Part shown: piece by piece, positions 1 through 64,000 of the stretch | Layout of the letters: each line of letters starts with the position of its first letter | How positions within the stretch are numbered: position 1 is the first letter of the stretch | NCBI RefSeq assembly: GCF_030013595.1 | Contig: NZ_CP122768.1 | Direction: 5' to 3' (one strand) | From: Escherichia coli | GTDB taxonomy: Bacteria; Pseudomonadota; Gammaproteobacteria; Enterobacterales; Enterobacteriaceae | DNA length: 64,000 nt | Notes under the pieces: model-generated | The model's database searches: none | The model's input: the letters and a program-made list of their open reading frames with translations, nothing else | What the model was told of the DNA's origin: nothing | Made by a program: the position numbers and the translations under genes

Positions 1-1108
1 CGCCCACATAACCAATCATCGACATTGACCAGTGCAGACTTACCTGATTACCTACCAACGCACCCGCGCCGATTCCAATATTAAATATCCCCGAGAATAG
101 CGCCATCGCGACGTCGGTGGCATCTGGTGCCAGCGCCAGCACTTTAACCTGCATACCAAGCCCGATGATCATCATCGCGATCCCCCAGAAAATACTTAGC
201 ACCCCGAGGTGTATTTCACTGTTCGCCGCAGGTAGCAGCAGTGCGAGGCACACCAGCAACAACGCAATCGCCGTACTCACCAACGCAGACGCATACTGAT
301 TACCCAGTTTCCCGAAAATCACGCTGCCAATAATGCCCGCACCACCGAGTAATAACAGTAATGCCGTGGCAAAGTTGGCGCTGAATCCCGCAATGTTTTG
401 CACAAAAGGCTCGATATAGCTGTATGCCGTGTAATGGGCGGTGACAACCACCACAGTTAACAAATAAATGCTCATTAATGCCGGGCGGCGGAACAATAGC
501 GGGAGGCTTTTCAATGAACCGGAATGCTCACTGGGCAGCAAGGGAAGTAACTTAATCAGGCACAAAAGGGTAATAAACGCCCCGATACCAATCGCGAAGA
601 AGGTCATTCGCCAGCCAAAATACTGCCCCACAATGCGCCCGAGAGGTAAACCTAATACCATTGCCAGTGCTGTACCGGTGGCAATTAAACTCAACGCCTG
701 CGCTCGCTTCCCGGCCGGAGCCATACGGATCGCCAGAGACGCCGTAATCGACCAGAAAATCGCATGTGCAAAAGCCACACCAATGCGACTGATCACCAGA
801 ACGGTAAAGCTCCACGACAAAAACGACAGTACGTGGCTGGCAATAAATACCACAAACAGGCAGATCAGTAATTTGCGCCGTTCAACCTGGCTGGTCATTA
901 ACATAAAAGGCAATGACATTAGCGCTACTACCCATGCGTAAATGGTCAACATAATGCCGACCTGAGCGGTTTGCATGTGAAAACTTTGCGCAATGTCAGA
1001 GAGCAGGCCAACTGGGACAAATTCGGTGGTGTTGAAGATGAAGGCGGCGACTGCCAGCGTAACGACCCGTAGCCACGCCACTTTGCGGGAAACAGTGTTT
1101 GTTGTCAT
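1..1108 (-). CDS. ydeA: Sugar efflux MFS transporter YdeA, 5' part (start codon at 1106-1108; 3' end lies outside the window)
   Basis: Reverse complement of 1081-1108 reads ATGACAACAAACACTGTTTCCCGCAAAG = MTTNTVSRK and continues as a long hydrophobic open frame to position 1; matches remembered YdeA N-terminus. Not in the ORF track because it has no in-window stop. Confidence 0.8.
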
Positions 1109-1257
1109 AACAGATTATCGGGTGAGTTGCGAAAAAGTGATGAAATGATCTTAAAACGGTTAATGATGTGAATACAATGCATTTGTGATCTGGATCGCGT
1201 TTTCCGTTTCTCTGACGCTGATTCTTTCACGCGTCAGAGAGTCGGTCACATCACGGT

Positions 1258-2373
1258 TTAATAACGTTCAGGGAGGTCTGGCGTTTTGGAGGTTGCGGGT
1301 ATAGGTGGTCTGACAGGGGAGCGAGGCCTGTTTTTCACCAGGTCTTCATGAGTAACTTTTGGCGGCGTTTCATTTTTTACAAAAAGTTTGAGGGTCTTGC
1401 ACGCCATATGTTTGATGATTTTATCATCACTTAATGATGCTGGCATCAACACGTCAATCAAATCACTTTCATTGGGATTCATAAATTGGTGATAGTGCAA
1501 TAACATATTGGCGAAAAATAAAAACAAGTCCTGAAAATGTGGAAAATCTTGTTCTGCTAAAATGGATAAAAAGCAGATGCAGACTTCGGGTAGTACATGT
1601 TTGTTAGAACCTAGTGAATCCATCAGACTTTGCAATAAATCCTCTTTTAATTCGCTGTCCGTTATGTCGAGAATAGCGGTGAGCAAGTTAGGTTCTTTAT
1701 TCCCGAACCATCTGTGAACCTCAGAGTTATTCCATAATCGGGGGAGTATGACAAAATTACCGCGAGAGATAAAATTCAGGACAAGCAAATCAAACAGGCG
1801 TAAGTAATCTGCAGCGGTATGGTGATCCGGATGCAGGGGTTCAATATGTGGCGTATGCGCTCTTTTGATAGGAACGCCAGGGTTGATCATTGGAAATTGT
1901 TCAATAAAATCATTCAGAAACAGAAAGAGTACACGCTCGACGCCGGTCTGAAATACGCGCCCCATAGTGACAGGCTTTGGGTTGGGAGCGCAAAAAATAT
2001 TAATTTCCCCATCATGGCGGAAATTATCTAAATAAATAGGGCTTAAATTTATTACTACCTGAAATTCAATATTTTCTTTGTGTCTTCCATTCCTGGCAGG
2101 ATAAGTGAGTTTAAATTGAACTTTTTCATTGTATAGCGTGTCGTTACCCCGGAAAGAGGTTCTCTGAATATATGATAAGTTATCAAGGTTATTAAATATC
2201 TTTTTTGTGGCTGAGCTGATGTTTAAAGACGTACGCCACTCTTCATCACATATTATTGTACTTAGCGAATCAATAAAATCCTTTAAAACTTCTTTTACCT
2301 GAGGTGCAATATTACGAACGGGAAAATCATCAGGAAGAGATATGTAATTGCTGATGCTTACTGGCGTAACCAT
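1258..2373 (-). CDS. yneK: Uncharacterized protein YneK (371 aa)
   Basis: 371-aa ORF in the position and orientation expected between ydeA and yneJ; visibly AT-rich. Confidence 0.7.
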   Translation of the reverse strand: MVTPVSISNYISLPDDFPVRNIAPQVKEVLKDFIDSLSTIICDEEWRTSLNISSATKKIFNNLDNLSYIQRTSFRGNDTLYNEKVQFKLTYPARNGRHKENIEFQVVINLSPIYLDNFRHDGEINIFCAPNPKPVTMGRVFQTGVERVLFLFLNDFIEQFPMINPGVPIKRAHTPHIEPLHPDHHTAADYLRLFDLLVLNFISRGNFVILPRLWNNSEVHRWFGNKEPNLLTAILDITDSELKEDLLQSLMDSLGSNKHVLPEVCICFLSILAEQDFPHFQDLFLFFANMLLHYHQFMNPNESDLIDVLMPASLSDDKIIKHMACKTLKLFVKNETPPKVTHEDLVKNRPRSPVRPPIPATSKTPDLPERY

Positions 2374-2456
2374 ATTTGCCCCATATAGTCATAAGTCATC
2401 GGAGCATCACTATATAGAGCATATTAGCCGCAAGAACTATCAAAAATAGCTCATTG

Positions 2457-3332
2457 CTAACTCTGTTTTGCCGAGTCAGACACATCCAGTAGTTGAATAA
2501 ATGCCTCAAGCGGACGCGTTTTTGCACCGCGACGCCAGACCAGCCATGTTGTTAACCAACGCCATTGCTCAGCTAACGGCCACGCTTCAACCTGGTGATG
2601 CCCCGGCATACTTTCCAGCATAGAGCGTGGAATAAGCGCAATGCCTGCTCCTGCGACCACACAGGCCAACATCCCGTGATACGACTCCATCTCGTGAATA
2701 GTTCCCGGAGCGGCACCGTCAGCATGAAACCAGCTCTCGAAGTGGCGACGATACGAACAATTGGCGCGGAAGGCATAAATGTTACTGCCATTAACCTGAC
2801 TGGCACGGGTTACTGGCGCATGTCCTTGTGGCGTGACAATCATCAGCTCCTCGCGGTACACCGGTATCCCGTCAATGGCAGTATGGTTAATGGGCCCATC
2901 AATAAACGCCGCATTCAGTTTTCCCTCCAGCACCCCTTCCAGCATAGTGCCGGAAGGGCCGGTGGAAAGTGAAAACTGAATTTTGGGATAACGACGGTTA
3001 AATTCCGCCAGCGTGGCCGGAATGCGCACTGCTGCGGTGCTTTCCAGCGAACCAAGAGAAAATAAACCTTGCGGCTCATCGCCAGCGACAACGCTCCGCG
3101 CTTCATCCACTAACGCGAGAATTTGTTGGCTATAGCGTAAAAAGTTATGCCCGGCAGGCGAGAGACGTAAACGCTGATTCTCGCGAATAAACAGATCAAC
3201 CCCCAGTTCTGTTTCCAGCTGGCGTAGACGGGTAGTGAGATTCGACGGCACGCGATGCACTTTTGCTGCAGCCTGGGTAATGCTGCCAGCTTCGGCAACC
3301 GCGTTGAACATCTCCAGTTGGGTCAGATCCAT
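2457..3332 (-). CDS. yneJ: LysR-family transcriptional regulator YneJ
   Basis: N-terminal LysR HTH ([40 protein letters not shown]); divergent from sad as in K-12. Confidence 0.85.
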
Positions 3333-3432
3333 AATATTCTCGATTCGTGAATAAGTGGCTTAATATTATTCATTTTAAAGCAAGAGTAAATCTGCGTATC
3401 TTTTTACCATAACTCATAAAGGAGATACCCCG

Positions 3433-4821
3433 ATGACCATTACTCCGGCAACTCATGCAATTTCGATAAATCCTGCCACCGGTGAACAACTTTCTGTGCT
3501 GCCGTGGGCTGGCGCTGATGATATCGAAAACGCACTTCAGCTGGCGGCAGCAGGCTTTCGCGACTGGCGCGAGACAAATATAGATTATCGTGCTGAAAAA
3601 CTGCGTGATATCGGTAAGGCTCTGCGTGTCCGTAGCGAAGAAATGGCGCAAATGATCACCCGTGAAATGGGCAAACCAATCAACCAGGCGCGCGCTGAAG
3701 TGGCGAAATCGGCGAATTTGTGTGACTGGTATGCAGAACATGGTCCGGCAATGCTGAAGGCGGAACCTACGCTGGTGGAAAATCAGCAGGCAGTTATTGA
3801 GTATCGACCGTTGGGGACAATTCTGGCGATTATGCCGTGGAATTTTCCGTTATGGCAGGTGATGCGTGGCGCGGTTCCCATCATTCTTGCAGGTAACGGC
3901 TACTTACTTAAACATGCGCCGAATGTGATGGGCTGTGCACAGCTCATTGCCCAGGTGTTTAAAGATGCGGGTATCCCACAAGGCGTATATGGCTGGCTGA
4001 ATGCCGACAACGACGGCGTCAGTCAGATGATTAAAGACTCGCGCATTGCTGCTGTCACGGTGACCGGAAGTGTTCGTGCGGGAGCGGCTATTGGCGCACA
4101 GGCTGGAGCGGCACTGAAAAAATGCGTACTGGAACTGGGCGGTTCGGATCCATTTATTGTGCTTAACGATGCCGATCTGGAACTGGCGGTTAAAGCGGCG
4201 GTAGCCGGACGTTATCAGAATACCGGACAGGTATGTGCAGCGGCAAAACGCTTTATTATCGAAGAGGGAATTGCTTCTGCATTTACCGAACGTTTTGTGG
4301 CAGCTGCGGCAGCCTTGAAAATGGGCGATCCCCGTGACGAAGAGAACACTCTCGGACCAATGGCTCGTTTTGATTTACGTGATGAGCTGCATCATCAGGT
4401 GGAGAAAACCCTGGCGCAGGGTGCGCGTTTGTTACTGGGCGGGGAAAAGATGGCTGGGGCAGGTAACTACTATCCGCCAACGGTTCTGGCGAATGTTACC
4501 CCAGAAATGACCGCGTTTCGGGAAGAAATGTTTGGCCCCGTTGCGGCAATCACCATTGCGAAAGATGCAGAACATGCGCTGGAACTGGCTAATGATAGTG
4601 AGTTCGGCCTTTCAGCGACCATTTTCACCACCGACGAAACACGGGCCAGACAGATGGCGGCACGTCTGGAATGCGGTGGGGTGTTTATCAATGGTTATTG
4701 TGCCAGCGACGCGCGAGTGGCCTTTGGTGGCGTGAAAAAGAGTGGCTTTGGTCGTGAGCTTTCCCATTTCGGCTTACACGAATTCTGTAATATCCAGACA
4801 GTGTGGAAAGACCGGATCTGA
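3433..4821 (+). CDS. sad: NAD-dependent succinate-semialdehyde dehydrogenase Sad (YneI)
   Basis: 462-aa aldehyde dehydrogenase-family ORF (ELGGSDP, catalytic Cys region [10 protein letters not shown]); position matches K-12 sad. Confidence 0.9.
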
Positions 4822-4884
4822 CGCGACATATTCAGCTCTGATATACTCGCAGGTCTTTTCAGACCTGCGGTCCAGGAGTAGAAA

Positions 4885-5811
4885 GTGGCAGTCGCCATGG
4901 ATAATGCAATTTTAGAAAACATCTTGCGGCAAGTGCGGCCGCTCATTGGTCAGGGTAAAGTCGCGGATTATATTCCGGCGCTGGCTACAGTAGACGGTTC
5001 CCGATTGGGGATTGCTATCTGTACCGTTGACGGACAGCTTTTTCAGGCCGGAGACGCGCAAGAACGTTTTTCCATTCAGTCTATTTCCAAAGTGCTGAGT
5101 CTCGTTGTCGCCATGCGTCATTACTCCGAAGAGGAAATCTGGCAACGCGTCGGCAAAGATCCGTCTGGATCACCGTTCAATTCTTTAGTGCAACTGGAAA
5201 TGGAGCAGGGTATTCCGCGTAATCCGTTTATTAATGCCGGTGCGCTGGTGGTCTGCGATATGTTGCAAGGGCGATTAAGCGCTCCTCGGCAACGTATGCT
5301 GGAAGTCGTGCGCGGCTTAAGCGGTGTGTCTGATATTTCCTACGATACGGTGGTAGCGCGTTCCGAATTTGAACACTCCGCGCGAAATGCGGCTATCGCC
5401 TGGCTGATGAAGTCATTTGGCAATTTCCATCATGACGTGACAACCGTTCTGCAAAACTACTTTCATTACTGCGCTCTGAAAATGAGCTGTGTAGAGCTGG
5501 CCCGGACGTTTGTCTTTCTGGCTAATCAGGGGAAAGCTATTCATATTGATGAACCCGTGGTGACGCCGATGCAGGCGCGGCAAATTAATGCGCTGATGGC
5601 GACCAGTGGTATGTACCAGAACGCGGGGGAGTTTGCCTGGCGGGTGGGACTACCGGCAAAATCTGGCGTTGGTGGCGGTATTGTGGCGATTGTTCCGCAT
5701 GAAATGGCCATCGCAGTCTGGAGCCCGGAACTGGATGATGCCGGTAACTCGCTTGCGGGCATTGCTGCCCTTGAACAATTGACGAAACAATTAGGGCGTT
5801 CGGTTTATTAA
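4885..5811 (+). CDS. glsB: Glutaminase 2
   Basis: 308-aa ORF with serine-dependent glutaminase motifs (SISKV, GVGGGI); matches GlsB/YneH. Confidence 0.9.
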
Positions 5812-6170
5812 TGCAGTCTCTCGATCCACTCTTCGCGCGTTTATCCCGTTCAAAATTTCGCTCTCGCTTTCGTTTGGGTGTGAAAGAGCGTCAGTATTGT
5901 CTGGAGAAAGGCGCGCCAGTCATCGAACAACATGCGGCGGATTTTGTCTCTAAACGTCTTGCTCCGGCATTACCGGCTAACGACGGTAAGCAAACCCCCA
6001 TGCGCGGGCATCCGGTGTTTATCGCTCAGCACGCCACTGCAACCTGTTGTCGCGGTTGTCTGGCTAAGTGGCATAACATTCCGCAGGGTGTTTCGTTAAG
6101 CGAGGAACAACAACGTTATATCGTGGCGGTAATCTATCACTGGTTGGTTATACAGATGAATCAGCCATGA
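5811..6170 (+). CDS. yneG: Uncharacterized protein YneG (DUF4186-like)
   Basis: 119-aa ORF whose ATG overlaps the glsB stop (TAATG), conserved position downstream of glsB. Confidence 0.7.
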   Translation: MQSLDPLFARLSRSKFRSRFRLGVKERQYCLEKGAPVIEQHAADFVSKRLAPALPANDGKQTPMRGHPVFIAQHATATCCRGCLAKWHNIPQGVSLSEEQQRYIVAVIYHWLVIQMNQP

Positions 6171-6308
6171 TAATTGCGGAAAACGATAAAATAGCATTCC
6201 CAGGATATCTTTATTTGCCGCCGCTGTCAGCGAACATGCTATCCTTTATGAGAATTTACTTATTACGTTGAGATAATTGCCATCCGCAATTGTATGGACC
6301 GATAATTA

Positions 6309-7727
6309 ATGCATGTACAGCCCATTTCAACTTTCCGTTTGTTCCAGGAAGGTCATCTGCTACGTAATAGCATCGCTATTTTTGCGCTAACCACGCTGTT
6401 CTATTTTATTGGTGCAGAGTTACGGCTGGTTCACGAACTTTCTCTTTTCTGGCCGCTGAATGGCGTAATGGCGGGGGTGTTTGCCCGCTATGTCTGGCTT
6501 AATCGACTGCATTACTATGCGATCAGTTATGTGGCAATGCTGGTTTATGATGCCATAACCACCGAATGGGGGCTGGTTTCACTGGCTATCAATTTCTCCA
6601 ATATGATGTTTATTGTTACCGTCGCCTTACTGGTCGCGCGGGATAAGCGTCTGGGGAAAAATAAGTATGAGCCAGTAAGTGCCTTACGGCTATTTAATTA
6701 CTGTCTGATTGCCGCATTATTATGCGCTATTGTCGGGGCGATTGGTTCGGTCAGTATTGATAGTCTGGATTTCTGGCCTTTGCTTGCCGACTGGTTCAGT
6801 GAGCAATTCTCAACGGGCGTGTTGATCGTGCCTTGTATGCTGACGTTGGCAATTCCTGGAGTGCTGCCGCGCTTTAAAGCAGAACAGATGATGCCCGCTA
6901 TCGCGCTTATTGTGTCGGTTATTGCCTCGGTAGTCATTGGCGGAGCGGGGAGTCTGGCGTTCCCGCTGCCTGCATTAATCTGGTGTGCAGTGCGCTATAC
7001 GCCGCAGGTAACATGTCTGTTGACCTTTGTCACCGGTGCGGTGGAAATCGTACTGGTGGCAAATTCGGTGATTGATATCTCGGTCGGTTCGCCATTCTCC
7101 ATTCCAGAAATGTTCTCCGCACGTCTCGGTATTGCCACGATGGCGATATGCCCAATTATGGTTTCTTTTAGCGTGGCAGCGATCAATTCGCTAATGAAGC
7201 AAGTTGCGCTGCGAGCCGACTTTGATTTTCTGACTCAGGTTTACTCACGGTCCGGTCTTTATGAGGCGCTGAAAAGTCCATCGCTGAAACAGACACAACA
7301 TCTGACTGTCATGCTGCTTGATATCGACTATTTCAAAAGCATTAACGATAACTATGGACATGAATGTGGCGATAAAGTGTTAAGCGTGTTTGCCCAGCAT
7401 ATTCAGAAGATTGTCGGTGATAAGGGGCTGGTGGCGCGAATGGGCGGCGAAGAATTTGCTGTTGCAGTGCCGTCGGTGAATCCTGTCGATGGTCTGCTAA
7501 TGGCGGAAAAAATCCGTAAAGGCGTTGAACTGCAACCGTTCACCTGGCAACAAAAAACGCTTTATCTCACGGTAAGTATTGGCGTCGGTAGTGGTTGCGC
7601 ATCGTACCGAACGCTGACCGATGACTTTAATAAATTGATGGTCGAAGCCGATACATGTCTGTATCGCTCGAAGAAAGATGGGCGCAACCGTACCAGCACT
7701 ATGCGTTACGGTGAGGAAGTTGTCTGA
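6309..7727 (+). CDS. dgcF: Diguanylate cyclase DgcF/YneF (membrane MASE1-like N-terminus + GGDEF domain); start codon uncertain
   Basis: C-terminal GGDEF domain with RMGGEEF active-site motif; long hydrophobic N-terminal region. Confidence 0.8.
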   Translation: MHVQPISTFRLFQEGHLLRNSIAIFALTTLFYFIGAELRLVHELSLFWPLNGVMAGVFARYVWLNRLHYYAISYVAMLVYDAITTEWGLVSLAINFSNMMFIVTVALLVARDKRLGKNKYEPVSALRLFNYCLIAALLCAIVGAIGSVSIDSLDFWPLLADWFSEQFSTGVLIVPCMLTLAIPGVLPRFKAEQMMPAIALIVSVIASVVIGGAGSLAFPLPALIWCAVRYTPQVTCLLTFVTGAVEIVLVANSVIDISVGSPFSIPEMFSARLGIATMAICPIMVSFSVAAINSLMKQVALRADFDFLTQVYSRSGLYEALKSPSLKQTQHLTVMLLDIDYFKSINDNYGHECGDKVLSVFAQHIQKIVGDKGLVARMGGEEFAVAVPSVNPVDGLLMAEKIRKGVELQPFTWQQKTLYLTVSIGVGSGCASYRTLTDDFNKLMVEADTCLYRSKKDGRNRTSTMRYGEEVV

Positions 7728-7953
7728 CATCTTTATTCATTCACAGCGATTTAAATGCAATGTGTTCTACCACTTTATGTTCGAAGAAAAGGCGTATTTC
7801 CTCAATTAAACCATGATCCGCGCCACACTTTTCTCATAAAACTGCTTATTAATCATCAGGAGTTGATCAAAACAGGGGTTCGGCGTATTAAAGTTTGCTA
7901 ACCTGTCGCACCAATTTAAACAGGTTGTATGACTAATCAGAAGGGAACCCATT

Positions 7954-9405
7954 GTGAAAACACTAAATCGTCGCGATTTTCCCGGTGCACAGTATCCAGA
8001 ACGTATCATTCAGTTTGGTGAAGGTAACTTCCTGCGCGCCTTTGTTGACTGGCAAATCGATCTCCTGAATGAGCACACCGATCTGAATTCTGGCGTGGTC
8101 GTTGTTCGTCCGATTGAAACTTCATTCCCGCCGTCACTGAGCACGCAGGATGGTCTGTATACCACCATTATCCGTGGTCTGAACGAGAAGGGGGAAGCGG
8201 TCAGCGACGCGCGTCTGATTCGCTCTGTTAATCGTGAAATCAGCGTCTACAGTGAATACGATGAATTCCTGAAACTGGCGCACAACCCGGAAATGCGCTT
8301 TGTTTTCTCTAACACCACCGAAGCGGGTATCAGCTACCATGCGGGCGATAAATTCGATGACGCGCCAGCGGTAAGTTATCCGGCAAAACTGACCCGTCTG
8401 CTGTTCGAACGTTTTAGCCATTTCAACGGTGCGCTGGATAAAGGTTGGATCATCATCCCGTGTGAGTTGATCGACTACAATGGCGACGCGTTGCGTGAAC
8501 TGGTGCTGCGCTATGCGCAAGAGTGGGCACTGCCAGAAGCATTTATTCAATGGCTGGATCAGGCTAACAGCTTCTGTTCTACGCTGGTGGACCGTATCGT
8601 TACCGGTTATCCGCGCGATGAAGTGGCTAAACTGGAAGAAGAACTGGGTTATCACGATGGTTTCCTCGACACCGCTGAACACTTTTACCTGTTTGTGATT
8701 CAGGGGCCGAAATCCTTAGCGACTGAGCTGCGCCTGGACAAATATCCGCTCAACGTGCTGATTGTTGACGATATTAAACCGTATAAAGAACGCAAAGTGG
8801 CAATCCTCAACGGTGCGCACACCGCGCTGGTGCCGGTGGCGTTCCAGGCAGGGCTGGATACCGTAGGTGAAGCGATGAATGATGCTGAAATTTGCGCATT
8901 CGTTGAAAAAGCCATCTACGAAGAGATTATTCCGGTACTGGATTTGCCTCGTGATGAACTGGAATCTTTCGCCAGTGCAGTCACCGGACGTTTCCGTAAT
9001 CCGTACATCAAGCATCAGCTGCTGTCTATCGCGCTTAACGGTATGACCAAGTTCCGCACCCGTATCCTGCCGCAGCTGCTGGCAGGGCAGAAGGCAAACG
9101 GCGCACTTCCGGCGCGCCTTACTTTCGCATTAGCGGCATTGATTGCGTTTTATCGCGGTGAGCGTAACGGAGAAACATATCCGGTACAGGACGATGCACA
9201 CTGGCTGGAACGTTATAAGCAACTCTGGAGCCAGCATCGTGACCGTGTTATCGGTACCCAGGAACTGGTAGCGATTGTGTTGGCAGAAAAAGACCACTGG
9301 GAGCAGGACCTGACGCAAGTGCCTGGTCTGGTCGAGCAGGTGGCTAATGACCTGGATGTGATTCTCGAAAAAGGAATGCGCGAAGCTGTACGTCCGTTGT
9401 GCTAA
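7954..9405 (+). CDS. uxaB: Altronate oxidoreductase (tagaturonate reductase)
   Basis: 483-aa ORF, mannitol dehydrogenase-family; N-terminus [30 protein letters not shown] matches UxaB. Confidence 0.9.
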
Positions 9406-9412
9406 TACTCTG

Positions 9413-9440
9413 AACCCGGTTTCGACCGGGTTTCTTATTT
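9413..9440 (+). terminator. Rho-independent terminator after uxaB
   Basis: Inverted repeat AACCCGGT-TTCG-ACCGGGTT followed by TCTTATTT, 8 nt after the uxaB stop. Confidence 0.7.
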
Positions 9441-9601
9441 CACTATATTAGTTACAACATCCTATGTGCCTTTATCATTAACGGGTGCCATATGCCACAC
9501 CTGTAAATGTTGTAAGCTTGTAGGTAATTTGTACGTAGCGTCTTGAGAATGTGATCGTAATCACGTTTAATAGGGCGACTTTTCCACGCCTGAAGATAAC
9601 C

Positions 9602-10516
9602 ATGATAGTTCGTCCACAACAACACTGGCTGCGCCGTATTTTTGTCTGGCATGGCTCAGTATTATCCAAGATATCCTCGCGCTTACTACTCAATTTTCTC
9701 TTTTCTATCGCTGTTATTTTCATGCTGCCCTGGTACACGCATCTGGGCATCAAATTCACCCTCGCACCGTTCAGCATTCTCGGTGTCGCCATCGCCATTT
9801 TTCTTGGTTTTCGTAATAATGCCGGGTACGCCCGTTACGTTGAAGCGCGAAAACTTTGGGGGCAGTTGATGATTGCCTCACGGTCGTTACTGCGGGAGGT
9901 AAAAACGACATTGCCGGATTCGGCAAGTGTAAGGGAGTTTGCACGGCTGCAAATCGCCTTCGCCCACTGTTTACGCATGACATTACGCAAACAACCACAG
10001 GCGGAAGTGCTGGCACATTATCTCAAGACTGAAGATCTTCAGCGTGTACTGGCTTCGAACTCTCCAGCTAACCGTATCTTGTTAATAATGGGGGAGTGGT
10101 TGGCGGTTCAGCGCCGCAATGGACAGCTTTCAGATATCCTGTTTATTAGCCTCAACGATCGGCTTAACGATATTTCAGCGGTTCTGGCAGGCTGCGAGCG
10201 CATTGCCTATACGCCAATTCCCTTTGCCTACACCCTGATTTTGCATCGTACCGTTTATCTGTTTTGTATCATGCTGCCGTTCGCGCTGGTCGTGGACCTG
10301 CATTACATGACGCCTTTTATCTCTGTGCTGATTTCCTACACTTTTATTTCGCTGGATTGTCTGGCGGAAGAACTGGAAGATCCCTTCGGTACTGAAAACA
10401 ATGATTTACCGCTGGATGCCATCTGCAACGCTATTGAAATTGACCTGTTACAGATGAACGATGAAGCAGAAATTCCGGCAAAAATTCTTCCCGATCGTCA
10501 TTACCAGCTGACGTAA
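9602..10516 (+). CDS. yneE: Bestrophin-family membrane protein YneE
   Basis: ORF track starts at 9551; the conserved start MIVRPQQHWLRRIF is the ATG at 9602. Multiple TM segments. Confidence 0.8.
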   Translation: MIVRPQQHWLRRIFVWHGSVLSKISSRLLLNFLFSIAVIFMLPWYTHLGIKFTLAPFSILGVAIAIFLGFRNNAGYARYVEARKLWGQLMIASRSLLREVKTTLPDSASVREFARLQIAFAHCLRMTLRKQPQAEVLAHYLKTEDLQRVLASNSPANRILLIMGEWLAVQRRNGQLSDILFISLNDRLNDISAVLAGCERIAYTPIPFAYTLILHRTVYLFCIMLPFALVVDLHYMTPFISVLISYTFISLDCLAEELEDPFGTENNDLPLDAICNAIEIDLLQMNDEAEIPAKILPDRHYQLT

Positions 10517-10519
10517 GAT

Positions 10520-11278
10520 TTACTCCGTACGCCGGGCAACAATAAACAGACGCGGAAATGCCAGCAGTATCTGTCCGTTCTCTTGCAGTGGATACTGCTC
10601 TTCCAGCATCTGATGGTAGCGCGTAAGAAAATGCTGCTGTTCGCTCTCGGTCAGATCCTGTAACCACGGACGTAATCCAGTGGCGGTCACCCAATCGATA
10701 ATCGCCTGGTGCGACGGCATCTGGTGATAGTAAGTGGTTCGCCAGATATCGACCTCACATCCGGCTTCGCTCAAAATATCGTAGTAAGCATGAACGCCAG
10801 CCAGCGGCTCACGCCCGCGATCCGGATAATTTTGTTCCCAGGCGACTTCGCGCATGAGCACATGGGTTGGCTCTAGCCAGTTATCTGGCATCTGTACTGC
10901 CAACACACCATGCGAATTAAGTAAAGAAACCAGATGAGGGAACAATTCGTAGTGGTCGGGCAGCCATTGCAGTGAGGCATTAGCAAAAATCAGATCGAGT
11001 GCCTGTTCCGGTTGCCAGTTGCGGATGTCTGCTTCCACGAACTGGCAGTCTGGCAAAGCACTGCGCGCTTCAGCAATCATCGCCGGAGACGAGTCGATGC
11101 CTGTTATCCTGGCCGCAGGCCAACGTTGATGCAGCAGGGCGGTGCTGTTACCTGGGCCACAGCCAAGATCGGCAACGTATTCGATATTCTCCAGCGGCAC
11201 TCTGGCAAGCAGCTCCACCGCCGGACGCGATCGTTCAGCGGCAAAGTGCAGATATAAAGAGGGGTTCCAGTCAGACAT
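10520..11278 (-). CDS. tam: Trans-aconitate 2-methyltransferase
   Basis: 252-aa SAM-dependent methyltransferase ([10 protein letters not shown] motif), convergent with yneE; matches Tam. Confidence 0.9.
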
Positions 11279-11334
11279 TTTTTTACTCCCGTCAGCGCGT
11301 TACCCCAATTGTAGATAAAATTGATAAATTCGCC

Positions 11335-11625
11335 TCACGGCATCAACCCATTGAACAGACGTTTTTTACGCGGCCCGGTCATTAAAGATTCCAGTTTCGC
11401 GACACAGGTTTTGTAGTGGGGCGTGGTTTTATGGAACGCCACTGCGTCTTCATCTTTATAGGCTTCGTAGATATAAAAGCGCGAATTCACTTCCGGGTCC
11501 TGTAAGACATCGAAGCGCAAATTGCCTTCTTCCTGTACCGAGCCCAGGTGGTTCTGGCGAAAAACTTCGATAAACTCGTCAACCTTGTCTTCATGAACGT
11601 TAATTTCAACCAGTGTGACGTGCAT
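11335..11625 (-). CDS. lsrG: (4S)-4-hydroxy-5-phosphonooxypentane-2,3-dione isomerase LsrG
   Basis: ABM-fold protein starting [10 protein letters not shown] (track ORF extends 12 codons upstream); last gene of the lsr operon. Confidence 0.85.
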
Positions 11626-11647
11626 GTTTCTTCTCCTTAATCCGCAG

Positions 11648-12523
11648 TTACTGTTTTTCACTCAGATAGAGTTCATATGCCCGATCAGCCGTTTCGTTAT
11701 GGTGTACTACCGCCTGTACGGCTTTCATCATCGCCACCGGATGGTCAGACTGGAAAATATTACGCCCCATATCCACACCAGAAGCGCCCTGATCGATAGC
11801 CTGCCAGCACATTTCCAGCGCCTCGCGCTCCGGTAATTTTTTACCGCCAGCAATAACAATGGGTACCGGACATCCGGCAACAATCCGTTCAAAACCTTTT
11901 TCGACATAATAGGTTTTGATAATCTGCGCCCCCATTTCAGCGGCGATTCGAGTCGCGAGCGAGAAATAACGCTGATCGCGCACCATATCTTTGCCCACGC
12001 CAGTCACGGCCATGGTCGGCATTCCCACTTTCATTCCGGCATCGACCAGCTGAATAATATTTTTGATCGACTGATGTTCATATTCGCTGCCGATATAAAC
12101 CTGCGCCGCCACCGCGCAACTGTTCAGGCGCACGGCATCATCCATCGATAACGCCACGGCTTCATTACTTAATTCCGCCAGAATAGAGTTCGCACCTGAC
12201 GCCCGCAGTACCACCGGTTTATTGGTCGCAGGGGGGACTACGCTGCGCAAAATGCCGCGCGTACACATTAATACATCGGCATGTTCAAACAGCGGGGCGA
12301 TATTTATATCAATGCGTTCAAGTCCGGTAGTCGGCCCCTGAAAATAACCATGGTCAAAGGCCAGCATCACGGTTTTACCCGTTTTCGGATTAAATATCCG
12401 TGATAAGCGTGACTGCATTCCCCAATCCAGCGCACCGCAACCTTTCAGGGTAAAAGGGATATTTTGTTGCGGTTGATCGGTACGAAAATCTTTACCATCT
12501 TTAATATCGTCTAAATCTGCCAT
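11648..12523 (-). CDS. lsrF: 3-hydroxy-5-phosphonooxypentane-2,4-dione thiolase LsrF
   Basis: 291-aa aldolase-like ORF in lsr operon position. Confidence 0.9.
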
Positions 12524-12549
12524 AACGTACTCCGGTTAAGTAATGCACA

Positions 12550-13572
12550 TCAGAAATCGTATTTGCCGATATTCTCTTTGTTGAATATCACGCGCTCCGG
12601 TAACAGTACGATGCCATTACCATCCGCTTCGTAGTCATAGCCCTGAACGCTGTTTGGCGAGACTTCCACCTGACCTACGCCCTGAATATCCAGCTTGTCG
12701 CCCGTTTTCATTGATCCTTTTTTCAATAATTCATCCGCGACATAAACTGAAATTTTGCCTTGCTGAACCACATCCCACAGGCCAAATTCTTTCACCGTGC
12801 CGCGTTCCACATACGGACGCATCACGTTTGGCGTACTGAATCCGACAATCGCAACTTTGTCATTTTTCAGGTTTTCTGCGGCTTGTGCGGCAGCGGGCAG
12901 GGCGTTGGCGTCGGGGGCGATAATGGCGTCGAGATCGCTATACGCTTTTAATATTCCTTCTGCGGTTTGTAATGATTTAGTGGCATCGTTATAGCCAAAC
13001 TGCGTAGTGACAATTTCCCAGCCTGGATGCTCTTTGGCGATTTTCGCTTTCGCCTCTTTCACCCACTGGTTTTGGTCCGTAACGGTGGGGCTTGAGTAGA
13101 AAAACGCGACTTTGGCTTTGTCTTTATTCACCTGACGCGCCGCCATATCCACCAACATACCTCCCAACTGGGCGGGCGTTCCCTGATTAATGTAGTAAGA
13201 GCGGCACTCCGGTTTGGTATCAGAGTCCCAGGTCAGCACTCTCACACCACGTTGCATGGCGCGTTTCAGTGCCGGACACAAGCCATCAGGCGAAACCGCA
13301 GAAACGATAATGGCGTTATAACCCTGATTGACGAAGTTATTAATCAACTGTACCTGACCAGAAACACTGGGTTCTGTCGGCCCGTCGTAGGTCACATCAA
13401 CGCCCAGCTCTTTACCCGCTTGTTGTGCGCCGTTGCCACCGCTGGTAAAAAATCCCACGCCAACCAGTTTGGGAATAAATGCAATACGCTCTGCGGCCTG
13501 CACATTCATAGAGATTGCGGCAATGCCAAGCGCGCTAAGTAAGGCGATTTTCTTAAAGCGATGAAGTGTCAT
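12550..13572 (-). CDS. lsrB: Autoinducer-2 periplasmic binding protein LsrB
   Basis: 340-aa periplasmic binding protein with signal peptide ([26 protein letters not shown]). Confidence 0.9.
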
Positions 13573-13583
13573 GAAGATATCCT

Positions 13584-14576
13584 TTATGGCAATGGGTTAT
13601 TGGCCCGACGCGCCAGCCACTCTTTAATTTGCTGGCGATGCAGGCTAACGGAACGACCTACGACAACGACGATAAGTAGCGCACCGGAAAGGGCGCTGGA
13701 CACCTGATTTGGCACTCCTGCCATTTGCAAACCTTGTTGCAAATATCCCACTAATAAAACCGCAATGGCGGTGCCGATAATGGAACCGGAACCACCATAA
13801 ATATTGGCACCGCCAAGCACCACGGCGGTGATGGCGGGCATCAGAAACGACGCACCGAGATCGGAACGTGCTGATCCAAAATACGATACCAGCAGCACAG
13901 CGGCGACTGCAGACGCCAGCCCCGCCATGGCATAGAGCGCACACAAGGTGCGGTTAACTGGAATCGCGCTATAAACCGCCACACGCGGGCTTTGCCCAAT
14001 TAAAAACACGTTACGTCCGGCATGGGTTTTATGCAGCCAGAGCCAGAAAACGAGGAGACATATCAGGAAGATAATCAGCGGAACGGGGAGTCCCAGTACA
14101 TCCAGGTTAGCGAAATCTGTAAACGCCATCGGGAATCCACCAATACCTTCGTACCCCGTCGCTCCGGCCATCCCGGAAAGCAGCAGGGCACTTCCGGCAA
14201 ACAGATACAGCGTGCCAAGCGTAATCACCAGCGGGTTAACTTTGGTATAGATAATTAATCCGGCGTTGATCAGCCCGCACAATGCGCCGAGCAGTAAGGT
14301 CAGAAGAATCGCCAGCGGCATCGGCACACCACTTTGAAACAGTACGCCCAATGCAATGGCGCAGAGGCCGATAGTCGAACCAAACGAAATATCGATCCCG
14401 CCACTGACAATCACCATCGTCAGCGGTAGGGCGACAATGCCAATGCAGATAAAGTCACTGGTGCTGAACAGCAACATATTGAGATCTAACATCCGCGGGT
14501 TAATTGCACCAAATGCGACAATCTCAATAACGAGCAGTGCGGCAAGAGCCAGTTCCCAACCGTAGCGAATACGCAT
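13584..14576 (-). CDS. lsrD: AI-2 ABC transporter permease LsrD
   Basis: 330-aa polytopic permease; stop overlaps lsrC. Confidence 0.9.
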
Positions 14577-15604
14577 TATGCAGCCTCCCGTTTTTTACCT
14601 GACGAAGCGGGTTTAACGGATGGCGGTGGTGTCATAAAGCGGGCATATTTTTGCCGCCGCAGATTACGTTCCAGCGCACAACGCAGGCGTCCATCAAACA
14701 CCAGCACCGCCAGCAGCACGAGGCCCGCGATAAAATCGTTCCACCATGCCGGAATGCGCAACAGCACCAGTACACTATCGATCTGCGTCAGGAACCATGC
14801 GCCGAGTACCGCACCGATGATCGCGCCGGAACCGCCGAGCAAACTAATGCCGCCCAGCACGCAGGCTGCAATTGCTTTCATCTCCAGCCCGGTACCGGTC
14901 TGGTTGGGGATAAAACCAATCTGCGAAGCAAACACAATTCCCGCCAGTGCCGCCATGCAGCCGTTCAACGAAAATGCCACAATGCGAATGGCTTCCGTAC
15001 GAACGCCCAGTTGACGAGCGCCCTGTAAATTATCGCCCGTGACATAAAAACTGCGTCCAAACGCCGTCTTTGCCAGCAGCCAGGCCATAAATACCACCAG
15101 AATTATCGTCAACCAACCAATCGCGGAAACGCCAAACAGCAGCGGGGCGGAGAGCTGTTTCAGTTCGGCGGGTAACCCTTCAATCCATTTGCCGCCAGTC
15201 CACAGCAACATGATGCCTCTGGACAACCCTAACGTGCCAAGGGTGGCGACAATGGCAGGGATCTTTAGCCACGCGACCAGGACACCGTTGAAAAATCCCG
15301 CGAGCAAACCAAGCAGTAAAGTCGCGACACAAGCAACAGGTAGTGAATACCCCGCGTTCAGTAACATCCCCAACAGCACTGCGCACATTCCGGTAATCGA
15401 ACCTACCGAAACATCGATATTGCGCGTGAGCATCACCAGCGTCGCGCCCATTGCCAGCAGGATCAGGATTTGCGCGCTGCTATAAACCATGGTCAGCGTT
15501 TGCACACTTAAATACTGGCGGTCGAGAAAACCGGGTAATACAAACAGCAGCACCACCGCCAGCAGTGCCGTGATTTCACGGTTGTTCTGAATAAATTTCA
15601 GCAT
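14576..15604 (-). CDS. lsrC: AI-2 ABC transporter permease LsrC
   Basis: 342-aa polytopic permease; overlaps lsrA stop. Confidence 0.9.
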
Positions 15605-17133
15605 GACGCCTCCTGACGCTGACTATCGCCGAAGGCAACGCGCATAATGGTCTCGACATTAATATCGCGTCCGGTCAGTGCAGAGTGGGCAATTTCGCCC
15701 TGATGCATCACATATACGCGATCTGCCATCAGTTCGATCTCTTCCAGATCAGAGGAGATAAGCAGCACTGCCACATTCTGTGCGGCGATGCTGCGCAACA
15801 GCTGGTAGATATCATTACGGGCTGAGACATCCACGCCGCGCGTCGGCTCATCGACAATCAATACTTGCGGCGAGGCTTCCAGACATTTGGCAATCAGGAT
15901 TTTTTGCTGGTTGCCGCCGGATAAGGTCCGCGCAGCTTGTTCCGGTTGGTTAAATTTAATATTCAGCGCCCGACGATAACGTTCCAGTGTGGCGTTATCT
16001 TTCGCGGTTTTCGCCCAGAATCCACGAAGGTTATGAGTAAGGGCGCAGACATTCCAGGCCAGCGAAGCATCGAGATTCAGTCCGGATGACTGGCGATCTT
16101 CCGGCAGATAAACCAGACCGCGCAGTAAACGTTCTCCAGTGGATAATTTATTGATCTCTTTACCATTCAGCATAATGCGTCCGCCACGCAAAGTACGCAG
16201 ACCATAGAGCGTCTCGGCCAGTTCTGTGCGTCCGGCCCCCACCAGCCCAGCCAGACCCAGAATTTCTCCGGCATTAAGCGTCAGGCTGACATTCATAAAA
16301 CCTTCGCCGGTCAGGTTTTCCAGTGTCAGCACCGGCGTTCCGGCGGCATGTTGTGGGCGGTTGCCAGGTAACTCCAGCCATAATTTTTGGCTGGCAGAGA
16401 GCGATTTTTCCCGTAGCGCTGGCGTGATGGCCTGAATAATGTCGTCGGTAGACAGTTCGCTGGTTTTGCCGCTTAAGGCGATAGTTCCGTCGCGCATCAC
16501 GCTAATCCGATCGGCAATCTGGCGAATTTCCGGCAGCTTATGCGAGATAAAAACAATACCCACGCCAGTAGCAAGCAGCTCTTGCAAGCGAGTAAACAAG
16601 CGTTCGGTTTCCGCAGGGGTAAGCGAGGCGGTAGGTTCATCGAGGATCAGAATCCGCGAGTCGCGCATCAGCCCGCGGAGGATTTCCACCATTTGGCGAT
16701 CGGCGACATCCAGCGATCCTGCCAGACTATGCAGATCAAACTGGCAGCCCAGCGCCGCCAGCAAGTTCTTCATTTTCTGCATGGAGAGCTGTTTTTTTGC
16801 CAGCCCAAACAGAATGTTTTCTTTTATCGACAGGCTTGGGAAAAGCAGCGGTTCCTGGGGAACGAGATAAATACCCAGCTGATGAGCATGAACTGGCGTT
16901 AATCTGGTGTAGTTGTTGCCCCCAATCTCCAGCGTACCGCTATCAGCAGGGGTAATACCGGCAATAATCTTCATTAACGTCGATTTACCGGCACCATTGC
17001 CGCCGAGCAGGGCGTGGACCTCCCCCTGGTGCAACGTAAAATCGATGCCTTTCAGGACATTAACCCCTGAATACAGTTTATAAACCGAGCGGGCGCAAAG
17101 TAGCGGTAACGCGCGGGTATCACTCGTTTGCAT
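15598..17133 (-). CDS. lsrA: AI-2 ABC transporter ATP-binding protein LsrA (two ABC cassettes)
   Basis: 511-aa ORF with duplicated Walker A (GGNGAGKST / GLVGAGRTE) and ABC signature motifs. Confidence 0.9.
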
Positions 17134-17297
17134 ATTTCCCCCGTTCAGTTTTGCAGGTGAGTTTTGAACAAATGTATTTTTGCTTTTAATTTGTTCATAA
17201 CCTTAGGCGGGCATTGCATATATTTCCGACGAATAGATCACAATTTATGCTATTTTGATTTTCACGGTTGCGTTTGTTCATGCTCGTAGAGTCAAAC

Positions 17298-17313
17298 TGT
17301 GGTTGCTATCACA
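17298..17313. promoter_or_regulatory. Candidate CRP binding site in the lsrA-lsrR divergent promoter region
   Basis: TGTGGTTGCTATCACA matches the TGTGA-N6-TCACA consensus; lies in the 248-bp lsrA/lsrR intergenic region, which is known to be CRP- and LsrR-regulated. Confidence 0.5.
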
Positions 17314-17381
17314 GATATAAATGCGCAAGAACTGAACAATTGCATTAAAGATTGAAATATGTTCAAAGTGAAGAATGAATT

Positions 17382-18335
17382 ATGACAATCAACGATTCGG
17401 CAATTTCAGAACAGGGAATGTGTGAAGAAGAACTGGTCGCGCGGATCGCGTGGTTTTACTACCACGACGGGCTGACCCAGAGCGAGATCAGCGATCGCCT
17501 CGGGCTGACCCGTTTGAAAGTGTCGCGATTACTGGAGAAAGGGCATCAGTCCGGCATTATTCGCGTGCAGATTAATTCTCGCTTTGAAGGCTGTCTGGAA
17601 TATGAAACACAATTACGTCGTCAGTTTTCGCTGCAACATGTCCGGGTGATCCCAGGGCTTGCGGATGCTGATGTCGGCGGGCGACTAGGGATAGGCGCGG
17701 CGCATATGTTGATGAGTTTACTTCAACCACAACAGATGCTGGCGATTGGTTTTGGCGAGGCAACCATGAATACGCTGCAACGCTTAAGTGGTTTTATTTC
17801 GTCACAGCAAATTCGCCTGGTCACGCTCTCCGGTGGAGTCGGTTCTTATATGACGGGTATCGGGCAGCTTAACGCGGCGTGCAGTGTGAATATTATTCCG
17901 GCTCCGTTGCGGGCATCCTCCGCTGACATTGCCCGTACGCTAAAAAATGAAAATTGCGTCAAAGATGTTCTGCTAGCCGCGCAAGCAGCGGATGTGGCGA
18001 TTGTCGGCATTGGGGCTGTGAGTCAACAAGACGACGCAACAATCATTCGCTCCGGTTATATCAGCCAGGGCGAACAGTTAATGATTGGCCGAAAAGGGGC
18101 AGTTGGCGACATTTTAGGTTACTTTTTTGATGCAAAAGGTGACGTTGTCACGGATATTATAATACATAACGAACTGATTGGCTTACCTTTAAGCGCGCTG
18201 AAGACCATTCCCGTCCGGGTTGGTGTGGCAGGGGGAGAAAATAAAGCCGAAGCCATTGCCGCTGCAATGAAAGGCGGTTATATCAACGCACTGGTTACCG
18301 ATCAGGACACAGCAGCGGCGATTTTACGTAGTTAA
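17382..18335 (+). CDS. lsrR: Transcriptional repressor LsrR (SorC family)
   Basis: 317-aa ORF with N-terminal HTH and sugar-phosphate binding domain, divergent from lsrA. Confidence 0.9.
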
Positions 18336-18413
18336 ATTTGCATGACCTTATTACCGGGAATGATGGAGAACGTATAGAGGAACAGACAGAACGCATAAGC
18401 CGAGGATAATCTA

Positions 18414-20006
18414 ATGGCTCGACTCTTTACCCCTTCAGAATCAAAGTACTACCTGATGGCGCTGGATGCAGGCACCGGAAGTATTCGGGCTGTGATATTC
18501 GACCTAGAAGGCAATCAAATAGCCGTGGGACAGGCGGAGTGGCGGCATCTGGCAGTACCGGACGTTCCTGGTTCTATGGAATTTGATCTCAACAAAAACT
18601 GGCAACTGGCGTGTGAGTGTATGCGCCAGGCGCTGCACAACGCCGGCATAGCCCCGGAGTATATCGCTGCCGTTTCGGCATGTTCGATGCGCGAAGGCAT
18701 TGTTTTATATAACAATGAAGGAACACCGATCTGGGCCTGCGCCAATGTGGATGCCAGAGCGGCGCGCGAAGTTAGCGAACTTAAAGAACTGCACAGCAAT
18801 ACCTTTGAAAACGAAGTTTATCGCGCCACCGGACAAACGCTGGCTTTAAGCGCTATTCCCAGATTACTTTGGCTGGCGCACCATCGTTCTGATATCTACC
18901 GACAGGCGTCGACCATCACCATGATCAGCGACTGGCTGGCCTATATGCTCAGCGGCGAACTGGCGGTGGATCCCTCTAACGCTGGCACCATGGGACTTCT
19001 TGATCTAACCACCCGTGACTGGAAACCTGCATTGCTGGATATGGCCGGACTGCGGGCCGATATTCTTTCTCCTGTCAAAGAAACCGGCACATTGCTGGGC
19101 GTGGTAAGTTCACAAGCGGCGGAACTCTGCGGTCTGAAGGCGGGCACTCCGGTGGTCGTTGGAGGAGGCGACGTGCAACTTGGTTGCCTGGGGTTAGGCG
19201 TTGTGCGTCCGGCACAAACCGCTGTTCTTGGCGGCACATTCTGGCAGCAAGTTGTAAACTTAGCCGCGCCGGTGACAGACCCAGAAATGAACGTGCGCGT
19301 TAATCCCCATGTAATTCCTGGCATGGTACAAGCTGAATCTATAAGCTTTTTTACCGGACTCACCATGCGCTGGTTCCGCGATGCTTTCTGCGCCGAAGAA
19401 AAACTGATTGCCGAACGTTTAGGCATCGACACCTATACGCTGCTTGAAGAGATGGCAAGTCGGGTGCCGCCTGGGTCGTGGGGGGTAATGCCGATATTCT
19501 CCGACAGAATGCGCTTTAAAACCTGGTATCACGCTGCGCCTTCCTTTATTAATTTGTCTATTGATCCGGATAAATGTAACAAAGCGACATTGTTCCGTGC
19601 GCTGGAAGAAAATGCGGCGATTGTATCAGCGTGTAATTTGCAACAAATCGCTGATTTCTCGAATATTCATCCTTCATCGTTAGTCTTTGCAGGCGGAGGT
19701 TCAAAAGGGAAATTATGGAGTCAAATTCTCGCTGATGTCTCGGGATTACCCGTCAATATTCCGGTGGTCAAAGAAGCCACCGCATTAGGATGTGCCATTG
19801 CAGCTGGCGTCGGTGCCGGAATTTTTTCATCAATGGCAGAAACCGGAGAACGCCTGGTTCGCTGGGAACGAACGCACTCACCAGACCCGGAAAAGCATGA
19901 ACTTTATCAGGATTCACGCGATAAGTGGCAGGCAGTTTATCAGGATCAGCTGGGGCTGGTTGATCATGGACTGACGACGTCGTTATGGAAAGCGCCTGGG
20001 TTATAG
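18414..20006 (+). CDS. lsrK: Autoinducer-2 kinase LsrK (FGGY carbohydrate kinase family)
   Basis: 530-aa FGGY-family kinase (N-terminus [30 protein letters not shown]). Confidence 0.9.
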
Positions 20007-20015
20007 TTTCATTGA

Positions 20016-20050
20016 CAGCCACATCATGATGACCGTGGCTGTTAGTTTTT
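20016..20050 (+). terminator. Rho-independent terminator after lsrK
   Basis: CAGCCAC...GTGGCTG stem followed by TTAGTTTTT, immediately after the lsrK stop. Confidence 0.6.
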
Positions 20051-20535
20051 GAGTATTGGTATTCTCATTTCCCTTCTTTTAGAGCTGGCTTGTTAAATGC
20101 CAGCTTGCAAATTCATCGTTCCATCACCAGTACTATATTCAAGTGAAAATTGCTATTTTTCTTAAAGCATTAAGCATAAGCCTTATTTTATAGCGAATAT
20201 TCCTAAAGGCATTAATGGATGAAAAAGGGGTTTAATAAACTTCTTTTTTAGCAATTAGTGCTATTCTTTGTTAAATATGATGATGATAATCTTCTTATTG
20301 AAAGAAACAGTTTTCTTATTAAGCAACAATAACTCATGGTTCATTTTTAAATAAAATAAGAACTATGCAATTTTTAATCTATCGATTCGAAAGTATTAGC
20401 AAATTAGCCAAATTGACACCTTCCCACCTCCAACCAACACTCAATACAGACCTCTGACAACTTAATAAGTTTCATTTTTAACGTCTGATGACTCATCTCT
20501 TTCGTGGCTGTATTGTTTGTATATGGAGCGTTTAT

Positions 20536-23500
20536 ATGAATAGAATCTATCGCGTGATATGGAATTGCACCCTACAGGTATTTCAGGCCTGCTCGGAATT
20601 AACTCGCAGGGTAGGTAAAACATCAACGGTTAATTTACGTAAGTCCTCTGGACTGACAACGAAATTCAGTAGATTGACGCTGGGTGTTTTGCTGGCACTA
20701 AGCGGTTCAGCGTCAGGTGCGAGTCTGGAAGTTGATAATGGTCAGATTACCAATATTAATACTGATATTGCTTACGATGCCTACCTGGTTGGGTGGTATG
20801 GCACTGGAGTGCTTAATATTTTGGCTGGCGGTAATGCTTCCTTAACCACTATTACTACCAGCGTCATTGGCGCTAATGAGGGCTCGGAGGGCACCGTTAA
20901 TGTTTTGGGTGGCACCTGGCGATTGTATGATAGCGGAAATAATGCAAGGCCTTTAAATGTGGGTCAATCCGGAACGGGGACGCTGAATATTAAACAGAAG
21001 GGTCACGTTGACGGAGGATATTTAAGGATAGGTTCTTCGACAGGAGGCGTCGGGACGGTCAATGTTGAGGGAGAGGACTCGGTTCTGACGACCGAATTAT
21101 TCGAAATAGGGAGTTACGGTACAGGCTCATTAAATATTACGGATAAGGGTTACGTCACGAGTTCAATAGTCGCCATTGTAGGATATCAGGCGAACAGCAA
21201 TGGTAAGGTTGTCGTTGAAAAGGGTGGCGAGTGGCTAATAAAAAATAATGATTCCTCAATTGAATTTCAAATTGGCAATCAAGGGACGGGGGAAGCGATT
21301 ATTCGCGAGGGGGGGCTGATTACGGCTGAAAATACGATTATCGGAGGCAATGCCACCGGTATCGGAACCCTGAATGTGCAGGATCAAGACTCTGTCATCA
21401 CGGTACGCAGACTCTATAATGGATATTTCGGTAATGGCAAAGTCAATATTTCAAATAATGGACTGATTAATAACAAAGAATATTCATTGGTGGGCGTTCA
21501 GGACGGTTCCCACGGTGTCGTCAACGTGACTGATAAAGGGCATTGGAATTTCCTCGGAACGGGCGAAGCTTTCCGCTATATCTATATCGGTGATGCTGGC
21601 GATGGTGAACTTAATGTCTCGAGTGAAGGCAAAGTAGATTCGGGAATTATCACTGCGGGGATGAAAGAAACAGGCACAGGCAACATTACTGTTAAGGATA
21701 AGAACTCCGTTATCACTAATCTCGGAACTAATCTTGGTTATGACGGCCACGGCGAAATGAATATCAGTAATGATGGGCTTGTTGTCAGCAACGGAGGAAG
21801 TTCACTCGGTTATGGAGAAACCGGCGTTGGGAAGGTTAGCATCACCACGGGGGGGATATGGGAGGTCAATAAGAATGTCTATACCACCATTGGTGTTGCG
21901 GGCGTCGGAAACCTCAATATTAGCGATGGCGGTAAGTTTGTATCGCAAAATATTACATTTTTGGGCGATAAAGCAAGCGGTATCGGCACACTGAACCTGA
22001 TGGATGCGACATCATCGTTCGATACTGTGGGTATCAATGTCGGTAATTTTGGTAGCGGCATCGTAAATGTCAGTAATGGTGCCACCCTTAATTCAACGGG
22101 CTATGGATTTATCGGAGGAAATGCCTCCGGTAAGGGGATAGTTAATATTTCAACGGATAGTCTCTGGAATTTAAAAACGTCATCTACTAACGCCCAATTG
22201 CTACAGGTCGGTGTATTAGGCGCGGGTGAACTGAATATTACCACCGGAGGTATAGTTAAAGCGCGTGATACACAAATAGCTCTCAATGACAAAAGTAAGG
22301 GTGACGTGCGGGTGGATGGGCAGAACTCTCTTCTTGAAACATTCAATATGAACGTAGGGACGACAGGCACGGGTACGTTAACCCTGACGAATAACGGTAC
22401 GCTGAATGTCGAAGGTGGAGAGGTTTACTTAGGTGTTTTTGAGCCTGCTGTAGGAACGCTAAACATTGGTGCTGCTCACGGTGAGGCGGCGGTAGATGCC
22501 GGGTTTATCACCAATGCGACGAAAGTGGAGTTTGGTCCTGGCGAAGGCGTTTTTGTCTTTAATCATACCAATAACAGTGATGCCGGCTACCAGGTCGATA
22601 TGCTGATTACGGGTGACGATAAAGACGGAAAAGTGATGCATGATGCAGGCCATACGGTGTTCAATGCAGGGAATACTTATAGCGGTAAAACGCTGGTCAA
22701 TGACGGCCTCCTGACCATTGCGTCTCATACGGCAGATGGGGTAACGGGCATGGGTTCGAGTGAAGTAACCATTGCAAACCCCGGTACGCTCGACATTCTC
22801 GCATCAACGAACAGTGCAGGAGATTACACGCTGACCAATGCGCTCAAAGGCGATGGCTTGATGCGAGTGCAGCTGTCATCCTCCGACAAGATGTTTGGCT
22901 TTACCCATGCATCAGGGACTGAATTCGCCGGTGTTGCCCAACTGAAAGATAGTACCTTCACTCTGGAACGCGACAACACCGCTGCGCTTACTCACGCGAT
23001 GTTGCAGTCTGACATTGAAAATACCACATCGGTAAACGTGGGAGAGCAATCCATTGGTGGACTGGCCATGAATGGCGGTACGCTCATTTTCGATACGGAT
23101 ATTCCTGCTGCGACGCTCGCGGAGGGATATATCAGCGTCGATACGCTGGTTGTCGGCGCGGGTGACTACACCTGGAAAGGCCGTAACTATCAGGTAAACG
23201 GGACGGGCGACGTGCTTATCGACGTGCCTAAACCGTGGAATGATCCCATGGCGAATAACCCTCTGACGACGCTCAATTTGCTGGAACACGATGATAGTCA
23301 TGTCGGCGTTCAACTGGTGAAGGCGCAAACGGTTATTGGGTCGGGTGGCTCATTAACGTTACGTGATTTACAGGGCGACGAGGTGGAAGCGGACAAAACG
23401 TTACATATTGCACAAAACGGGACAGTGGTCGCCGAGGGTGATTATGGATTCCGCCTCACGACCGCACCAGGTGATGGTTTGTACGTTAACTATGGGCTGA

Positions 23501-25955
23501 AAGCGCTGAACATCCATGGTGGGCAAAAGCTGACGTTAGCCGAACATGGCGGAGCCTATGGCGCAACGGCCGATATGTCGGCAAAAATCGGTGGTGAAGG
23601 GGATCTGGCAATCAATACGGTACGACAGGTTTCGCTTTCCAACGGTCAGAACGACTATCAGGGGGCAACCTACGTTCAGATGGGGACATTACGTACCGAT
23701 GCGGATGGCGCGCTGGGCAACACCCGGGAACTGAACATCAGCAACGCGGCCATCGTCGATCTTAATGGATCGACCCAGACGGTAGAGACATTCACCGGGC
23801 TGATGGGTTCGACTGTTTTGTTCAAAGAAGGTTCGCTGACGGTGAATAAAGGTGGGATCAGTCAGGGCGAACTGACAGGTGGCGGAAACCTGAATGTTAC
23901 AGGGGGAACACTGGCTATCGAGGGGCTTAATGCACGCTACAATGCGTTAACCAGCATTAGCCCAAATGCGGAAGTCAGCCTCGATAATACGCAGGGGTTA
24001 GGCAGAGGAAATATTGCCAATGACGGTCTGTTAACGCTAAAAAATGTGACCGGCGAACTGCGTAATAGCATAAGCGGGAAGGGTATCGTGAGCGCAACCG
24101 CCAGGACAGACGTAGAGCTGGATGGCGATAATAGCCGCTTTGTGGGGCAATTCAACATTGATACAGGCAGCGCGCTCAGCGTCAACGAGCAGAAAAACCT
24201 GGGTGATGCTTCCGTTATCAATAATGGCCTGCTCACCATCTCCACTGAGCGTAGCTGGGCGATGACGCACAGTATCAGCGGTAGCGGTGATGTGACAAAA
24301 CTGGGTACCGGGAGCCTGACTCTTAACAACGATTCCGCGGCGTATCAGGGTACGACGGATATCGTGGGTGGTGAAATTGCTTTCGGTTCCGACTCTGCCA
24401 TTAATATGGCAAGTCAGCACATTAATATCCATAACAGCGGTGTGATGTCGGGAAATGTCACCACTGCAGGTGATGTGAACGTTATGCCTGGGGGACACTG
24501 CGTGTCGCCAAAACCACTATCGGCGGCAATCTGGAGAATGGTGGCACGGTTCAAATGAATAGCGAAGGGGGGAAACCGGGGAATGTGCTGACCGTTAACG
24601 GCAACTATACCGGAAACAATGGCCTGATGACGTTCAACGCGACGCTGGGCGGCGATAATTCGCCCACCGATAAGATGAACGTGAAAGGCGATACCCAAGG
24701 GAACACTCGCGTTCGGGTTGATAACATTGGCGGCGTCGGTGCACAAACGGTCAACGGTATTGAACTCATTGAGGTTGGCGGTAATTCTGCAGGTAACTTC
24801 GCGCTGACCACCGGAACTGTCGAAGCTGGGGCTTACGTCTACACGCTGGCTAAAGGGAAGGGGAATGACGAGAAAAACTGGTATCTGACCAGTAAATGGG
24901 ACGGCGTAACGCCAGCGGATACACCCGATCCCATCAATAATCCTCCTGTTGTGGATCCGGAAGGCCCATCAGTTTATCGCCCGGAGGCCGGAAGCTATAT
25001 CAGCAACATTGCCGCAGCCAACTCGCTGTTTAGCCATCGTTTACACGACCGTCTGGGTGAGCCGCAGTATACAGATTCACTGCATTCTCAGGGTTCGGCA
25101 AGCAGTATGTGGATGCGTCATGTCGGAGGGCACGAACGTTCAAGGGCCGGTGACGGTCAGCTAAATACTCAGGCTAACCGCTATGTATTGCAGCTAGGAG
25201 GCGATTTGGCGCAGTGGAGTAGCAACGCGCAGGATCGCTGGCATCTTGGCGTGATGGCAGGCTACGCCAATCAGCACAGTAATACTCAGAGTAATCGTGT
25301 GGGTTATAAATCGGATGGGCGCATCAGCGGTTACAGCGCAGGACTGTACGCGACCTGGTATCAGAACGATGCGAATAAGACCGGCGCTTATGTTGACAGC
25401 TGGGCGCTGTATAACTGGTTTGATAACAGCGTCAGTTCCGATAACCGTTCTGCTGTCGACTATGATTCTCGCGGTGTGACGGCCTCTGTTGAGGGTGGGT
25501 ATACCTTTGAAGCGGGAACATTTAGCGGCAGCGAAGGGACGCTGAATACCTGGTACGTCCAGCCACAGGCGCAAATCACCTGGATGGGTGTGAAAGATTC
25601 TGACCATACCCGGAAAGACGGAACACGCATTGAAACGGAAGGCGACGGAAACGTGCAAACGCGACTTGGGGTGAAAACCTACCTGAACAGTCATCACCAG
25701 CGTGACAATGGTAAACAGCGTGAGTTCCAGCCTTACATTGAAGCGAACTGGATCAACAACAGCAAAGTCTACGCCGTGAAGATGAATGGTCAAACCGTAA
25801 GCCGTGATGGTGCGCGTAGTCTCGGTGAAGTACGTACCGGGGTTGAGGCGAAAGTAAATCACAACCTTAGCCTGTGGGGGAATGTCGGTGTGCAACTAGG
25901 TGATAAAGGCTATAGCGATACTCAGGGCATGCTGGGTGTGAAATATAGCTGGTAA
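20536..25955 (+). pseudogene. yneO: AIDA-I-type autotransporter adhesin, frameshifted (about 1340-aa passenger reading frame + 466-aa C-terminal segment carrying the beta-barrel)
   Basis: Autotransporter extended signal peptide (MNRIYRVIWNCTLQVF...), repetitive Gly/Thr/Asn-rich passenger, C-terminal ...LGVKYSW barrel ending. The reading frame shifts at the G5 run 24490-24494; the continuous protein (…GGTLRVAKTTIGGNLENGGTVQMNSEGG…) needs a -1 shift. K-12 carries a pseudogene at this locus. Confidence 0.75.
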
Positions 25956-25964
25956 ACCGTATAA

Positions 25965-25997
25965 GCCGCATGTCGAAGATGCATGCGGCTTAATATT
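25965..25997 (+). terminator. Rho-independent terminator after the autotransporter gene
   Basis: GCCGCATG-N9-CATGCGGC hairpin followed by TTAATATT, 10 nt after the stop. Confidence 0.65.
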
Positions 25998-26030
25998 GCC
26001 GACTTCAAACGACTTTTAAATCCTCCTTTT

Positions 26031-26144
26031 TATCCGCGATCGCGGATATCACAGTGTTTATCCCGTAGAGCGGATAAGATGTGTTTCCAGATTGACTTTA
26101 TCCTCACTAAAGGATAAAACTGATAATATCCCCTTGAGCGGATA
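26031..26144. promoter_or_regulatory. hipBA promoter/operator region with four HipB operator palindromes
   Basis: Four TATCC-N8-GGATA sites at 26031-26048, 26059-26076, 26099-26116 and 26127-26144, matching the known HipB operator consensus. Confidence 0.85.
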
Positions 26145-26165
26145 AATTTGCTGTGGACGTATGAC

Positions 26166-26432
26166 ATGATGAGCTTTCAGAAGATCTATAGCCCAACGCA
26201 ATTAGCGAATGCAATGAAACTGGTTCGTCAGCAAAATGGCTGGACGCAGAGCGAGCTGGCGAAAAAAATTGGTATTAAGCAGGCGACGATTTCCAATTTC
26301 GAAAACAACCCTGACAATACCACGCTGACGACCTTTTTTAAGATTTTACAGTCGCTTGAACTCTCAATGACGCTATGCGACGCGAAAAATGCCTCGCCAG
26401 AATCAACAGAACAGCAAGATCTGGAGTGGTAA
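26166..26432 (+). CDS. hipB: Antitoxin/repressor HipB (88 aa, XRE-type HTH)
   Basis: MMSFQKIYSPTQLANAMKLVRQQNGWTQSELAKKIGIKQATISNFENNPDN...; the ORF track starts at an upstream TTG, the true start is the ATG at 26166. Confidence 0.9.
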   Translation: MMSFQKIYSPTQLANAMKLVRQQNGWTQSELAKKIGIKQATISNFENNPDNTTLTTFFKILQSLELSMTLCDAKNASPESTEQQDLEW

Positions 26433-27242
26433 TGCCTAAACTTGTCACTTGGATGAACAACCAGCGGGTAGGCGAGTTAACGAAGTTAGCCAACGGCGCG
26501 CACACCTTTAAGTATGCACCGGAGTGGTTAGCCAGCCGTTATGCCAGACCGTTGTCACTTTCGCTGCCATTGCAGAGGGGGAATATCACCTCTGATGCCG
26601 TATTTAACTTCTTCGATAACCTGTTACCCGATAGCCCGATTGTACGTGACCGGATCGTTAAACGTTATCATGCCAAATCCAGACAACCGTTTGATTTATT
26701 GTCAGAAATAGGGCGAGACAGCGTTGGTGCCGTGACGTTAATACCCGAAGACGAAACCGTAACGCATCCGATAATGGCATGGGAAAAGCTTACTGAAGCC
26801 AGACTTGAAGAAGTATTAACGGCTTATAAAGCAGATATCCCTCTGGGCATGATTAGAGAAGAAAATGACTTTTATTCAGGCTGGCGGCAGTTATCGACTC
26901 ACGCCATTTTACGACATCATTTCAGCATTTCCGGTATTGGGTGGCGCAGGAATACACATCAGCGATCTCAAACTGGCAATGGGGCTTAACGCATCCAAAG
27001 GCAAAAAAACGGCAATCGATAAAATTTATCCGCGACATTTTCTGGCGACAGCAAAGTTGCTGAAATTTCCGGAAGTGCAGATGCATGAAATCCTGAGTGA
27101 CTTTGCCAGAATGATTCCGGCAGCACTGGATAACGTGAAGACTTCATTACCGACAGATTTTCCGGAGAACGTGGTGACGGCAGTTGAAACCAATGTGTTG
27201 AGGTTGCACCGTCGGTTAAGCCGAGAATACGGTATTAAGTAA
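26432..27242 (+). pseudogene. hipA: hipA toxin kinase gene with an internal out-of-frame deletion (about 0.5 kb missing)
   Basis: N-terminal 150 residues (MPKLVTWMNNQRVGELTK...GMIREENDF) then the frame breaks near 26870-26878; the C-terminal 125 residues (FIQAGGSYRLTPFYDIISAF...LSREYGIK) continue in a different frame. Locus is 811 bp versus about 1323 bp for intact hipA. Confidence 0.8.
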
Positions 27243-27461
27243 GATATGGGGTTTGGCCGTTGTTAATGAGCAGGACAATCATGACCGCCAACGACTGGAT
27301 TCTCCCTTGGTTTATGTTGGTGCGCATAATGTATATTATGTTAAATAGCCTACGATGGTAAACAACTTCATAAATCTCCATTGCCTTTCACGAAATCAAC
27401 AGGTTAACGATTTCTAACATCCCTCCCATTTCTTGCGTTAGGTGTAGAGTACATTTACTTC

Positions 27462-28280
27462 ATGTCCGCATCAACAATGAGGTTATCTATGTACTCGCTC
27501 AACCAACTAGTTGCCATCAACCACAAACGGCAATGGATTCTGATGGACACGGAAACCTGCTTACCGTTGTTGTACCCACTCAGATATCACATCGATCATT
27601 TGGCTTTTCGTTCATTGTCCACGCAGTCTGCTTCGCTGCAGGCCGTTAAGTTCTTTTACGAATTTTGGTTGCAGAAACACGGCGTCACGTTTTGCTATAG
27701 CTTCTATGCTTCTGGCCACAACCCGTGCATTGCTATTGAGGAAATGTCGGCATTTTCTCACTATCTGGAGAATGGTCGCGTAAGCCAATCAAATTTATTG
27801 GCATTCACTCCAGTCTCCACTTCCCATAGTTTTATCAACGCAGCGCGATTTCGTGCAGTAGCGCAGTTTATTGCTTTTTTGATTAACACGTATGTATCGC
27901 CGGTATATCGGGATGATTCTCCCAAAGCATTATCACTCCAGGCTTCCCGGTTACATACTCGCCTGCGCTTTTGTCGTGACAGTTATCGAGCGTTAACACC
28001 GGGAAAGCATTCTAACCATCGTCATATCCATCAGGGGTTTCAGAGTATGAACCGTGAAATGGTGATCAGTCTGTACACGATTATTGCTCCCTGCTCTAGC
28101 CAAAAATATAACCCATTAAATCCCTTCCCCACCAGAAACACCCAGTTTCGCAACTTTTTGATTATTCGCCTGTTACTGAATTATGGATTGCGAATAGGTG
28201 AATTATTGCTGTTGGAATGCAATTCTATAAAATCAAATATAAAAAAGGATAAGTTTAGTTTGATTGTAACTACAACTTGA
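27462..28280 (+). CDS. Tyrosine recombinase, N-terminal part (Tn554 TnpA-like / GInt integrase 1); probably disrupted
   Basis: 272-aa ORF ending shortly after a box-I-like segment (FLIIRLLLNYGLRIGELLLLECNSI); the catalytic C-terminal motifs are in the next ORF. Confidence 0.55.
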   Translation: MSASTMRLSMYSLNQLVAINHKRQWILMDTETCLPLLYPLRYHIDHLAFRSLSTQSASLQAVKFFYEFWLQKHGVTFCYSFYASGHNPCIAIEEMSAFSHYLENGRVSQSNLLAFTPVSTSHSFINAARFRAVAQFIAFLINTYVSPVYRDDSPKALSLQASRLHTRLRFCRDSYRALTPGKHSNHRHIHQGFQSMNREMVISLYTIIAPCSSQKYNPLNPFPTRNTQFRNFLIIRLLLNYGLRIGELLLLECNSIKSNIKKDKFSLIVTTT

Positions 28281-28305
28281 ATTTAGTCACTCTGCACCGT
28301 TTTAT

Positions 28306-28947
28306 GTGTCCAGGTCGATTAACCAGGTCATCCTTAGTTTCAGTCCGCCAGATTATCAGGCCGCCGTAGCGCGTGGCGAAGCGGCTCTACCAATTATTAC
28401 GCCGACCGACTTGCGCCACAACGTGGGGCACTCACTGGCTATGCAAGGGGTCAGCGCCGAGGAAATCGCGCATATTCTGGGACATACCTCCCTTACTGTT
28501 GCCAAGTATTACATTTTGGCGACACCTGCGCTGGCACTGATTCGAGCCAAAGCGTTGGGTACCAATCCGGTATGGCAAAATATGGTAGCTATGATGTTGA
28601 CTGGTGAACTGACCTCTTCAACGAAATGGCAAGGCCAGCGCGTGGTCGGCATAATCGGTGATCAGTTGCATGATGGGATTGGTGGTTGCTCCAGAGATAA
28701 TGGCGACTGCCCGTTCAGTGAAGTACGCTGCTGCTACGGCTGCCTGTATTATCGCCCCTTTACTGATGGTGACCATCAGGCTGTGCTGGAGAGTGTAGTT
28801 AAAGAAGTCGATGAATTGATCTCCATTTCAGACAGTGTTGGTAACGCCCGCAATCCACTTATTTCCATCCATGAAACCACACAATTTGAAATTCAATCCG
28901 TGATTGCCCGTTGCCGCTTTCGTCAGGAAAAAGGCGGTGTGCGATGA
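28306..28947 (+). CDS. Tyrosine recombinase, C-terminal part (catalytic box II); continuation of the previous ORF
   Basis: Contains DLRHNVGHSLAMQGVSAEEIAHILGHTSLTVAKYY (R-H...H...Y catalytic signature). Separated from the upstream ORF by about 25 nt with a stop; the R-to-HxxR spacing looks shorter than usual. Confidence 0.55.
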   Translation: MSRSINQVILSFSPPDYQAAVARGEAALPIITPTDLRHNVGHSLAMQGVSAEEIAHILGHTSLTVAKYYILATPALALIRAKALGTNPVWQNMVAMMLTGELTSSTKWQGQRVVGIIGDQLHDGIGGCSRDNGDCPFSEVRCCYGCLYYRPFTDGDHQAVLESVVKEVDELISISDSVGNARNPLISIHETTQFEIQSVIARCRFRQEKGGVR

Positions 28948-31310
28948 AAAAATATTTTGCGCAGTTTCACGCCTTTATCACCGAGCAGCAAAGCTGGTTT
29001 GAACAGCATCTGGCGACAGACTTCGAGCAGTCATGGGATGATCCTGTCTGGGTCTGCGGCAGCAATGGTAGTGGCTGGTTACGTGGTAATGGCAAAAATA
29101 AATTACGCTTTGATGAAATCAGCCGTACCAAAGGTATTGAGGGGCGCCATGCAGTGGCAGAAGACTATGCCCGGTTTATGAAAGCCCTGCTGGTACTAGT
29201 GTATCGGAGGCGAAATCGTAGCATATCCCCAGCGGTGGCTGTGGCAACGCTGATGATTTTGAAGCGCTGGTACCACTCGCTATTTGAGATGACCGGGCAA
29301 ACTCACCCAGTGTATCTAACCACCGGGGTAATTCAACGGTCAATGGATAGCCTCAGCGCAGCTTCGTCTCCAGGGGATCCCAATACCGCCAATTACAAAG
29401 GACGCTGTGTCAGTCTGCAAAAAATGGTTAATCACCAGTCATTCACGCTGGTGACACTGCAATATGTGTCTGATGCACAATATACCAATCAAACCAACCT
29501 GACCCGCAAAGCCCGGGAAACCATGGCTCTGAAACAGCAGGACAAGCTGACAGATACCACTACCGATGGTGAAGAGGCGTTGATTACCATTCGCGGTTTT
29601 CTGAACATCGTCGAATTAATCCAGCGGGTGGAAAGTGATGCTGAGAAAATTGCGTTAAATTGCCTGTTGTTATTGGTTATCACCGGCTTTCGCTCCATTG
29701 AAGCGTTTAATCTCAGACAGGATGCGCTGTTTAAACGCCAGATTGATGATCCGGCAATCCGCAAGCGGTTTCAGGACAAGGGATTACCCGATTATTTCCT
29801 TGGTATCCGTTATATTGGTGTCAAAGGTGCTGGGGAGCGAACGCATTGGGTAGAACCGCTGGCTGTACCGCTGGTCGAGAGTATATTCAGTTCCGTTAAA
29901 ATATTGACCGCACCAAAACGCAGTCATCTGACCTATCTACGGGAGAAATCTTTTACTGATTACCTGCCACAGGCCATCAGCGCCCTACCCGGTGAACAAG
30001 TTGAACTGGATGATGTGGTGACGTACATCACACAAACCGCCTCAAGTTTTCGTGGCCGGGCAGGACAACGAGACAAAACATCCAAAGCCCTCAACAAACG
30101 AGGTGTGCTGCCCGTTCTAGAAATGCCAGGGCCGAAAAACAGCAAATCTATCTATTATTCCAAGACTGACCTTAATCATTACATCAAGACCGAATTTGGC
30201 CTGACGGATGCCAACGAACCCTGTACGCACGCCTGGATGGAAAATGGCAAACGTTACGAAGTTAACTACGAAGACCTGTTATTTCTACATGAGAAGGGTT
30301 CGCTGGCATTAAAGCGCACACTGGCTTTGCTGGCTATACCGATACCATTCACTAACACACTTATGAATAAATTTTTAGGCAATGTTGAGCCTGATGGATC
30401 AGTATTCAGCAAATATCAATTACTGGAAGAGAATGGTACCCCCACCCGGATGCGTACCCACATTCCCCGGCACAACATCAATACCTTTCTTGCTATTGCG
30501 GATATCTCTGACCACTTACAGGCAATGTTGATGGGGCGAGTGGACATCACGCAGAATCAGCACTATCAACATCTGGCGCTTGCAGAACGGCGAAAAGCAG
30601 CCTCGTTGGTGCCCTTGCAGCCGATATCGACAGCACTAACTGCCGCGCCCTCTTCGTCCTCCATTGCTACGCCACTGGAAATCGTCAAACGGACCGGCCA
30701 ACTGGCGGTCACGAAACACATGACTTTGGACAATACCATCAAAGCCAACCTGCATACTTTTGACGATCGGGATGATGTAGCCAGGTTTGTCGAGGCGTCA
30801 TTTGCTGACGGCCTCTTTGAAGATGTTGCTGCCGCCTTTGAAGAAATCCGCGACGCAGAAGGACCAGAGCAAGCCTCTGCCATGGTGGCAAGACATGCCG
30901 TGATGTATCCGCTGAAATTTGGCTCCTGTATGCGGGAAGTTAACCTCTGGGGATGTCCTTATCGACTGAAATGCCAGAGTGCTGCCTTTTGTGAACATTT
31001 CACGCTGACAGGCCGGATAGATGAGCTACCCAATCTGATTGCCAAAAAACAGGCGTTACAGCAAGCACATTCGAAGTTGACCCAACTTACACAACATCAG
31101 CCTGACTACCAGACCAGACTGGCCGACATCGAACGACGGTTACAGCAACTCGAGGCAATACAAGCACAATGGCAGCGTCGTGCCAAGACTCAACAACTGG
31201 TTGCTGCGGAGAGTGTGTTGTCTGGTGGAGTAATCACCGAGGGCAAAGTCCGTACACTGGCCCAGCTTTTTGCACTTGAATACCAACAATTGATGCAGGA
31301 GAACGACTGA
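28944..31310 (+). CDS. Large tyrosine recombinase (Tn554 TnpB-like / GInt integrase 2), about 788 aa
   Basis: Box I-like LLLLVITGFRSIEAFNLRQD and box II-like THIPRHNINTFLAIADISDHLQAMLMGRVDITQNQHYQHL; ATG at 28944 overlaps the upstream stop (ATGA), suggesting translational coupling. Confidence 0.65.
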   Translation: MKKYFAQFHAFITEQQSWFEQHLATDFEQSWDDPVWVCGSNGSGWLRGNGKNKLRFDEISRTKGIEGRHAVAEDYARFMKALLVLVYRRRNRSISPAVAVATLMILKRWYHSLFEMTGQTHPVYLTTGVIQRSMDSLSAASSPGDPNTANYKGRCVSLQKMVNHQSFTLVTLQYVSDAQYTNQTNLTRKARETMALKQQDKLTDTTTDGEEALITIRGFLNIVELIQRVESDAEKIALNCLLLLVITGFRSIEAFNLRQDALFKRQIDDPAIRKRFQDKGLPDYFLGIRYIGVKGAGERTHWVEPLAVPLVESIFSSVKILTAPKRSHLTYLREKSFTDYLPQAISALPGEQVELDDVVTYITQTASSFRGRAGQRDKTSKALNKRGVLPVLEMPGPKNSKSIYYSKTDLNHYIKTEFGLTDANEPCTHAWMENGKRYEVNYEDLLFLHEKGSLALKRTLALLAIPIPFTNTLMNKFLGNVEPDGSVFSKYQLLEENGTPTRMRTHIPRHNINTFLAIADISDHLQAMLMGRVDITQNQHYQHLALAERRKAASLVPLQPISTALTAAPSSSSIATPLEIVKRTGQLAVTKHMTLDNTIKANLHTFDDRDDVARFVEASFADGLFEDVAAAFEEIRDAEGPEQASAMVARHAVMYPLKFGSCMREVNLWGCPYRLKCQSAAFCEHFTLTGRIDELPNLIAKKQALQQAHSKLTQLTQHQPDYQTRLADIERRLQQLEAIQAQWQRRAKTQQLVAAESVLSGGVITEGKVRTLAQLFALEYQQLMQEND

Positions 31311-31744
31311 TGCGCGGCAAGGAACTGGACACACTGATCGAGCACGAATTACAACTGATGCTGGTTGAAGGCTTTGACAAGTCCCCTATTTCCGCCAAGG
31401 CCCTGCATATTCGGCTCAAGGCAAAAGGTATCGTTAACGGTGGTTTAAGTACGCTGAGCAGCCTTGAGCGAAAACGCCTAATTGCTGCCTATGTTGATCA
31501 GCAACTTGGCCCATTGAATCTACGCCCAAAAGAAAAACAGCAATACGTCAACCGCAAAACCCGTCAGGCCTTGCTGGCCAGAAACCAGCAGTTGCAGGCG
31601 GAAGTCAGTGAGCTGCGAGACCAACTGGCGCAGAATACCCTGTCGTTGATAGAAATTGTCAAAGCGGTAAAAATCAATACAGTTATTCCGGTGGAAAGTC
31701 TGTTGGCTAAACATGTAATTCGGGAGTTACACAAGTCGTTATAA
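31310..31744 (+). CDS. Small coiled-coil protein (Tn554 TnpC-like / GInt accessory protein)
   Basis: 144-aa ORF whose ATG overlaps the upstream stop (TGATG); predicted coiled-coil (QQLQAEVSELRDQLAQNTLSL). Third gene of a recombinase-recombinase-small protein module. Confidence 0.5.
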   Translation: MRGKELDTLIEHELQLMLVEGFDKSPISAKALHIRLKAKGIVNGGLSTLSSLERKRLIAAYVDQQLGPLNLRPKEKQQYVNRKTRQALLARNQQLQAEVSELRDQLAQNTLSLIEIVKAVKINTVIPVESLLAKHVIRELHKSL

Positions 31745-31908
31745 TGCTGACATAGGAATATTTCGCCGACAGTTTCCCGGTTGTCGGCGAAATGCTGATT
31801 GTAATTTTTCGGCAAAGGGCATGGACGATTTCTTTTCGTTATTCTGCATATTGCTTACCTTCCCAAATTTCTCCAACCGTTAGTTGGAGAAATTAGATGG
31901 GTCGTAAA

Positions 31909-32103
31909 TCATGAATAAACGCCTTGATCTATTCGAAAAATGAGAATTGCAACTTTCAACGCCCCCTCTTCTGAGTCCATTATCTCAGAGGACGCTTTCC
32001 ACTGTAATGCTCTGTTTGGTTCATTGCACCAGTTTAATGCTGCACTTTCGTTACCTTCAAAAAGATCAATAGCCTTTTGTATAACATCATTTTTTGTCAG
32101 CAT
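31909..32103 (-). CDS. DUF2384-like (Xre/MbcA/ParS antitoxin toxin-binding domain) fragment, likely the frameshifted C-terminus of the upstream XRE protein
   Basis: ...AALNWCNEPNRALQWKASSEIMDSEEGALKVAILIFRIDQGVYS resembles the DUF2384 C-terminal signature; overlaps the XRE ORF by 17 nt across an A6 tract (T6 at 32090-32095 on the + strand). Confidence 0.45.
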   Translation of the reverse strand: MLTKNDVIQKAIDLFEGNESAALNWCNEPNRALQWKASSEIMDSEEGALKVAILIFRIDQGVYS

Positions 32104-32419
32104 GTTTTACACCTGAAGACGTTTTGAGTGCTTCGATAAGGCTACTTCGCTCTTCCTCTGTCATCCGAGATATGAGTAATGCAAGTTCTGCTGTTGTCTG
32201 ATCATCACAAAAAAGGTAGTTCAACGGCACGTTTAACTCTGCTGCCATCCGTCGAAGCGTATCAATATCGGGGACATGGCGTCCTTTCTCATAATGATTC
32301 ATACGACTGCTAGCCGATGCAGGATCAAAGCCAACAAGGAGACCCAGAGAGCGCTGTGATAAACCAGCCCTGCATCTCGCTTCCTTAAGTCGTTCTGGTA
32401 TCGGATTTTTTTCAGACAC
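32087..32419 (-). CDS. XRE-family HTH DNA-binding protein (110 aa)
   Basis: HTH signature LKEARCRAGLSQRSLGLLVGFDPASASSRMNHYEKGRHVPDIDTLRRMAAELNV. Confidence 0.7.
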   Translation of the reverse strand: MSEKNPIPERLKEARCRAGLSQRSLGLLVGFDPASASSRMNHYEKGRHVPDIDTLRRMAAELNVPLNYLFCDDQTTAELALLISRMTEEERSSLIEALKTSSGVKHADKK

Positions 32420-32503
32420 TGATTCATCTTCATTGGCCTCGAATGCTTAGATTGTCTAAGTATCTGCCATTGTTGTATACTTAGCAATCCTAAGTTAATA
32501 GCC

Positions 32504-33076
32504 TTGTTTTGTCATATGAATAGCCGAGTAACCAACCCTGAGTCGTACATATTTTCTGCAATCATCTTAATTGGCAAAGATAACTTCACCAGTAACGAAG
32601 TAGCAAAAATTCTTATCGAGCGATTTTCACTTCCGAAAAATTATTTAAAGGCAAAAGCTTTTGCTTATAACCAAATTCAATCCCTGGTTAGAAAAGGATT
32701 ATTAAACAAAGTAAGAAAAACAGGCGTGTATCAATATTTATACTCAGTCACAGCAGAATTCAATGTCGCAATAGAGTGCGTGAAATTAATTGAGGCAACC
32801 CCAAAGTCTTCCTGTCAACTTGTTTCAAGTGCTACCAACCATGAACACAGAAATGTAAATATCCAAATAAAGTCTCTTATTGAAAAATACAGCAGTGAAT
32901 TGGCGAAAGTATCAGGAGCAAAGGAGATTTATGAGGAATTGATAGTTGCTGTGCCGAGCAGGGAAAATGAATTCAGGAAGCTTTCTCTTGAACAAGAGAA
33001 AAAACACATCAAGATAAATGAAAAAATAAATACATTAATTGGAATTATTAATCAATCTCTTGCAGTAAGGCAATGA
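32504..33076 (+). CDS. Hypothetical protein (190 aa), AT-rich, divergent from the XRE gene
   Basis: Open frame only; lysine-rich with a possible N-terminal winged-helix-like segment and C-terminal coiled coil. No family recognised. Confidence 0.5.
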   Translation: MFCHMNSRVTNPESYIFSAIILIGKDNFTSNEVAKILIERFSLPKNYLKAKAFAYNQIQSLVRKGLLNKVRKTGVYQYLYSVTAEFNVAIECVKLIEATPKSSCQLVSSATNHEHRNVNIQIKSLIEKYSSELAKVSGAKEIYEELIVAVPSRENEFRKLSLEQEKKHIKINEKINTLIGIINQSLAVRQ

Positions 33077-33891
33077 ATTTTAGCAAGTATTTGAAGCTAA
33101 ATGGAGTCATGAAAAAGAGAGGGCAAAGCCGAACTCCGCCCTCTCCCGTCAAGCACTGATATATCTCATTAAAATGAGATTAACAGCGCGCACTCCTATA
33201 TGCTAGTCGTATATAAATATAATGTCAGCCAGTCCCGGATGCAACTCTTTAATGAAGTTCAGTACTCTCTTTTTTTAGTTATCGAAATGATAGTTGGTAC
33301 AAGGGAACACACGAAGAGGAAAATTGCGATGACTTTGACGCAGAGCATGTTGAGTCTATTATTGCGACCCTCGAAGCTCTGGATGCGTTAGATTTACGCC
33401 ACGGAAGATGGACTGTAAGTATCCCTCCAATAGTGCGACTCACTTACCCAGATTGTAAGTTCAAACGGTCGAAGGCACTAGATTCTGATAAGAATTTGAG
33501 GCGCATGAGTACAGGCATTCGATTGTCAGCTTCTGGGTAGTTGTGGGAATTCTGCTCAAAGTGCCGCTGGCCAAAACATATTGGGCGCTGGTCTGTGGCG
33601 GCAAAATGGTGTCACGTAAAAGATACAGATGTTCCAGTCTATTTTTGCCCAATAACGTGCCCCGGGTTCAGTTTTTTTGCTCGGGACTAAAACGCTTATC
33701 CAGATCAGCCGCCAGCTGTTCAATACTCTTCGTTGAGCCTTTATAAATATACCAATCAAACTGTTAAAAACTCGTTCAAATTCGACCAAATATTATTACT
33801 GGCTGATATTAGTTCGGTTAGGCAAAGCGCAACAAACAACTAAGAAGTGCGCCTCAAAAAATTAATTGTAAGGCGCCCCCCTAAAACACAT

Positions 33892-36219
33892 TTATTCTGT
33901 TATATTTCTTGGCAACATAGAAAAAGATGCTTGAGACAATCCTGCGCGCTTGAATTTATACCGTATATATGTTGACACTTCCATCTCATGGTTTGACAAC
34001 AAAATCTGACGATCTGAAAGCTCTACCCGTAACAAATCACTCAATGAAGCAATGTTAATCTCATCCATTGACTGTACTGGATCATCAATCAGTATAAATG
34101 GATTAAGCGCATATACCCTATTCAATGTTAGGAAAAATGCCAAACCTAATGATGCGATTTGCCCACTACTCATAGACAGGATTGCATCATGATCAGACTT
34201 CAGCGCAGTATTGAATTTGAGTATATCTCCTTTACCGCTCACTATAAACAAACCTAACCCACGCTGATAATTCTGTATGAGTCTTCCACTATATATATGG
34301 AATAACAGCTCTATATCACCAATAGTCTTTTTCGCATACTGTTTCGCAGTGTCGTCCAATTGCCGCCTAAGATTAACAATTTTTGCTTTTATTTTTTTGC
34401 CAGCTTCAATCCTAGAACTGAGCTTATCAAGCTCCGCTACTTTGGACTTGTACTCTTCGCTTTTGAATTTAGAATGAGCGGCTCTGAGATAGGATTCTTT
34501 ATTTTCAAAATCTGAAACACTAAGTGAGGTTATATCTGATGCGTTCAAGAAAGCCATCTCTAAGCTAGATGACCAGTCTAAAGGGAGCACATCCTTTTCT
34601 GGTTTTTTAGCTGTAGCAATAATCCCTTTTGCTTCATTAAACCGTAACAGCAGAGCTGCATCATCAGCCGTAAAACTAAGATCTTTTGATACGCCATAAT
34701 TTACCAACTGCAAAGCCACTTCACTTATGATTGAGAACTTAGATTCTGCTGCTGTGAGAGCCTTAAAAAGCACACTATCGAAATCTTTTGCAACTAGGTC
34801 ACGCTGCTGTGTGAATGCTGTTATCTGTAAATTTAGTAAGTCCTGTATTGACCTTACTGTCTCCTCCAACTTCTGGGCAGAAGCATCTATTTCAGATCGA
34901 ATTCTTTCCGCATTATTTACAGCGGCTTCCTCTAACGCAGCGTAAGTCGCCCATGATAACCCACAGAATGGACAACCGGAAATTTCCAAATCTTCACATT
35001 CTTGGTGTCGCCGCAGCAACTCTGCATGAGCATTTAGTAAATTTACAAGCTTTGCGTTCTTAGCTGCACTATCAGATTTAATTAGATCCCGTGCCTCAAT
35101 GAGACTATTTACACCAACCAAATCAGCAGCGTTCTTAAGACCGTTTAGGTCTACTTCATTTATCTCTGAAGCTGGCTTTCTGAATATCAAAAGATCATGA
35201 TCCAGCCCAACTAGCGTTGACTCCTTTACTTTCAGACCTTCATATCCAGCTACTTCAGAACCCAACTGAAGAGCCAACTTTATATCGACCTCTCTTTTTA
35301 AAAACGCATCAATATTACTATTAGCCTTTCTCGTCAGAACTTCATCAAAGTTCTGATATATTCTAAATATATTCCGTAATTCACGTATCAGAGTTTCAAT
35401 ATCTGTATCATTTACAGCCGATAGAGGCTGTTCAACATCCCAACCAGGTGACGGCGTCGCGGTACTTAACCGCTTGAAGTCAACGGAATTCTCGGCATCT
35501 TGAAACTGACCACTAAGCTGTTTAATTTTTTCATTCAACTCAGCCTGGAGGTCAGTATGCACTTTCCCCGTATAAGATTCCGTAATAATACTTTCTAACT
35601 CGGAGCAATATGATATCTGTCTCGTCAATTTATCGGTATTAATAAGATGCTCAATGCCTTTTTTTCTTTCAGTGGCATCCGTCGAGTACAGGTATCTATT
35701 CTGCCCTTGCTCAAGATAGTTCAATAAAGAGAAATTTTTTAAGAAGTTCTCTCCTAGAATACTCTCTAGTGCTTTAGAATCAAGACTCTCTCCAAACTTA
35801 TCGGAGTCTATACTGCTTATTTCGTAAAGCTTAAAAATAGAGAAGTTATCAGGTGCATTATTATCCGGGTTCGATAAATCCGCTATGGTAGCAACACGAG
35901 CTAGGAAAATTGACTCTCCTGAATCTTGATTTATGAGCTCAGCTCTAATAGCGATGTCGCCCTCTTTATTTCTATTCCAGTATATGTTTTCTTCAAATTG
36001 TTTTTTGCGCGAACGTTTTGCAACTGTTGCATCATTTGTATTGATAATTCTTTGTATAACGCCAGTAAACAAAAGCTCCAACGCATCAAATATGCTAGTT
36101 TTTCCAAAACCATTGGGGCCATCCAAGGTAATCATGGAGGCAGATCGAAAATCAATAGATGTATTTTCAAATGGCTTGAAATTTTCAATCTTGAGGCTGG
36201 ATATTTTCCATTTCTTCAT
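33892..36219 (-). CDS. Rad50/SbcC/SMC-like ABC ATPase with coiled-coil insert and CxxC zinc-hook-like motif (LmuB-like), 775 aa
   Basis: N-terminal Walker A (IENFKPFENTSIDF...LDGPNGFGKTSIFDALELLF), central CPFCG motif in a predicted coiled coil, C-terminal signature/Walker B/H-loop (SSGQIASLG...FILIDDPVQSMD...LLSNHE). Confidence 0.65.
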   Translation of the reverse strand: MKKWKISSLKIENFKPFENTSIDFRSASMITLDGPNGFGKTSIFDALELLFTGVIQRIINTNDATVAKRSRKKQFEENIYWNRNKEGDIAIRAELINQDSGESIFLARVATIADLSNPDNNAPDNFSIFKLYEISSIDSDKFGESLDSKALESILGENFLKNFSLLNYLEQGQNRYLYSTDATERKKGIEHLINTDKLTRQISYCSELESIITESYTGKVHTDLQAELNEKIKQLSGQFQDAENSVDFKRLSTATPSPGWDVEQPLSAVNDTDIETLIRELRNIFRIYQNFDEVLTRKANSNIDAFLKREVDIKLALQLGSEVAGYEGLKVKESTLVGLDHDLLIFRKPASEINEVDLNGLKNAADLVGVNSLIEARDLIKSDSAAKNAKLVNLLNAHAELLRRHQECEDLEISGCPFCGLSWATYAALEEAAVNNAERIRSEIDASAQKLEETVRSIQDLLNLQITAFTQQRDLVAKDFDSVLFKALTAAESKFSIISEVALQLVNYGVSKDLSFTADDAALLLRFNEAKGIIATAKKPEKDVLPLDWSSSLEMAFLNASDITSLSVSDFENKESYLRAAHSKFKSEEYKSKVAELDKLSSRIEAGKKIKAKIVNLRRQLDDTAKQYAKKTIGDIELLFHIYSGRLIQNYQRGLGLFIVSGKGDILKFNTALKSDHDAILSMSSGQIASLGLAFFLTLNRVYALNPFILIDDPVQSMDEINIASLSDLLRVELSDRQILLSNHEMEVSTYIRYKFKRAGLSQASFSMLPRNITE

Positions 36220-36940
36220 GAATCAGAGTCTCGATTAGTTTGTCTGCTTCAATCCCAGATGCAGAAGCATTAAAGATTTTGAGATGAAGACCGGTCAATT
36301 TTTTCTCGGCGAGTGCTTCCTTTACATAAATATCAAGCGGCTTTAGTGAGCTTTCCTTAACAGGAACCTTTACAAATGGAAGCTTTATAAAAATTCTCGC
36401 CGCGACGCTATATAATGTAGGCGATAGTGGTTGATCTCGATATTCTGCAAACATCCTATCATCGACAACAATCGCTGAAACGCTTTCGAAGTTGTGCCCT
36501 TCTAACAACCTAAGCTCTTCCTCGCTGTAATAAAGAAAATATTTTTTAAAATAATATGGATTCTCTTCAATTCCAAACACCTTACTCTCAATTCCATTAA
36601 AATCAACTCGGTGCCTTAATTTATGCAAAATAATCAGATCGGTATTTTTATCGAAAGCAGGATCAGATTTGAATGTTTCAGGAGCATACAGTAACACTAA
36701 TTTATTCAGCACCTGCGGTGATGGTATATTTTCACACTCAACCACAGCGAGGAATCGCTTCCTATCTCCACTATCCTGACTAAAATAAGTCAAAGACTTA
36801 TAATCAACACCTTCAAGACCAGCTAAAGTTTCTCCTGCCGAATACTCTATGGTGACGTCATCTGCTTTAGAATAGTCGCCTGTATTAAACAAAGTAAACT
36901 CATGTTTCAAGGCAGCCTGTAGAACAATATCTTTAATCAT
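36185..36940 (-). CDS. Middle gene of the three-gene operon (251 aa), unknown function, possibly LmuC-like
   Basis: Start overlaps the upstream stop by 8 nt and its 3' end overlaps the downstream ATPase start, indicating translational coupling. No recognisable motif. Confidence 0.5.
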   Translation of the reverse strand: MIKDIVLQAALKHEFTLFNTGDYSKADDVTIEYSAGETLAGLEGVDYKSLTYFSQDSGDRKRFLAVVECENIPSPQVLNKLVLLYAPETFKSDPAFDKNTDLIILHKLRHRVDFNGIESKVFGIEENPYYFKKYFLYYSEEELRLLEGHNFESVSAIVVDDRMFAEYRDQPLSPTLYSVAARIFIKLPFVKVPVKESSLKPLDIYVKEALAEKKLTGLHLKIFNASASGIEADKLIETLIHEEMENIQPQD

Positions 36941-38195
36941 TCAACTTCACCCTCGCCTCTTCCTTTGAAATTATTTTTGCATCAAAGGCTTTAGTTATTT
37001 TGTTACGATCCTTACCCATCAATGAAAACTCATCTTCTACAGCATCCCGCGAAGCTCCGGTAGCTGCACAAAATCGCTCAGCGGGTGAAAAAATATTTGC
37101 TCTAGCTGCGATTAGCCATTGATATTCAACTAAGATATCTATCAGCTCTGGATCGCTTTTCAGCTGCTCTATTAGATCTTCAGCAAACCTATGCTCCCGT
37201 CGAGCATTGTCTGCCGAAATTGCTGTTGGCAAATAAAAATCTCCGGCAGAGCACCTATAGTAAGGAGGCTTTTGCTCACTCAGTGGCGCTTTATCTATAT
37301 CGTAGATCACATCCACATAATCATAAACACTGTTCTCACTCACGACCATTGTGGAAGATCCAAAACATAACGACTTCCACAACCATATAAATGGAGTATC
37401 ACCCAACTCTTTAATCTGATCGTAAACATTTGCAACTTTTTGAATAACAGTTCTATCTGCTGTTTTTTCCATTGTATTGGTATACCCATACAATGATTTA
37501 CAAACGGCCATCCTGGCTTGGAACATTTTGTATACAATGTCGTCTTCATGGGTAGCGGTGAGGCTTAATAACTCTACAATCTTCTCACTTTTTAAAGTTT
37601 GAGTAAACGCGGCTTGTGCGGCGCTCATTAACCCATCCTGATTGCACGCGTGTATATATATTACTTGAGCGGCAATATGACTCTGCAAAGCCTCGAACTT
37701 CAAATTCACTAAAAAATCACTGCAAGGTAACTCTTCGGAAACCAGGTACTTCTCAATTTTTGATTTCGTTTTTTCTTCAACATCTTGGAGATAGCAGTAA
37801 GGCAGTCCATCGTAAGTATAAAATTTAACGACATTCCCATTGCTGCCAACAAAATCAGAAGCATCATCAAGGCGCGCAGATGTATGAAAATATCTTTTGG
37901 TAGTCTTATCACACAACATATATGTAGATGCAGCTTTTTCGAGAGCCTCCCTATAGGCAGCTCTTTTATCATCTGCTAGCGCTTTTACCTGATGCGTAGA
38001 AACTGCAACTCCATTTTCAATTATCGAAAAATCATCAATGCTGTCGATTTGCAACTCAAACGACATTTTATTGAGCACACATTCTATGGAATGATAAAGC
38101 GCTAAATGCCCTTGATAAATAAACCCACTCCATGTAGGTGCAGCTGTATGAGGATGGGAGGAAGCCGATTTCGACATGCAATATGTCCTAGGCAA
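36933..38195 (-). CDS. Candidate effector of a three-gene defense operon: PD-(D/E)xK nuclease-like protein (possibly Cap4/DUF4297-like, LmuA-like), 420 aa
   Basis: N-terminal region WSGFIYQGHLALYHSIECV...QIDSIDDFSIIENGVAVSTHQVK has the E..D..E/QxK spacing of restriction-endonuclease-fold proteins; first gene of an overlapping operon; AT-rich. Confidence 0.5.
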   Translation of the reverse strand: MPRTYCMSKSASSHPHTAAPTWSGFIYQGHLALYHSIECVLNKMSFELQIDSIDDFSIIENGVAVSTHQVKALADDKRAAYREALEKAASTYMLCDKTTKRYFHTSARLDDASDFVGSNGNVVKFYTYDGLPYCYLQDVEEKTKSKIEKYLVSEELPCSDFLVNLKFEALQSHIAAQVIYIHACNQDGLMSAAQAAFTQTLKSEKIVELLSLTATHEDDIVYKMFQARMAVCKSLYGYTNTMEKTADRTVIQKVANVYDQIKELGDTPFIWLWKSLCFGSSTMVVSENSVYDYVDVIYDIDKAPLSEQKPPYYRCSAGDFYLPTAISADNARREHRFAEDLIEQLKSDPELIDILVEYQWLIAARANIFSPAERFCAATGASRDAVEDEFSLMGKDRNKITKAFDAKIISKEEARVKLND

Positions 38196-38524
38196 ATTTA
38201 GAGACAGAGTCAGAAGTAACCTTCTAACTCAGTAGAATATGATCTTAATTTCTGTATCCGATGTTTATATTTTTTGTTGAACGCGCCCAGCGGCGTTATG
38301 AAAACTTCCTTGATTGTCATTTTTATGCATTCTCTTGATCGATAGGAATTTAAATCCCAAAAAGATTAAAAAAACACCCAAAAACGGATGTTTATTCGAC
38401 ACTGCCTGCGTGCCATGAGTGCACCGCCATCAATTAAATGGATCTTATCGAGTGATACTGTATATCACTGATGGTTTTTTACTCCATTCCCCTGAAAATG
38501 GACGCAACTTCCCCGATGCGGCTC

Positions 38525-39757
38525 TCAGCCGCACACCCGCTGTTGCGCCAGTGGCTCATGCATCAGGACCAGCTCTGTCAGACGGTAGCCCCGCTTCAGC
38601 CCCGTAAAACGCATCTGACATCCGCACAGGATGCACTTTAGCGGGTCAACCTTCAGTAACCGCTGATACATCCCTCTCCACCTGATTTGCATCGCCGTCT
38701 TTCTCACCGTCTCCGTTATGACGTACACAACATCTTCCAGTAACCGGCGCTTTACCGGACTCAGGAAACCGTAGTACCTCACCATACGGAACCCCTTATC
38801 CGCCACATGCCAGGAGAACCTTTCCATAAACTCATCACCACTCATCACCAGGTATTCTTCCCGTTTTGTCCGGTGACTGTTGTAACGCAGACCAATTTCA
38901 TCCTGACCAGCATAGTGCTCCAGACGGCTCATCGGCACCGGCGGTTTTTTCAGGTAAGAGCCGAAGTACACCGCCACATGTGTGGCGTTATCCATCACCC
39001 GGGATACGTTGACATTCCAGCCCCGCCGGTAATGACTGTCCAGGAAGCGATTCCAGTCCCGTCTGCTGCTTCCTTCAACTGCCAGCGCATCCGGTATCAC
39101 CAGCTCCGGGTATTTTCGTGACAGTAACCACGTTATCCTGTAACGCCACATGCTCATCACCTTACGGGCGTAAAAATGAAGGTTTTTCCAGGTGTGGTCT
39201 GGTGTCACGCCGCCGGCCGTTGTCGACAGGTGAATGTGCGGATGCCACTGCTGGTCACGTCCCCATGTGTGGATGACCGTGAATATCCCCGGCACCACAT
39301 CTGCCTGGCGGCAGATTTCCTGTATCACATCCGCAGCAATGCGGCTCATCTCTGCCAGTAACCACCGGTTGTGGAACACCAGGGACCAGTACTGGCAGGG
39401 AAGTGTGAACACAATATGCTGCCACGGACAGTCGGGAACCAGACTCAGCAGATACTGTATCCACTGTGCGCCAGCCTTCACTCCGCAGTGCGGGCAGGAG
39501 CGACTTTTACACCGGAAGCAGACCTTTTTTGTGTGGCAACAGTCCGGAGATGAACAGCACCACTGTGTGTACCCCATCAGCGTGGTTCCGCACGCCATGA
39601 TTTTTGTCACCGACTCAATGACTACCGGACGCACTGAACCTTCCGGTTGTTTCTCCAGCCAGTTAAGCCAGCGGTTTCCCTGCTGAAAAATGTCGGCAAA
39701 ACGGGGAAGCATCAGAAGGGCGGGGGGACTCCGTCCGGCCAGTGAACCGTGCCACAC
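38525..39757 (-). CDS. tnpA: IS91-family transposase (HUH rolling-circle type)
   Basis: 410-aa ORF with N-terminal Cys-rich zinc-binding region (CHTKKVCFRCKSRSCPHCG) and HUH-like motif HTWGRDQQWHPHIH. Confidence 0.7.
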   Translation of the reverse strand: MWHGSLAGRSPPALLMLPRFADIFQQGNRWLNWLEKQPEGSVRPVVIESVTKIMACGTTLMGYTQWCCSSPDCCHTKKVCFRCKSRSCPHCGVKAGAQWIQYLLSLVPDCPWQHIVFTLPCQYWSLVFHNRWLLAEMSRIAADVIQEICRQADVVPGIFTVIHTWGRDQQWHPHIHLSTTAGGVTPDHTWKNLHFYARKVMSMWRYRITWLLSRKYPELVIPDALAVEGSSRRDWNRFLDSHYRRGWNVNVSRVMDNATHVAVYFGSYLKKPPVPMSRLEHYAGQDEIGLRYNSHRTKREEYLVMSGDEFMERFSWHVADKGFRMVRYYGFLSPVKRRLLEDVVYVITETVRKTAMQIRWRGMYQRLLKVDPLKCILCGCQMRFTGLKRGYRLTELVLMHEPLAQQRVCG

Positions 39758-40077
39758 TCCGGGCAGTACATGCCGCCGGCGCTGATACCGGCAAGAATGG
39801 TCGCAAACTCCCGCTCCGTGCAGCGGGCTATTTCAGGATACCCTTCGTCATCGACACGAACAAACCAGAAGACCAGCTTTTTGTTTCCGGCATCCACAAA
39901 GAAGGGAATATTCAGGTCTGCGCAGCACTCAACGGCATCGTCAAAATTATCAAAGCGCAGAGCTTCTGCGTCTTCTTCGTCAAAGAAGTCATCGTCGTGA
40001 AGCTTCACGACATAGCGGGGAAGTTTGCTTCTTTGAGGGGCAGGTTTTCGTTTACGGGGTTTAGCTGAACGGGACAT
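39712..40077 (-). CDS. IS91 ORF121-like accessory protein
   Basis: 121-aa ORF immediately upstream of and overlapping the transposase gene, the size and position of IS91 orf121. Confidence 0.5.
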   Translation of the reverse strand: MSRSAKPRKRKPAPQRSKLPRYVVKLHDDDFFDEEDAEALRFDNFDDAVECCADLNIPFFVDAGNKKLVFWFVRVDDEGYPEIARCTEREFATILAGISAGGMYCPECGTVHWPDGVPPPF

Positions 40078-40964
40078 ATAACTACCTGAAAGACAATGAT
40101 ATTGTCTGTTTTTATAACGGTAATTTCAGGCCATGACAAGCCGCAGCCGCCAAGCTGCCTACTCGAGCGATATCGCTATGATATCACCGAATGTAACATA
40201 CCTGTAGGGTCAAAAAAAGGGTCAGCCAAACATTCTGGAGTGTTCGGTATCGTTGGTACCATTCATGCAAAATGGACTTAAATCTTAAGAAAGACACTCC
40301 ATTAGCTTAAGCTTCCCTACCTTACCCTACCAATACACCTAGCCAGCCGTGAGAACGCTACCGCCATCAGAGGCATTAGTCCCGATTAAGTATCGATGCA
40401 ACCAAATGTTACCAAAATTCATGAATTGTTCAAGAAGGCAATCAGATAATCCCTAAAGCTTTATGGGCCTGGTTATGCGATTACATTGGGAAATGGTTCA
40501 TGAACAGAAGTAGAGCAAGCTGCCAAGAAATGCTCATAAGAGGCGAATTTCCTGTTAGTTCATGAAGCCACCTGGAAGTGAATTCATCTTTCTATTAAAA
40601 ATATTCATTTAAAGCAAAGAGATATGTCATCTGTGGTTTATGAACTGGATTCTCGCTCAACATAAGTTAAATGTGGTGGGTTTGTTCTTAAGTTCATGTG
40701 TTCCGCTCTTTCAGTAGCTTAACTGATGAATCAGTCAGCAGCTCTTGCCGTGCAAGCTACGCGGCGGTTCGTACCAGATTGGCCACCTCCATCTCCTGGT
40801 TCGCTTTCCCCTCCCCCCGGTAAACCTCACCCAACGTTAATTAATGATGTCAGTATGTGGGCGCTATCCTTGTATGTAAAATCCACTGACGATTATGCCC
40901 ATCTGTGAAAAAAACTCACAATGCCATTCGATGCATCTCCATACTGAACGAGGCGTTATCGTCT

Positions 40965-41864
40965 TTATCGCCCCGTAGTGGATATCAGAAAATCAATCAG
41001 GGCCTTCACTCTTTTCGTTTTACCCGCGTTTTTGGGGTAATAGAGATACACTGGCGGGTAGGTTTTCCAGTAGCTCTCCATCACCGGAATAAAGCGCTCC
41101 CTGTCCGGCTGTAACTGCCAGACAGGCTCAAACAAGCGCCCAATTCCCAGCCCGTTACGGATCCCGTCTGCCATAACGTCAATATCGTTGCTGATTAACT
41201 GCCCCGGCATCTCAACGGTCAACTGCTCACCGCGATCGTTCAGGAGCAGCGGAAGGATGCGGTTGTTGGTGATAAAACGGTAACCAATCAGCTGGTGATG
41301 ACAGAGATCTGCCGGCACTTCAGGCGTTCCATGTCGGGAGAGATACGCTGAGGATGCATATAATCCTTCACGAAACGGTTTCATTAACGGTCGGGCCACC
41401 ACCCCTCCCTCAAGAATATCGCCAAAACGGATCCCCAGATCAAAACGCTCTTTGATGATATTCACGGTACCGTCGTAGACCGAAATTTCTAACTGTATAC
41501 CCGGATATTGCTGACAGAATTCTGCCATCGCAGGCTTAAGAATTAACAGGTAGGCAAAACGCGAGAGCGTAATTCGCACCATCCCAGAGGGCTCCTGATG
41601 CTGGTCGCGAATGCTTTCAAGCGAGTTTTCCAGCGACTCCACCGCCGCAGCGGTCTGTTCCAGCAATAATTGACCGGTTTCCGTCAGCTCTATACGGCGG
41701 GTCGTACGCACAAAAAGCGGATGGCCGATATACTCTTCCAGCAGCTTTAGTGCATTGCTGACGGAGGGAGGCGTAATTTCCAGTTTCCTTGCGGCTGCCG
41801 AAATATTGCCCTCCCGCGCAATGCTCTGGAAGATGCGAATCTGGTTATAAAGAGCGTTATTCAT
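40965..41864 (-). CDS. LysR-family transcriptional regulator
   Basis: 299-aa ORF with N-terminal LysR HTH (IRIFQSIAREGNISAAARKLEITPPSVSNALKLLEEYIGHPLF); divergent from the downstream oxidoreductase genes. Confidence 0.8.
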   Translation of the reverse strand: MNNALYNQIRIFQSIAREGNISAAARKLEITPPSVSNALKLLEEYIGHPLFVRTTRRIELTETGQLLLEQTAAAVESLENSLESIRDQHQEPSGMVRITLSRFAYLLILKPAMAEFCQQYPGIQLEISVYDGTVNIIKERFDLGIRFGDILEGGVVARPLMKPFREGLYASSAYLSRHGTPEVPADLCHHQLIGYRFITNNRILPLLLNDRGEQLTVEMPGQLISNDIDVMADGIRNGLGIGRLFEPVWQLQPDRERFIPVMESYWKTYPPVYLYYPKNAGKTKRVKALIDFLISTTGR

Positions 41865-42000
41865 AATGTTTTCCTAAAGCAATTCTCGCCTGATTATTAA
41901 GTACAGTCTAAAAATGCTTAAGTCAATGACCCTCTAATCTTCCTGAAATACGCCTCTTATACTTTAGTCTCTTTCTACTACGACCTGAGTTCAGGAGACT

Positions 42001-42312
42001 ATGATGCGAATTTTATGTCTGGATATCCCTGCCCCTGGAGCATCGCTGGAGAAATATGCTCCGCACCTCAACGCTGAAGCGCTGCACGCCTGGGGATTGT
42101 ATAAATCAGGCTTCATCCGCGACATCTACTTCCGTCAGGACAGACCTGGCGTCGCTATTTTTCTTGAATGTGACTCTGTCGATGAAGCGATGAACGTTAT
42201 GGCCGAATTCCCGTTGGCAAAAGCAGGCTTACTAAGCTTCGAGTGTATACCGCTTGGCTCCTTTATTAACTGGGAAAATCTCTTCGCCGATGAATTTAAA
42301 AATAAAGAGTGA
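42001..42312 (+). CDS. Muconolactone delta-isomerase-like small protein (103 aa)
   Basis: About 100-aa protein with MLI-family-like pattern (…GLYKSG…DSVDEAMNVMAEFPLAKAGLLSFECIPL); assignment by resemblance only. Confidence 0.45.
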   Translation: MMRILCLDIPAPGASLEKYAPHLNAEALHAWGLYKSGFIRDIYFRQDRPGVAIFLECDSVDEAMNVMAEFPLAKAGLLSFECIPLGSFINWENLFADEFKNKE

Positions 42313-42320
42313 GGACCGAT

Positions 42321-43010
42321 ATGAAACCTGCATATAAACCAGTGCTATGTGTCGTTTCCAGCCATCCGATTAAAGGCGCATCCGGTGTACCAACCGGTTT
42401 TTTCCTGGCCGAGCTGACTCATCCGCTGAAAGTACTGGAAGATGCCGGAATAAAAACAACAATAGCCAGTATTCGCGGGGGGCAGCCACCGGTGGATGGA
42501 TTTGACCTCAGCGACCCTGTTAACGCCTGGTACTGGAACGAAACCGATTTTCAGCAGCGCCTGGCAACAACACCTGCGTTATCCGAGCTGAAAGGTGCCG
42601 ATTACAGCGCAGTTTTCTTTGCAGGTGGTCATGGGACCATGTGGGATTTCCGTGATAATCAGGATGCCCAGCGTATTATCCGCGAAGTGTATGAAAGTGA
42701 TGGGATTGTCTCAGCCGTCTGCCACGGGCCTGCGGCATTGGTTGACGCAAAACTCAGTAGCGGCGAATACCTGATAAAAGGGAAAAATGTGGCGGCCTTT
42801 ACCAACAAGGAAGAGGAAGAAGTTCACACAACAGATGTGGTTCCCTTCCTGCTTGAAACCGCACTTCGCGAGCATGGTGCGCTTTATCATGAAGCTCCAA
42901 ACTGGTCTGAAAACGTGGTTACCGACGATCGCCTTATCACGGGGCAGAATCCCGCTTCAGCACATGGGGTTGGTGTGGCGCTGTTAAATGCACTCCGCCG
43001 GACAGCTTAA
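42321..43010 (+). CDS. DJ-1/PfpI (class I glutamine amidotransferase-like) family protein
   Basis: Nucleophile-elbow motif SAVCHGPAAL typical of DJ-1/Hsp31-type proteins; ATG at 42321 with RBS GAGGA upstream. Confidence 0.65.
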   Translation: MKPAYKPVLCVVSSHPIKGASGVPTGFFLAELTHPLKVLEDAGIKTTIASIRGGQPPVDGFDLSDPVNAWYWNETDFQQRLATTPALSELKGADYSAVFFAGGHGTMWDFRDNQDAQRIIREVYESDGIVSAVCHGPAALVDAKLSSGEYLIKGKNVAAFTNKEEEEVHTTDVVPFLLETALREHGALYHEAPNWSENVVTDDRLITGQNPASAHGVGVALLNALRRTA

Positions 43011-43083
43011 TTAATTCATCGTTACTCACCTTACTTGGCCGGTTTAAGTCAGCCACGATCCGGCCTTTTTTCAGGAGCTGAAT

Positions 43084-64000: not shown

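Follow-up and report, generated by a model that had tools for sequence, protein, structure and literature searches.

A frameshift in a G run of the ECSE_1600-family autotransporter gene at the Escherichia coli yneO locus

The window analysed here, a stretch of 64,000 nucleotides of Escherichia coli DNA, carries an AIDA-I-type (type Va) autotransporter gene of the ECSE_1600 family at the locus occupied in K-12 by the pseudogene yneO, and the reading frame of this gene is broken at a run of five G residues where all close relatives examined have six. Nothing about the break is out of the ordinary: it is a homopolymer frameshift, or else a homopolymer miscall, in an adhesin gene that is already known and often decayed. 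We consider it probable that the window carries a real 1 bp deletion in the G6 run, which would make the gene a pseudogene of recent origin, confined to this genome; that the base was lost during sequencing or assembly is a possibility to be taken seriously, and explanations that give the short G run a regulatory role are far less credible.

The autotransporter gene and its broken frame

The locus is fixed by its flanks. Upstream lies lsrK (18414..20006, plus strand), which places the gene at the K-12 yneO position, and downstream lies hipB (26166..26432, plus strand), followed by hipA with a 512 bp deletion; this placement between lsrK and hipB is typical of the ECSE_1600 family. A 5.8 kb region across the gene has matches in 5,338 of 5,426 complete E. 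coli genomes and is covered to at least 80% in 3,946 of them, and the matched copies are everywhere annotated as 'ECSE_1600 family autotransporter' in the lsrK–hipBA position. The sequence-only reading had noted that K-12 carries a pseudogene at this locus, and it does: yneO (b4696), formerly annotated as ydeK and ydeU, so that the window's gene is the yneO/ydeK-ydeU locus of K-12.

The intact form of the protein is found in the nearest complete genome, NZ_CM149870.1, where it is 1806 residues long (99.9% identity) and matches the ECSE_1600 family model, NCBIfam NF011422 (1806 positions, curated cut-off 2335 bits), over positions 1–1806 with 4134 bits. Pfam domains divide it into an ESPR signal peptide (residues 1–47), a repeat passenger between the ESPR and the autochaperone, an AC_1/pertactin autochaperone (together 1332–1452, with AC_1 at 1332–1438) and an autotransporter beta-barrel (1525–1784). 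Glycine makes up 15% of the protein, which has 34 Gly-Gly pairs.

In the window this single frame is divided in two. The G run, GGGGG, lies at 24490..24494 on the plus strand, and the ORF that enters it (20488..24558) closes at a TGA at 24556–24558, 64 nt past the last G, exactly where the sequence-only reading had the passenger frame end. The protein continues, as that reading also proposed, in the −1 frame, which is shut upstream by a TGA at 24471–24473 and then open from 24474 up to a stop at 25953–25955, with the translation ...GTLRVAKTTIGGNLENGGTVQMNSEGGKPGNVL...; because the −1 frame is closed upstream, the frame switch must fall within 24474–24555. With the PGAP-equivalent start at 20536, which matches the PGAP start in NZ_CM149870.1, the 5′ fragment (20536..24558, plus strand) encodes 1340 residues comprising the ESPR (Pfam, residues 1–47), the repeat-rich passenger with 8 T5SS/PEP-CTERM repeats, and 19 out-of-frame residues before the TGA; it matches positions 1–1321 of the 1806 in NF011422 with 2957 bits. 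The −1 frame continuation (24474..25955, plus strand) holds the remainder of the passenger, the AC_1 autochaperone/pertactin region and the autotransporter beta-barrel (Pfam), and contains an internal ATG ORF of 466 residues (24555..25955, plus strand), the counterpart of K-12 'ydeU'; this 3′ fragment matches positions 1341–1806 of the model with 1103 bits. The two fragments together span the family model, but on two frames: the break, at about codon 1320 of 1806, cuts the ESPR and passenger off from AC_1 and the barrel. Signal peptide, passenger, autochaperone and beta-barrel are all present in the DNA but not on one polypeptide, and the split copy does not qualify as a functional type Va autotransporter.

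The most likely route of the loss, under the reading that the deletion is real, would be slipped-strand mispairing at replication, by which one G would have been dropped from the G6 run that encodes Gly-Gly at about codons 1319–1320. Translation would then read 19 wrong codons and stop, yielding a passenger fragment with a signal peptide and without autochaperone or beta-barrel; such a fragment should neither insert into nor be displayed on the outer membrane, and loss of function is thus predicted. The downstream 466-residue ORF has no signal peptide of its own.

A split gene of this kind could in principle still be expressed by recoding, through programmed −1 ribosomal frameshifting or through transcriptional slippage on the G run, and the geometry would allow it: a −1 slip of the P-site tRNA-Gly from GGA onto GGG would be expected to regenerate the exact wild-type ...PGGTLRV.... 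The zero frame here is CCU GGG GGA CAC, however, and U GGG GGA does not fit the canonical heptamer X XXY YYZ. Within the 90 nt downstream no stimulatory structure was detected (MFE −19.9 kcal/mol, where shuffled sequences average −21.75; z = +0.62), and no recoding signal is conserved, since in every relative one uninterrupted frame encodes the protein. A G5 run is also too short for efficient slippage by RNA polymerase. Programmed frameshifting at the G run is unlikely, and expression of the gene by either form of recoding has, in our judgement, the smallest chance of any explanation considered here.

The missing base compared with relatives, and the possibility of a miscall

Comparison with the 5421 nt gene of NZ_CM149870.1 gives two SNPs and one missing G with no other indel, CCT GGG GGG ACA in that genome reading CCT GGG GGA CAC in the window. 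Closer relatives were retrieved by exact-protein look-ups. Four NCBI drafts (L011–L014) differ from the window by 0–1 SNP over 8.3 kb, and again the missing G is the sole indel in the gene; one of them, L013, differs by no SNP and the one missing G. The same holds for CP057738.1 and UFZA01000001.1, both very close, in which the missing G is once more the only indel of the gene. Every close relative examined (one complete genome, four drafts and two further sequences) has G6 and a single open frame of 1806 codons, the six G residues forming the codons GGG GGG for Gly-Gly at about residues 1319–1320; because all of them have G6, the lesion is a 1 bp deletion private to this assembly. Alignment to intact homologues, suggested by the earlier reading, thereby places the frame switch in the G run, and its proposal that a single-base indel in the tract explains the break holds against the closest relatives.

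Wider searches found the allele nowhere else. In 5,426 complete RefSeq genomes, searched with a 41-mer able to seed only across the tract, G5 with the window's flanks occurred in none and G5 with one flank SNP in six. The truncated products, of 1340 or 1356 residues, are absent from a collection of 15 billion proteins. The 466-residue ORF is present in that collection on 24 contigs, four of which were retrieved. In L011–L014 the annotation gives only a 466-residue 'beta-barrel domain-containing protein' inside an intact G6 ORF of 1806 codons, and such partial annotation of intact genes means that stand-alone 466-residue database entries are no evidence of a frameshift.

An allele private to one assembly, with G6 in at least seven near-identical genomes or contigs, is also what would be seen if the organism had G6 and an intact gene and a G had been dropped beside a Dcm-methylated site during long-read assembly or polishing. 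A motif search places CCTGG, the Dcm methylation motif, at 24487..24491, where it overlaps the first Gs of the run, and the Dcm CCTGG context is a known trigger of long-read base-calling errors; the overlap may therefore bear on errors at the 24490 run. That the window crosses an IS element unbroken suggests that it comes from a long-read assembly. Two further private small indels point the same way, a second homopolymer deletion (T8 to T7 at 33270, 9 kb from the G run) and an additional C at 51416 that breaks a fimbrial usher gene, and three small indels against four or five private SNPs is indel-rich for natural divergence; if indels make up about 10% of small mutations the excess would correspond to roughly P~0.05, which is not decisive. 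In RefSeq the same sequencing projects, and even individual assemblies, turn up repeatedly among the −1 alleles at three G runs of the gene (the ET and ETEC17 series and strain 81): ET881, ETEC1732 and strain 81 are each in two or three of the −1 lists. Several homopolymer deletions often fall within a single copy of the gene, and ETEC1731 and Z1322HEC0009 have three 1 bp indels each within it. Many of the RefSeq −1 alleles thus trace to a small number of projects and have the look of assembly errors.

Other observations speak against an artefact. Of about 100 runs of at least six bases in the 64 kb, only two differ from the relatives, both by shortening, and positions 1–19405 and 51715–64000 contain no indels relative to the closest relatives. 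The third small indel, at 51416, lies outside any long homopolymer. Divergence of the window genome from its relatives is real, as shown by private SNPs (12218, 17434, 54137 and 58589), the 512 bp hipA deletion and the insertion of an IS91-family element, which are not typical base-calling errors, and the tract itself is a proven natural indel site, documented by the K-12 allele (G8 against the in-frame G7). On this evidence a dropped base in the assembly has perhaps one chance in a few, and a base truly missing from the organism is the reading we favour with modest confidence. In long-read assemblies, single-base homopolymer 'pseudogenes' are concentrated in particular sequencing projects, and an assembly-private frameshift without read support should not be taken as biology.

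The G run in K-12 and across E. coli

The earlier reading had recommended comparing the site of the lesion with that of K-12, and the same tract turns out to be involved with the opposite sign. The yneO gene of MG1655 is 5422 nt long and its only indel relative to the intact gene falls at the same position as that of the window, the K-12 sequence at the tract being CCTGGGGGGGGCACTG. Here an A>G substitution (ACA>GCA, Thr>Ala) lengthens the run to an in-frame G7, an allele present in 24 of 40 evenly sampled matches (by extrapolation some 1,100 genomes). A direct check in strain AR435 confirmed this allele, in a gene that the annotation treats as intact. K-12 has G8, one G beyond the in-frame G7, which yields ORFs of 1325 and 466 residues, the old ydeK and ydeU. 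The exact K-12 allele is found in 389 records, and all eight rows sampled from these are laboratory K-12 strains. In one assembly of C600 (NZ_CM132660.1), a K-12 derivative, the tract is G9 instead of G8; the extra G may reflect another slip or a fault of the assembly.

K-12 yneO therefore shares with the window its locus, its family, a broken G run, and the resulting arrangement of an N-terminal passenger ORF followed by a C-terminal ORF of identical length, 466 residues. The two differ in that K-12 has a +1 (G8) on a G7 haplotype whereas the window has a −1 (G5) on a G6-ACA haplotype. With 137 SNPs between the K-12 allele and the intact gene of the window's nearest relative, the two lesions are independent events. 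That they lie in one G run with opposite signs is mildly notable; with about four runs of at least six G in the gene, two independent frameshifts would be expected to hit the same run by chance about once in three or four cases. The shared run is a handy marker site at which annotation pipelines should expect frameshifts.

A census of the tract shows how its alleles are distributed. On the CCT-G6-ACA haplotype 1,230 genomes are in frame, with out-of-frame G5 in six and G7 in none; on CCA-G6-ACA 613 are in frame and three have G5; on the K-12-like CCT-G7-GCA about 1,100 are in frame, with out-of-frame G6 in 42 and G8 in 389. Where inspected, the G5 and G6·CACTG alleles are annotated as 'frameshifted'. 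Tract lengths at this site thus range from 5 to 9 among E. coli records, many of the alleles coming from error-prone assemblies.

Other G runs of the gene served as controls. At a G6 run 77 nt downstream (24567), 64 genomes have G5, among them a whole O111 STEC clone with its reference strain 11128, and inheritance by the whole clone indicates that this frameshift is real and clonally inherited; at the G7 run of 21849, 37 genomes have G6. The 24490 tract was considered as a site-specific hotspot and rejected, since the −1 counts at the control runs are similar or larger. Like the lesion of the window, the O111 STEC frameshift is the loss of one G from a G6 run of this gene. It affects a different run, however, and is shared by the whole clone across many independent assemblies, while the allele of the window is private. 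Long G runs are not enriched in the gene: against 2,000 synonymous-codon shuffles, four runs of at least six G were observed for 2.41 expected (P=0.21) and two of at least seven for 0.53 expected (P=0.09). The gene is also disrupted in other genomes by insertions of IS1 and IS5.

These data bear on whether the tract acts as a contingency locus, at which reversible slippage (G5/G6, or G6/G7/G8) would toggle the adhesin within populations. The homopolymer switches of Neisseria and Haemophilus are simple-sequence contingency loci, and surface adhesins are the usual target class of phase-variation switches. Like those loci, the window has a G homopolymer within the coding sequence for a surface protein, polymorphic in length among isolates; all lengths from 5 to 9 are found, out-of-frame alleles occur on three different haplotypes, and K-12 and the window were struck in the same tract with opposite sign. 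Unlike those loci, the tract is short (5–8), not enriched and, by the −1 counts, not hit more often than the gene's other runs, and out-of-frame alleles at this gene are stably inherited, those of K-12 and O111 by whole clones. Tracts that switch at useful rates are longer than G5 to G7, and contingency genes have tracts that are long and over-represented, where the window has G5 and the in-frame alleles elsewhere have G6 or G7. On the G6 haplotypes out-of-frame alleles are rare, nine of about 1,850, and many of these resemble sequencing errors. Low-frequency slippage at the tract, as the earlier reading envisaged, is reasonable, but nothing indicates programmed phase variation, and a contingency locus here is very improbable. 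It is equally hard to credit that the Dcm-overlapping G run is a genuine low-rate ON/OFF switch of which the K-12 'pseudogene' and the window allele would be OFF states and not dead genes; if true, E. coli would gain one of its few cases of slipped-strand phase variation.

Known counterparts and other differences in the window

The closest described counterpart is ECSE_1600 of E. coli SE11, an 1806-residue protein whose gene is noted as intact in strains SE11 and HS but as broken in MG1655, E24377A and O157 Sakai (PMC2608844). The window fragments match the same model, NF011422, and it had already been reported that strains frequently carry disrupted copies of this gene (PMC2608844); the SE11 copy is intact whereas that of the window is split, by a G5 allele whose exact form is absent from complete RefSeq genomes. 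In the literature on yneO, ydeK, ydeU and ECSE_1600 we found nothing about the G tract, only the SE11 genome paper, mentions in gene lists and IS2 insertions, the last of which arise in yneO during long-term culture.

The type Va adhesins AIDA-I, MisL and YfaL (EhaC) share with this protein the ESPR, a repeat passenger, the AC_1/pertactin autochaperone and the C-terminal 12-strand barrel domain. Matches to their families are partial, over the C-terminal approximately 500 residues, and all fall below the equivalog cut-offs (for MisL 460 against 1297 bits), the ECSE_1600 passenger being a distinct family. The frameshift itself has little biological weight: it is either a miscall or a further independent loss of an adhesin gene that many E. 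coli lineages are already known to carry in broken form.

Several other differences were observed in the window. In hipA (26375–27242) a 512 bp internal deletion breaks the frame, with its junction at about 26871/26872; it is absent from all relatives examined, and among the matches listed in a search with the junction all are two-piece and intact and none shares the deletion. A separate 1 bp hipA frameshift (GGG>GG, window-equivalent 26781) is present in 18 near-identical NCBI draft contigs of the L011 type, and the two different lesions indicate that the toxin gene has been inactivated independently within one lineage. An intergenic T7 at 33270–33276 is T8 in NZ_CM149870.1, CP057738.1, UFZA01000001.1 and a more distant island copy. 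The fimbrial usher gene (50999–53651) is split by the extra C at 51416 into ORFs of 149 and 754 codons, while relatives of the window have an intact usher of 883 residues.

Adjoining hipBA is an integrase-bearing island (loci L016–L023) with an ABC-three-component-type module on the minus strand (33892–38195), composed of a CTD1-domain protein, a MComp1 middle component and an AAA ATPase; the island looks mobile, because an identical ATPase is found in several unrelated chromosomal contexts. An IS91-family element at 38345–40161, with its transposase ORF (Y2_Tnp and Zn_Tnp_IS91; 38525–39757, minus strand), is absent from all relatives. A stretch of 1,160 bp from lsrF to lsrB (11914–13073) is present in the window; a deletion has removed it from NZ_CM149870.1 and CP057738.1, in which a fused ORF of 254 codons is called.

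What the first reader, a model, noticed from the sequence alone, without database searches (positions are those of the whole stretch)
26031..26144. Four intact HipB operators upstream of a hipA-dead locus
All four TATCC-N8-GGATA palindromes are perfectly preserved even though the toxin is inactivated. HipB may have been retained as a stand-alone autoregulated repressor, or the hipA lesion is recent.
Basis: partly seen in the sequence, partly recalled or inferred. Interest (0 to 1): 0.3.

Follow-up and report, generated by a model that had tools for sequence, protein, structure and literature searches.

The report
hipBA operators beside freshly deleted hipA
This is the well-known four-site HipB operator region of the E. 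coli hipBA toxin-antitoxin locus; it is intact because the deletion that killed the hipA toxin gene is very recent and private to this strain, so its preservation says nothing about selection.

Summary
Four exact TATCC-N8-GGATA palindromes lie at 26031-26144, 39 to 135 nt upstream of an intact 88-aa hipB. They are the orthologues of the K-12 operators O1-O4.

hipA is dead. A 512-bp frameshifting deletion (junction 26872|26873) removes codons 148-318, including the P-loop, Ser150 and Asp309.

The lesion is private and young.
- The junction is absent from 5,426 complete E. coli genomes, JGI metagenomes and GTDB representative genomes.
- Relatives with intact hipA are 100% identical across the locus.
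- At the observed divergence (25 SNPs in 47 kb), neutral evolution leaves all 40 half-site bases unchanged with P = 0.98.

Operator preservation therefore carries no evidence that HipB is kept as a stand-alone repressor. That idea is neither supported nor refuted.

The surrounding pattern is more informative. The same haplotype carries at least two other hipA knock-outs: a 710-bp deletion and a 1-bp frameshift. Other lineages carry further ones, including a 627-bp deletion in 77 complete genomes. Every allele examined that retains hipB also retains all four operators. Alleles that lose hipB lose the hipA 5' end with it.

This is the known toxin-first decay of a chromosomal toxin-antitoxin locus. 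The finding is ordinary, with a modest hint that hipA is lost repeatedly.

The parts
26031..26048 (.). HipB operator O1, TATCCGCGATCGCGGATA
   Evidence: Exact palindrome match. Identical to K-12 O1. Invariant in 9 of 9 diverse E. coli loci.
26059..26076 (.). HipB operator O2, TATCCCGTAGAGCGGATA
   Evidence: Exact match. Identical to K-12 O2. Half-sites are invariant; one spacer position is polymorphic (G/C) among strains.
26099..26116 (.). HipB operator O3, TATCCTCACTAAAGGATA
   Evidence: Exact match. Identical to K-12 O3. The O2-O3 gap is 22 bp here against 21 bp in K-12; the 22-bp form is the majority allele, in 8 of 9 loci.
26127..26144 (.). HipB operator O4, TATCCCCTTGAGCGGATA
   Evidence: Exact match. 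One spacer difference from K-12 (G for A). It ends 21 nt before the hipB ATG.
26092..26127 (+). Promoter-like hexamers flanking O3: TTGACT (26092-26097) and GATAAT (26122-26127; TATAAT in K-12). The assignment is uncertain.
   Evidence: Read directly from the sequence. The spacing is 24 nt, so the consensus scan calls no sigma-70 promoter here or in K-12. That the operators lie in the hipBA promoter region rests on the literature (PMC3920265).
26166..26432 (+). hipB, an intact 88-aa Xre-type HTH antitoxin and repressor. Its stop codon overlaps the hipA ATG by 1 nt.
   Evidence: ORF and translation. Pfam HTH_3, E = 4.9e-15. Full-length match to PDB HipB chains 2WIU_B and 3DNV, E = 6e-54. Identical to the HipB of hipA-intact relatives. 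Differs from K-12 HipB only by N85D in the C-terminal tail, the majority allele.
26432..26989 (+). hipA 5' remnant ORF: native residues 1-147 (26432-26872), then 38 out-of-frame residues and a stop codon.
   Evidence: Translation. Pfam Couple_hipA (HipA N-terminal domain), E = 4.7e-28. Residues 1-147 are identical to K-12 HipA in PDB 2WIU_A; residues 8-103 also match HipS(Lp) 7VKB_B, E = 4e-7.
26871..26874 (+). Deletion junction. hipA nt 442-953 (512 bp, codons 148-318 plus 2 nt) are missing, with 2 bp (TT) of microhomology.
   Evidence: Base-by-base comparison with the intact allele of strain HCP5S3_I2. The deleted peptide contains the P-loop, Ser150, Lys181, Asp291 and Asp309.
26873..27242 (+). 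hipA 3' remnant (native codons 319-440 plus stop), now out of frame with the 5' part. Includes a stand-alone 125-aa ORF at 26865-27242.
   Evidence: 100% identical to nt 954-1323 of the intact allele. Weak Pfam HipA_C hit below the curated cut-off.

Best explanation
The interval is the canonical promoter-operator region of the chromosomal E. coli hipBA type II toxin-antitoxin operon.

HipB dimers bind the four TATCC-N8-GGATA sites cooperatively and repress transcription of hipB and whatever follows it. In this strain hipA has just suffered a private 512-bp frameshifting deletion that removes the kinase core. The locus now makes HipB and at most a 185-aa HipA N-terminal fragment.

The operators and hipB are intact for two ordinary reasons.
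1. Essentially no evolutionary time has passed since the lesion.
2. In a toxin-antitoxin locus the toxin must be lost first, or together with the antitoxin. A lesion in hipB or its promoter while hipA is active is counter-selected.

What is shown: the identity and orthology of the operators, the integrity of hipB, the nature of the hipA lesion, and its privacy and recency.

What is inferred: HipB is still made and still autoregulates. Repression is probably looser and free HipB turnover by Lon faster than in a hipA+ cell, because HipA acts as co-repressor and stabilises HipB.
For: Operators and hipB:
- Operators are exact and orthologous to K-12 O1-O4.
- hipB is intact and matches solved HipB structures over its full length.

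The hipA lesion:
- hipA nt 442-953 are deleted, with a frameshift and loss of Ser150, the P-loop and Asp309. The roles of these residues are given in PMC6581861.

Recency and privacy:
- The junction 50-mer is absent from 5,426 complete genomes. The same method finds the 627-bp allele in 77 genomes, which serves as a positive control.
- It is absent from JGI metagenomes and GTDB representative genomes, and the product is not on record.
- The closest complete genome has intact hipA, is 100% identical over 25900-27400 apart from the deletion, and differs by only 25 SNPs in 47 kb.
- Neutral P(no change in the 40 half-site bases) = 0.98.

Order of loss:
- Ten more loci of the same haplotype all carry identical operators and HipB. 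They hold three hipA states: intact, a 710-bp deletion and a delta-G frameshift.
- All sampled hipA-dead, hipB-intact alleles in other lineages keep four exact operators.
- The sampled alleles that lose hipB also lose the hipA 5' end: O157:H7 and GPEC1222.

Literature:
- HipB binds the four operators cooperatively and HipA is a co-repressor (PMC3920265).
- HipB alone binds O1O2 with Kd 0.6 nM. Free HipB is degraded by Lon, and DNA or HipA stabilises it. Deleting hipA gives no phenotype (PMC3376134).
- Silencing hipB is toxic (PMC6242692).
- Chromosomal toxin-antitoxin loci decay through inactive toxin mutants (PMC7167474).
Against: No experiment here shows that HipB is expressed or binds in this strain.

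Promoter hexamers could not be assigned by consensus scanning.

This haplotype differs from K-12 at four points: a 1-bp longer O2-O3 spacer, GATAAT instead of TATAAT, one O4 spacer base, and absence of a 13-bp segment that holds an IHF-consensus-like site in K-12. Quantitative behaviour may therefore differ from the K-12 model.

A single unvalidated assembly supports the deletion.
Confidence: 0.85

Rival explanations
1. HipB, possibly together with the HipA N-terminal fragment, is kept by selection as a stand-alone autoregulated transcription factor, or as an anti-addiction antitoxin against incoming HipA-family toxins. On this view the operators are conserved because the hipB circuit is still useful.
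For: hipB and all four operators are intact in every hipA-dead, hipB-retaining allele examined: the window, the 710-bp deletion, delta-G, the ST405-like 627-bp deletion, MJ-T, PE164 with IS3, and Ecol_448. The 627-bp allele persists in 77 complete genomes. [quoted passage not shown] Orphan antitoxins are known in E. coli (PMC7232551).
Against: There is no statistical power. Every such allele sits on flanks 100% identical to hipA-intact relatives, so neutrality predicts the same picture. The order constraint (toxin first) also predicts it. Whole-locus losses do occur: O157:H7, GPEC1222, and about 440 genomes with no hipB match. HipB is therefore dispensable in many lineages.
Confidence: 0.1
2. 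The 512-bp deletion is an assembly or sequencing artefact, and the locus in the real organism is an ordinary intact hipBA.
For: The junction and the product are found in no other public sequence searched. The window also shows two single-base homopolymer length differences from its closest relative (G6 to G5 at about 24490, T8 to T7 at about 33270). Such differences can be sequencing errors.
Against: No repeat flanks the deletion that could collapse an assembly; there are only 2 bp of microhomology. Comparable genuine hipA deletions exist in independent assemblies of the same lineage and of others. The G-run frameshift product (466 aa) is also seen in other assemblies, so the homopolymer differences need not be errors.
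Confidence: 0.05

Closest known systems
E. coli K-12 hipBA promoter-operator region (O1-O4; Black et al. 1994; Schumacher et al. 2009 and 2015; PDB 3DNV, 4YG7)
   Same: Same chromosomal locus between the ECSE_1600/yneO autotransporter gene and hipB. Four TATCC-N8-GGATA sites have identical half-sites. The 413 bp covering operators and hipB are 97.3% identical to K-12. HipB differs only by N85D.
   Different: The O2-O3 gap is 22 bp rather than 21. There is one base change in the O4 spacer. GATAAT replaces TATAAT between O3 and O4. A 13-bp segment upstream of O1 is missing, which in K-12 holds an IHF-like consensus. hipA downstream is deleted.
[quoted passage not shown] 2009; reviewed by Fraikin et al. 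2020, PMC7167474)
   Same: The toxin gene is inactivated while the antitoxin and its regulatory DNA remain. There are several independent inactivating alleles within one species.
   Different: This is hipBA rather than ccd. The window's allele is a new, private 512-bp deletion. Antitoxin function after toxin loss was not tested here.
Split-kinase Hip systems (HipBST; H. influenzae HipB-HipA(N)-HipA(C))
   Same: The remnant ORF encodes the HipA N-terminal subdomain that corresponds to HipS; residues 8-103 match 7VKB_B with E = 4e-7. It lies directly after hipB.
   Different: There is no partner kinase. The 3' remnant lacks the P-loop and Asp309 and is out of frame. The arrangement results from a recent deletion, not from an evolved three-gene operon.

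Membership tests
hipBA promoter-operator array (O1-O4) | Four TATCC-N8-GGATA palindromes clustered upstream of hipB | tested here: met
   Four exact sites at 26031-26144; 0.07 exact matches are expected by chance in the 64-kb window.
hipBA promoter-operator array (O1-O4) | Positional orthology with the characterised K-12 sites, whose spacing is 10/21/10 bp | tested here: met
   Colinear alignment with K-12. Spacing is 10/22/10 bp; the extra base is shared by 8 of 9 natural loci. The K-12 spacing is from PMC4150777.
hipBA promoter-operator array (O1-O4) | The cognate repressor HipB (88-aa Xre-type HTH) is encoded immediately downstream | tested here: met
   ORF 26166-26432. Pfam HTH_3. Full-length match to PDB HipB chains.
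hipBA promoter-operator array (O1-O4) | HipB binds the sites and represses transcription | not testable with these tools
   Needs EMSA, footprinting or a reporter assay. Known for the K-12 sequence (PMC3376134).
Functional type II HipBA toxin-antitoxin module | Intact HipA Ser/Thr kinase (P-loop, Ser150, catalytic Asp309, Asp332 in one reading frame) | tested here: not met
   Codons 148-318 are deleted and the remainder is frameshifted.
Functional type II HipBA toxin-antitoxin module | Intact HipB antitoxin, translationally overlapping hipA | tested here: met
   The hipB stop codon and the hipA ATG overlap (TAATG) at 26430-26434.
Solo (orphan) antitoxin maintained by selection | Antitoxin intact while the toxin is dead | tested here: met
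Solo (orphan) antitoxin maintained by selection | Evidence of purifying selection on the antitoxin and operators after toxin loss (an old lesion with conservation beyond the neutral expectation) | tested here: inconclusive
   The lesion is private and recent. Neutral P(no change) is 0.81-0.98. The other hipA-dead alleles are equally young relative to their intact relatives.
HipBST-like split kinase system | Separate HipS-like N-terminal protein plus an intact HipT-like kinase ORF | tested here: not met
   An N-terminal fragment is present, but no ORF with the kinase motifs remains.

The most novel reading that the evidence does not exclude
hipA is being knocked out repeatedly under positive selection in this near-clonal lineage, and in others such as the ST405-like clone. 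Meanwhile hipB, the operators and the HipS-equivalent N-terminal part of HipA are kept as a working repressor or anti-toxin unit. The window's private deletion would then be one of several parallel adaptive losses, not drift.

The indel counts suggest but do not prove this. Across about 20 kb and 12 sequences, three of six indel events, and both large deletions, fall in the 1.3-kb hipA. The binomial P is about 0.005, or about 0.04 after discounting the window's own event, which is why this lineage was examined.

A caveat: the 710-bp deletion (nt 432-1141) fully contains the 512-bp one. It could be a second step on a window-like allele, which would reduce the count of independent events.
Probability: 0.2. 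Interest if true: 0.45.

Novelty: already known. Interest (0 to 1): 0.2.

Why it matters
For the finding as stated, little follows. It is the textbook hipBA operator array next to a fresh toxin-gene deletion, and its conservation is uninformative.

The wider pattern may interest people working on persistence and toxin-antitoxin evolution. Natural E. coli lineages repeatedly lose the HipA kinase core through independent deletions, a frameshift and an IS insertion, while hipB and its operators stay. In one widespread clone, 77 complete genomes carry such an allele. This offers natural hipA-null/hipB+ strains with isogenic hipA+ relatives. These could be used to test whether HipA costs fitness in the wild and whether HipB has a role of its own.

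Tried and rejected
- **Promoter scan.** Consensus scanning of 25900-26300 and of the K-12 counterpart found no sigma-70 promoter. TTGACT and G/TATAAT are 23-24 nt apart, so the promoter hexamers are left unassigned.
- **Two further exact sites.** The TATCC-N8-GGATA sites at 38989 and 52433 were considered as HipB regulon sites. Both are intragenic: one inside an ORF I read as an IS91-type transposase (recognised by eye, not run against a family library), the other inside the fimbrial usher gene. The second is also present in K-12 near ydeT. I treated them as chance or hitch-hiking sites and did not pursue them.
- **Descent from the ST405-like allele.** I considered whether the window's deletion derives from the 627-bp allele, which shares the right endpoint. 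This is rejected: the window retains nt 327-441, which that allele lacks, and the flanking haplotypes differ.
- **Chi-like octamer.** GCTGGCGG lies 8 nt to the right of the shared endpoint and was considered as a cause. Its orientation does not fit RecBCD behaviour. This rests on my own reasoning and was not tested.
- **Source genome.** Searches for the source genome or the junction in complete genomes, metagenomes, GTDB representative genomes and the gene-product index found nothing.
- **Papers not held.** Black et al. 1994 (PMC205607) and Schumacher et al. 2009 (PMC2764309) are not in the library. Promoter and IHF details rest on secondary citations.
- **Joint counts.** Population counts of hipB-present, hipA-core-absent genomes could not be joined per genome with the tools. 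Only the marginal counts are available: 4,800 genomes with operators plus hipB, and 4,866 with the hipA core, out of 5,426.

Full report
**What is there**

The window is E. coli chromosome. The gene order is lsr operon, ECSE_1600-family autotransporter, hipB, hipA, then an island that starts with tyrosine-recombinase genes.

Four exact TATCC-N8-GGATA palindromes lie in the intergenic region after the autotransporter gene:
- 26031-26048
- 26059-26076
- 26099-26116
- 26127-26144

These start 135, 107, 67 and 39 nt upstream of the hipB ATG at 26166. Dinucleotide-preserving shuffles of the window give 0.07 exact matches on average. Six are found, four of them in this 114-bp cluster.

Alignment with K-12 (strain JM83) shows that they are O1-O4 of the hipBA promoter. 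All 40 half-site bases are identical, and there is one substitution in the O4 spacer. The published consensus is TATCCN8GGATA, with cooperative HipB binding to four sites in the hipBA promoter region and HipA as co-repressor (PMC3376134; PMC3920265).

**State of the genes**

hipB (26166-26432) encodes an intact 88-aa HTH_3 protein. It matches the crystallised HipB over its full length (2WIU_B and 3DNV, E = 6e-54). It differs from K-12 only by N85D in the disordered tail, and D85 is the majority allele among nine diverse loci.

hipA (26432-27242) is 811 nt instead of 1323. Base-by-base comparison with an otherwise identical intact allele places a 512-bp deletion of nt 442-953, with 2 bp (TT) of microhomology at 26872|26873. 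It removes codons 148-318 and shifts the frame. Lost are the P-loop with the autophosphorylated Ser150, and also Lys181, Asp291 and Asp309 (roles of the P-loop and Ser150 per PMC6581861).

What remains:
- An ORF for HipA residues 1-147 plus 38 foreign residues. It scores as Pfam Couple_hipA. Residues 1-147 are identical to K-12 HipA, and residues 8-103 resemble HipS.
- An out-of-frame 3' remnant.

The kinase is dead.

**How old is the lesion?**

- A 50-mer centred on the junction was designed so that neither half alone can seed megablast. It has no match in 5,426 complete E. coli genomes. The same design applied to another hipA deletion finds 77 genomes, so the negative result is meaningful.
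- The junction 40-mer is absent from the JGI metagenome collection and from the GTDB representative genomes.
- The 185-aa product is not on record among 153 billion gene positions.
- The closest complete genomes are pig isolates HCP5S3_I2 and LCP30S3_I5. They carry intact hipA, are 100% identical to the window over 25900-27400 apart from the deletion, and differ by 25 SNPs in 47 kb overall.

At that divergence, the neutral probability of seeing no change is:
- 0.98 for the 40 half-site bases
- 0.94 for the 114-bp array
- 0.81 for operators plus hipB

It cannot be read as evidence that HipB is being kept for a function of its own.

**The lineage**

Looking up the exact HipB protein and the neighbouring integrase in public assemblies gave ten further loci of the same haplotype. 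Their 1.8-kb operator-hipB-hipA stretch is 100% identical to the window's intact relatives except for the hipA lesions. The hipA states are:
- Intact hipA, in seven of the ten loci with 10-kb flanks fetched. The exact 440-aa product is listed in 166 blocks.
- A 710-bp frameshifting deletion of nt 432-1141, in GCA_030346565.1, GCA_030347955.1 and Logan runs. Nine contigs carry its 152-aa product.
- Loss of one G in a GGG run near nt 350. Twenty-three contigs carry its 128-aa product.

SNP typing over 20 kb groups the window with the 710-bp, delta-G and some intact loci in one clade. This clade is distinct from that of HCP5S3_I2. All ten loci keep the four operators at identical positions and an identical HipB.

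Among real indel events in this 20-kb alignment, three of six, and both large deletions, fall in the 1.3-kb hipA. That is an excess: binomial P is about 0.005, or about 0.04 after discounting the window's own event. I regard this as suggestive only. In addition, the 710-bp deletion fully contains the 512-bp one, so it could be a second step on a window-like allele rather than an independent event.

**Other lineages**

hipA-only lesions with intact hipB and four exact operators recur elsewhere:
- A 627-bp in-frame deletion (nt 327-953) in 77 complete genomes. Strain names suggest ST405/O102:H6.
- A 492-bp in-frame deletion in strain MJ-T.
- An IS3 insertion in PE164.
- A larger deletion in Ecol_448.

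Where hipB is lost, the hipA 5' end goes with it:
- O157:H7 carries a deletion from the middle of O2 through hipB to about hipA codon 88.
- GPEC1222 keeps the operators but lacks hipB and most of hipA.

In the sampled loci I saw no case of dead hipB with intact hipA. This asymmetry is what toxin-antitoxin logic predicts. Silencing hipB is toxic because Lon removes HipB and frees HipA (PMC6242692), whereas deleting hipA has no phenotype (PMC3376134). Decay of chromosomal toxin-antitoxin loci through inactive toxin mutants is established (PMC7167474, citing Mine et al. 2009).

**Likely mechanism now**

*Shown:* the sequence elements for HipB autoregulation are all present and identical to those of hipA+ relatives.

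*Inferred from the K-12 literature:*
- HipB dimers still bind O1-O4 and repress the operon. HipB alone binds O1O2 with Kd 0.6 nM.
- Without full-length HipA as co-repressor and stabiliser, free HipB should turn over faster through Lon, and the promoter should be somewhat less repressed.

Whether the 185-aa N-terminal fragment is stable or does anything is unknown.

**Differences from K-12 worth recording**

- The O2-O3 gap is 22 bp rather than 21. The 22-bp form is the majority natural form.
- GATAAT replaces TATAAT between O3 and O4.
- A 13-bp segment upstream of O1 is absent. In K-12 it holds a one-mismatch match to the IHF consensus.

No sigma-70 promoter is called by consensus in either strain.

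**Verdict**

'HipB retained as a stand-alone repressor' is untested and gains no support from conservation.

The feature itself is already known, and the window's deletion is a new private allele of a known kind of decay. Interest is low. The modest extra is that hipA loss with hipB retention is recurrent in natural E. coli, including three lesions on one near-identical haplotype.

Noticed in passing
window 26872|26873; hipA nt 953|954 in L001 and L008: The window's 512-bp deletion and the unrelated 627-bp deletion of the ST405-like clone (77 complete genomes) share the same right endpoint, hipA nt 953|954, within the 2-bp ambiguity. The left endpoints of the window's deletion and of the 710-bp deletion in the same lineage are only 10 bp apart (nt 441 and 431). 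This may point to a deletion hot spot. No repeat or hairpin explains it.
   Followed up: partly
L018, L021, L022 (710-bp deletion); L023, L027 (delta-G near nt 350); window 26432-27242: There are three different hipA knock-outs on one otherwise identical 1.8-kb haplotype. Three of six indel events in a 20-kb alignment of 12 sequences fall in hipA, which may reflect parallel selection for loss of the kinase.
   Followed up: partly
window 20488-25955 (frameshift near 24485-24490): The ECSE_1600-family autotransporter gene upstream of the operators is split into 1356-aa and 466-aa ORFs by a G6-to-G5 change relative to HCP5S3_I2, where it is a single 1806-aa gene. The same 466-aa product is called in other assemblies (L020, L039). 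This could be a recurrent or phase-variable homopolymer change rather than an error.
   Followed up: partly
window 25995-26030 compared with L002 3110-3140: Relative to K-12, this haplotype lacks 13 bp just upstream of O1. In K-12 that segment contains CATCAACGCCTTA, a one-mismatch match to the IHF consensus WATCAANNNNTTR. No such match exists in the window's intergenic region. IHF is reported to bind upstream of the hipBA promoter and to raise its activity.
   Followed up: partly
window 26077-26127: The O2-O3 spacer is 22 bp against 21 bp in K-12, and the hexamer between O3 and O4 is GATAAT against TATAAT. The 22-bp/GATAAT form is the majority among nine diverse E. coli loci, so the K-12 reference is the atypical allele.
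   Followed up: yes
window 38989-39006 and 52433-52450: There are two further exact TATCC-N8-GGATA matches in the window. One lies inside an ORF I read as an IS91-type transposase (by eye, not checked against a family library), within a window-specific 1.8-kb insertion. The other lies inside the fimbrial usher gene and is also present near K-12 ydeT. Both are intragenic and are probably not HipB targets.
   Followed up: partly
window 27462-38300: Directly downstream of hipA lies an island that is absent from K-12. It holds three tyrosine-recombinase-like genes, an Xre/MbcA-type antitoxin pair, and an AAA-ATPase plus 'ABC-three component system' gene set (MComp1 and CTD1 domains). This looks like a defence island using the hipA flank as its insertion site. 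In other lineages a SIR2-family gene sits at the same position.
   Followed up: no
L010 1630-1680 (E. coli O157:H7 RV06): In O157:H7 the locus carries a deletion that starts in the middle of O2 and ends near hipA codon 88. O1, half of O2 and a 5'-truncated hipA remain, with no hipB and no promoter.
   Followed up: yes
window 11914-13073: The window has intact lsrF and lsrB. Its closest complete relative, HCP5S3_I2, lacks 1160 bp here, which fuses or truncates these genes.
   Followed up: no

What the first reader, a model, noticed from the sequence alone, without database searches (positions are those of the whole stretch)
27462..31744. Tn554/GInt-like integration module: tandem tyrosine recombinases plus small protein, with the first recombinase split
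Three co-oriented genes with overlapping stop/start codons (ATGA at 28944-28947, TGATG at 31308-31312): a recombinase of about 485 aa if rejoined (now two ORFs), a very large 788-aa recombinase with box I R and box II H-x-x-R...Y motifs, and a 144-aa coiled-coil protein. This is the TnpA-TnpB-TnpC architecture of Tn554-family transposons and tandem-integrase genomic islands. The first recombinase is interrupted between box I and box II, so the element may be immobilised.
Basis: partly seen in the sequence, partly recalled or inferred. Interest (0 to 1): 0.7.

Follow-up and report, generated by a model that had tools for sequence, protein, structure and literature searches.

The report
Crippled GInt island inserted beside dif
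This is the recombination module of a known type of mobile island (a GInt, normally four genes) that has lost half of two of its recombinase genes in one 1,473-bp deletion, and the island sits exactly at the edge of dif, the site where E. coli resolves chromosome dimers, which I did not find reported for GInts.

Summary
The first two ORFs are not one split recombinase. Near-identical intact copies (Raoultella plasmid p3045-1, Escherichia whittamii chromosome; 99.7-99.9%) carry four genes: ginA (463 aa), ginB (517 aa), ginC (788 aa), ginD (144 aa), the ginABCD operon of GInts. The window lacks 1,473 bp, joining GinA residues 1-263 to an out-of-frame GinB 296-517. Neither remnant keeps a full active site. 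ginC and ginD are intact. Comparison with an empty site bounds the island at 27347-40672 (13.3 kb). Its cargo is a Lamassu-like defence system plus an IS91 insertion. By analogy with the Pseudomonas GInt, where all four genes are essential, it probably cannot move itself.

Two results go beyond the finding. First, attB is the canonical dif site (27319-27346): the crossover core GTTAAAT is the last 7 nt of the XerD arm and dif stays intact. About 37 of 46 related loci across Gammaproteobacteria, and plasmid copies, show the same arrangement. I found no paper linking GInts to dif. Second, GinC has a tyrosine-recombinase fold and a near-invariant R-K-H-R-R-Y set, contrary to published statements.

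Verdict: a degenerate member of a known family with an apparently undescribed target.

The parts
27319..27346 (+). Chromosomal dif site (GGTGCGCATAA-TGTATA-TTATGTTAAAT), which serves as attB and is kept intact on the attL side
   Evidence: Exact 28-nt match to the experimentally defined E. coli dif as quoted in PMC3025954. Present in the empty-site genomes L003 and L004. Occurs once in the window, with 0 expected by chance.
27340..27346 (+). attL crossover core GTTAAAT, the last 7 nt of the XerD-binding arm
   Evidence: The window matches empty site L004 up to 27347 and resumes at 40663, so the shared sequence is confined to GTTAAAT.
27347..27488 (+). Non-coding left end of the GInt. It contains TTCATAAA (27367-27374) 20 nt after the core (21 nt after it in core-to-motif start-to-start terms used in the report).
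   Evidence: 99.7% identical to the plasmid copy L005. A TTCAT motif at the same distance from dif is conserved in about 25 loci from Enterobacterales to Acinetobacter, Moraxella and Vibrio.
27489..28280 (+). ginA', the truncated first recombinase. It keeps residues 1-263 of 463 and ends at a TGA created by the deletion junction. The longest ORF starts at 27462.
   Evidence: Identical to L005 GinA residues 1-263, then stop. It keeps box-I R235 but lacks K277, H361, R364, W413 and Y423, which are conserved in 50 or more loci. Pfam PF00589 hit only at E = 0.19, against 1.3e-6 for the intact protein.
28277..28278 (.). Junction of the 1,473-bp deletion, with 1-bp microhomology
   Evidence: Removing L005 6862-8334 reproduces the window with 0 mismatches over 328 nt. 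The same junction is present in the two complete genomes H1 and H2.
28279..28947 (+). 'ginB, the remnant of the second recombinase. It keeps residues 296-517 of 517 and has no native start. The listed ORF starts at an internal GTG at 28306.
   Evidence: 0 differences from L005 GinB 296-517. It keeps R341, H342, H364, Y373 and the four cysteines, but lacks R224 and K258. Annotated as a pseudogene in RefSeq.
28944..31310 (+). ginC, intact, 788 aa. A tyrosine-recombinase-fold protein with a large insertion and a C-terminal four-cysteine motif plus helices.
31310..31744 (+). ginD, intact, 144 aa. A small helical protein.
   Evidence: Identical to the plasmid and H1 protein WP_077884466.1. AlphaFold2 pLDDT 85.2, with an N-terminal helical bundle and a long helix at 85-123. 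A homologue follows ginC in 60 loci.
31745..38344 (.). Cargo: a truncated Xre/ParS-type antitoxin ORF (31909-32103, -), an HTH regulator (32087-32419, -), a 190-aa ORF (32504-33076, +), and a Lamassu-like / ABC-three-component defence operon: LmuB-like 33892-36219, LmuC-like 36185-36940, LmuA-like 36933-38195 (all -).
   Evidence: PADLOC: LmuB 7e-69, LmuC 3e-14, LmuA 8e-21, control protein 3e-25. RefSeq names. The same cargo is present on plasmid L005.
38345..40161 (-). IS91-family insertion inside the cargo. It is absent from H1, L005 and L013.
   Evidence: NCBIfam transpos_IS91 at 1.7e-85. The alignment gap is seen against L001, L005 and L013. Boundaries are good to within a few bases.
40162..40665 (+). 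Non-coding right end of the GInt. It contains TTTATGAA (40637-40644), the inverted copy of the left-end motif, 21 nt before the core.
   Evidence: 99.8% identical to L005 up to 40672. Sequences read directly.
40666..40672 (+). attR crossover core GTTAAAT. It is preceded only by a degenerate XerD-arm-like ATAAGTTAAAT, with no XerC arm and no matching central region.
40673..40738 (+). Fossil left end of a different GInt type. It is also present in 'empty' E. coli sites.
   Evidence: Window 40663-40738 is 87-89% identical to the sequence that follows dif, ahead of the gin operons of E. cloacae (L049) and an E. hormaechei plasmid (L011).

Best explanation
[quoted passage not shown] The island carries a Lamassu-type anti-phage system.

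How the intact element most likely works. GinA and GinB are catalytic tyrosine recombinases. GinC is a third recombinase-fold protein that retains an active-site-like residue set. GinD is a small helical accessory protein. Together they recombine the element's attachment site with a 7-bp core, GTTAAAT, which is the outer end of the XerD-binding arm of a Xer site. That site is chromosomal dif, or a dif-like site on a plasmid. The island therefore lands immediately beside dif and leaves all 28 bp of it intact.

What happened in this window. One 1,473-bp deletion removed GinA residues 264-463 and GinB residues 1-295. GinA' keeps only its box-I arginine. The GinB remnant has no start codon, no box-I arginine and no lysine. 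The island therefore probably cannot excise or integrate by itself. Its ends, ginC and ginD are intact, so an incoming intact relative might mobilise it in trans.

Shown here: the gene anatomy, the deletion, the element ends, the adjacency to dif and its recurrence in relatives, the GinC fold and the residue conservation.

Inferred: that the Gin proteins rather than XerCD carry out the exchange, that all four genes are needed (by analogy with the Pseudomonas stutzeri GInt), and that GinC is catalytically active.
For: Architecture. Intact four-gene operons lie at the same site in E. coli. A copy 99.7-99.9% identical is present on R. planticola plasmid p3045-1 and in the E. whittamii chromosome.

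Deletion. It is exactly 1,473 bp, with 0 mismatches in the flanks.

Domains. Intact GinA and GinB match PF00589 at 1.3e-6 and 2.2e-10. The conserved catalytic residues were mapped across 50 or more loci.

GinC. Its fold matches Tn1549 Int, IntI4, XerH and Cre, and R250-K294-H506-R509-R532-Y541 is near-invariant.

Ends. Comparison with the empty site gives imperfect direct repeats ATTATGTTAAATA and ACATAAGTTAAATG. This matches the 10-17-nt imperfect repeats described for GInts.

dif. The window has an exact 28-mer. A dif-like site lies on the same strand just upstream of ginA in about 37 of 46 loci from many genera, scoring 23-27.5 against 17-20 for the minus-strand control. Plasmid copies sit at Xer-like sites with different central regions. 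An empty plasmid site was found.

Gene requirement. All four gin genes are essential in P. stutzeri (PMC5385486).

Cargo. Lamassu-like proteins. hipA-ydeT is listed as defence hotspot #20, and GInts are known defence carriers in E. coli.
Against: Direct sequence homology to the reference Pseudomonas GInt proteins was not shown. The only link is a distant similarity to a P. aeruginosa plasmid gin-like operon (23% identity, E = 7e-16). An accession look-up in the supplements of Idola 2023 found nothing.

Pfam does not recognise GinC. The profile-profile alignment of GinC to GinB is weak (E = 0.05).

No experiment shows that this enterobacterial clade moves, that movement is independent of Xer, or that a ginAB deletion abolishes mobility here.

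About 9 of the 46 loci show no clear dif site within the fetched flank.
Confidence: 0.85

Rival explanations
1. A Tn554-type three-gene module (TnpA-TnpB-TnpC) whose first recombinase was split into two ORFs by a point lesion between box I and box II.
For: Co-oriented, overlapping genes, with a box-I-like motif in ORF1 and a box-II-like motif in ORF2. GinD is reported to resemble TnpC weakly (PMC5385486).
Against: ORF1 aligns only to GinA 1-244/263. ORF2 aligns only to GinB 296/305-517. Blastp between ORF1 and GinB, and between ORF2 and GinA, is not significant. Intact relatives have two separate genes of 446-463 and 517-521 aa, plus 1,473 bp that are missing here. No Tn554-specific family was hit in NCBIfam.
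Confidence: 0.03
2. The island is an IMEX. It integrates at dif through the host XerC/XerD recombinases, as CTX-phi, TLC-phi and the gonococcal island do, and the gin genes are accessory or irrelevant to integration.
For: It lies exactly at dif or at plasmid Xer sites, always on the XerD-arm side. attR carries a 9/11 XerD-arm-like sequence. Stacked remnants beside dif resemble IMEX arrays.
Against: The sequence shared by attL, attR and attB is confined to the last 7 nt of the XerD arm, outside the 6-bp central region where XerCD exchange strands. attR has no XerC arm and no matching central region. Plasmid targets have four different central regions but the same XerD arm. The element encodes two or three conserved recombinases of its own. 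In the Pseudomonas GInt the gin genes are all required.
Confidence: 0.08
3. The deletion is an assembly or sequencing artefact, and the operon is really intact in the organism.
For: None specific. The deletion falls inside a region with paralogous recombinase genes.
Against: The same junction is found at 100% identity in two complete genomes, NZ_CM149870 and NZ_CM149862. The window comes from a different genome state: it has a hipA deletion and an IS91 insertion, and it keeps lsrB/F sequence that H1 lacks. ginA and ginB share no significant similarity that could collapse an assembly.
Confidence: 0.02

Closest known systems
[quoted passage not shown] 2017, also called the Tn6571 family)
   Same: A four-gene operon sits at the 5' end: two Pfam-recognisable tyrosine recombinases, a third recombinase-fold protein usually annotated as hypothetical, and a small helical protein. 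Cargo starts right after ginD. The right end is short and poorly conserved. Insertion is site-specific and flanked by imperfect direct repeats of about 13 nt. The cargo is a defence system, as reported for E. coli GInts.
   Different: The target is the outer edge of dif or Xer sites. It is not the ABC-transporter, ssb or ribonucleotide-reductase genes reported for other GInts. GinC here has an invariant box-I arginine and a complete R-K-H-R-x-Y set, whereas the literature says the first Arg (Bardaji) or the whole RHRY motif (Idola) is missing. This copy has lost ginA 3' and ginB 5'. Homology to the Pseudomonas reference proteins is only distant.
IMEXs (integrative mobile elements exploiting Xer: CTX-phi, VGJ-phi, TLC-phi, gonococcal genetic island, EludIMEX-1)
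   Same: It integrates at dif, regenerates a functional dif on one side, leaves a degenerate dif-like half-site on the other, and successive elements can accumulate next to dif.
   Different: IMEXs encode no recombinase and recombine within the dif central region through XerC or XerD. This element encodes its own recombinases, and its crossover maps to the last 7 nt of the XerD arm.
Tn554 family (tnpA, tnpB, tnpC)
   Same: An ordinary recombinase and a large tyrosine recombinase plus a small helical protein, co-transcribed at one end. Insertion is site-specific without classical terminal repeats.
   Different: Tn554 has three genes, not four, and no GinC-type protein. Its hosts are Firmicutes. 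No sequence-family match was found here.
[quoted passage not shown] 2023)
   Same: Four core genes, including a recombinase-fold protein that is not recognised as an integrase and a small coiled-coil protein. The hosts are Gammaproteobacteria.
   Different: The gene order differs: in SEs the odd recombinase-fold protein is second, here it is third. Idola et al. found that GinC/GinD and Tfp/Srap form separate clusters.

Membership tests
GInt | ginABCD operon at the 5' end: three consecutive recombinase-type genes plus a small fourth gene, co-oriented and overlapping | tested here: met
   Met in the 99.7-99.9% identical intact copies (L005, L013) and in the other E. coli elements at this site. 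In the window itself ginA and ginB are truncated remnants.
GInt | GinA and GinB carry the tyrosine-recombinase catalytic domain with the R..H-x-x-R..Y residues | tested here: met
   PF00589 at 1.3e-6 and 2.2e-10. The conserved sets are R235-K277-H361-R364-W413-Y423 in GinA and R224-K258-R341-H342-H364-Y373 in GinB. The first His of H-x-x-R is Thr in this GinB.
GInt | GinC is a recombinase-fold protein that is poorly recognised by sequence models | tested here: met
GInt | GinD is a small protein with a C-terminal helical or coiled-coil region | tested here: met
   AlphaFold2 pLDDT 85 with a long helix at 85-123. A homologue follows ginC in 60 loci. No structural match in the PDB.
GInt | Site-specific insertion flanked by imperfect direct repeats of 10-17 nt, with cargo between ginD and a short 3' end | tested here: met
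   attL ATTATGTTAAATA, attR ACATAAGTTAAATG, and empty sites in L004 and H91.
GInt | Sequence homology to the reference GinABCD of Pseudomonas (Pst DSM 4166, Pph 1448A) | tested here: inconclusive
   The reference sequences are not in the collections available. There is only a distant hit to a P. aeruginosa plasmid gin-like operon (23% identity over 59% of the query, E = 7e-16), which keeps the same GinC residues. Idola 2023 reports ginC-ginD blocks in 7.5% of Escherichia replicons, but these accessions were not found in its supplements.
GInt | Excision as a circle and integration both require all four gin genes | not testable with these tools
   Experimental, shown for the P. stutzeri GInt only.
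Tn554 family | A three-gene transposition module, tnpA-tnpB-tnpC | tested here: not met
   Intact relatives have four genes, including the 788-aa GinC.
Tn554 family | Sequence homology to Tn554 TnpA, TnpB and TnpC | not tested
   No Tn554 sequences were available. No Tn554-specific NCBIfam hit. Idola 2023 Fig. 1b tabulates blastp identities and 'no hit' pairs among the SE, GInt and Tn554 proteins, but the figure is not held and its values were not seen. Bardaji 2017 reports low but significant GinD-TnpC identity, data not shown.
IMEX | Integrated at dif, with dif regenerated | tested here: met
   An exact dif 28-mer at 27319-27346 abuts the element.
IMEX | No self-encoded recombinase; strand exchange by XerC/XerD at the dif central region, using a dif-like attP | tested here: not met
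   The element encodes GinA, GinB and GinC. The crossover is confined to GTTAAAT at the outer end of the XerD arm. attR lacks a XerC arm and any central-region match.
SE (strand-biased circularizing integrative element) | Gene order intA-tfp-intB-srap | tested here: not met
   The order here is integrase, integrase, recombinase-fold protein, small protein. NCBIfam gives only weak hits to gamma-mobile-trio GmtY (E = 0.002-0.06).

The most novel reading that the evidence does not exclude
This enterobacterial/gammaproteobacterial GInt clade is a previously undescribed class of dif-targeting island. It differs from IMEXs in bringing its own three-recombinase machinery. That machinery includes a GinC that is an active-site-complete, probably catalytic third recombinase, not a dead DNA-binding subunit. 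The element recombines at the outer 7 bp of the XerD arm. It therefore stacks islands, often defence systems, beside every Xer site, both chromosomal dif and plasmid multimer-resolution sites, without disturbing dimer resolution. The dif-proximal hipA-ydeT 'hotspot #20' of E. coli would then be explained as a graveyard of such insertions.
Probability: 0.5. Interest if true: 0.7.

Novelty: new variant of a known kind. Interest (0 to 1): 0.5.

Why it matters
The window's copy by itself is an ordinary, decayed member of a described family, and it corrects the reading 'split recombinase' to 'two recombinases fused by a deletion'.

The context is more useful. If GInts of this clade specifically recognise the XerD arm of dif, three things follow. 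It would explain why the region next to dif is a defence-island hotspot in E. coli. It would show how the same island hops between chromosomes and the Xer sites of large resistance plasmids in Klebsiella and Raoultella. And it would provide a natural, self-contained system that inserts at a site present once in nearly every bacterial chromosome.

The near-invariant R-K-H-R-R-Y set in GinC also makes a published assumption, that GinC is catalytically dead, directly testable.

Tried and rejected
(1) I first suspected that the 27-nt sequence shared by the chromosomal and plasmid left flanks was the terminal repeat of ISKpn21, because more than 1,000 plasmids match that flank. I rejected this. There is no inverted copy at the other IS end, and the sequence is the canonical dif or a dif-like Xer site.

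(2) A sequence-profile search of the GinC family against PDB chains found nothing, even at E = 10. phmmer with GinA found nothing. GinB gave only a sub-threshold XerA hit.

(3) Pfam on all 33 GinC sequences never gave a significant PF00589 hit. hhalign of GinC against GinB was weak (E = 0.05), although it pairs R250 with R224.

(4) The fold search with the GinD model gave no meaningful match. PADLOC and NCBIfam gave nothing for GinC or GinD.

(5) Look-ups of the E. coli GinC and GinD accessions in the Idola 2023 supplements, and of dif or Xer in the Bardaji 2017 supplements, were negative. Six literature searches found no paper linking GInts to dif.

(6) I tested whether ginC is decaying after immobilisation. 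The 8 lineage-specific substitutions are clustered in the last 500 nt and resemble the L002-type allele. That pattern looks like a recombination patch rather than relaxed selection, so no conclusion was drawn.

(7) A chimeric GinA-GinB protein made by frameshifting was considered and rejected. Neither part would supply the conserved lysine (GinA K277 and GinB K258 are both deleted).

Full report
**Observation.** The window is E. coli chromosome in the lsr / ECSE_1600 autotransporter / hipBA / ydeQ-ydeP region. The overlaps are ATGA at 28944-28947 and TGATG at 31308-31312.

**What the first two ORFs are.** Related E. coli genomes carry four genes at the same place, downstream of hipA: integrases of 446 and 521 aa, a 788-aa 'hypothetical protein' and a 144-aa protein (L002).
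- ORF1 residues 28-271 align to residues 1-244 of the first integrase (72% identity).
- ORF2 aligns to residues 305-513 of the second integrase (81%).
- The cross-comparisons are not significant.

A far closer relative is on Raoultella planticola plasmid p3045-1 (L005). It is 99.7-99.8% identical over the whole element and has intact ginA (463 aa) and ginB (517 aa). Escherichia whittamii carries the same intact element in its chromosome (L013).

Deleting L005 6862-8334 (1,473 bp, with 1 bp of microhomology) reproduces the window with zero mismatches. The window therefore keeps GinA residues 1-263, followed by a TGA created at the junction, and GinB residues 296-517 in another frame with no start codon. 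The two complete pig-isolate genomes H1 and H2 share the same junction. This is a real, inherited lesion, and it is not a split of one gene.

**Catalytic content.** Intact GinA and GinB each match the Pfam phage-integrase domain, at 1.3e-6 and 2.2e-10. Conservation across 50 or more loci gives two residue sets:
- GinA: R235, K277, H361-x-x-R364, W413, Y423.
- GinB: R224, K258, R341-H342, H364, Y373, plus four invariant cysteines.

The window's GinA' keeps only R235. The GinB remnant lacks R224 and K258. Neither remnant, nor a hypothetical frameshifted chimera, has a complete active site.

In the family alignment, which reaches down to 21% identity, these positions are invariant: R250 (in TGFR), E253, K294 (in the turn of a predicted beta-hairpin), H506, R509, H510, R532, Y541 and four cysteines. 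Across 186 homologues of at least 450 aa, including a P. aeruginosa plasmid gin-like protein, 174-179 keep each catalytic-type residue.

The spacings R509 to R532 (23 residues) and R509 to Y541 (32 residues) equal those of XerD R247, H270 and Y279. That comparison rests on my own knowledge of XerD.

This conflicts with published statements that GinC lacks the first arginine (Bardaji 2017) or the whole RHRY motif (Idola 2023). An insertion of about 200 residues between K294 and H506 probably hid the motif. Whether GinC is catalytically active remains an inference.

**GinD.** It is identical to the plasmid copy. The AlphaFold2 model has pLDDT 85, with an N-terminal helical bundle and a 39-residue helix. 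It has no structural or family match. A homologue follows ginC in 60 loci.

**Family.** The arrangement is:
- integrase, integrase, recombinase-fold protein, small helical protein;
- cargo starting right after the fourth gene;
- a short non-coding right end;
- imperfect direct repeats at the borders.

This is the definition of GInts (Bardaji 2017). GInts are already known as defence-system carriers in E. coli (Hochhauser 2023) and are reported in 7.5% of Escherichia replicons (Idola 2023). hipA-ydeT is hotspot #20 in Hochhauser's table, occupied in 62 of 783 genomes. It is not the three-gene Tn554 layout, and it is not the SE order intA-tfp-intB-srap.

**Ends and cargo.** Strain MS20675 (L004) has the empty site. 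The window matches it up to 27347 and again from 40663. The borders read as follows:
- attL: ...ATTATGTTAAATA|GCCTACG
- attR: ...ACATAAGTTAAATG|TGGTGGG
- attB: ...ATTATGTTAAATATGGTGGG

The island is therefore 27347-40672. Its cargo is a truncated Xre-type antitoxin ORF, an HTH regulator, and a Lamassu-like LmuA/LmuC/LmuB (ABC-three-component) system. A 1.8-kb IS91-family insertion at about 38345-40161 is absent from H1, L005 and L013.

**The target is dif.** Window 27319-27346 is GGTGCGCATAATGTATATTATGTTAAAT, the experimentally defined E. coli dif. The element begins immediately after it. The only sequence shared by attL, attR and attB is GTTAAAT, the last 7 nt of the XerD arm. dif itself is untouched.

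The plasmid copy sits after aGTGCGCATAA-TGTACG-TTATGTTAAAT (L005), and an unoccupied version of that plasmid site exists (H91). Other diverged gin operons on plasmids follow Xer-like sites with the same XerD arm but different central regions: TCAGCA, TGCTAT, CAAAGA, and GAAATT in P. aeruginosa.

A scan of one genome per species returned 57 loci encoding GinC relatives. The genera include Pectobacterium, Citrobacter, Klebsiella, Enterobacter, Providencia, Acinetobacter, Psychrobacter, Moraxella, Aeromonas, Shewanella, Vibrio, Photobacterium and Marinobacter. Of 46 loci with enough upstream DNA, about 37 have a dif-like 28-mer on the same strand. Its XerD arm matches at 10/11 or better and its central region is usually TGTATA. 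In about 25 of these loci it lies about 3.0-3.2 kb upstream of ginC, which is just before ginA; in most of the others it lies up to about 5.7 kb upstream. Scores are 23-27.5, against 17-20 on the opposite strand.

The sequence after dif carries a conserved TTCAT motif at a fixed distance. In the window its inverted copy lies at the mirror position in the right end.

The 76 nt after attR, which are also present in 'empty' E. coli sites, are 87-89% identical to the left end of a different GInt type. L002 holds a remnant of the window-type ginC-ginD behind another complete GInt. Together these suggest that islands pile up beside dif.

**Mechanism and rivals.** Three observations argue that the Gin proteins, not XerCD, carry out the exchange. 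The crossover lies outside the dif central region. attR has no XerC arm. Targets with different central regions are used. A helper role for XerD bound to its arm cannot be excluded.

Immobilisation is inferred from the requirement for all four genes in the P. stutzeri GInt. The ends, ginC and ginD are intact, so mobilisation in trans is conceivable.

**Novelty.** The element is a degenerate member of a known family at a known hotspot. Six full-text searches found no paper that links GInts to dif; a whole-word search for 'dif' together with 'GInts' returned zero papers. The library excludes many subscription-journal papers, so prior description cannot be ruled out.

Noticed in passing
window 27319-27346, and L002/L005/L007/L008/L009/L011/L006 plus 46 loci: The GInt abuts the canonical dif site. 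Relatives across Gammaproteobacteria and on plasmids sit at the XerD-arm edge of dif or dif-like sites, always in the same orientation.
   Followed up: yes
window ~26871/26872 (hipA, 26432-27242): hipA carries a 512-bp internal deletion relative to L001-L004, which shifts the frame. hipB (26166-26432) looks intact. H1, which shares the gin deletion, has an intact hipA.
   Followed up: partly
window 20488-25955: The ECSE_1600-family autotransporter is split into two ORFs (20488-24558 and 24555-25955), so it is probably frameshifted. K-12 also has it as a pseudogene, and H1 has it intact.
   Followed up: no
window ~38345-40161: An IS91-family element (410-aa transposase at 38525-39757, minus strand, plus a 121-aa ORF) is inserted next to a CTTG in the GInt cargo. 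It is absent from H1, the plasmid copy and E. whittamii.
   Followed up: partly
window 40663-40738: A 76-nt fossil of the left end of a different GInt type lies directly after attR. It is 87-89% identical to the dif-proximal sequence of E. cloacae L049 and plasmid L011. It is also present in 'empty' E. coli sites, which suggests repeated insertion and decay beside dif.
   Followed up: partly
L002 29321-30046: A second, partial ginC'-ginD plus antitoxin, 95% identical to window 31080-31806, lies downstream of a complete but different GInt. This looks like a tandem array with a decayed older element.
   Followed up: partly
GinB C432/C439/C447/C450 (window 'ginB, 28279-28947) and GinC C662/C671/C677/C683 (within 28944-31310): Both GinB and GinC carry an invariant four-cysteine motif after the catalytic domain. 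It may be a zinc-binding module shared by the two large Gin proteins.
   Followed up: partly
window 30784-31283 (ginC nt 1841-2340): Eight substitutions shared with H1, but not with L005 or L013, cluster in the last 500 nt of ginC. They give 5 amino-acid changes and resemble the L002-type allele. This is probably a recombination patch.
   Followed up: partly
window 32118-33539: This 1.4-kb stretch of cargo (HTH regulator and the 190-aa ORF region) is absent from the otherwise 99.7-99.9% identical E. whittamii element.
   Followed up: no
window 31909-32103 (minus strand): A 64-aa Xre/ParS-type antitoxin ORF matches only the C-terminal half of its family model, and no RES-type toxin gene lies next to it. 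It is probably a remnant.
   Followed up: no
L005 ~5600-5900, and H91-H114: The plasmid Xer-like site used by the GInt lies directly next to the end of ISKpn21 in more than 1,000 Klebsiella/Enterobacter plasmids. ISKpn21 may itself favour this site, or the two may be inherited together.
   Followed up: no

Follow-up and report, generated by a model that had tools for sequence, protein, structure and literature searches.

Two adjacent recombinase genes, ginA and ginB, very probably fused by one 1,472-bp deletion in a GInt-type island downstream of hipA in Escherichia coli

Within a 64,000-nucleotide stretch of an Escherichia coli genome (NCBI RefSeq assembly GCF_030013595.1, contig NZ_CP122768.1; hereafter the window), the tyrosine recombinase coding region at the start of a genomic island is interrupted between its catalytic boxes. 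Is this one gene split by a lesion, and can the island still excise? A first-pass annotation of the sequence described a first recombinase ORF that stops at 28280, about 25 residues after a box-I-like arginine, and a catalytic H-x-x-R/H/Y segment that resumes at 28306 in a new ORF. ORF coordinates and motifs agree with both the stop and the restart, which are deterministic rather than statistical features of the sequence. The anatomy of the lesion differs from that description. We consider it very likely that a single 1,472-bp deletion in an island of the GInt type fused ginA to ginB, and we infer that the island was thereby left unable to excise or integrate alone.

The island and its intact relatives

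The island occupies positions 27347-40672, just downstream of hipA, in the E. coli hipA/ydeT hotspot, which is hotspot #20 in a catalogue of E. coli defence islands (PMC10121019 supplement). Alignment with K-12, which represents the empty site, stops at 27346, 104 bp past the hipA stop codon. Outside the interrupted recombinase region, the island has the following features.

27336..27346, + strand: attL core TTATGTTAAAT, at the end of the K-12 homology; the island starts at 27347
28944..31310, + strand: ginC, intact, 788 aa; its ATG overlaps the ginB stop (ATGA)
31310..31744, + strand: ginD, intact, encoding a small protein of 144 aa; its ATG overlaps the ginC stop
31745..38338, no strand assigned: cargo ORFs, 99.8% identical to the Klebsiella pneumoniae plasmid pSYCC6-1_3 (CP113223.1; L009); product names are from the RefSeq annotation of the identical region
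31909-32103, - strand: cargo, gene for an MbcA/ParS/Xre-type antitoxin
32087-32419, - strand: cargo, HTH gene
32504-33076, + strand: cargo, 190-aa ORF
33892-36219, - strand: cargo, AAA ATPase
36185-36940 and 36933-38195, - strand: cargo, ABC-three-component-system genes
38339..40166, no strand assigned: IS91-family insertion within the 3' region of the island, found neither in the intact plasmid copies nor in NZ_CM149870.1
40662..40672, + strand: attR core ATAAGTTAAAT, the right end of the island; a direct repeat identical to the attL core at 9 of 11 positions

The left junction, GTTAAAT followed by AGCCTACG, is common to L009, a Raoultella planticola plasmid (NZ_CP114773.1, L010) and a Citrobacter freundii contig (L003). 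At the right end, the sequence ...CAACATAAGTTAAAT recurs in the window, L009, L010 and E. coli H3, each time with a different flank beyond it. The AT content reaches 66% in the last 150 bp of the island, above the overall values of the window (53%) and of the element (56%). As deduced from these ends, recombination of attL with attR would give a circle junction reading ...CAACATAAGTTAAAT + AGCCTACGATGG... and an empty site reading TATGTTAAAT then GTGGTGGG.

The two downstream gin genes are well preserved. GinC is identical to the GinC of plasmid CP113223.1 at 780 of 788 residues; by eye it contains the motifs GFRSIEA, HIPRH and QHYQ, and its match to the Pfam Phage_integrase family (residues 493-545, E=0.038) lies below threshold. 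GinD is identical to the plasmid protein over its whole length (144/144 residues) and corresponds to the RefSeq protein WP_077884466.1 in both NZ_CM149870.1 and plasmid NZ_CP114773.1. No further gin homologue was found within the 64-kb window.

Intact copies of the island, 99.5-99.8% identical and with identical cargo, reside on Klebsiella and Raoultella plasmids; tblastn retrieved the near-identical intact islands of L009 and L010. In the intact copies, ginA, ginB, ginC and ginD encode proteins of 463, 517, 788 and 144 aa, respectively. The C. freundii contig, recovered in a protein search through its full-length GinA with 98% identity, is 97% identical, carries all four genes intact and begins its cargo with the same genes as the window. 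Downstream of hipBA, E. coli H3 encodes consecutive integrases of 463 and 516 aa, followed by proteins of 788 and 144 aa. Its ginB3'-ginC-ginD segment is 92-95% identical to the window, though its cargo differs (CBASS). Across the intact relatives, the first gene encodes 463 or 445 aa and the overlapping ORFs lie directly after attL.

Two gene remnants and the junction between them

Comparison with these relatives resolved the interrupted region into parts of two genes.

27489..28280, + strand: ginA', GinA residues 1-263 of 463 plus a TGA made by the junction
28277..28278, no strand assigned: deletion junction, with 1,472 bp missing and 1 bp of ambiguous microhomology (T at 28277)
28279..28947, + strand: 'ginB, GinB residues 296-517 of 517; the first possible start is the GTG at 28306

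The first ORF, delimited mechanically as 27462..28280 (272 aa), encodes 263 aa from the homologue-supported start at 27489 and ends with the TGA at 28278-28280. It represents the 5' 57% of ginA, and over all 263 residues it shows no difference from GinA 1-263 of plasmid CP113223.1. Compared to E. coli H3, it aligned with GinA residues 1-264 at 56% identity (E=2e-99) and gave no significant match to GinB (E=0.5). Catalytic positions were assigned by reference to the canonical XerC/XerD patterns for box I and box II and, for GinB, also by alignment to an XerC-like structure. Intact GinA (463 aa) has R235, H361-x-x-R364, W413 and Y423 as catalytic residues. GinA' retains the N-terminal domain and, among these residues, R235 only, within a box-I-like GLRIGEL; H361-x-x-R364, W413 and Y423 are gone. 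The ORF stops 28 residues beyond R235, close to the 25 first estimated. In Pfam scans, intact GinA matched PF00589 above threshold at residues 198-352, and the ginA' fragment gave no match. A search of solved structures with GinA returned nothing at E<=0.01.

The second ORF (28306..28947, 213 aa, GTG start) lies in the +1 frame relative to the first, and this frame is already open from 28279. It belongs to 'ginB, the 3' 43% of ginB. Every residue of 'ginB (222/222) is identical to GinB 296-517 of CP113223.1, and the second ORF shares 96% identity with residues 295-516 of E. coli H3 GinB. The catalytic residues of intact GinB (517 aa) are R224, R341-H342, H364 and Y372/373, of which the window keeps all but R224: the second ORF contains the motifs DLRH (R341, H342), LGH (H364) and AKYY (Y372/373). 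'GinB lacks its own start, the N-terminal 295 residues with the DNA-binding N-terminus, and the box-I arginine R224. The Pfam Phage_integrase match is partial, with second-ORF residues 30-70 covering profile positions 126-166 of 172; intact GinB passes the PF00589 threshold. The structure search with GinB gave weak XerC-like matches only, which served to map the GinB motifs. NCBIfam scans produced only far-sub-threshold matches, to Xer and GmtY models; for GmtY (NF040693), the recombinase of the gamma-mobile-trio (GmtY/Z/X), GinB scored 15.1 bits against a cutoff of 340. In NZ_CM149870.1, RefSeq already annotates the second piece as a pseudogene "missing N-terminus."

What separates the two remnants became clear from blastn alignment with L009. 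Window positions 27320-28277 correspond to L009 5907-6864 (99.5% identity, no gaps), and window positions 28277-38344 correspond to L009 8337-18403 (99.8% identity). A base-by-base check of the junction confirmed that the two flanks align gap-free to the same base, and that the absent 1,472 bp are those at 6865-8336 of the plasmid. A single deletion of this segment took out GinA residues 264-463 (200 codons) together with GinB residues 1-295 (295 codons). As 1,472 leaves a remainder of 2 when divided by 3, the junction is out of frame. It reads ACT|TGA; ginB codon 295 supplies the T of TGA, and codon 296 supplies the GA. The TGA is thus a by-product of the out-of-frame join rather than a second mutation.

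The first-pass annotation had also noted a short distance between the catalytic arginines and proposed a stop together with a small internal deletion. The distance is indeed short, at about 73 residues across the lesion, whereas the intact proteins have 129 (GinA, R235-R364) and 117 (GinB, R224-R341). This shortening follows from the 1,472-bp deletion, whose junction also generates the stop codon. The lesion, the broken recombinase function and their bearing on excision hold, and the picture of one split gene gives way to parts of ginA and ginB.

A scan of positions 27240-29100 for promoters and terminators revealed nothing informative. We also considered that a recombinase had produced the deletion at pseudo-att sites. 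By eye, ACAACT|GATGAAAAT and GCTATT|TGAATTTAG at the two endpoints show only weak resemblance to the GTTAAAT core, and this candidate was set aside.

Origin and inheritance of the allele

Several other explanations of the locus were weighed against a single deletion across two genes. The reading closest to the initial description, in which one Tn554-TnpA-like recombinase gene was hit by a nonsense mutation and a small deletion between box I and box II, accommodates the stop at 28280, the restart at 28306 and the short arginine spacing. However, in every intact relative the homologues of the two parts are separate, neighbouring genes, the missing segment of 1,472 bp is not small, and the TGA is assembled by the junction; we regard this reading as extremely unlikely. 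An artefact of sequencing or assembly is less probable still, to the point of being negligible, since the identical junction is present in two complete genomes and the truncated products recur unchanged in many independent assemblies, which come from different projects and include both NCBI assemblies and Logan runs. A recombination between two tandem GInts at the hipA site, with ginA derived from one and ginB from the other, would fit the observation that, compared to other E. coli islands, the left part is 72% and the right part 92-95% identical, with the switch exactly at 28277. The hipA site does carry tandem insertions. Nevertheless, one and the same intact plasmid element matches the left and right sides equally well (99.5% and 99.8%). 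Moreover, the step at which GInt lineages diverge lies inside ginB, in the segment that was deleted, at approximately position 7840 of L009 (about 500 bp upstream of the endpoint of the deletion), and therefore the identity appears to switch at 28277. Such a chimera is, in our judgment, highly improbable.

About equally improbable is a functional two-ORF state, either a hybrid GinA-GinB made by +1 frameshifting or a split enzyme assembled from the two fragments. The frames differ by +1 exactly at the stop codon (ACU UGA A), the fragments jointly hold R...R-H-H-Y, and in-frame GinA-GinB and GinB-GinC fusion proteins are known in other lineages (P0097, P0108, P0155/P0156). Yet the junction contains neither a prfB-type slippery codon (CUU UGA) nor an upstream Shine-Dalgarno-like stimulator, and on this sequence we rejected programmed frameshifting. 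A hybrid GinA-GinB, itself very unlikely, would combine parts of two paralogues and, between box I and box II, would be about 45 to 55 residues short in its catalytic domain. The two-ORF state is also limited to one recent E. coli lineage. The initial description had allowed that homologues sharing the two-ORF organization would mark it as conserved and functional; instead, the closest relatives, the plasmid copies with 99.5-99.8% identity, are intact, and other broken alleles break at unrelated positions.

These other alleles place the deletion in a broader pattern. Truncated GinA homologues break at many different positions, and several are fused to different downstream genes. The gin family as a whole contains many independent operon-internal deletions, which fuse ginA to ginB, ginB to ginC, ginA to ginC or ginA to cargo.

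To describe the distribution of the allele, we compared window positions 27400-29000 by megablast with 5,426 complete E. coli genomes. Matches were found in 126 of them, and in all but two the homology starts exactly at window position 28277. The identical junction is present in 2 of the 5,426 genomes; both are from pig isolates of one UK study, and their chromosomes differ in length by 1 bp. The exact 213-aa product occurs on 71 contigs (the index lists 120 blocks); the loci shown are all from E. coli and all place it downstream of hipBA. Carriers include strain HCP5S3_I2. The state of hipA varies among carriers: the gene is intact in several, shortened by a deletion of 512 bp in the window and of 710 bp in one Logan assembly, and frameshifted in another Logan assembly. 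Because carriers differ in this way, the gin deletion is older than the hipA changes and is stably inherited. The allele is inherited in an E. coli lineage. No intact version of this particular island was found among the complete E. coli genomes, and integration of an intact island followed by deletion in situ is the parsimonious history.

According to the single-deletion model, an intact GInt-type island carrying ginA-ginB-ginC-ginD would have inserted just downstream of hipA. In this E. coli lineage, an illegitimate deletion with 1 bp of microhomology would then have eliminated the last 200 codons of ginA and the first 295 of ginB, so that the ginA frame would meet the TGA at once and the ginB remnant would be left without a start codon. 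Since GinA' keeps only R235 and 'GinB lacks both R224 and the N-terminus, neither can be a complete tyrosine recombinase.

Consequences and comparison with known elements

As judged from the four-gene requirement of another GInt, the island has very probably lost the capacity for autonomous excision and integration. In the Pseudomonas stutzeri GInt and its synthetic mini-element pGInt0, mutating any of ginA, ginB, ginC or ginD abolished circle formation and integration, and complementation restored them (PMC5385486); the proteins of that element are at best distant from those studied here. The island would stay fixed in the chromosome unless a related intact GInt supplied GinA and GinB in trans. 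Mobilization of this kind is conceivable because the att ends, ginC and ginD are intact. A more speculative proposal, which we hold to be rather unlikely, is that the deletion represents one case of a recurrent, possibly selected locking of enterobacterial GInts into the chromosome, with the copy either mobilized in trans by an incoming GInt or its GinA N-terminal domain interfering with incoming GInts at the hipA att site.

The lesion itself reflects the routine degeneration of mobile elements of a known class. The literature already covers GInts, the need for all four genes and the occurrence of truncated gin operons, and there is no new biology here. The practical gain is a corrected annotation, in which an apparent single split integrase becomes two adjacent recombinase genes joined by a deletion. 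An island with an ABC-three-component defence system is thus predicted not to excise alone and to retain usable att sites, which is relevant to the scoring of mobility in defence islands and to the planning of excision PCR.

We assign the island to the GInt type on the basis of its architecture, its ends, its host range and its colinear Pseudomonas homologues at 22-30% identity. By the published definition, a GInt has a four-gene operon after attL, variable cargo, imperfect short repeats and an AT-rich 3' end (PMC5385486). The intact relatives have, at their 5' end, co-directional overlapping genes for two tyrosine recombinases, then for a large and finally for a small protein, and the window retains this operon apart from the 1,472 bp. 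As in the GInts described in 2017 (PMC5385486), cargo starts right after ginD, and its content varies: an ABC-three-component system in the window, L009 and L010, and CBASS in E. coli H3. The site-specific insertion is flanked by imperfect direct repeats of about 11 nt, within the 10- to 17-nt range of GInts, and the short 3' end is AT rich. The hosts of GInts include Escherichia, Pectobacterium and Klebsiella (PMC5385486). In a survey, GInts were present in 7.5% of the replicons from Escherichia and 39.5% of those from Pectobacterium (PMC10214605), in agreement with the taxa of the homologues found here.

The island also departs from the GInt model. Its ginA and ginB are fused and inactivated by the deletion, although truncated gin operons have been reported before (PMC5385486). 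Its proteins are distant from the compared Pseudomonas homologues, which are colinear genes on a Pseudomonas aeruginosa plasmid and not the type GInt proteins of P. stutzeri DSM 4166 or the Pht-PAI: GinA 26% (E=9e-27), GinB 30% (E=4e-35) and GinC 22.5% (E=3e-27) identity. The GinC-like family of this plasmid is widespread in Pseudomonas, with one member in Stutzerimonas stutzeri. With the GinC-like protein of this plasmid as the query, neither the homologue search nor the cluster listing recovered the reference accession WP_014595881.1, and look-ups in the supplements for accessions or records of E. coli GinC or GinD found none. Unlike the published GinC, a recombinase-like protein said to be without the first arginine or the RHRY set, the GinC of this island seems on motif inspection to keep a box-I-like arginine and an HxxR...Y.

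Strand-biased circularizing integrative elements (SE; intA-tfp-intB-srap) resemble the island in having four core genes, namely, two tyrosine recombinases, a large protein with a tyrosine recombinase fold and a small auxiliary protein (PMC10214605). We also count as likenesses that all four SE genes are needed for attL x attR recombination and that 6-bp footprints lie beside the core (PMC10214605). The gene order of SE, however, is TR-large-TR-small, as opposed to TR-TR-large-small here, and SE and GInt proteins formed separate clusters in the published survey (PMC10214605).

Tn554-like TnpA homologues, initially suggested as the standard for alignment, are not the best comparison, as the intact relatives have the four-gene TR-TR-large-small layout of GInts. 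Tn554 (tnpA-tnpB-tnpC) shares with the island a pair of adjacent tyrosine recombinase genes with a small essential gene behind them, as well as site-specific insertion without classical terminal repeats. It has no counterpart of the 788-aa third protein and belongs to Gram-positive hosts; we set it apart by gene layout. No Tn554-specific family was matched in the NCBIfam or Pfam scans, and the intact relatives have four genes rather than a three-gene module. Finally, the locus is similar to the degraded integrase genes of fixed prophages and islands, in which the element's own recombinase is deleted and cargo and att sites are left. Unlike integrase pseudogenization in general, one deletion here disables two recombinase genes and mimics a single split gene.

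Deletions and mosaicism within the gin operon

Many independent deletions internal to the gin operon were found in Enterobacteriaceae, where they are seen as in-frame fusion proteins with differing breakpoints, in a sample biased toward in-frame events and toward relatives of the query proteins used. The fusions are of the GinA-GinB, GinA-GinC, GinA-cargo, and GinB-GinC kinds, and some recur on several contigs, complete chromosomes among them. The proteins showing such deletions are P0033, P0097, P0108, P0112, P0007, P0098, P0101, P0155, P0156, P0180, P0181, P0204, P0205, P0211, and P0221. The GInt lineages sharing the hipA att site are mosaic. When the K. pneumoniae plasmid copy (L009) was compared with L001, the boundary fell inside ginB, at about L009 position 7840. 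Identity at the DNA level is just ~50 to 70% across ginA and the initial ~130 codons of ginB, and it is 80 to 100% across ginC, ginD, and the remainder of ginB.

The third protein of the operon, GinC, was examined for recombinase motifs.

28944-31310: ginC, motif-bearing

Its Pfam match was subthreshold (E = 0.038). Box-I-like GFRSIEA, HIPRH, and QHYQ motifs are present at residues ~248 to 254, 506 to 510, and 539 to 542, respectively; on the strength of these motifs, GinC in this family may keep more of the catalytic set than published accounts of GinC suggest.

hipA and other differences around the island

26432-27242: hipA with a 512-bp deletion, junction at ~26872/26873
20488-25955: ECSE_1600-family autotransporter, split, indel at ~24490
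38339-40166: IS91-family element in the 3' noncoding region of the island, inserted at a CTTGA site
49143-52424: ydeQRST stretch (major subunit, chaperone, and 5' part of the usher)

Sequence comparison with K-12, E. coli H3, and the carrier strain HCP5S3_I2 revealed that the internal deletion in hipA shifts the frame. HCP5S3_I2, whose hipA has no 512-bp deletion, is otherwise near-identical to the window. Among sibling assemblies that share the gin deletion, hipA has an independent 710-bp deletion in L013 and a frameshift in L014, and it is also found intact. The toxin gene seems to have been repeatedly inactivated in the E. coli lineage carrying the gin deletion.

The autotransporter occupies two ORFs (20488-24558 and 24555-25955) because of a 1-bp deletion relative to the intact 1,806-amino-acid gene of HCP5S3_I2, which could be a genuine frameshift or a sequencing error. 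Its K-12 orthologue, yneO, is a pseudogene too. The IS91-family element is missing from HCP5S3_I2 and the plasmid copies. The 3.3-kb fimbrial stretch is present in the window and in E. coli H3 and missing from K-12, in which ydeT is a truncated usher.

The att site and a second segment

27320-27346: left-flank stretch, GTGCGCATAATGTATATTATGTTAAAT (L003, C. freundii, 2261-2287; L009 and the R. planticola plasmid L010, ~5907-5933; L007, 3978-4010)
40673-48456: second segment without gin genes, between the GInt attR and the K-12 flank

A stretch matching, apart from a few substitutions, the 27 to 33 bp left of the insertion point also borders the plasmid and Citrobacter copies at their left junctions. 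This flank is directly adjoined by an ISNCY/ISKpn21-family IS end in each of these copies, as it is in E. coli 22AR0747. Either the att site would be recognized over about 27 bp, or the flank may move with the element or the IS.

The second segment encodes a LysR regulator, a glutamine amidotransferase-like protein, aldo/keto reductases, and oxidoreductases. It terminates in ...AGTTAAAT, as the GInt does, and in strain 22AR0747 it comes directly after the attB-left sequence. Judged from this shared end and position, it appears to be an older insertion at the GInt's att site, which would make the arrangement a tandem array. The 6 bp past its terminal core read GGAATT, compared to CATGTC in K-12, with identical flank beyond. 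This difference recalls the 6-nucleotide overlap footprints that have been reported in GInts and SEs.

Follow-up and report, generated by a model that had tools for sequence, protein, structure and literature searches.

An open reading frame (ORF) for a helix-turn-helix (HTH) protein that overlaps an ORF for a DUF2384 domain at a homopolymer resembles a frameshifted antitoxin gene. Such a pair lies on the minus strand of a 64,000-nucleotide stretch of Escherichia coli DNA (assembly GCF_030013595.1, contig NZ_CP122768.1), to which we refer as the window. An earlier note, made from the sequence alone, had described the pair as an XRE HTH domain and a DUF2384-like domain split across a run of six A residues (A6), and had suggested that a slip there would fuse them into a single HTH-DUF2384 protein, the usual antitoxin partner of RES or ParT toxins. 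We asked whether the two ORFs are halves of one antitoxin gene or separate genes, and what the smaller of them might do. The analysis corrects what is a tempting misreading of this arrangement. The features in and around the two ORFs are as follows.

31310-31744, plus strand: convergent 144-aa gene, past the 164-bp gap 3′ of the 64-aa ORF
31760-31793: hairpin with a 12-bp stem, terminator-like on the plus strand, between the convergent operons
31866-31894, minus strand: hairpin with a 13-bp stem, starting 15 nt past the end of the 64-aa gene
31909-32103, minus strand: DUF2384 gene, 64 aa, with ATG at 32103-32101 and TGA at 31911-31909
32087-32103, minus strand: 17-nt stop/start overlap of the HTH and 64-aa genes, read from the sequence
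32090-32095: A6 run inside the 17-nt overlap, read from the sequence
32110-32114, minus strand: AGGTG, a Shine-Dalgarno-like motif 6 nt 5′ of the ATG of the 64-aa gene
32087-32419, minus strand: HTH gene, 110 aa, with a GTG start at 32419 and a TGA stop at 32089-32087

The sequence bears out the layout in the earlier note, with two minus-strand ORFs of 110 and 64 aa overlapping by 17 nt at A6. The window is part of an E. coli chromosome, and strains HCP5S3_I2 and LCP30S3_I5 match it with 100% identity. The 1-kb segment that holds both ORFs also occurs, at 99.9% identity, in 12 Klebsiella plasmids (13 plasmid records match at ≥99%), and NCBI's PGAP annotates it as two genes. Because this near-identical segment is present in Klebsiella plasmids and is annotated there as two genes, an assembly or sequencing error at the A6 homopolymer is excluded. 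We conclude that the HTH and 64-aa genes form an overlapping two-gene operon on the minus strand. The island that carries them adjoins hipBA and consists, in order, of integrase genes, a gene for a 788-aa hypothetical protein, the 144-aa gene, the HTH and 64-aa ORFs (on the opposite strand), a divergent 186-aa gene, and an ABC three-component system that scores as Lamassu LmuB. Its mobility module is a recombinase trio, and its cargo is the Lamassu-like ABC three-component system. Some relatives carry type I restriction-modification (R-M) cargo.

The A6 run is read as GAC AAA AAA TGA in the first frame and as ACA AAA AAT GAT in the second. As the second frame is shifted by +1 from the first, both ORFs would be fused if a single A were lost. 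A homopolymer error might have split a single HTH-DUF2384 gene, or phase variation or a programmed +1 frameshift at A6 might rejoin its halves; the +1 difference between the frames suits this explanation, as does the position of A6 directly before the stop codon, which resembles a shifty-stop context. However, all 120 of the listed best matches to a hypothetical fusion query were stand-alone HTH homologues of 94 to 140 aa (from Enterobacterales, Vibrio, Shewanella, Photobacterium, and Alteromonas), and no fused HTH-DUF2384 homologue was among them. The solved C.Csp231I structure shows the HTH family to be complete by itself. Nor would the fusion have the canonical PF20432-plus-PF09722 architecture of RES-Xre antitoxins: PF20432 had no match in the hypothetical fusion, and the HTH of the window has no similarity to the N terminus of the antitoxin KnaA (E = 1.6). 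Because the HTH lacks similarity to a PF20432-type N terminus, a slip at A6 would yield a chimera rather than the usual antitoxin.

The tract itself also argues against frameshifting. It is exactly six residues long in every locus read that carries it, with no length variants there, and is identical across independent assemblies. In locus L089, the A tract is interrupted (AAGAAA), and in L099 the junction is GATGAAAAGAGTTAA, which has no A tract; in both, the two ORFs are intact and separate. In L004, GGTAACAAC replaces the tract; the HTH ORF keeps its stop codon, but the ORF after it is already broken. L099, L100, and L089 retain an overlap of 14 to 17 nt in the +1 frame, although their junction sequences differ. 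The two ORFs are therefore conserved independently of each other and of the tract, contrary to the proposal that they are halves of one antitoxin. We conclude that they are very probably two separate genes and not a split fusion. A frameshift, programmed or accidental, is very unlikely, and we regard the single-gene explanation as a whole as highly improbable.

We then considered the HTH gene in its own right. The Pfam profile check upheld both domain assignments of the earlier note, since the 110-aa ORF matches HTH_19 (37.1 bits; cutoff, 30.2) and HTH_3 (36.2 bits; cutoff, 23), and the 64-aa ORF matches PF09722 (see below), all above cutoff and none attributable to chance. Against PDB entry 3LFP (C.Csp231I, 98 aa), the 110-aa protein aligns at E = 7e-23 and ~50% identity (residues 9 to 93 against 4 to 88), and the alignment includes the C-terminal helix of C.Csp231I. 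It also aligns to PDB entry 4O8B (E = 6e-22) and to positions 2 to 93 of 101 of the PADLOC Control_protein model PDLC03667 (E = 3e-25), and the family profile matches C.Csp231I with an E value of 2.7e-26. The likeness to the C.Csp231I class (PDB 3LFP and 4JCX; the “motif 8” class of Sorokin) therefore extends over the full length, including the extra C-terminal helix. The gene has a dN/dS ratio of 0.05 to 0.25, and the ORF is an intact 110 aa throughout the related E. coli islands. We conclude, from these similarities, that the 110-aa HTH protein is a complete controller (C) protein of the C.Csp231I class, with predicted operator binding. Its setting differs from that of the class in three respects: the controller gene is followed by a putative mini-antitoxin gene, without an adjacent restriction endonuclease gene; it is paired with a divergent gene for a VspR-like regulator; and the element that hosts it is not a type II R-M system but a recombinase island whose cargo is Lamassu-like.

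An inverted-repeat search of the region upstream of the HTH gene identified two palindromes, which lie between the controller gene and its divergent neighbor.

32446-32460: promoter-proximal operator-like palindrome, CTTAGACAATCTAAG in the sense of the HTH gene
32480-32494: distal operator-like palindrome, CTTAGGATTGCTAAG
32516-33076, plus strand: gene for a VspR-like regulator, 186 aa if counted from the ATG (TTG start at 32504 in the ORF list)

The two palindromes are 19 bp apart, and promoter-like hexamers overlap both. C.Csp231I recognizes CTAAG-N5-CTTAG in two 15-bp sites that are 18 bp apart (PMC4321490). Both systems thus have two 15-bp palindromes made of 5-bp half-sites around a 5-bp center, whereas the half-sites in the window are swapped (CTTAG...CTAAG) and the spacer is 19 bp rather than 18 bp. 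To gauge conservation, we used 80 loci from different species, fetched with an HTH-family alignment, and these plus the other loci then in hand made up a set of 86. The CTTAG-N5-CTAAG operator pair is almost invariant in 78 of the 86, although the HTH proteins are 55 to 65% identical, and its conservation spans four gammaproteobacterial orders. Five further loci have CTAAG...CTTAG in both sites together, which is the exact half-site order of Csp231I; the swap is coordinated and leaves the palindromes intact.

A VspR-like gene of approximately 175 to 199 aa is divergent from the HTH gene in 72 of the 80 species loci, as determined with an iterated hidden Markov model (HMM). Homology of the 186-aa neighbor in the window to the VspR family was assessed by tblastn and with our own iterated HMM; the neighbor is 31 to 35% identical to Pectobacterium proteins that have precomputed Pfam matches to VspR_N and VspR_C. 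By these measures, it is a distant member of the VspR-like family. An AlphaFold model of the VspR-like protein (pLDDT, 83) has a winged helix and a helical hairpin and is closest to PadR-type regulators. The VspR-like protein had also been a candidate for a hidden toxin partner; we rejected it because the predicted fold is that of a PadR-like winged-helix regulator.

The same pairing occurs beyond the recombinase islands. In Vibrio cholerae, an HTH homologue is divergent to a protein with VspR_N and VspR_C domains, flanked by genes for TnsA, a Mu-type transposase, and TniB on one side and by type I R-M cargo on the other. The counterpart of the HTH protein in VSP-1 of V. cholerae is, we presume, VC0176. 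Petassi et al. described Xre regulators of approximately 100 aa, related to C.Csp231I and placed in the same way, in I-F3b Tn7-CRISPR-Cas elements. Like the controller in the window, these regulators and the VC0176/VspR region are related to C.Csp231I and are positioned between mobility genes and cargo. They differ in that no DUF2384 gene lies 3′ of the regulator, and the mobility module of the window is a recombinase trio, not Tn7-like. In the island of the window, the corresponding position is between the recombinase module and the variable defense cargo. We conclude that the controller, the VspR-like regulator, and the two CTTAG-N5-CTAAG operators constitute a conserved regulatory cassette, in which operator binding is predicted. 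The HTH protein is one arm of this cassette and not the N-terminal half of an antitoxin. The cassette is the more striking by-product of this analysis.

The 64-aa ORF matches PF09722 (Xre_MbcA_ParS_C) over positions 2 to 51 of 51, with a score of 32.0 bits (cutoff, 24.5) and an E value of 1.3e-7. It aligns to the C-terminal half of a RES/Xre antitoxin, since the match to NCBIfam NF049845 covers positions 55 to 112 of 112; the score of that match is 47.4 bits, below the cutoff of 90. The 64-aa protein also matches PDB entry 8GUG_B (E = 3e-9). A word-seeded protein search with the ORF returned 26 clusters of short enterobacterial proteins and missed KnaA, whereas tblastn against plasmids detects KnaA. 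The idea that the ORF has no full-length relatives was rejected on the basis of the tblastn result. A search for phage homologues of the 64-aa protein found none.

The tblastn search of plasmids matched 1,375 records, mostly from Klebsiella, with a gene for a 147-aa antitoxin and an overlapping gene for a RES NAD+ phosphorylase. This pair is knaAT, an experimentally demonstrated RES-Xre addiction module of Klebsiella pneumoniae virulence plasmids (PMC10896132), and accession MT644086 is common to that paper and to the plasmid matches. The 64-aa protein is 58% identical to residues ~88 to 147 of KnaA, including the terminal ...HGVYS. KnaA consists of PF20432 (an Xre-like HTH) at residues 30 to 89 and PF09722 at residues 94 to 144. 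The latter domain is common to the 64-aa protein and to KnaA of KnaA/KnaT, whose relatives include ParST, MbcTA, and the Pseudomonas putida Xre-RES pair. [quoted passage not shown] In contrast to KnaA, the 64-aa protein lacks the PF20432 Xre-like HTH, and the HTH encoded upstream of it in the window belongs to PF12844/PF01381. Moreover, no RES gene overlaps or follows the 64-aa gene, which is in an operon with an unrelated HTH protein and scores below the NF049845 cutoff. The 64-aa gene thus lacks three defining features of RES-Xre modules: an HTH domain of its own, a toxin gene, and a score above the family cutoff.

Short stand-alone DUF2384 proteins are common, as determined by an exhaustive profile search. 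In locus L099, a VspR-like gene and the same operators accompany a 107-aa HTH gene, which a 69-aa DUF2384 gene overlaps by 14 nt; in L100, the HTH gene encodes 110 aa and the DUF2384 gene 63 aa. An ORF of 63 to 69 aa with an overlap of 14 to 17 nt is thus present in three clusters that are more than 50% diverged pairwise: the type in the window, L099, and L100. An ATG of its own and AGG(T/C)G at the equivalent place are also found in loci related to the 64-aa gene. We conclude that the 64-aa ORF is a separate gene that encodes, as judged by homology, no more than the C-terminal domain by which a KnaA/ParS/Xre-type antitoxin binds its toxin, with toxin binding predicted. Translational coupling of this gene to the controller gene is most likely.

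We looked for a partner toxin at several scales. As the earlier note had stated, no toxin-like gene precedes the recombinase module: the 164-bp gap 3′ of the 64-aa ORF holds two hairpins and one 45-aa ORF (31742-31876), which has no match to any family and was rejected as a toxin remnant. The hairpin at 31866-31894 folds with a ΔG of −24.1 kcal/mol (z = −5.7); it is confined to the subtype made up of the window, L093, and L006, and the idea that it is a terminator conserved with the operon was rejected. No RNA family was detected with Rfam in 31200-33900. No RES gene is annotated within a 41-kb region around the locus, and no knaAT-like locus was detected in the source genome at blastn sensitivity; among E. 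coli genomes, 56 to 62 of 5,426 have knaAT-like loci. The RES gene adjoins the antitoxin gene in the canonical loci L101 and L104. Comparison with related islands that retain a RES or ParT gene had been proposed, and no toxin gene lies beside the mini-gene in any of L007, L008, L087, L089, L093, L099, and L100. An orphan antitoxin-like gene beside an island regulator, one of the options in the earlier note, is a reasonable description of this PF09722 gene without a toxin in cis.

Orphan antitoxins and anti-addiction modules provide a further close parallel. Chromosomal ccd reportedly acts against the ccd system of the F plasmid in an anti-addiction role. There, as in the window, an antitoxin homologue occurs without a toxin and off the replicon that carries the complete system. 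The gene in the window differs in that it keeps the toxin-binding domain only and is under a C-protein promoter, and in that neutralization is putative. We found no published account of a lone toxin-binding domain wired to a C-protein operon. The controller is of a known class in an unusual setting.

We next compared substitutions in the 64-aa ORF at different depths. In deep pairs, pN was 0.07 to 0.26 and pS was 0.41 to 0.66, giving ω values of 0.06 to 0.28 with synonymous sites near saturation. This pattern indicates that the 64-aa gene has long been kept under purifying selection in several diverged lineages. Within the sub-clade of the window, the ORF differs from that of L087 by 3 synonymous and 18 nonsynonymous changes and from that of L093 by 1 synonymous and 6 nonsynonymous changes. 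Since the substitutions in its own sub-clade look neutral, the copy in the window may already be under relaxed selection.

Loss of the gene was assessed in an evenly spaced sample of 60 rows from 274 E. coli records that hold this DNA, and representatives of each class were read. A full-length 64-aa ORF is annotated in 10 of the 60 and a truncated, 57-aa ORF in 4; the remaining 46 have none, and the class represented by L005 is the commonest. L003 and L009 have an 11-nt deletion and stop codons in the ORF, L004 and L010 have several stop codons, L006 has a TGG-to-TGA stop mutation, and L005 has the same stop mutation and a deletion. In E. coli, approximately three-quarters of the copies are broken, and the lesions are of at least three kinds. 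Because it has been inactivated repeatedly in E. coli, the 64-aa gene is accessory and dispensable. In most of its wider distribution (Vibrio, Shewanella, and others), the cassette is free of DUF2384 genes altogether; none lies 3′ of the HTH gene, L086 being one exception. Where a DUF2384 gene is present in the cassette, it is placed in one of three ways: 3′ of the HTH gene, as in the window; 3′ of the VspR-like gene, as in Pectobacterium (L013 and L087); or after a TetR-N-like ORF, as in L086.

On balance, we lean toward reading the locus as two separate genes, the second of which encodes a solitary antitoxin domain under C-protein control that possibly acts in trans. Under this reading, the 64-aa ORF would be translated by coupling to the controller gene rather than by frameshifting, and the level of its product would track the autoregulated promoter of the controller. 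NADase toxins of the RES type (KnaT, for example), supplied in trans by plasmids or other elements, would then be plugged by the protein, which would thereby counter addiction or give immunity. In E. coli, and wherever else such toxins are rare, the gene would be useless and would decay. We put forward the trans-antitoxin mechanism only tentatively; at 58% identity, cross-neutralization of KnaT by the 64-aa protein is uncertain. A more specific version, which we consider unlikely, is that the protein is a decoy antitoxin of a mobile element, expressed in a burst through the C-protein switch when the element enters a new cell. It would then plug the RES toxins of resident plasmids (knaAT-like) or of RES-based defense systems.

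The main rival to the solitary-antitoxin reading is that the gene is a decaying, nonfunctional relic: a knaAT-like pair beside the controller would have lost its toxin gene and the 5′ half of its antitoxin gene, leaving a 64-aa frame that is open by chance and drifting. Homology to full-length antitoxins does begin at approximately residue 6 or 7 of the 64-aa ORF, at the stop codon of the HTH gene, and the partner toxin is absent from the source genome and from the related loci examined. The multiple lesions in the E. coli copies are what drift would produce, as are the ω values of approximately 1 or higher in shallow comparisons within the sub-clade of the window. The deep comparisons, however, with their low ω, point to a long period of constraint, and the C-terminal plug motif has been retained. 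Moreover, the toxin-less form, with its start codon, Shine-Dalgarno-like motif, and overlap, persists in the three clusters that are more than 50% diverged, and a neutral remnant would not last so long. We therefore judge it rather doubtful that the gene is simply a relic.

Alternatively, the 64-aa protein might bind no toxin and act in cis, binding the controller or the VspR-like regulator and thereby tuning the island switch. These two proteins are the only partners that are constant over all contexts, translational coupling would give a fixed stoichiometry with the controller, and DUF2384 genes have been recruited to the cassette in three configurations, on either arm in different taxa. However, known DUF2384 domains bind RES/ART-fold toxins, whereas the model of the VspR-like protein is a PadR-like winged helix and not an ART fold, and a modulator of this kind lacks a structural rationale. 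The cassette is also found in most of the species loci (72 of 80, as above), whereas a DUF2384 gene accompanies it in only a handful, and E. coli elements drop the 64-aa gene while keeping the regulators. A modulator acting in cis thus appears quite improbable.

If the solitary-antitoxin reading is correct and the 64-aa protein neutralizes RES toxins in trans, the gene would be an anti-addiction or anti-defense device timed by a C-protein circuit, and this would bear on how chromosomal islands compete with Klebsiella virulence and resistance plasmids that are stabilized by knaAT. If the decoy version holds, the island and its host would escape addiction or abortive killing, and a toxin-binding domain would have parted from the DNA-binding domain of its antitoxin and come under a timing circuit of the R-M type. 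With operators that are almost invariant, the regulatory cassette marks where mobility genes give way to defense cargo in both recombinase-trio and Tn7-like elements, and it could help in finding defense islands and in studying the regulation of their cargo.

The controller gene, which encodes a C.Csp231I-class protein, and the VspR-like gene divergent from it form a cassette in which two 15-bp palindromes, the operators, are almost constant (window 32420-33076; related loci L007-L097). This cassette was found in Enterobacterales, Vibrionales, Alteromonadales, and Oceanospirillales; the VspR-like gene was present in 72 of 80 species loci, and the operators were kept in 78 of 86 loci. The position of the cassette was always the same, with mobility genes on one side and variable defense cargo on the other. 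The flanking mobility genes were either the recombinase trio or a Tn7-like TnsA together with a Mu-type transposase and TniB.

In five loci (L056, L059, L064, L081, and L084), the half-sites in the intergenic region upstream of the controller gene were swapped in both operators, giving CTAAG-N5-CTTAG, not CTTAG-N5-CTAAG. This coordinated swap retained the palindromes, and the resulting sequence is the same as the published C.Csp231I site (PMC4321490). The half-site swap in these loci looks like a specificity switch.

Shortly 3′ of the GTG that is annotated as the start codon of the controller gene lies an A7 run (window 32406-32412), and close upstream of the GTG are two out-of-frame ATG codons with a better-placed GAGG (32421-32433). 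Two database variants of the protein, P0002 and P0035, begin with MNQCLKK, as expected from an A8 allele. The actual start codon of the controller gene is uncertain. A 1-nt deletion was found in the controller gene of the Raoultella plasmid copy (L002, 6510-6720), where NYLFVMIRQ replaces NYLFCDDQT and the 64-amino-acid (aa) DUF2384 gene is intact. That gene is also still intact in L091 (5058-6195), where the controller gene has lost its 5′ part to an IS3-family insertion; a hok/gef gene lies downstream. The “ParS-only” annotation seen in L091 also occurs in E. coli records H59, H60, and H85-H90.

Shortly after the 64-aa gene in the window is a perfect hairpin with a 13-bp stem (31866-31894; ΔG, −24 kcal/mol; z = −5.7). 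The hairpin was found in only one element subtype, and it has no clear T-tract.

DUF2384 genes were also found in other settings. In Pectobacterium loci L087 (4581-4904) and L013 (4895-5227), a full-length DUF2384 gene of 107 to 110 aa directly follows the VspR-like gene, and no RES toxin accompanies it in either locus. L087 has both this gene and the pair formed by the HTH (controller) gene and the 64-aa gene. In L102 and L103 (4001-6362), a stand-alone 65-aa DUF2384 gene, neighbored by IS and Tn3 elements, lies directly 5′ of genes for a SMODS nucleotidyltransferase and an S-4TM effector. Alginatibacterium locus L086 (6510-7222) has the controller gene, then a 93-aa open reading frame (ORF) with a weak, sub-threshold match to TetR_N, and then a DUF2384 ORF of 68 to 85 aa; no toxin gene follows the latter, and the next gene is convergent. 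In a single database protein of 2,009 aa (P0148), 22 separate stretches match the DUF2384 profile.

All that is left in the window of the island's first two integrase genes is a 245-aa ORF and an N-terminally truncated pseudogene, together ~1.4 kb (27543-28947), compared to ~2.9 kb for the intact module of Raoultella plasmid L002. The island is probably immobile in this strain. Its cargo (33892-38177) is an ABC three-component system whose 775-aa ATPase scores 232 bits against the PADLOC LmuB (Lamassu) model. In sister islands, the same slot holds a type I restriction-modification system, a Gabija-like nuclease with UvrD, NACHT, or other cargo.

Synonymous divergence rises ~10-fold at the boundary between the controller gene and the 64-aa gene (window 32087-32103); between the window and related locus L008, dS is 0.08 for the former and 0.82 for the latter. 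This jump suggests that the conserved cassette serves as a recombination junction for the exchange of mobility modules and cargo.

Follow-up and report, generated by a model that had tools for sequence, protein, structure and literature searches.

A gene located at the junction between the mobility genes and the defence cargo of a genomic island in Escherichia coli probably codes for a small, basic transcription regulator that binds DNA, belongs to the VspR family and makes up one half of a portable cassette of two regulators; we put the probability of this reading at roughly 0.72. The analyzed stretch of DNA, referred to below as the window, is 64,000 nucleotides long, and the open reading frame (ORF) under study can be read from two starts within it:

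32516..33076, plus strand: VspR-family gene, 186 aa (ORF listing, PGAP coding sequence, homologues, dN/dS and AF2 model)
32504..33076, plus strand: the same ORF from the alternative TTG start, 190 aa

The ATG at 32516 is most likely the true start and is favoured over the TTG at 32504, because a RefSeq coding sequence of 561 nt (WP_064226057.1) is annotated in near-identical and identical DNA and the MN(S/N)R encoded at the ATG is the N-terminus of nearly all homologues. By the usual sequence criteria the ORF is a real gene, since full-length homologues with 48–97% identity occur across Enterobacterales and the dN/dS values against four orthologues (0.12–0.27) indicate purifying selection. The preliminary description of this region was thus right to propose a gene, although the 190-aa extent that it gave is replaced here by the 186-aa one. 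Its account of the ORF as lysine-rich and low in GC is borne out by 19 Lys among the 186 residues and a GC content of 34.4%; the predicted pI is 9.5. A prophage origin was considered and dropped, as the phage collection searched holds no homologue.

The same description assigned the protein to no recognizable family, which is correct for the libraries that we scanned but not for its more remote relationships. Searches with the protein returned only noise from Pfam-A, NCBIfam, PHROGs, PADLOC and PDB sequences (the last also by profile), and the PadR model (PF03551) gave no sequence match in Pfam; the Pfam-A copy used, in which the ORF gave nothing at E<=1, is one without the VspR_N (PF27213) and VspR_C (PF27192) models. 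Followed through intermediate sequences, the ORF protein most likely belongs to the VspR family (Pfam VspR_N/VspR_C) as a diverged, remote member. A phmmer search against 1.8 billion representatives recovered only 35 clusters, and the most distant full-length matches among them (P0115, P0117 and P0118) carry precomputed VspR_N and VspR_C assignments; VspR_N is also precomputed on an 80%-identical relative of the ORF and VspR_C on a 41%-identical one. An HMM built from Enterobacterial sequences only gave 41–48 bits for the intermediates and 17.6 bits for VspR of Vibrio cholerae (E 1.4e-7 in a single comparison), and it matched 71 Vibrio-type proteins at E<1e-3. Alignment of the ORF subfamily with the VspR subfamily by hhalign gave a probability of 72% (E 3.4e-5) over 150 colinear columns. 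In direct pairwise comparison the ORF protein and V. cholerae VspR share about 23% identity (BLASTP E 0.001), a remote similarity, so that the case for a common family is built on the intermediates and on synteny. Where papers on E. coli or Klebsiella use the name "VSPR", the very-short-patch-repair system of PADLOC is meant, which is unrelated to this family.

Structure prediction, which had been suggested in the preliminary description, yielded an AF2 model (pLDDT 83) with a winged helix at residues ~8-87, a disordered linker at ~98-110 and a C-terminal antiparallel helical hairpin at 109-184. The top PDB matches of this model in Foldseek were PadR, VanR, BC1756 and AphA (E 1e-4 to 3e-3, probability 0.98-1.0). 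The model of V. cholerae VspR has its elements in the same order, with a low-confidence N-terminal half, and the two models share an architecture of winged helix, linker and C-terminal two-helix hairpin within about 170–200 aa. Proteins of the PadR two-domain subfamily (PadR of B. subtilis, VanR, BC1756 and AphA of V. cholerae) are of similar size and combine a winged helix with a C-terminal helical dimerisation domain; as far as the models tell, the resemblance of the ORF protein to PadR is at the level of fold only, and its predicted hairpin most likely mediates dimerisation. Enzymatic, catalytic and sensor domains were absent from both the Pfam results and the AF2 model. The best conserved residues across subfamilies are those of the recognition helix (A46, Y51, Q53 and L57), and a specific DNA contact is therefore suggested.

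The neighbouring genes point in the same direction. The preliminary description placed the ORF divergently from a single XRE/DUF2384 regulator; the orientation was confirmed, while the regulator proved to be two separate ORFs:

32087..32419, minus strand: XRE gene, 110 aa, controller protein of the C.Csp231I class (Pfam HTH_19/HTH_3, PADLOC, PDB and VSP-1 matches)
31909..32103, minus strand: DUF2384-only ORF, 64 aa (Pfam PF09722, 1.3e-7; NCBIfam NF049845, 1.7e-12, below the cut-off)

The XRE protein matches the PADLOC "control protein" model (3e-25) and C.Csp231I in the PDB (3lfp, E 7e-23), and it is 59% identical (E 1e-43) to the XRE protein encoded beside vspR in the V. cholerae island VSP-1. 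The DUF2384 ORF, which overlaps the XRE stop by 17 nt, corresponds to the C-terminal toxin-binding domain of MbcA/ParS/Xre proteins. No RES toxin gene was found near it. Some islands carry it intact, but in others it has decayed while the VspR-like ORF stays intact, and it is missing from the Vibrio loci; a 57-aa ORF that follows the VSP-1 XRE gene was considered as its counterpart and rejected, the similarity being nil.

The two divergent regulator genes are separated by 96 bp, counted from the preferred ATG, or by 84 bp when the TTG is used, nearly the 85 bp given in the preliminary description. The following elements were recognized in this spacer:

32420..32515, no strand: shared divergent control region (nine-locus alignment; inverted repeats)
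32446..32460, no strand: C-box O1, CTTAGATTGTCTAAG, XRE-proximal candidate site
32480..32494, no strand: C-box O2, CTTAGCAATCCTAAG, ORF-proximal candidate site
32452..32481, plus strand: promoter-like site of the ORF, with -35 TTGTCT (32452-32457), an 18-nt spacer and -10 TATACT (32476-32481)
32459..32487, minus strand: promoter-like site of the XRE gene, with -35 TTGCTA (32487-32482), a 17-nt spacer and -10 GATACT (32464-32459)

Across nine aligned loci, which range from E. coli to VSP-1 of V. cholerae, the core of the control region (about 32446-32494) does not vary. O1 and O2 have the form CTTAG-N5-CTAAG, lie 19 bp apart and are the sole exact matches to this pattern in the 64 kb. The ORF promoter scored 9/12 in a consensus scan, and its -10 falls within the invariant TGTATACT block; the hexamers of the XRE promoter were read from the sequence, and both occupy conserved columns of the alignment. 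The consensus scan also proposed another minus-strand promoter at 32515-32487, which is less conserved. Read in this way, O1 covers the -35 of the ORF promoter together with the predicted XRE start site (near 32452, minus strand), and O2 covers the -35 of the XRE promoter together with the predicted ORF start site (near 32488, plus strand). The claim that the ORF is under the divergent XRE regulator is thus very probably correct.

C.Csp231I recognizes CTAAG-N5-CTTAG twice, about 18 bp apart (PMC3115060), and O1 and O2 match this published site in sequence and spacing. Homologous Xre proteins bind such sites in Tn7-like elements, as determined by EMSA (Petassi et al. 2020 preprint). The locus therefore contains what characterizes a C-protein unit, namely an adjacent C-protein homologue and two CTWAG-N5-CTWAG boxes about 18 bp apart that overlap a promoter, and the XRE protein is predicted to bind O1 and O2. 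The likeness to the C.Csp231I/C.EcoO109I class (motif 8 of Sorokin) is that of the XRE partner, not of the ORF: the two 15-bp palindromes about 18-19 bp apart upstream are common to both, but the class controls restriction and methylase genes, whereas no restriction-modification genes were found in the island and the controlled gene here is divergent and encodes a DNA-binding protein. In addition, the central bases of the two half-sites have changed places in E. coli, giving CTTAG..CTAAG, while the arrangement CTAAG..CTTAG is retained in V. cholerae. A scan of the window revealed no third C-box at the Lamassu or gin promoters of the island, and the aligned upstream regions of ginA contained no convincing shared motif or palindrome. 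The promoter positions, the pairing of proteins with sites, the repression and its targets are all inferred.

The host of the cassette is a GInt, with the following parts:

27347..40672, plus strand: GInt, integrated 3' of hipA (site unoccupied in K-12-like strains; a Klebsiella plasmid carries an intact copy)
27462-28947, within the GInt: ginA'/ginB' remnants, fused by a 1473-bp deletion
28944-31310, within the GInt: ginC
31310-31744, within the GInt: ginD
33077..33409, no strand: conserved non-coding tail of the module (from the limits of conservation)
about 33117-33147: hairpin, predicted terminator of leftward transcription (compensatory changes; minus-strand U-run)
33163-33180, no strand: second hairpin or palindrome (from folding)
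33892-38195, minus strand: Lamassu genes lmuB/C/A (PADLOC)
38345-40161, within the GInt: IS91-family insertion

Both ends were defined from the intact copy on the Klebsiella plasmid; a search for attR with the K-12 empty-site sequence found none, and the right end was taken from the plasmid copy. GInts are defined by four co-transcribed genes, ginABCD (PMC5385486), and the ORF lies outside this core operon, after ginD and beyond the converging XRE gene, with a promoter region of its own. Like the defence-carrying GInts of the Tn6571 family in E. coli (Bardaji 2017; Hochhauser 2023), the element has ginABCD, imperfect direct end repeats and defence cargo; the XRE/VspR-like cassette is mentioned in neither of these reports, and the position immediately after ginD, where Bardaji et al. 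let the cargo start, is that of the conserved cassette here. Between the gin proteins of the window and the recombinase sets of VSP-1 and of two further loci (L009 and L011), no similarity could be detected. The tail has folding z-scores of -5.5 and -6.3. Other islands have a 98-aa HTH gene behind the ORF, of which a search of this island found no remnant. Cargo and ORF are convergent in the window as well as in CBASS- and retron-bearing islands, and in the window the terminator stands between the two; control of the cargo by read-through is therefore excluded.

Distribution across genomes shows that the ORF belongs to a portable regulatory module and not to the Lamassu cargo, because the cassette remains linked across loci while the cargo varies. 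A scan for the operator pattern identified 117 loci in the genomes of gammaproteobacterial species; an XRE gene was present in 113/113 of those with enough flank and a VspR-family ORF in 107/110; the 12 loci reached by way of the protein all have a divergent XRE gene as well. The operator and the genes of the XRE protein and the VspR-family protein are thus in strict three-way linkage. In GInts, SE-like elements and Tn7-like transposons alike, the cassette lies where the mobility genes meet the cargo: it directly follows ginD in every Enterobacterial GInt sampled, and in other genera it directly follows SE-like recombinase sets or tnsABC, with TnsC immediately left of the XRE gene in 29/81 operator-scan loci. 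In Enterobacterales the adjacent cargo may be Lamassu, as here, CBASS, retron/AbiV, a helicase or others. The preliminary description located the ORF inside AT-rich cargo; the DNA is AT-rich (GC 34% in the ORF and 39% in Lamassu), but it is not variable cargo, as islands with different cargo share the block 31906-33409 at 96-97% identity, even where the adjoining gin genes are only 67-75% identical. Of complete E. coli genomes, about 5% carry the ORF, which is also found on large conjugative plasmids of Klebsiella, E. coli, Salmonella and Enterobacter.

The closest studied counterpart is VspR (VC0177) of VSP-1, which resembles the ORF protein in length (187 vs 186 aa) and predicted order of elements; the two loci also share the divergent XRE partner and the invariant operator/promoter core, and both are housed in small integrative islands that combine a multi-recombinase module with cargo for defence. 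They differ in that the proteins are only about 23% identical, that the CBASS operon lies co-directionally downstream of vspR whereas Lamassu is convergent with the ORF, and that the E. coli branch adds the DUF2384 ORF. In V. cholerae, according to papers that cite the original VspR study, VspR negatively regulates the CBASS operon of VSP-1 and gives a ChIP signal within the CBASS locus; they also state that loss of vspR left a CBASS-dependent phenotype unchanged, that its regulation "may be more complex" and that vspR is under control of the TarB sRNA, a control with no known counterpart here. By analogy with VspR, the ORF product is probably a DNA-binding repressor, the level of which would be set by the C protein.

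On this basis the following scheme can be proposed. The ORF and the XRE gene would be read from overlapping back-to-back promoters that share the C-boxes, and the C protein would control both its own level and the expression of the ORF through O1 and O2, because each box sits on one -35 and on the start site of the other promoter. When the island enters a new cell, which contains no C protein, both promoters would be free; as the C protein builds up, it would occupy the boxes and throttle both promoters, much as restriction-modification systems and I-F3b CRISPR-transposons follow a logic of "zygotic induction". The ORF protein would then repress island DNA and, if it acts as VspR does on the neighbouring CBASS operon, would probably keep costly cargo (here Lamassu), the xre promoter or both at a low level. 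In the I-F3b CRISPR Tn7-like transposons (Petassi et al. 2020 preprint), a C.Csp231I-like Xre of ~100 aa is likewise encoded between tnsABC and the cargo/targeting genes and binds two C.Csp231I-like motifs in its own promoter by EMSA, and zygotic induction was proposed; however, the operon controlled there is tniQ-cas and a VspR-like gene is not mentioned, whereas here control would fall on the VspR-like ORF, within a tyrosine-recombinase GInt.

Several other roles for the ORF were weighed. A variant of the regulator reading, differing in the mode of binding, would make the protein a generic island-encoded silencer, a coiled-coil oligomer that coats AT-rich island DNA with low specificity and damps any cargo. 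The ORF protein is 97-100% identical beside unrelated cargo, and a cargo-specific operator is therefore unlikely; its basic character amid AT-rich cargo, the long predicted hairpin that could oligomerise, the rapid evolution of the family (median identity 24% vs 58% for the XRE partner) and the ChIP signal reported for VspR agree with such a role. Since PadR-like proteins are normally sequence-specific dimers and the conserved recognition helix speaks for specific contact, we regard the silencer as unlikely, yet ahead of the remaining alternatives. Many directionality factors are winged-helix proteins, and the placement of the cassette behind ginD, SE-like recombinase sets or tnsABC would suit an accessory factor that binds ends or recombinases and biases excision versus integration. 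Against this, the family accompanies mobility systems of unrelated mechanism (sets of tyrosine recombinases as well as Tn7-like transposases of the DDE type), the VspR gene of VSP-1 stands apart from the recombinase genes there, the ORF keeps 97% identity next to strongly diverged gin genes, and a minimal GInt needs no more than ginABCD and its ends to integrate and excise (PMC5385486); a recombination role is accordingly improbable.

The role put forward in the preliminary description, an additional defence or accessory component, here one working with the Lamassu operon, now appears very improbable. The ORF does adjoin a defence system in a defence-carrying island, and PADLOC gave a weak match to the N-terminal wHTH of AbiEi (E 0.0036). 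However, PADLOC assigns LmuB, LmuC and LmuA to the three neighbours and nothing to the ORF, which lacks a catalytic domain, has a regulator-type fold and stands beside CBASS, retron/AbiV, helicase and other cargo as well; the Lamassu operon occurs in only 14/264 E. coli genomes that carry the block. Homology to a known mobile-element gene, which the preliminary description had named as evidence against its own proposal, was found in VspR of VSP-1. The DUF2384 toxin-binding domain encoded beside the XRE gene raises the further idea that the ORF is the toxin of a RES-Xre or ParST/MbcTA type pair with XRE/DUF2384 as antitoxin, and RES toxins are similar to the ORF in length. This is the least credible of the four: the ORF has no RES or other toxin domain and its predicted fold is a winged helix with a hairpin, it lies on the opposite strand instead of downstream of the antitoxin in one operon, and it remains intact where DUF2384 is absent (Vibrio) or decayed (several Enterobacterial loci).

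The preferred reading thus makes the ORF a regulator and not a new defence gene, in a family with a member that has been studied before, and it turns a "hypothetical protein" of E. coli genomes and enterobacterial plasmids into a testable regulator. For V. cholerae, this placement suggests that vspR and its XRE neighbour would constitute a controller-protein switch of the restriction-modification type, which offers a concrete explanation for the inconsistent-looking regulation of CBASS by VspR. Found at the mobility/cargo junction of three unrelated island classes, the cassette is a marker for defence-carrying islands and a candidate control point for switching on horizontally acquired defence systems. 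More tentatively, and with doubt outweighing confidence, the cassette may be an "establishment switch" shared by three kinds of small, non-conjugative integrative elements of Gammaproteobacteria that differ in mechanism, namely GInts, SE-like elements including VSP-1, and Tn7-like transposons, in which the invariant C-protein/operator half would time expression on entry and the fast-evolving VspR half would silence dangerous cargo or mobility genes until the element has settled. If so, VspR of V. cholerae would be under the control of the C protein VC0176, and in E. coli the ORF would govern Lamassu expression or the movement of the island.

The ORF of the preliminary description, a 190-aa protein at 32504-33076 (+), is present in the window, whose DNA is from E. 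coli. That model starts at TTG; the 186-aa model from ATG 32516 is better because nearly all homologues begin with MN(S/N)R at this position, and the RefSeq CDS WP_064226057.1, annotated on the same DNA of other strains and plasmids, also covers 561 nt from ATG 32516. The description of the gene as lysine-rich and low in GC was correct (19 Lys, 34.4% GC), and the protein is basic (pI 9.5). Full-length homologues with 48-97% identity occur in Escherichia, Salmonella, Citrobacter, Enterobacter, Klebsiella, Raoultella, Pectobacterium and other genera, and dN/dS against four orthologues is 0.12-0.27; by this spread and constraint the ORF is clearly a genuine gene.

Library scans (Pfam-A, NCBIfam, PHROGs, PADLOC) and PDB sequence searches returned nothing significant for the protein, and an exhaustive phmmer search of 1.8 billion representatives matched just 35 clusters. 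Nevertheless, the initial statement that no family could be recognized is superseded, as remote-homology search places the ORF as a diverged member of the VspR family, named after the regulator of the Vibrio cholerae VSP-1 island. Precomputed Pfam annotations assign both VspR_N and VspR_C to the most distant full-length phmmer matches (23-27% identity) and to additional distant full-length relatives from marine Gammaproteobacteria found by profile search; VspR_N is also assigned to one protein 80% identical to the ORF product, and VspR_C to one 41% identical. When a Vibrio member was used as the query, the protein that NCBI names “transcriptional regulator VspR [Vibrio cholerae]” was among the hits. 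Compared directly with V. cholerae VspR, the ORF product shows weak but consistent similarity: 23% identity by BLASTP (E 0.001), and 72% probability (E 3.4e-5) over 150 colinear columns in a profile-profile alignment of the two subfamilies. An HMM built from enterobacterial members only scores V. cholerae VspR at 17.6 bits and intermediates at 41-48 bits, and matches 71 independently found Vibrio-type proteins. The AF2 model of V. cholerae VspR, of low confidence in its N-terminal half, has the same element order as the ORF model.

The strongest evidence for the VspR placement is provided by the partner gene and the control region, listed below with the other features of the island.

Features of the island in window coordinates
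27462-28947, ginA/ginB remnants (Pfam on intact copies), fused through loss of 1473 bp, as judged against the intact plasmid copy; breakpoint 28277
28944-31310, ginC
31310-31744, ginD
31909-32103 (-), DUF2384 ORF, 64 aa, separate from the XRE gene, with a 17-nt overlap
32087-32419 (-), XRE gene, HTH_19/HTH_3 protein, 110 aa
32446-32460, box O1, 15-bp palindrome CTTAGATTGTCTAAG in the invariant core
32480-32494, box O2, 15-bp palindrome CTTAGCAATCCTAAG in the invariant core
38345-40161, IS91-family element (transposase 38525-39757, NCBIfam 1.7e-85), separating the Lamassu operon from the right-hand GInt tail

A divergent XRE neighbor is indeed present, separated from the ORF by 96 bp, but the proposed XRE/DUF2384 regulator is not a single protein, the DUF2384 domain being encoded by a separate ORF. 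In VSP-1, vspR is likewise divergent from an XRE gene, there encoding 102 aa, whose product is 59% identical to that of the window (E 1e-43). By sequence, the XRE protein is closely homologous to C.Csp231I, a controller (C) protein of a restriction-modification system (PDB 3lfp, E 7e-23; PADLOC “control protein”, 3e-25), for which the published site is CTAAG-N5-CTTAG in two copies about 18 bp apart (PMC3115060), corresponding to Sorokin motif 8. The intergenic core containing O1 and O2, which lie 19 bp apart, is invariant across nine aligned loci from E. coli to Photobacterium and V. cholerae, in which the VspR proteins have diverged to about 22% identity. The V. cholerae boxes have the exact C.Csp231I form, whereas in E. 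coli the middle base of each half-site is swapped. Exact matches to the O1/O2 pattern in the 64-kb window are limited to O1 and O2, and the exact-pattern search found no further C-box in the island. A consensus scan predicts a rightward promoter with its -35 element within O1 and its -10 element abutting O2. Inspection of the minus strand by eye suggests a mirror-image leftward promoter with -35 within O2 and -10 at the edge of O1; O1 would then overlie the rightward -35 element and the leftward start site, and O2 the reverse combination. The DUF2384 ORF encodes a toxin-binding domain and is an orphan coupled to the XRE gene, no RES toxin being found in the island; some islands keep it intact, others have a truncated or frameshifted version, and in Pectobacterium DUF2384 is encoded downstream of the VspR-like gene instead. 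Its product might bind one of the two regulators.

The host element occupies the site directly after hipA, which is empty in K-12-like strains (junction 27346/27347). Comparison with the same element carrying intact genes on a conjugative Klebsiella pneumoniae plasmid sets its right end at 40672, and its ends are the imperfect repeats TTATGTTAAAT and ATAAGTTAAAT. It is organized as a GInt, an island type with two tyrosine recombinases, a third recombinase-like protein and a small coiled-coil protein (Bardaji et al., PMC5385486). As ginA and ginB are fused by the deletion, also found in strain HCP5S3_I2, this copy should be unable to move by itself. The three-gene operon of its cargo is Lamassu (PADLOC: LmuB 7e-69, LmuC 3e-14, LmuA 7e-21), and defense-carrying GInts in E. 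coli have already been described (Hochhauser et al.). Neither the HCP5S3_I2 copy of this island nor that on the Klebsiella plasmid contains the IS91-family element. Outside the island, hipA has an internal 510-bp deletion at 26871-26872 relative to K-12 and the otherwise near-identical HCP5S3_I2, leaving two ORF fragments. An ECSE_1600-family (Ag43-like) autotransporter gene (20488-25955) is split into two ORFs by the loss of one base compared with HCP5S3_I2; the deletion lies within 23513-26872, presumably close to where the two ORFs meet (about 24555), and is either a real frameshift or a sequencing error.

The ORF, previously placed inside the AT-rich cargo, belongs to the island backbone. 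The block 31906-33409 is 96-97% identical in other islands with different cargo after it, such as an ATPase and an AlbA-domain gene in one island, or a DEAD-box helicase on one plasmid, where the gin genes are 67-75% identical to those of the window. Diverged copies of the ORF (82-84% protein identity) are located beside type II CBASS, at a chromosomal hipA site and on a Klebsiella plasmid, and another beside AbiV and a retron. In all these islands the block immediately follows ginD. The ORF protein occurs on 64 plasmids, most of them conjugative, and no phage record encodes it. On plasmid p99COLEC-1 the regulatory block is 97% identical to that of the window and the gin genes 67-75%, a disparity implying that the cassette of XRE gene, operator and VspR-family gene would have been exchanged between island backbones by recombination.

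This distribution also argues against the suggestion of an additional defense or accessory component acting with the three-gene operon: only 14 of the 264 E. coli genomes with the XRE gene and ORF (among 5426 complete genomes) run on into Lamassu, and the PADLOC result is likewise against it, so that this role was rejected. A toxin paired with an XRE/DUF2384 antitoxin was also rejected, as the ORF has neither a RES nor another toxin domain, its fold and strand are wrong, and DUF2384 is absent or decayed in many loci. An accessory role in recombination is unlikely, since the mobility systems found with the VspR family are unrelated to one another and ginABCD suffice for a functional minimal GInt (Bardaji et al., PMC5385486).

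Under the preferred reading, a VspR-family regulator, the C protein would occupy O1 and O2 and thereby regulate both the XRE gene and the ORF. Such binding is suggested by homology to a protein whose DNA complex has been solved, by the identical site architecture and by published EMSA data, and to this extent the proposed control of the ORF by its divergent neighbor is retained. The EMSA data concern a homologue, the ~100-aa Xre of type I-F3b CRISPR-associated Tn7-like transposons, which binds such motifs and for which an expression burst upon entering a new host was proposed (Petassi et al. 2020 preprint). The ORF product would be a dimeric winged-helix repressor, judging from its predicted fold and from VspR, which is documented to regulate the adjacent CBASS operon negatively and for which a ChIP signal in the CBASS locus was reported. 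In the window the cargo and the ORF are transcribed towards each other, with a strong terminator in between (hairpin ~33117-33147, supported by compensatory changes when compared with a distant homologue and followed on the minus strand by a U-run), which rules out control of the cargo by read-through from the ORF. Given this arrangement, the lack of any further C-box in the exact-pattern search and the identical ORF copies found with different cargo, the candidate target is either the cassette itself, through mutual repression with the xre promoter (a toggle), or sites recognized with low specificity in a silencer-like mode. The tail at 33077-33409 is conserved and non-coding, with two hairpins that fold strongly (z -5.5 and -6.3); in the first, compensatory changes maintain the stem, and it reads as a terminator of leftward transcription. 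A conserved block with a perfect TATAAT (~33217-33222) sits where other islands have a downstream 98-aa HTH gene.

The operator/promoter pattern was scanned in one genome for each of 100,044 species, yielding 117 loci. Of the 80 records listed, a single 2-kb MAG contig bears another label, Flavobacteriaceae, and the rest are Gammaproteobacteria; among the genera represented are Vibrio, Photobacterium, Aliivibrio, Enterovibrio, Shewanella, Marinomonas, Moritella, Neiella, Pantoea, Pectobacterium, Enterobacter and Citrobacter. The operator itself was the selection criterion for this set. Wherever the flank suffices, an XRE homologue is encoded on the left (113/113 loci, E<1e-10), and in 107/110 the right ORF, which starts ~27 nt past the pattern, is a VspR-family protein of 171-199 aa; conversely, an XRE partner is present at each of the 12 loci found via the protein. 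Conservation is much stronger on the XRE side, where median identity to the window protein is 58%, against 24% for the VspR proteins. Left of the XRE gene and pointing towards it are three kinds of mobility modules: gin genes of GInts (Enterobacter, Citrobacter, Pectobacterium), other sets of three recombinases plus a small protein (an Enterobacter locus, L009, a Photobacterium locus, L011, and others), and TnsA/TnsB/TnsC of Tn7-like transposons (Pfam), with TnsC adjacent in 29/81 loci. Directly after the VspR gene, with overlapping stop and start codons, 68 of the 81 species-representative loci encode a ~460-aa SF2 helicase (ResIII and Helicase_C, with weak PADLOC PbeA matches; for example, 8453-9832 in L039 and 8767-10152 in L116), which is absent from the window and VSP-1; the VspR gene and helicase together may be what the cassette ancestrally looked like, or may form a separate unit. 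At the far end of VSP-1 (16097-20564 of locus L013), four genes encode 143, 703, 562 and at least 314 aa and resemble a recombinase set of the GInt/SE style that includes a small coiled-coil protein; the 703-aa product has a match in protein three of the L009 set (1e-26), but Pfam integrase signals are weak or absent.

In a limited literature search, so that they may be published elsewhere, we did not find descriptions of vspR and its XRE neighbor as a C-protein switch, of the conservation of the cassette from VSP-1 to E. coli GInts, or of the cassette as a mark of the mobility/cargo junction in three unrelated kinds of islands. The ORF itself adds a diverged protein to an established regulator family, and its partner belongs to a class of controller proteins that is also known.

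What the first reader, a model, noticed from the sequence alone, without database searches (positions are those of the whole stretch)
33077..33891. AT-rich spacer with fragmented short ORFs between the 190-aa gene and the ATPase gene
About 800 bp with only short overlapping ORFs in several frames (for example a minus-strand frame reading ...YKGSTKSIEQLAADLDKRFSPEQKN) and a GC-rich hairpin at 33115-33148 (AGAGGGC...GCCCTCT). It may be the remnant of a decayed gene or an exchange hotspot at the 3' side of the defense-like operon.
Basis: seen in the sequence. Interest (0 to 1): 0.25.

Follow-up and report, generated by a model that had tools for sequence, protein, structure and literature searches.

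The report
Gene-fragment junkyard at island cargo junction
The 815-bp gap is the seam between the conserved backbone of a known mobile island (a GInt) and its anti-phage cargo; it holds a conserved terminator and regulatory block plus leftover fragments of at least three, probably four, unrelated genes, so it is ordinary but records how such islands swap cargo.

Summary
The window is E. coli chromosome. A 13.3-kb GInt (Tn6571-family island) sits at the hipA/ydeT hotspot at 27348-40662, flanked by 11-nt imperfect repeats. The spacer (33077-33891) lies between the GInt backbone and its ABC-3C/Lamassu-type defence cargo.

In detail: there are no ORFs above 77 aa, the hairpin is real, and the quoted peptide is real. 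The region is not AT-rich relative to its neighbours (GC 42.7% against 34-39%).

- **33077-33298** is backbone non-coding DNA shared by GInts with at least 10 different cargos. It holds a covarying double hairpin whose U-tract is on the minus strand, so it most likely terminates leftward cargo transcription. It also holds invariant promoter/operator-like boxes.
- **33299-33748** is a stack of relics:
  - the last 37 codons of an ~888-aa SMC/ABC ATPase;
  - codons 2-18 of a ginA integrase from another GInt;
  - residues ~30-76 of a ~355-aa zinc-ribbon protein;
- **33749-33891** carries the likely ABC-3C operon terminator.

Interest is low. The ginA scar hints at cargo turnover through tandem GInts followed by deletion.

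The parts
27337..40673 (+). Context: GInt (Tn6571-family) island at the hipA/ydeT hotspot. It is flanked by imperfect 11-nt direct repeats, TATGTTAAATA (27337-27347) and TAAGTTAAATG (40663-40673).
   Evidence: The empty site in strain CFSAN061770 (L010) aligns to window 24500-27347 and 40663-47500 with an 11-nt overlap. Gene order is integrase, integrase, ~790-aa protein, 144-aa protein. The hotspot is listed as #20 in PMC10121019.
33077..33298 (.). Conserved GInt backbone intergenic block, shared by islands with different cargo.
   Evidence: 92-100% identical in E. coli GInts with type I RM, Avs4/helicase or IS66/ATPase cargo. 78-82% identical as far as about 33252 in plasmid GInts with retron, CBASS-like, metal-resistance, helicase and other cargos.
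33112..33147 (-). Hairpin T1: a 15-bp stem (5 G.U pairs) with a 3-nt loop, running into UUUUU on the minus strand. Likely an intrinsic terminator for leftward (cargo-side) transcription.
   Evidence: dG -24.6 kcal/mol (minus) against -16.8 (plus). The stem is kept in all 12 homologues. The G.U pairs would be A.C mismatches on the plus strand. The CUCUUUUUCAUG tail is nearly invariant.
33153..33189 (-). Hairpin H2 (core TCTCAT/ATGAGA at 33164-33179) with an outer helix; it covaries among GInts.
   Evidence: UA to CG changes, GC to AU changes and a paired A/T insertion keep the helices. 97% of cells are paired, and 3 pairs (7 cells) change on both sides; 1 of 500 shuffles reaches the observed count of cells changed on both sides and 0 of 500 the covariation score. 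The 101-nt minus-strand fold has dG -46.5 and z -7.0.
33196..33245 (+). Invariant boxes CTATATGCTAG (33196-33206), TATAAT (33218-33223) and ATGCAAC (33239-33245). Presumed promoter/operator. In plasmid GInts it precedes a 98-aa HipB-like HTH gene that this lineage lacks.
   Evidence: The CTATATGCTAG and ATGCAAC columns are invariant and TATAAT is kept in 11 of 12 homologues (TATAAG in L019), at 76% mean column identity. The HTH gene lies ~125 bp downstream in L011-L014 and L018-L022. No trace of it is found in the spacer.
33299..33411 (+). Relic R1: the last ~37 codons of an ~888-aa SMC/ABC-type (LmuB/MADS3-like) ATPase. The stop codon is TAG in relatives and TGG here, because junction J2 falls at 33409|33410.
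   Evidence: KGTHEEENCDDFDAEHVESIIATLEALDALDLRHGR matches the extreme C-terminus of P0005 and of P0007 (residues 812-888 of 888). 95 family members have E<=1e-3, many of them ~870-910 aa long.
33438..33489 (+). Relic R2: codons 2-18 of the ginA integrase of a different GInt subfamily. The start codon is lost and Trp has become a stop.
   Evidence: 86.5-88.5% DNA identity to 18 E. coli records, always at the 5' edge of the first GInt integrase. DSLTQIVSSNGRRH*ILI aligns with MYSLSQIVSSKGRRRWILMD.
33492..33632 (+). Relic R3: residues ~30-76 of a ~355-aa plasmid-borne protein (weak HEPN-like N-terminus plus zinc ribbons; variously annotated hypothetical, 'HsdR' or 'TFIIB-type zinc ribbon').
   Evidence: tblastn against plasmids gives E 5e-15 at 69% identity over 45 aa, with hits in 138 other plasmids. 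Pairwise identity is 55% over 47 aa to the L015 and L016 proteins. DNA identity is 74%.
33668..33748 (-). Relic R4 (probable): the C-terminal ~26 codons plus stop of a DUF4145-type protein.
   Evidence: 50% identity over 26 aa to the C-terminal tail (residues 219-244 of 251) of the L017 DUF4145 protein, pairwise E 3e-5. At database level E is only ~1, with 9 of 10 weak hits to the same family and position. There is no Pfam hit and no word-index hit.
33830..33884 (-). Hairpin T2 plus a U-rich tail, 8 nt after the ATPase stop. Candidate terminator of the ABC-3C operon.
   Evidence: GGCGCCUUA...UGAGGCGC stem followed by UUGUUUGUUG; the 86-nt fold has dG -24.1 and z -2.2. This stretch is found only together with this cargo.
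33892..38195 (-). Context: the cargo, a three-gene ABC-3C (Lamassu-family) defence operon of ATPase, middle component 1 and a Cap4-nuclease/CTD1 effector.
   Evidence: Pfam MComp1, CTD1 and Cap4_nuclease. PADLOC LmuB (231.6 bits) and LmuA.

Best explanation
The spacer is the seam between the conserved backbone of a GInt mobile island and its replaceable cargo. It is non-coding.

The first 222 bp belong to the backbone:
- A structured double hairpin has its U-tract on the minus strand. It most likely stops transcripts coming leftward out of the cargo genes, which usually lie on the minus strand, before they run antisense into the backbone regulators and the gin recombinase operon (inferred).
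- It is followed by a promoter/operator-like block. In sister GInts this block precedes a small HipB-like regulator gene that this lineage has lost (shown by comparison).

The next ~450 bp are inert scars of earlier cargo turnover:
- the truncated 3' end of a large defence-type ATPase gene;
- the first 17 codons of a ginA gene from another GInt;
- an internal N-terminal piece of a zinc-ribbon protein gene;
- probably the 3' end of a DUF4145 gene.

These pieces are butted together at sharp junctions without shared sequence (shown). The ginA scar, together with the existence of tandem GInts at this same site, suggests how cargo is exchanged. A second GInt integrates next to the first, and deletions then remove the inner ends and one gin operon (inferred).

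The last ~140 bp belong to the present cargo and carry its probable terminator. The whole mosaic now travels as a fixed unit (99.6-100% identical) on conjugative plasmids and in chromosomes.
For: - Island limits and empty site.
- Backbone block conserved next to at least 10 different cargos, with breakpoints at 33298|33299 and 33409|33410.
- Hairpins.
- Invariant boxes and the downstream HTH gene in sister GInts.
- R1.
- R2.
- R3.
- R4.
- No intact coding: and no annotation.
- Tandem GInts joined exactly at attR in strain H7.
- Other lineages carry other relics at the same seam: a SEC-C tail in P0004 and permuted ATPase fragments in L009.
- The identical spacer sits inside an intact GInt on a Raoultella plasmid.
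Against: - No expression data exist, so terminator and promoter roles are inferred from sequence only.
- The simple terminator scan missed T1, because its loop and G.U rules exclude it.
- Covariation rests on 11 distinct, related sequences and only 3 pairs with double changes.
- R4 is not significant at database level (E about 1).
- Only 26 bp separate R1 from R2, although a simple tandem junction would include ~150-250 bp of GInt end sequence. At least two deletions, or another route, are therefore needed.
- All 31 full-length copies are near-identical, so constraint on the relic part cannot be assessed.
Confidence: 0.75

Rival explanations
1. The conserved backbone block encodes a small RNA of ~85 nt on the minus strand. 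It would start near 33193 from a CTGACA-17-TAGCAT promoter, include H2 and end at T1, and act as a regulator of the GInt. On this view the block is more than a passive terminator.
For: - A promoter-like site on the minus strand at 33228-33200.
- TAGCAT lies in the invariant CTAGCATATAG box.
- The two-hairpin fold has z -7.0, with a U-tail.
- G.U pairs favour the minus strand, and covariation is present.
- In plasmid GInts the adjacent gene is on the plus strand, so no nearby minus-strand gene needs this terminator.
Against: - The -35 element is poorly conserved (CTGGGA or CTGAGA in most homologues).
- The same invariant bases also fit a plus-strand TATAAT promoter/operator.
- There is no Rfam match.
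- There are no expression data and no target was identified.
Confidence: 0.15
2. The spacer is one decayed gene (a single pseudogene) that once sat between the 190-aa gene and the ATPase gene.
For: There are many short ORFs. A 94-codon stop-free frame spans 33259-33540. Gene callers have predicted 70-, 113- and 67-aa ORFs here.
Against: - The homologous pieces belong to unrelated families, lie in different frames and on both strands, and each covers only a small terminal or internal part of its parent.
- The 94-codon frame is chimeric (backbone + R1 + out-of-frame R2) and is not longer than chance allows.
- The 70-aa ORF is frameshifted in the window, and its few substitutions are all non-synonymous.
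Confidence: 0.03
3. The seam is a dedicated site-specific recombination site at which the Gin recombinases insert or swap cargo cassettes, in the manner of an integron attI site.
For: Sharp, recurrent breakpoints occur next to an invariant sequence block. A ginA 5' fragment lies at the seam. How GInts capture cargo is an open question (PMC5385486).
Against: - No copy of the att core within 2 mismatches occurs anywhere in 33001-33950.
- Breakpoints differ between lineages: 33298, 33409, and just after the HTH stop codon in plasmid GInts.
- No shared motif is found at the junctions.
- The relics are truncated at arbitrary points within genes, as illegitimate deletion would produce.
Confidence: 0.07

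Closest known systems
[quoted passage not shown] 2017, PMC5385486; defence-carrying GInts in E. coli, Hochhauser et al. 2023, PMC10121019)
   Same: - A ginABCD-type operon at the 5' end, then variable cargo, then a short conserved 3' end.
- Site-specific insertion flanked by 10-17-nt imperfect repeats.
- Cargo is often defence or addiction systems.
- The hipA/ydeT site is listed as a defence hotspot.
   Different: - The published description places cargo directly after ginD.
- Here, and in ~100 enterobacterial relatives, the conserved part extends ~1.5 kb further. It includes an Xre/MbcA-like gene or gene pair, a 190-aa wHTH-like gene, the structured intergenic block and, in most plasmid forms, a HipB-like gene.
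- The relic-filled seam is not described in the GInt papers examined here (PMC5385486, PMC10121019, PMC10214605, bioRxiv 2024.06.12.598671).
Accretion of integrative elements in tandem at a shared att site, followed by internal deletion (described for ICE/IME/CIME elements of streptococci; from my own knowledge, not checked here)
   Same: Two related elements sit head-to-tail at one att site (strain H7). An internal integrase-gene scar is consistent with later deletion fusing the modules.
   Different: Not demonstrated for GInts. The R1-R2 distance (26 bp) does not fit a single simple deletion. No intermediate was found.
Rho-independent terminators used as insulators at module boundaries of mobile elements
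   Same: A GC-rich stem, a short loop and a U-tract. It is placed between convergent modules and is conserved with the backbone.
   Different: Activity is untested. The terminator is accompanied by a second covarying hairpin and could instead be the 3' end of a small RNA.
Defence hotspots with conserved flanks and swappable cargo in P2/P4-like elements (from my own knowledge)
   Same: Conserved flanking sequence brackets highly variable anti-phage systems, and the same flanks occur with many cargos.
   Different: The carrier is a different kind of element (a tyrosine-recombinase transposon-like island, not a phage or satellite). Here the seam retains visible gene scars.

Membership tests
GInt (Tn6571-family island) | Four-gene operon at the 5' end: two tyrosine integrases, a large recombinase-fold protein without catalytic residues, and a small protein. 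| tested here: met
   Gene order is integrase, integrase, ~790-aa protein and 144-aa protein in H7, in the Raoultella plasmid and in others. In the window itself ginA and ginB are fused by a deletion. ginC has no Pfam hit.
GInt (Tn6571-family island) | Site-specific insertion flanked by 10-17-nt imperfect direct repeats, with an empty site in related strains. | tested here: met
   TATGTTAAATA / TAAGTTAAATG (9 of 11 identical). The empty site is in CFSAN061770.
GInt (Tn6571-family island) | Sequence homology of the proteins to the reference GinA-D (Pseudomonas). | not tested
   The reference sequences are not held here. E. coli multi-integrase elements of this layout were classed as GInts by BLAST in PMC10121019.
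GInt (Tn6571-family island) | Excision/circularisation and integration dependent on ginABCD. | not testable with these tools
   This needs an experiment. The window copy has a truncated ginA/ginB and is probably immobile.
Intrinsic (Rho-independent) terminator | A GC-rich stem-loop immediately followed by a U-tract on the transcribed strand. | tested here: met
   Met on the minus strand only: a 15-bp stem, dG -24.6, then UUUUU. There is no U-tract on the plus strand.
Intrinsic (Rho-independent) terminator | Transcripts actually end there. | not testable with these tools
   No RNA 3'-end data are available.
Gene relic / pseudogene fragment | Statistically significant similarity to part of an intact gene family, with truncation or disabling changes. 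| tested here: met
   - R1: E 1.8e-12 for the spacer ORF against P0005; P0005's own family search then gives up to E 2.8e-28.
- R2: 88% DNA identity, E 4e-8.
- R3: E 5e-15.
- All three are truncated. R2 has lost its start codon and gained a stop.
   Database-level E is about 1. Pairwise E is 3e-5 with a collinear C-terminal position. There is no Pfam or word-index hit.
ABC-3C / Lamassu-family defence system (the neighbouring cargo) | An ABC/SMC-type ATPase, a middle component, and an effector with the ABC-3C CTD. | tested here: met
   Pfam SMC_N/AAA_23, MComp1, and CTD1 + Cap4_nuclease. PADLOC LmuB and LmuA.
Known RNA families (Rfam 15) | A match at the gathering threshold. | tested here: not met
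   No match in the whole window. Only chance-level miRNA hits at E > 2 in 32900-34000.

The most novel reading that the evidence does not exclude
The relic stack is a readable record of how GInts change cargo, a step their describers left unexplained. A second GInt integrates at the att site of a resident one, as seen in strain H7. Deletions then remove the inner ends and one gin operon. This leaves the 52-bp ginA scar and fuses the surviving backbone to the incoming defence cargo. In the same reading, the conserved double hairpin next to the seam is a backbone-encoded insulator or small RNA that makes any incoming minus-strand cargo transcriptionally safe.
Probability: 0.35. Interest if true: 0.35.

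Novelty: new member of a known kind. Interest (0 to 1): 0.2.

Why it matters
In itself it matters little, because the stretch is non-coding scar tissue in a known type of mobile island. It has three modest uses.

1. It shows that this enterobacterial GInt lineage has a longer conserved backbone than the published ginABCD definition. The backbone ends in a structured terminator/regulatory block, which gives a precise left landmark for delimiting defence cargo.
2. The ginA scar and the tandem arrays give a concrete, testable route for cargo turnover in GInts, which the original description left open.
3. It warns annotators that the 67-, 70- and 113-aa 'hypothetical proteins' called here in some databases are chimeric artefacts.

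Tried and rejected
- **Rfam:** gathering threshold on the whole window and E<=10 on 32900-34000 gave nothing beyond chance miRNA hits.
- **tRNA/tmRNA scan:** none.
- **Simple terminator scan:** it missed T1 because of its loop and G.U rules.
- **Pfam and NCBIfam on the translated fragments:** no hits, because the fragments are too short.
- **Relic of the HipB-like HTH gene:** tblastn with four homologues found nothing in the spacer.
- **Second att site:** no copy of the att core within 2 mismatches in 33001-33950.
- **R4 against the DUF4145 gene of a GInt cargo (L019):** no similarity.
- **Word-index search with a frame-repaired 41-aa R4 peptide:** nothing.
- **DUF4145 motif-like match at 33468-33512 (minus):** rejected as chance. 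It is not collinear with R4 and it overlaps R2/R3.
- **14-nt inverted repeat 33220-33233 / 33798-33811 bracketing the relics:** my estimate is about 0.1 such pairs expected by chance in this region, and there is no supporting feature. Not pursued.
- **The 49-aa CxxC-containing ORF at 33541-33690:** it is an alternative frame of R3 and is not supported.
- **Plus-strand promoter-like site at 33335-33362:** it lies inside relic R1, and the number of such sites is at the shuffle expectation.
- **PDB sequence search for the 190-aa protein:** nothing.

Full report
**Setting**

The window is Escherichia coli chromosome around hipBA. The spacer is 99.6-99.9% identical in 14 of 5,426 complete E. coli genomes, and nothing is annotated under it. 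It is also 99.8-100% identical on 17 plasmids of Klebsiella, Raoultella, Citrobacter and E. coli, most of them typed conjugative.

Comparison with a strain lacking the insert (CFSAN061770, L010) delimits a 13.3-kb island at 27348-40662. It is flanked by imperfect 11-nt direct repeats, TATGTTAAATA and TAAGTTAAATG.

The gene order in intact relatives is:
- two site-specific integrases;
- a ~790-aa protein without Pfam hits;
- a 144-aa protein;
- an Xre/MbcA-like gene or gene pair on the opposite strand;
- a 190-aa gene;
- the spacer;
- cargo.

This is the architecture of GInts (Bardaji et al. 2017, PMC5385486). GInts were already reported as defence-carrying elements in E. coli, and hipA/ydeT is listed there as hotspot #20 (Hochhauser et al. 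2023, PMC10121019).

In the window copy, ginA and ginB are fused by a deletion. An IS91-family element sits in the right-end region.

The cargo to the right of the spacer is a three-gene ABC-3C (Lamassu-family) system:
- an ATPase;
- middle component 1;
- a Cap4-nuclease/CTD1 effector.

**Checking the observation**

- The 815 bp between the convergent stop codons (33076 and 33892) hold only ORFs of 77 aa or less.
- The longest stop-free run (94 codons) is within the shuffle expectation of 81 +/- 19; 22% of shuffles reach it.
- The hairpin exists and is far more stable than shuffles (z about -4).
- The quoted minus-frame peptide exists.
- 'AT-rich' does not hold. The spacer is 42.7% GC against 34.2% and 38.6% for the flanking genes.

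**Left part: conserved backbone (33077-33298)**

The first 222 bp recur at 92% identity or more downstream of the 190-aa gene in E. coli GInts that carry other cargo:
- type I RM with an M48 peptidase (L003);
- IS3-interrupted helicase/Avs4 (L002, L007, L008);
- IS66 with an ATPase and AlbA (L009).

At 78-82% identity, the stretch up to about 33252 recurs in plasmid GInts with still other cargos:
- retron Ec78;
- a CBASS-like set;
- chromate/nickel resistance;
- a ~2000-aa ATPase;
- UvrD plus an ATPase;
- DUF4145 plus AAA;
- DEAD/DEAH helicases.

Within this block, two hairpins are kept in all 12 homologues aligned.
- **T1 (33112-33147).** On the minus strand it is a 15-bp stem with five G.U pairs, running into UUUUU (dG -24.6). 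On the plus strand only 8 bp form and no U-tract follows.
- **H2 (33153-33189).** It shows UA to CG and GC to AU double changes and a paired insertion.
- **Overall.** 97% of cells pair, and 3 pairs (7 cells) change on both sides. One of 500 shuffles reaches the observed count of double-changed cells, and none reaches the covariation score. The 101-nt minus-strand fold has z -7.0.

The G.U pairs and the U-tract argue that the minus-strand RNA is the relevant one. Most cargos begin with minus-strand genes. I therefore read T1 as a backbone-encoded terminator that stops cargo transcripts from running antisense into the backbone. This is an inference; no RNA data exist.

Downstream of the hairpins lie three conserved boxes: CTATATGCTAG, TATAAT (kept in 11 of 12 homologues; TATAAG in L019) and ATGCAAC. 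In the plasmid GInts they are followed ~125 bp later by a 98-aa HipB-like HTH gene, and conservation stops right at its stop codon. The window's lineage lacks that gene, and no relic of it is detectable.

**Middle part: a stack of relics (33299-33748)**

*R1 (33299-33411, plus strand).*
- It encodes KGTHEEENCDDFDAEHVESIIATLEALDALDLRHGR, the extreme C-terminus of an ~888-aa SMC/ABC-type ATPase family.
- The matches are P0005 and P0007 (residues 812-888 of 888). Ninety-five relatives have E<=1e-3, many of them 870-910 aa long.
- The family scores as SMC_N/AAA and as LmuB/MADS3-like.
- L003 diverges from the window exactly at 33298|33299.
- L002, L007, L008 and L009 share R1 and keep its TAG stop. 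The window diverges after the T of that codon (33409|33410), giving TGG.

*R2 (33438-33489, plus strand).*
- It is 86.5-88.5% identical to 18 E. coli records, always at the 5' edge of the first integrase of another GInt subfamily.
- In frame it reads DSLTQIVSSNGRRH*ILI, against MYSLSQIVSSKGRRRWILMD.

*R3 (33492-33632, plus strand).*
- It starts 2 bp after R2.
- It matches residues ~30-76 of a ~355-aa plasmid protein family with a weak HEPN-like N-terminus and zinc ribbons.
- Support is tblastn E 5e-15 at 69% identity, with hits in 138 other plasmids.

*R4 (33748-33668, minus strand).*
- It aligns at 50% identity with the C-terminal tail of DUF4145 proteins (pairwise E 3e-5, collinear with the C-terminus).
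- At database level E is only about 1, and other searches found nothing. I call it probable, not shown.

*Spurious ORFs.* ORFs that gene callers have placed here (P0001 of 113 aa, P0002 of 70 aa, P0006 of 67 aa) are chimeras of backbone plus relics.
- The 70-aa one is frameshifted in the window by a 1-nt change in a T-run.
- Its few substitutions are all non-synonymous.

*Other lineages.* They carry other debris at the same seam:
- a SEC-C (YecA-like) tail fused after R1 in Klebsiella variicola (P0004);
- further permuted fragments of the same ATPase family in L009.

**Right part (33749-33891)**

This stretch is found only together with this ABC-3C cargo. It contains a stem-loop at 33840-33884, eight nucleotides after the ATPase stop, followed by a U-rich tail. 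The stem-loop is the likely operon terminator (z -2.2, modest).

**How it arose**

The junctions show no shared motif, and no att-like core is present. Each relic is cut at an arbitrary point in its gene. This fits deletion or illegitimate joining better than a dedicated cassette site.

Three observations support a tandem-accretion route:
- R2 shows that the left end of another GInt once lay inside this cargo region.
- In strain H7 a second GInt is integrated exactly at the attR of this one.
- The ~190-bp right ends of the two elements are 86% identical.

Together these suggest tandem accretion followed by deletions that remove inner ends and one gin operon. Homologous exchange between the conserved flanks is a second possible route. 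Against a single simple deletion, only 26 bp separate R1 from R2.

The GInt literature I could read gives no mechanism for cargo capture.

**Comparison and verdict**

The element meets the structural definition of a GInt (operon layout, imperfect repeats, empty site). Homology to the reference Gin proteins was not tested. The spacer itself is an ordinary, non-coding seam containing:
- backbone regulatory and terminator sequence;
- three well-supported gene relics and one probable relic;
- the cargo's terminator.

I rate interest at 0.2. The most novel reading left open has two parts. The first is that the relics document cargo turnover by tandem GInts plus deletion. The second is that the conserved double hairpin is an insulator or a small RNA of the GInt backbone.

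Noticed in passing
window 26871-26872: hipA carries an internal deletion of ~510 bp relative to the intact gene in L010 (L010 2374-2883 is missing). The toxin gene next to the island is therefore truncated in this strain, while hipB looks intact.
   Followed up: partly
window 27543-28947: The island's first two integrase genes (ginA, ginB) are fused or truncated by a deletion (245-aa product plus a partial CDS in the near-identical strain HCP5S3_I2). This copy is probably immobile. An intact version with the identical spacer is on Raoultella plasmid p3045-1 (L024).
   Followed up: partly
window 38345-40161: A ~1.8-kb insertion carries an IS91-family transposase (ORF 38525-39757, minus strand). 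It lies in the GInt right-end region and is absent from strains H7 and HCP5S3_I2.
   Followed up: partly
window 31909-32419 (minus strand): The Xre-type HTH (110 aa) and the MbcA/ParS C-terminal toxin-binding domain (64 aa) are two ORFs overlapping by 17 nt. No RES or ParT-type toxin gene lies next to them. This is either a split antitoxin-like regulator or a frameshifted gene, and it is conserved as such in several GInts.
   Followed up: no
L001 25259-25980 (E. coli H7): A second GInt is integrated exactly at the attR (TAAGTTAAAT) of the first, giving a tandem array. Its right end (~190 bp) is 86% identical to that of the first.
   Followed up: partly
window 33220-33233 and 33798-33811: A 14-nt inverted repeat (13 of 14 complementary; TAATGTCAGCCAGT / ACTGGCTGATATTA) brackets the whole relic stack. 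The left arm overlaps the conserved TATAAT box. My estimate is about 0.1 such pairs by chance in this region, so it may be coincidence.
   Followed up: no
L009 11340-11914; L018 3731-3882; L019 3732-3862: In strain 214-4 the seam holds additional, permuted fragments of the same ~888-aa ATPase family. It also holds a ~150-bp block that is 94% identical to sequence just after the HTH gene in two plasmid GInts. This is a shared piece of unknown nature near the seam.
   Followed up: no
window 32504-33076 (190-aa gene): This conserved backbone protein has only weak hits (PADLOC AbiEi, E 0.004, residues 33-114; Pfam EarA-like, E 0.08) and no PDB relative. It is probably a winged-helix regulator with a coiled-coil tail. 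Its function in GInts is unknown.
   Followed up: partly
window 33271-33277: The window and three plasmid copies (Raoultella p3045-1 and two Klebsiella plasmids) have a T-run one base shorter than the other copies (815 bp against 816 bp). This is what breaks the 113-aa chimeric ORF called in other records.
   Followed up: yes
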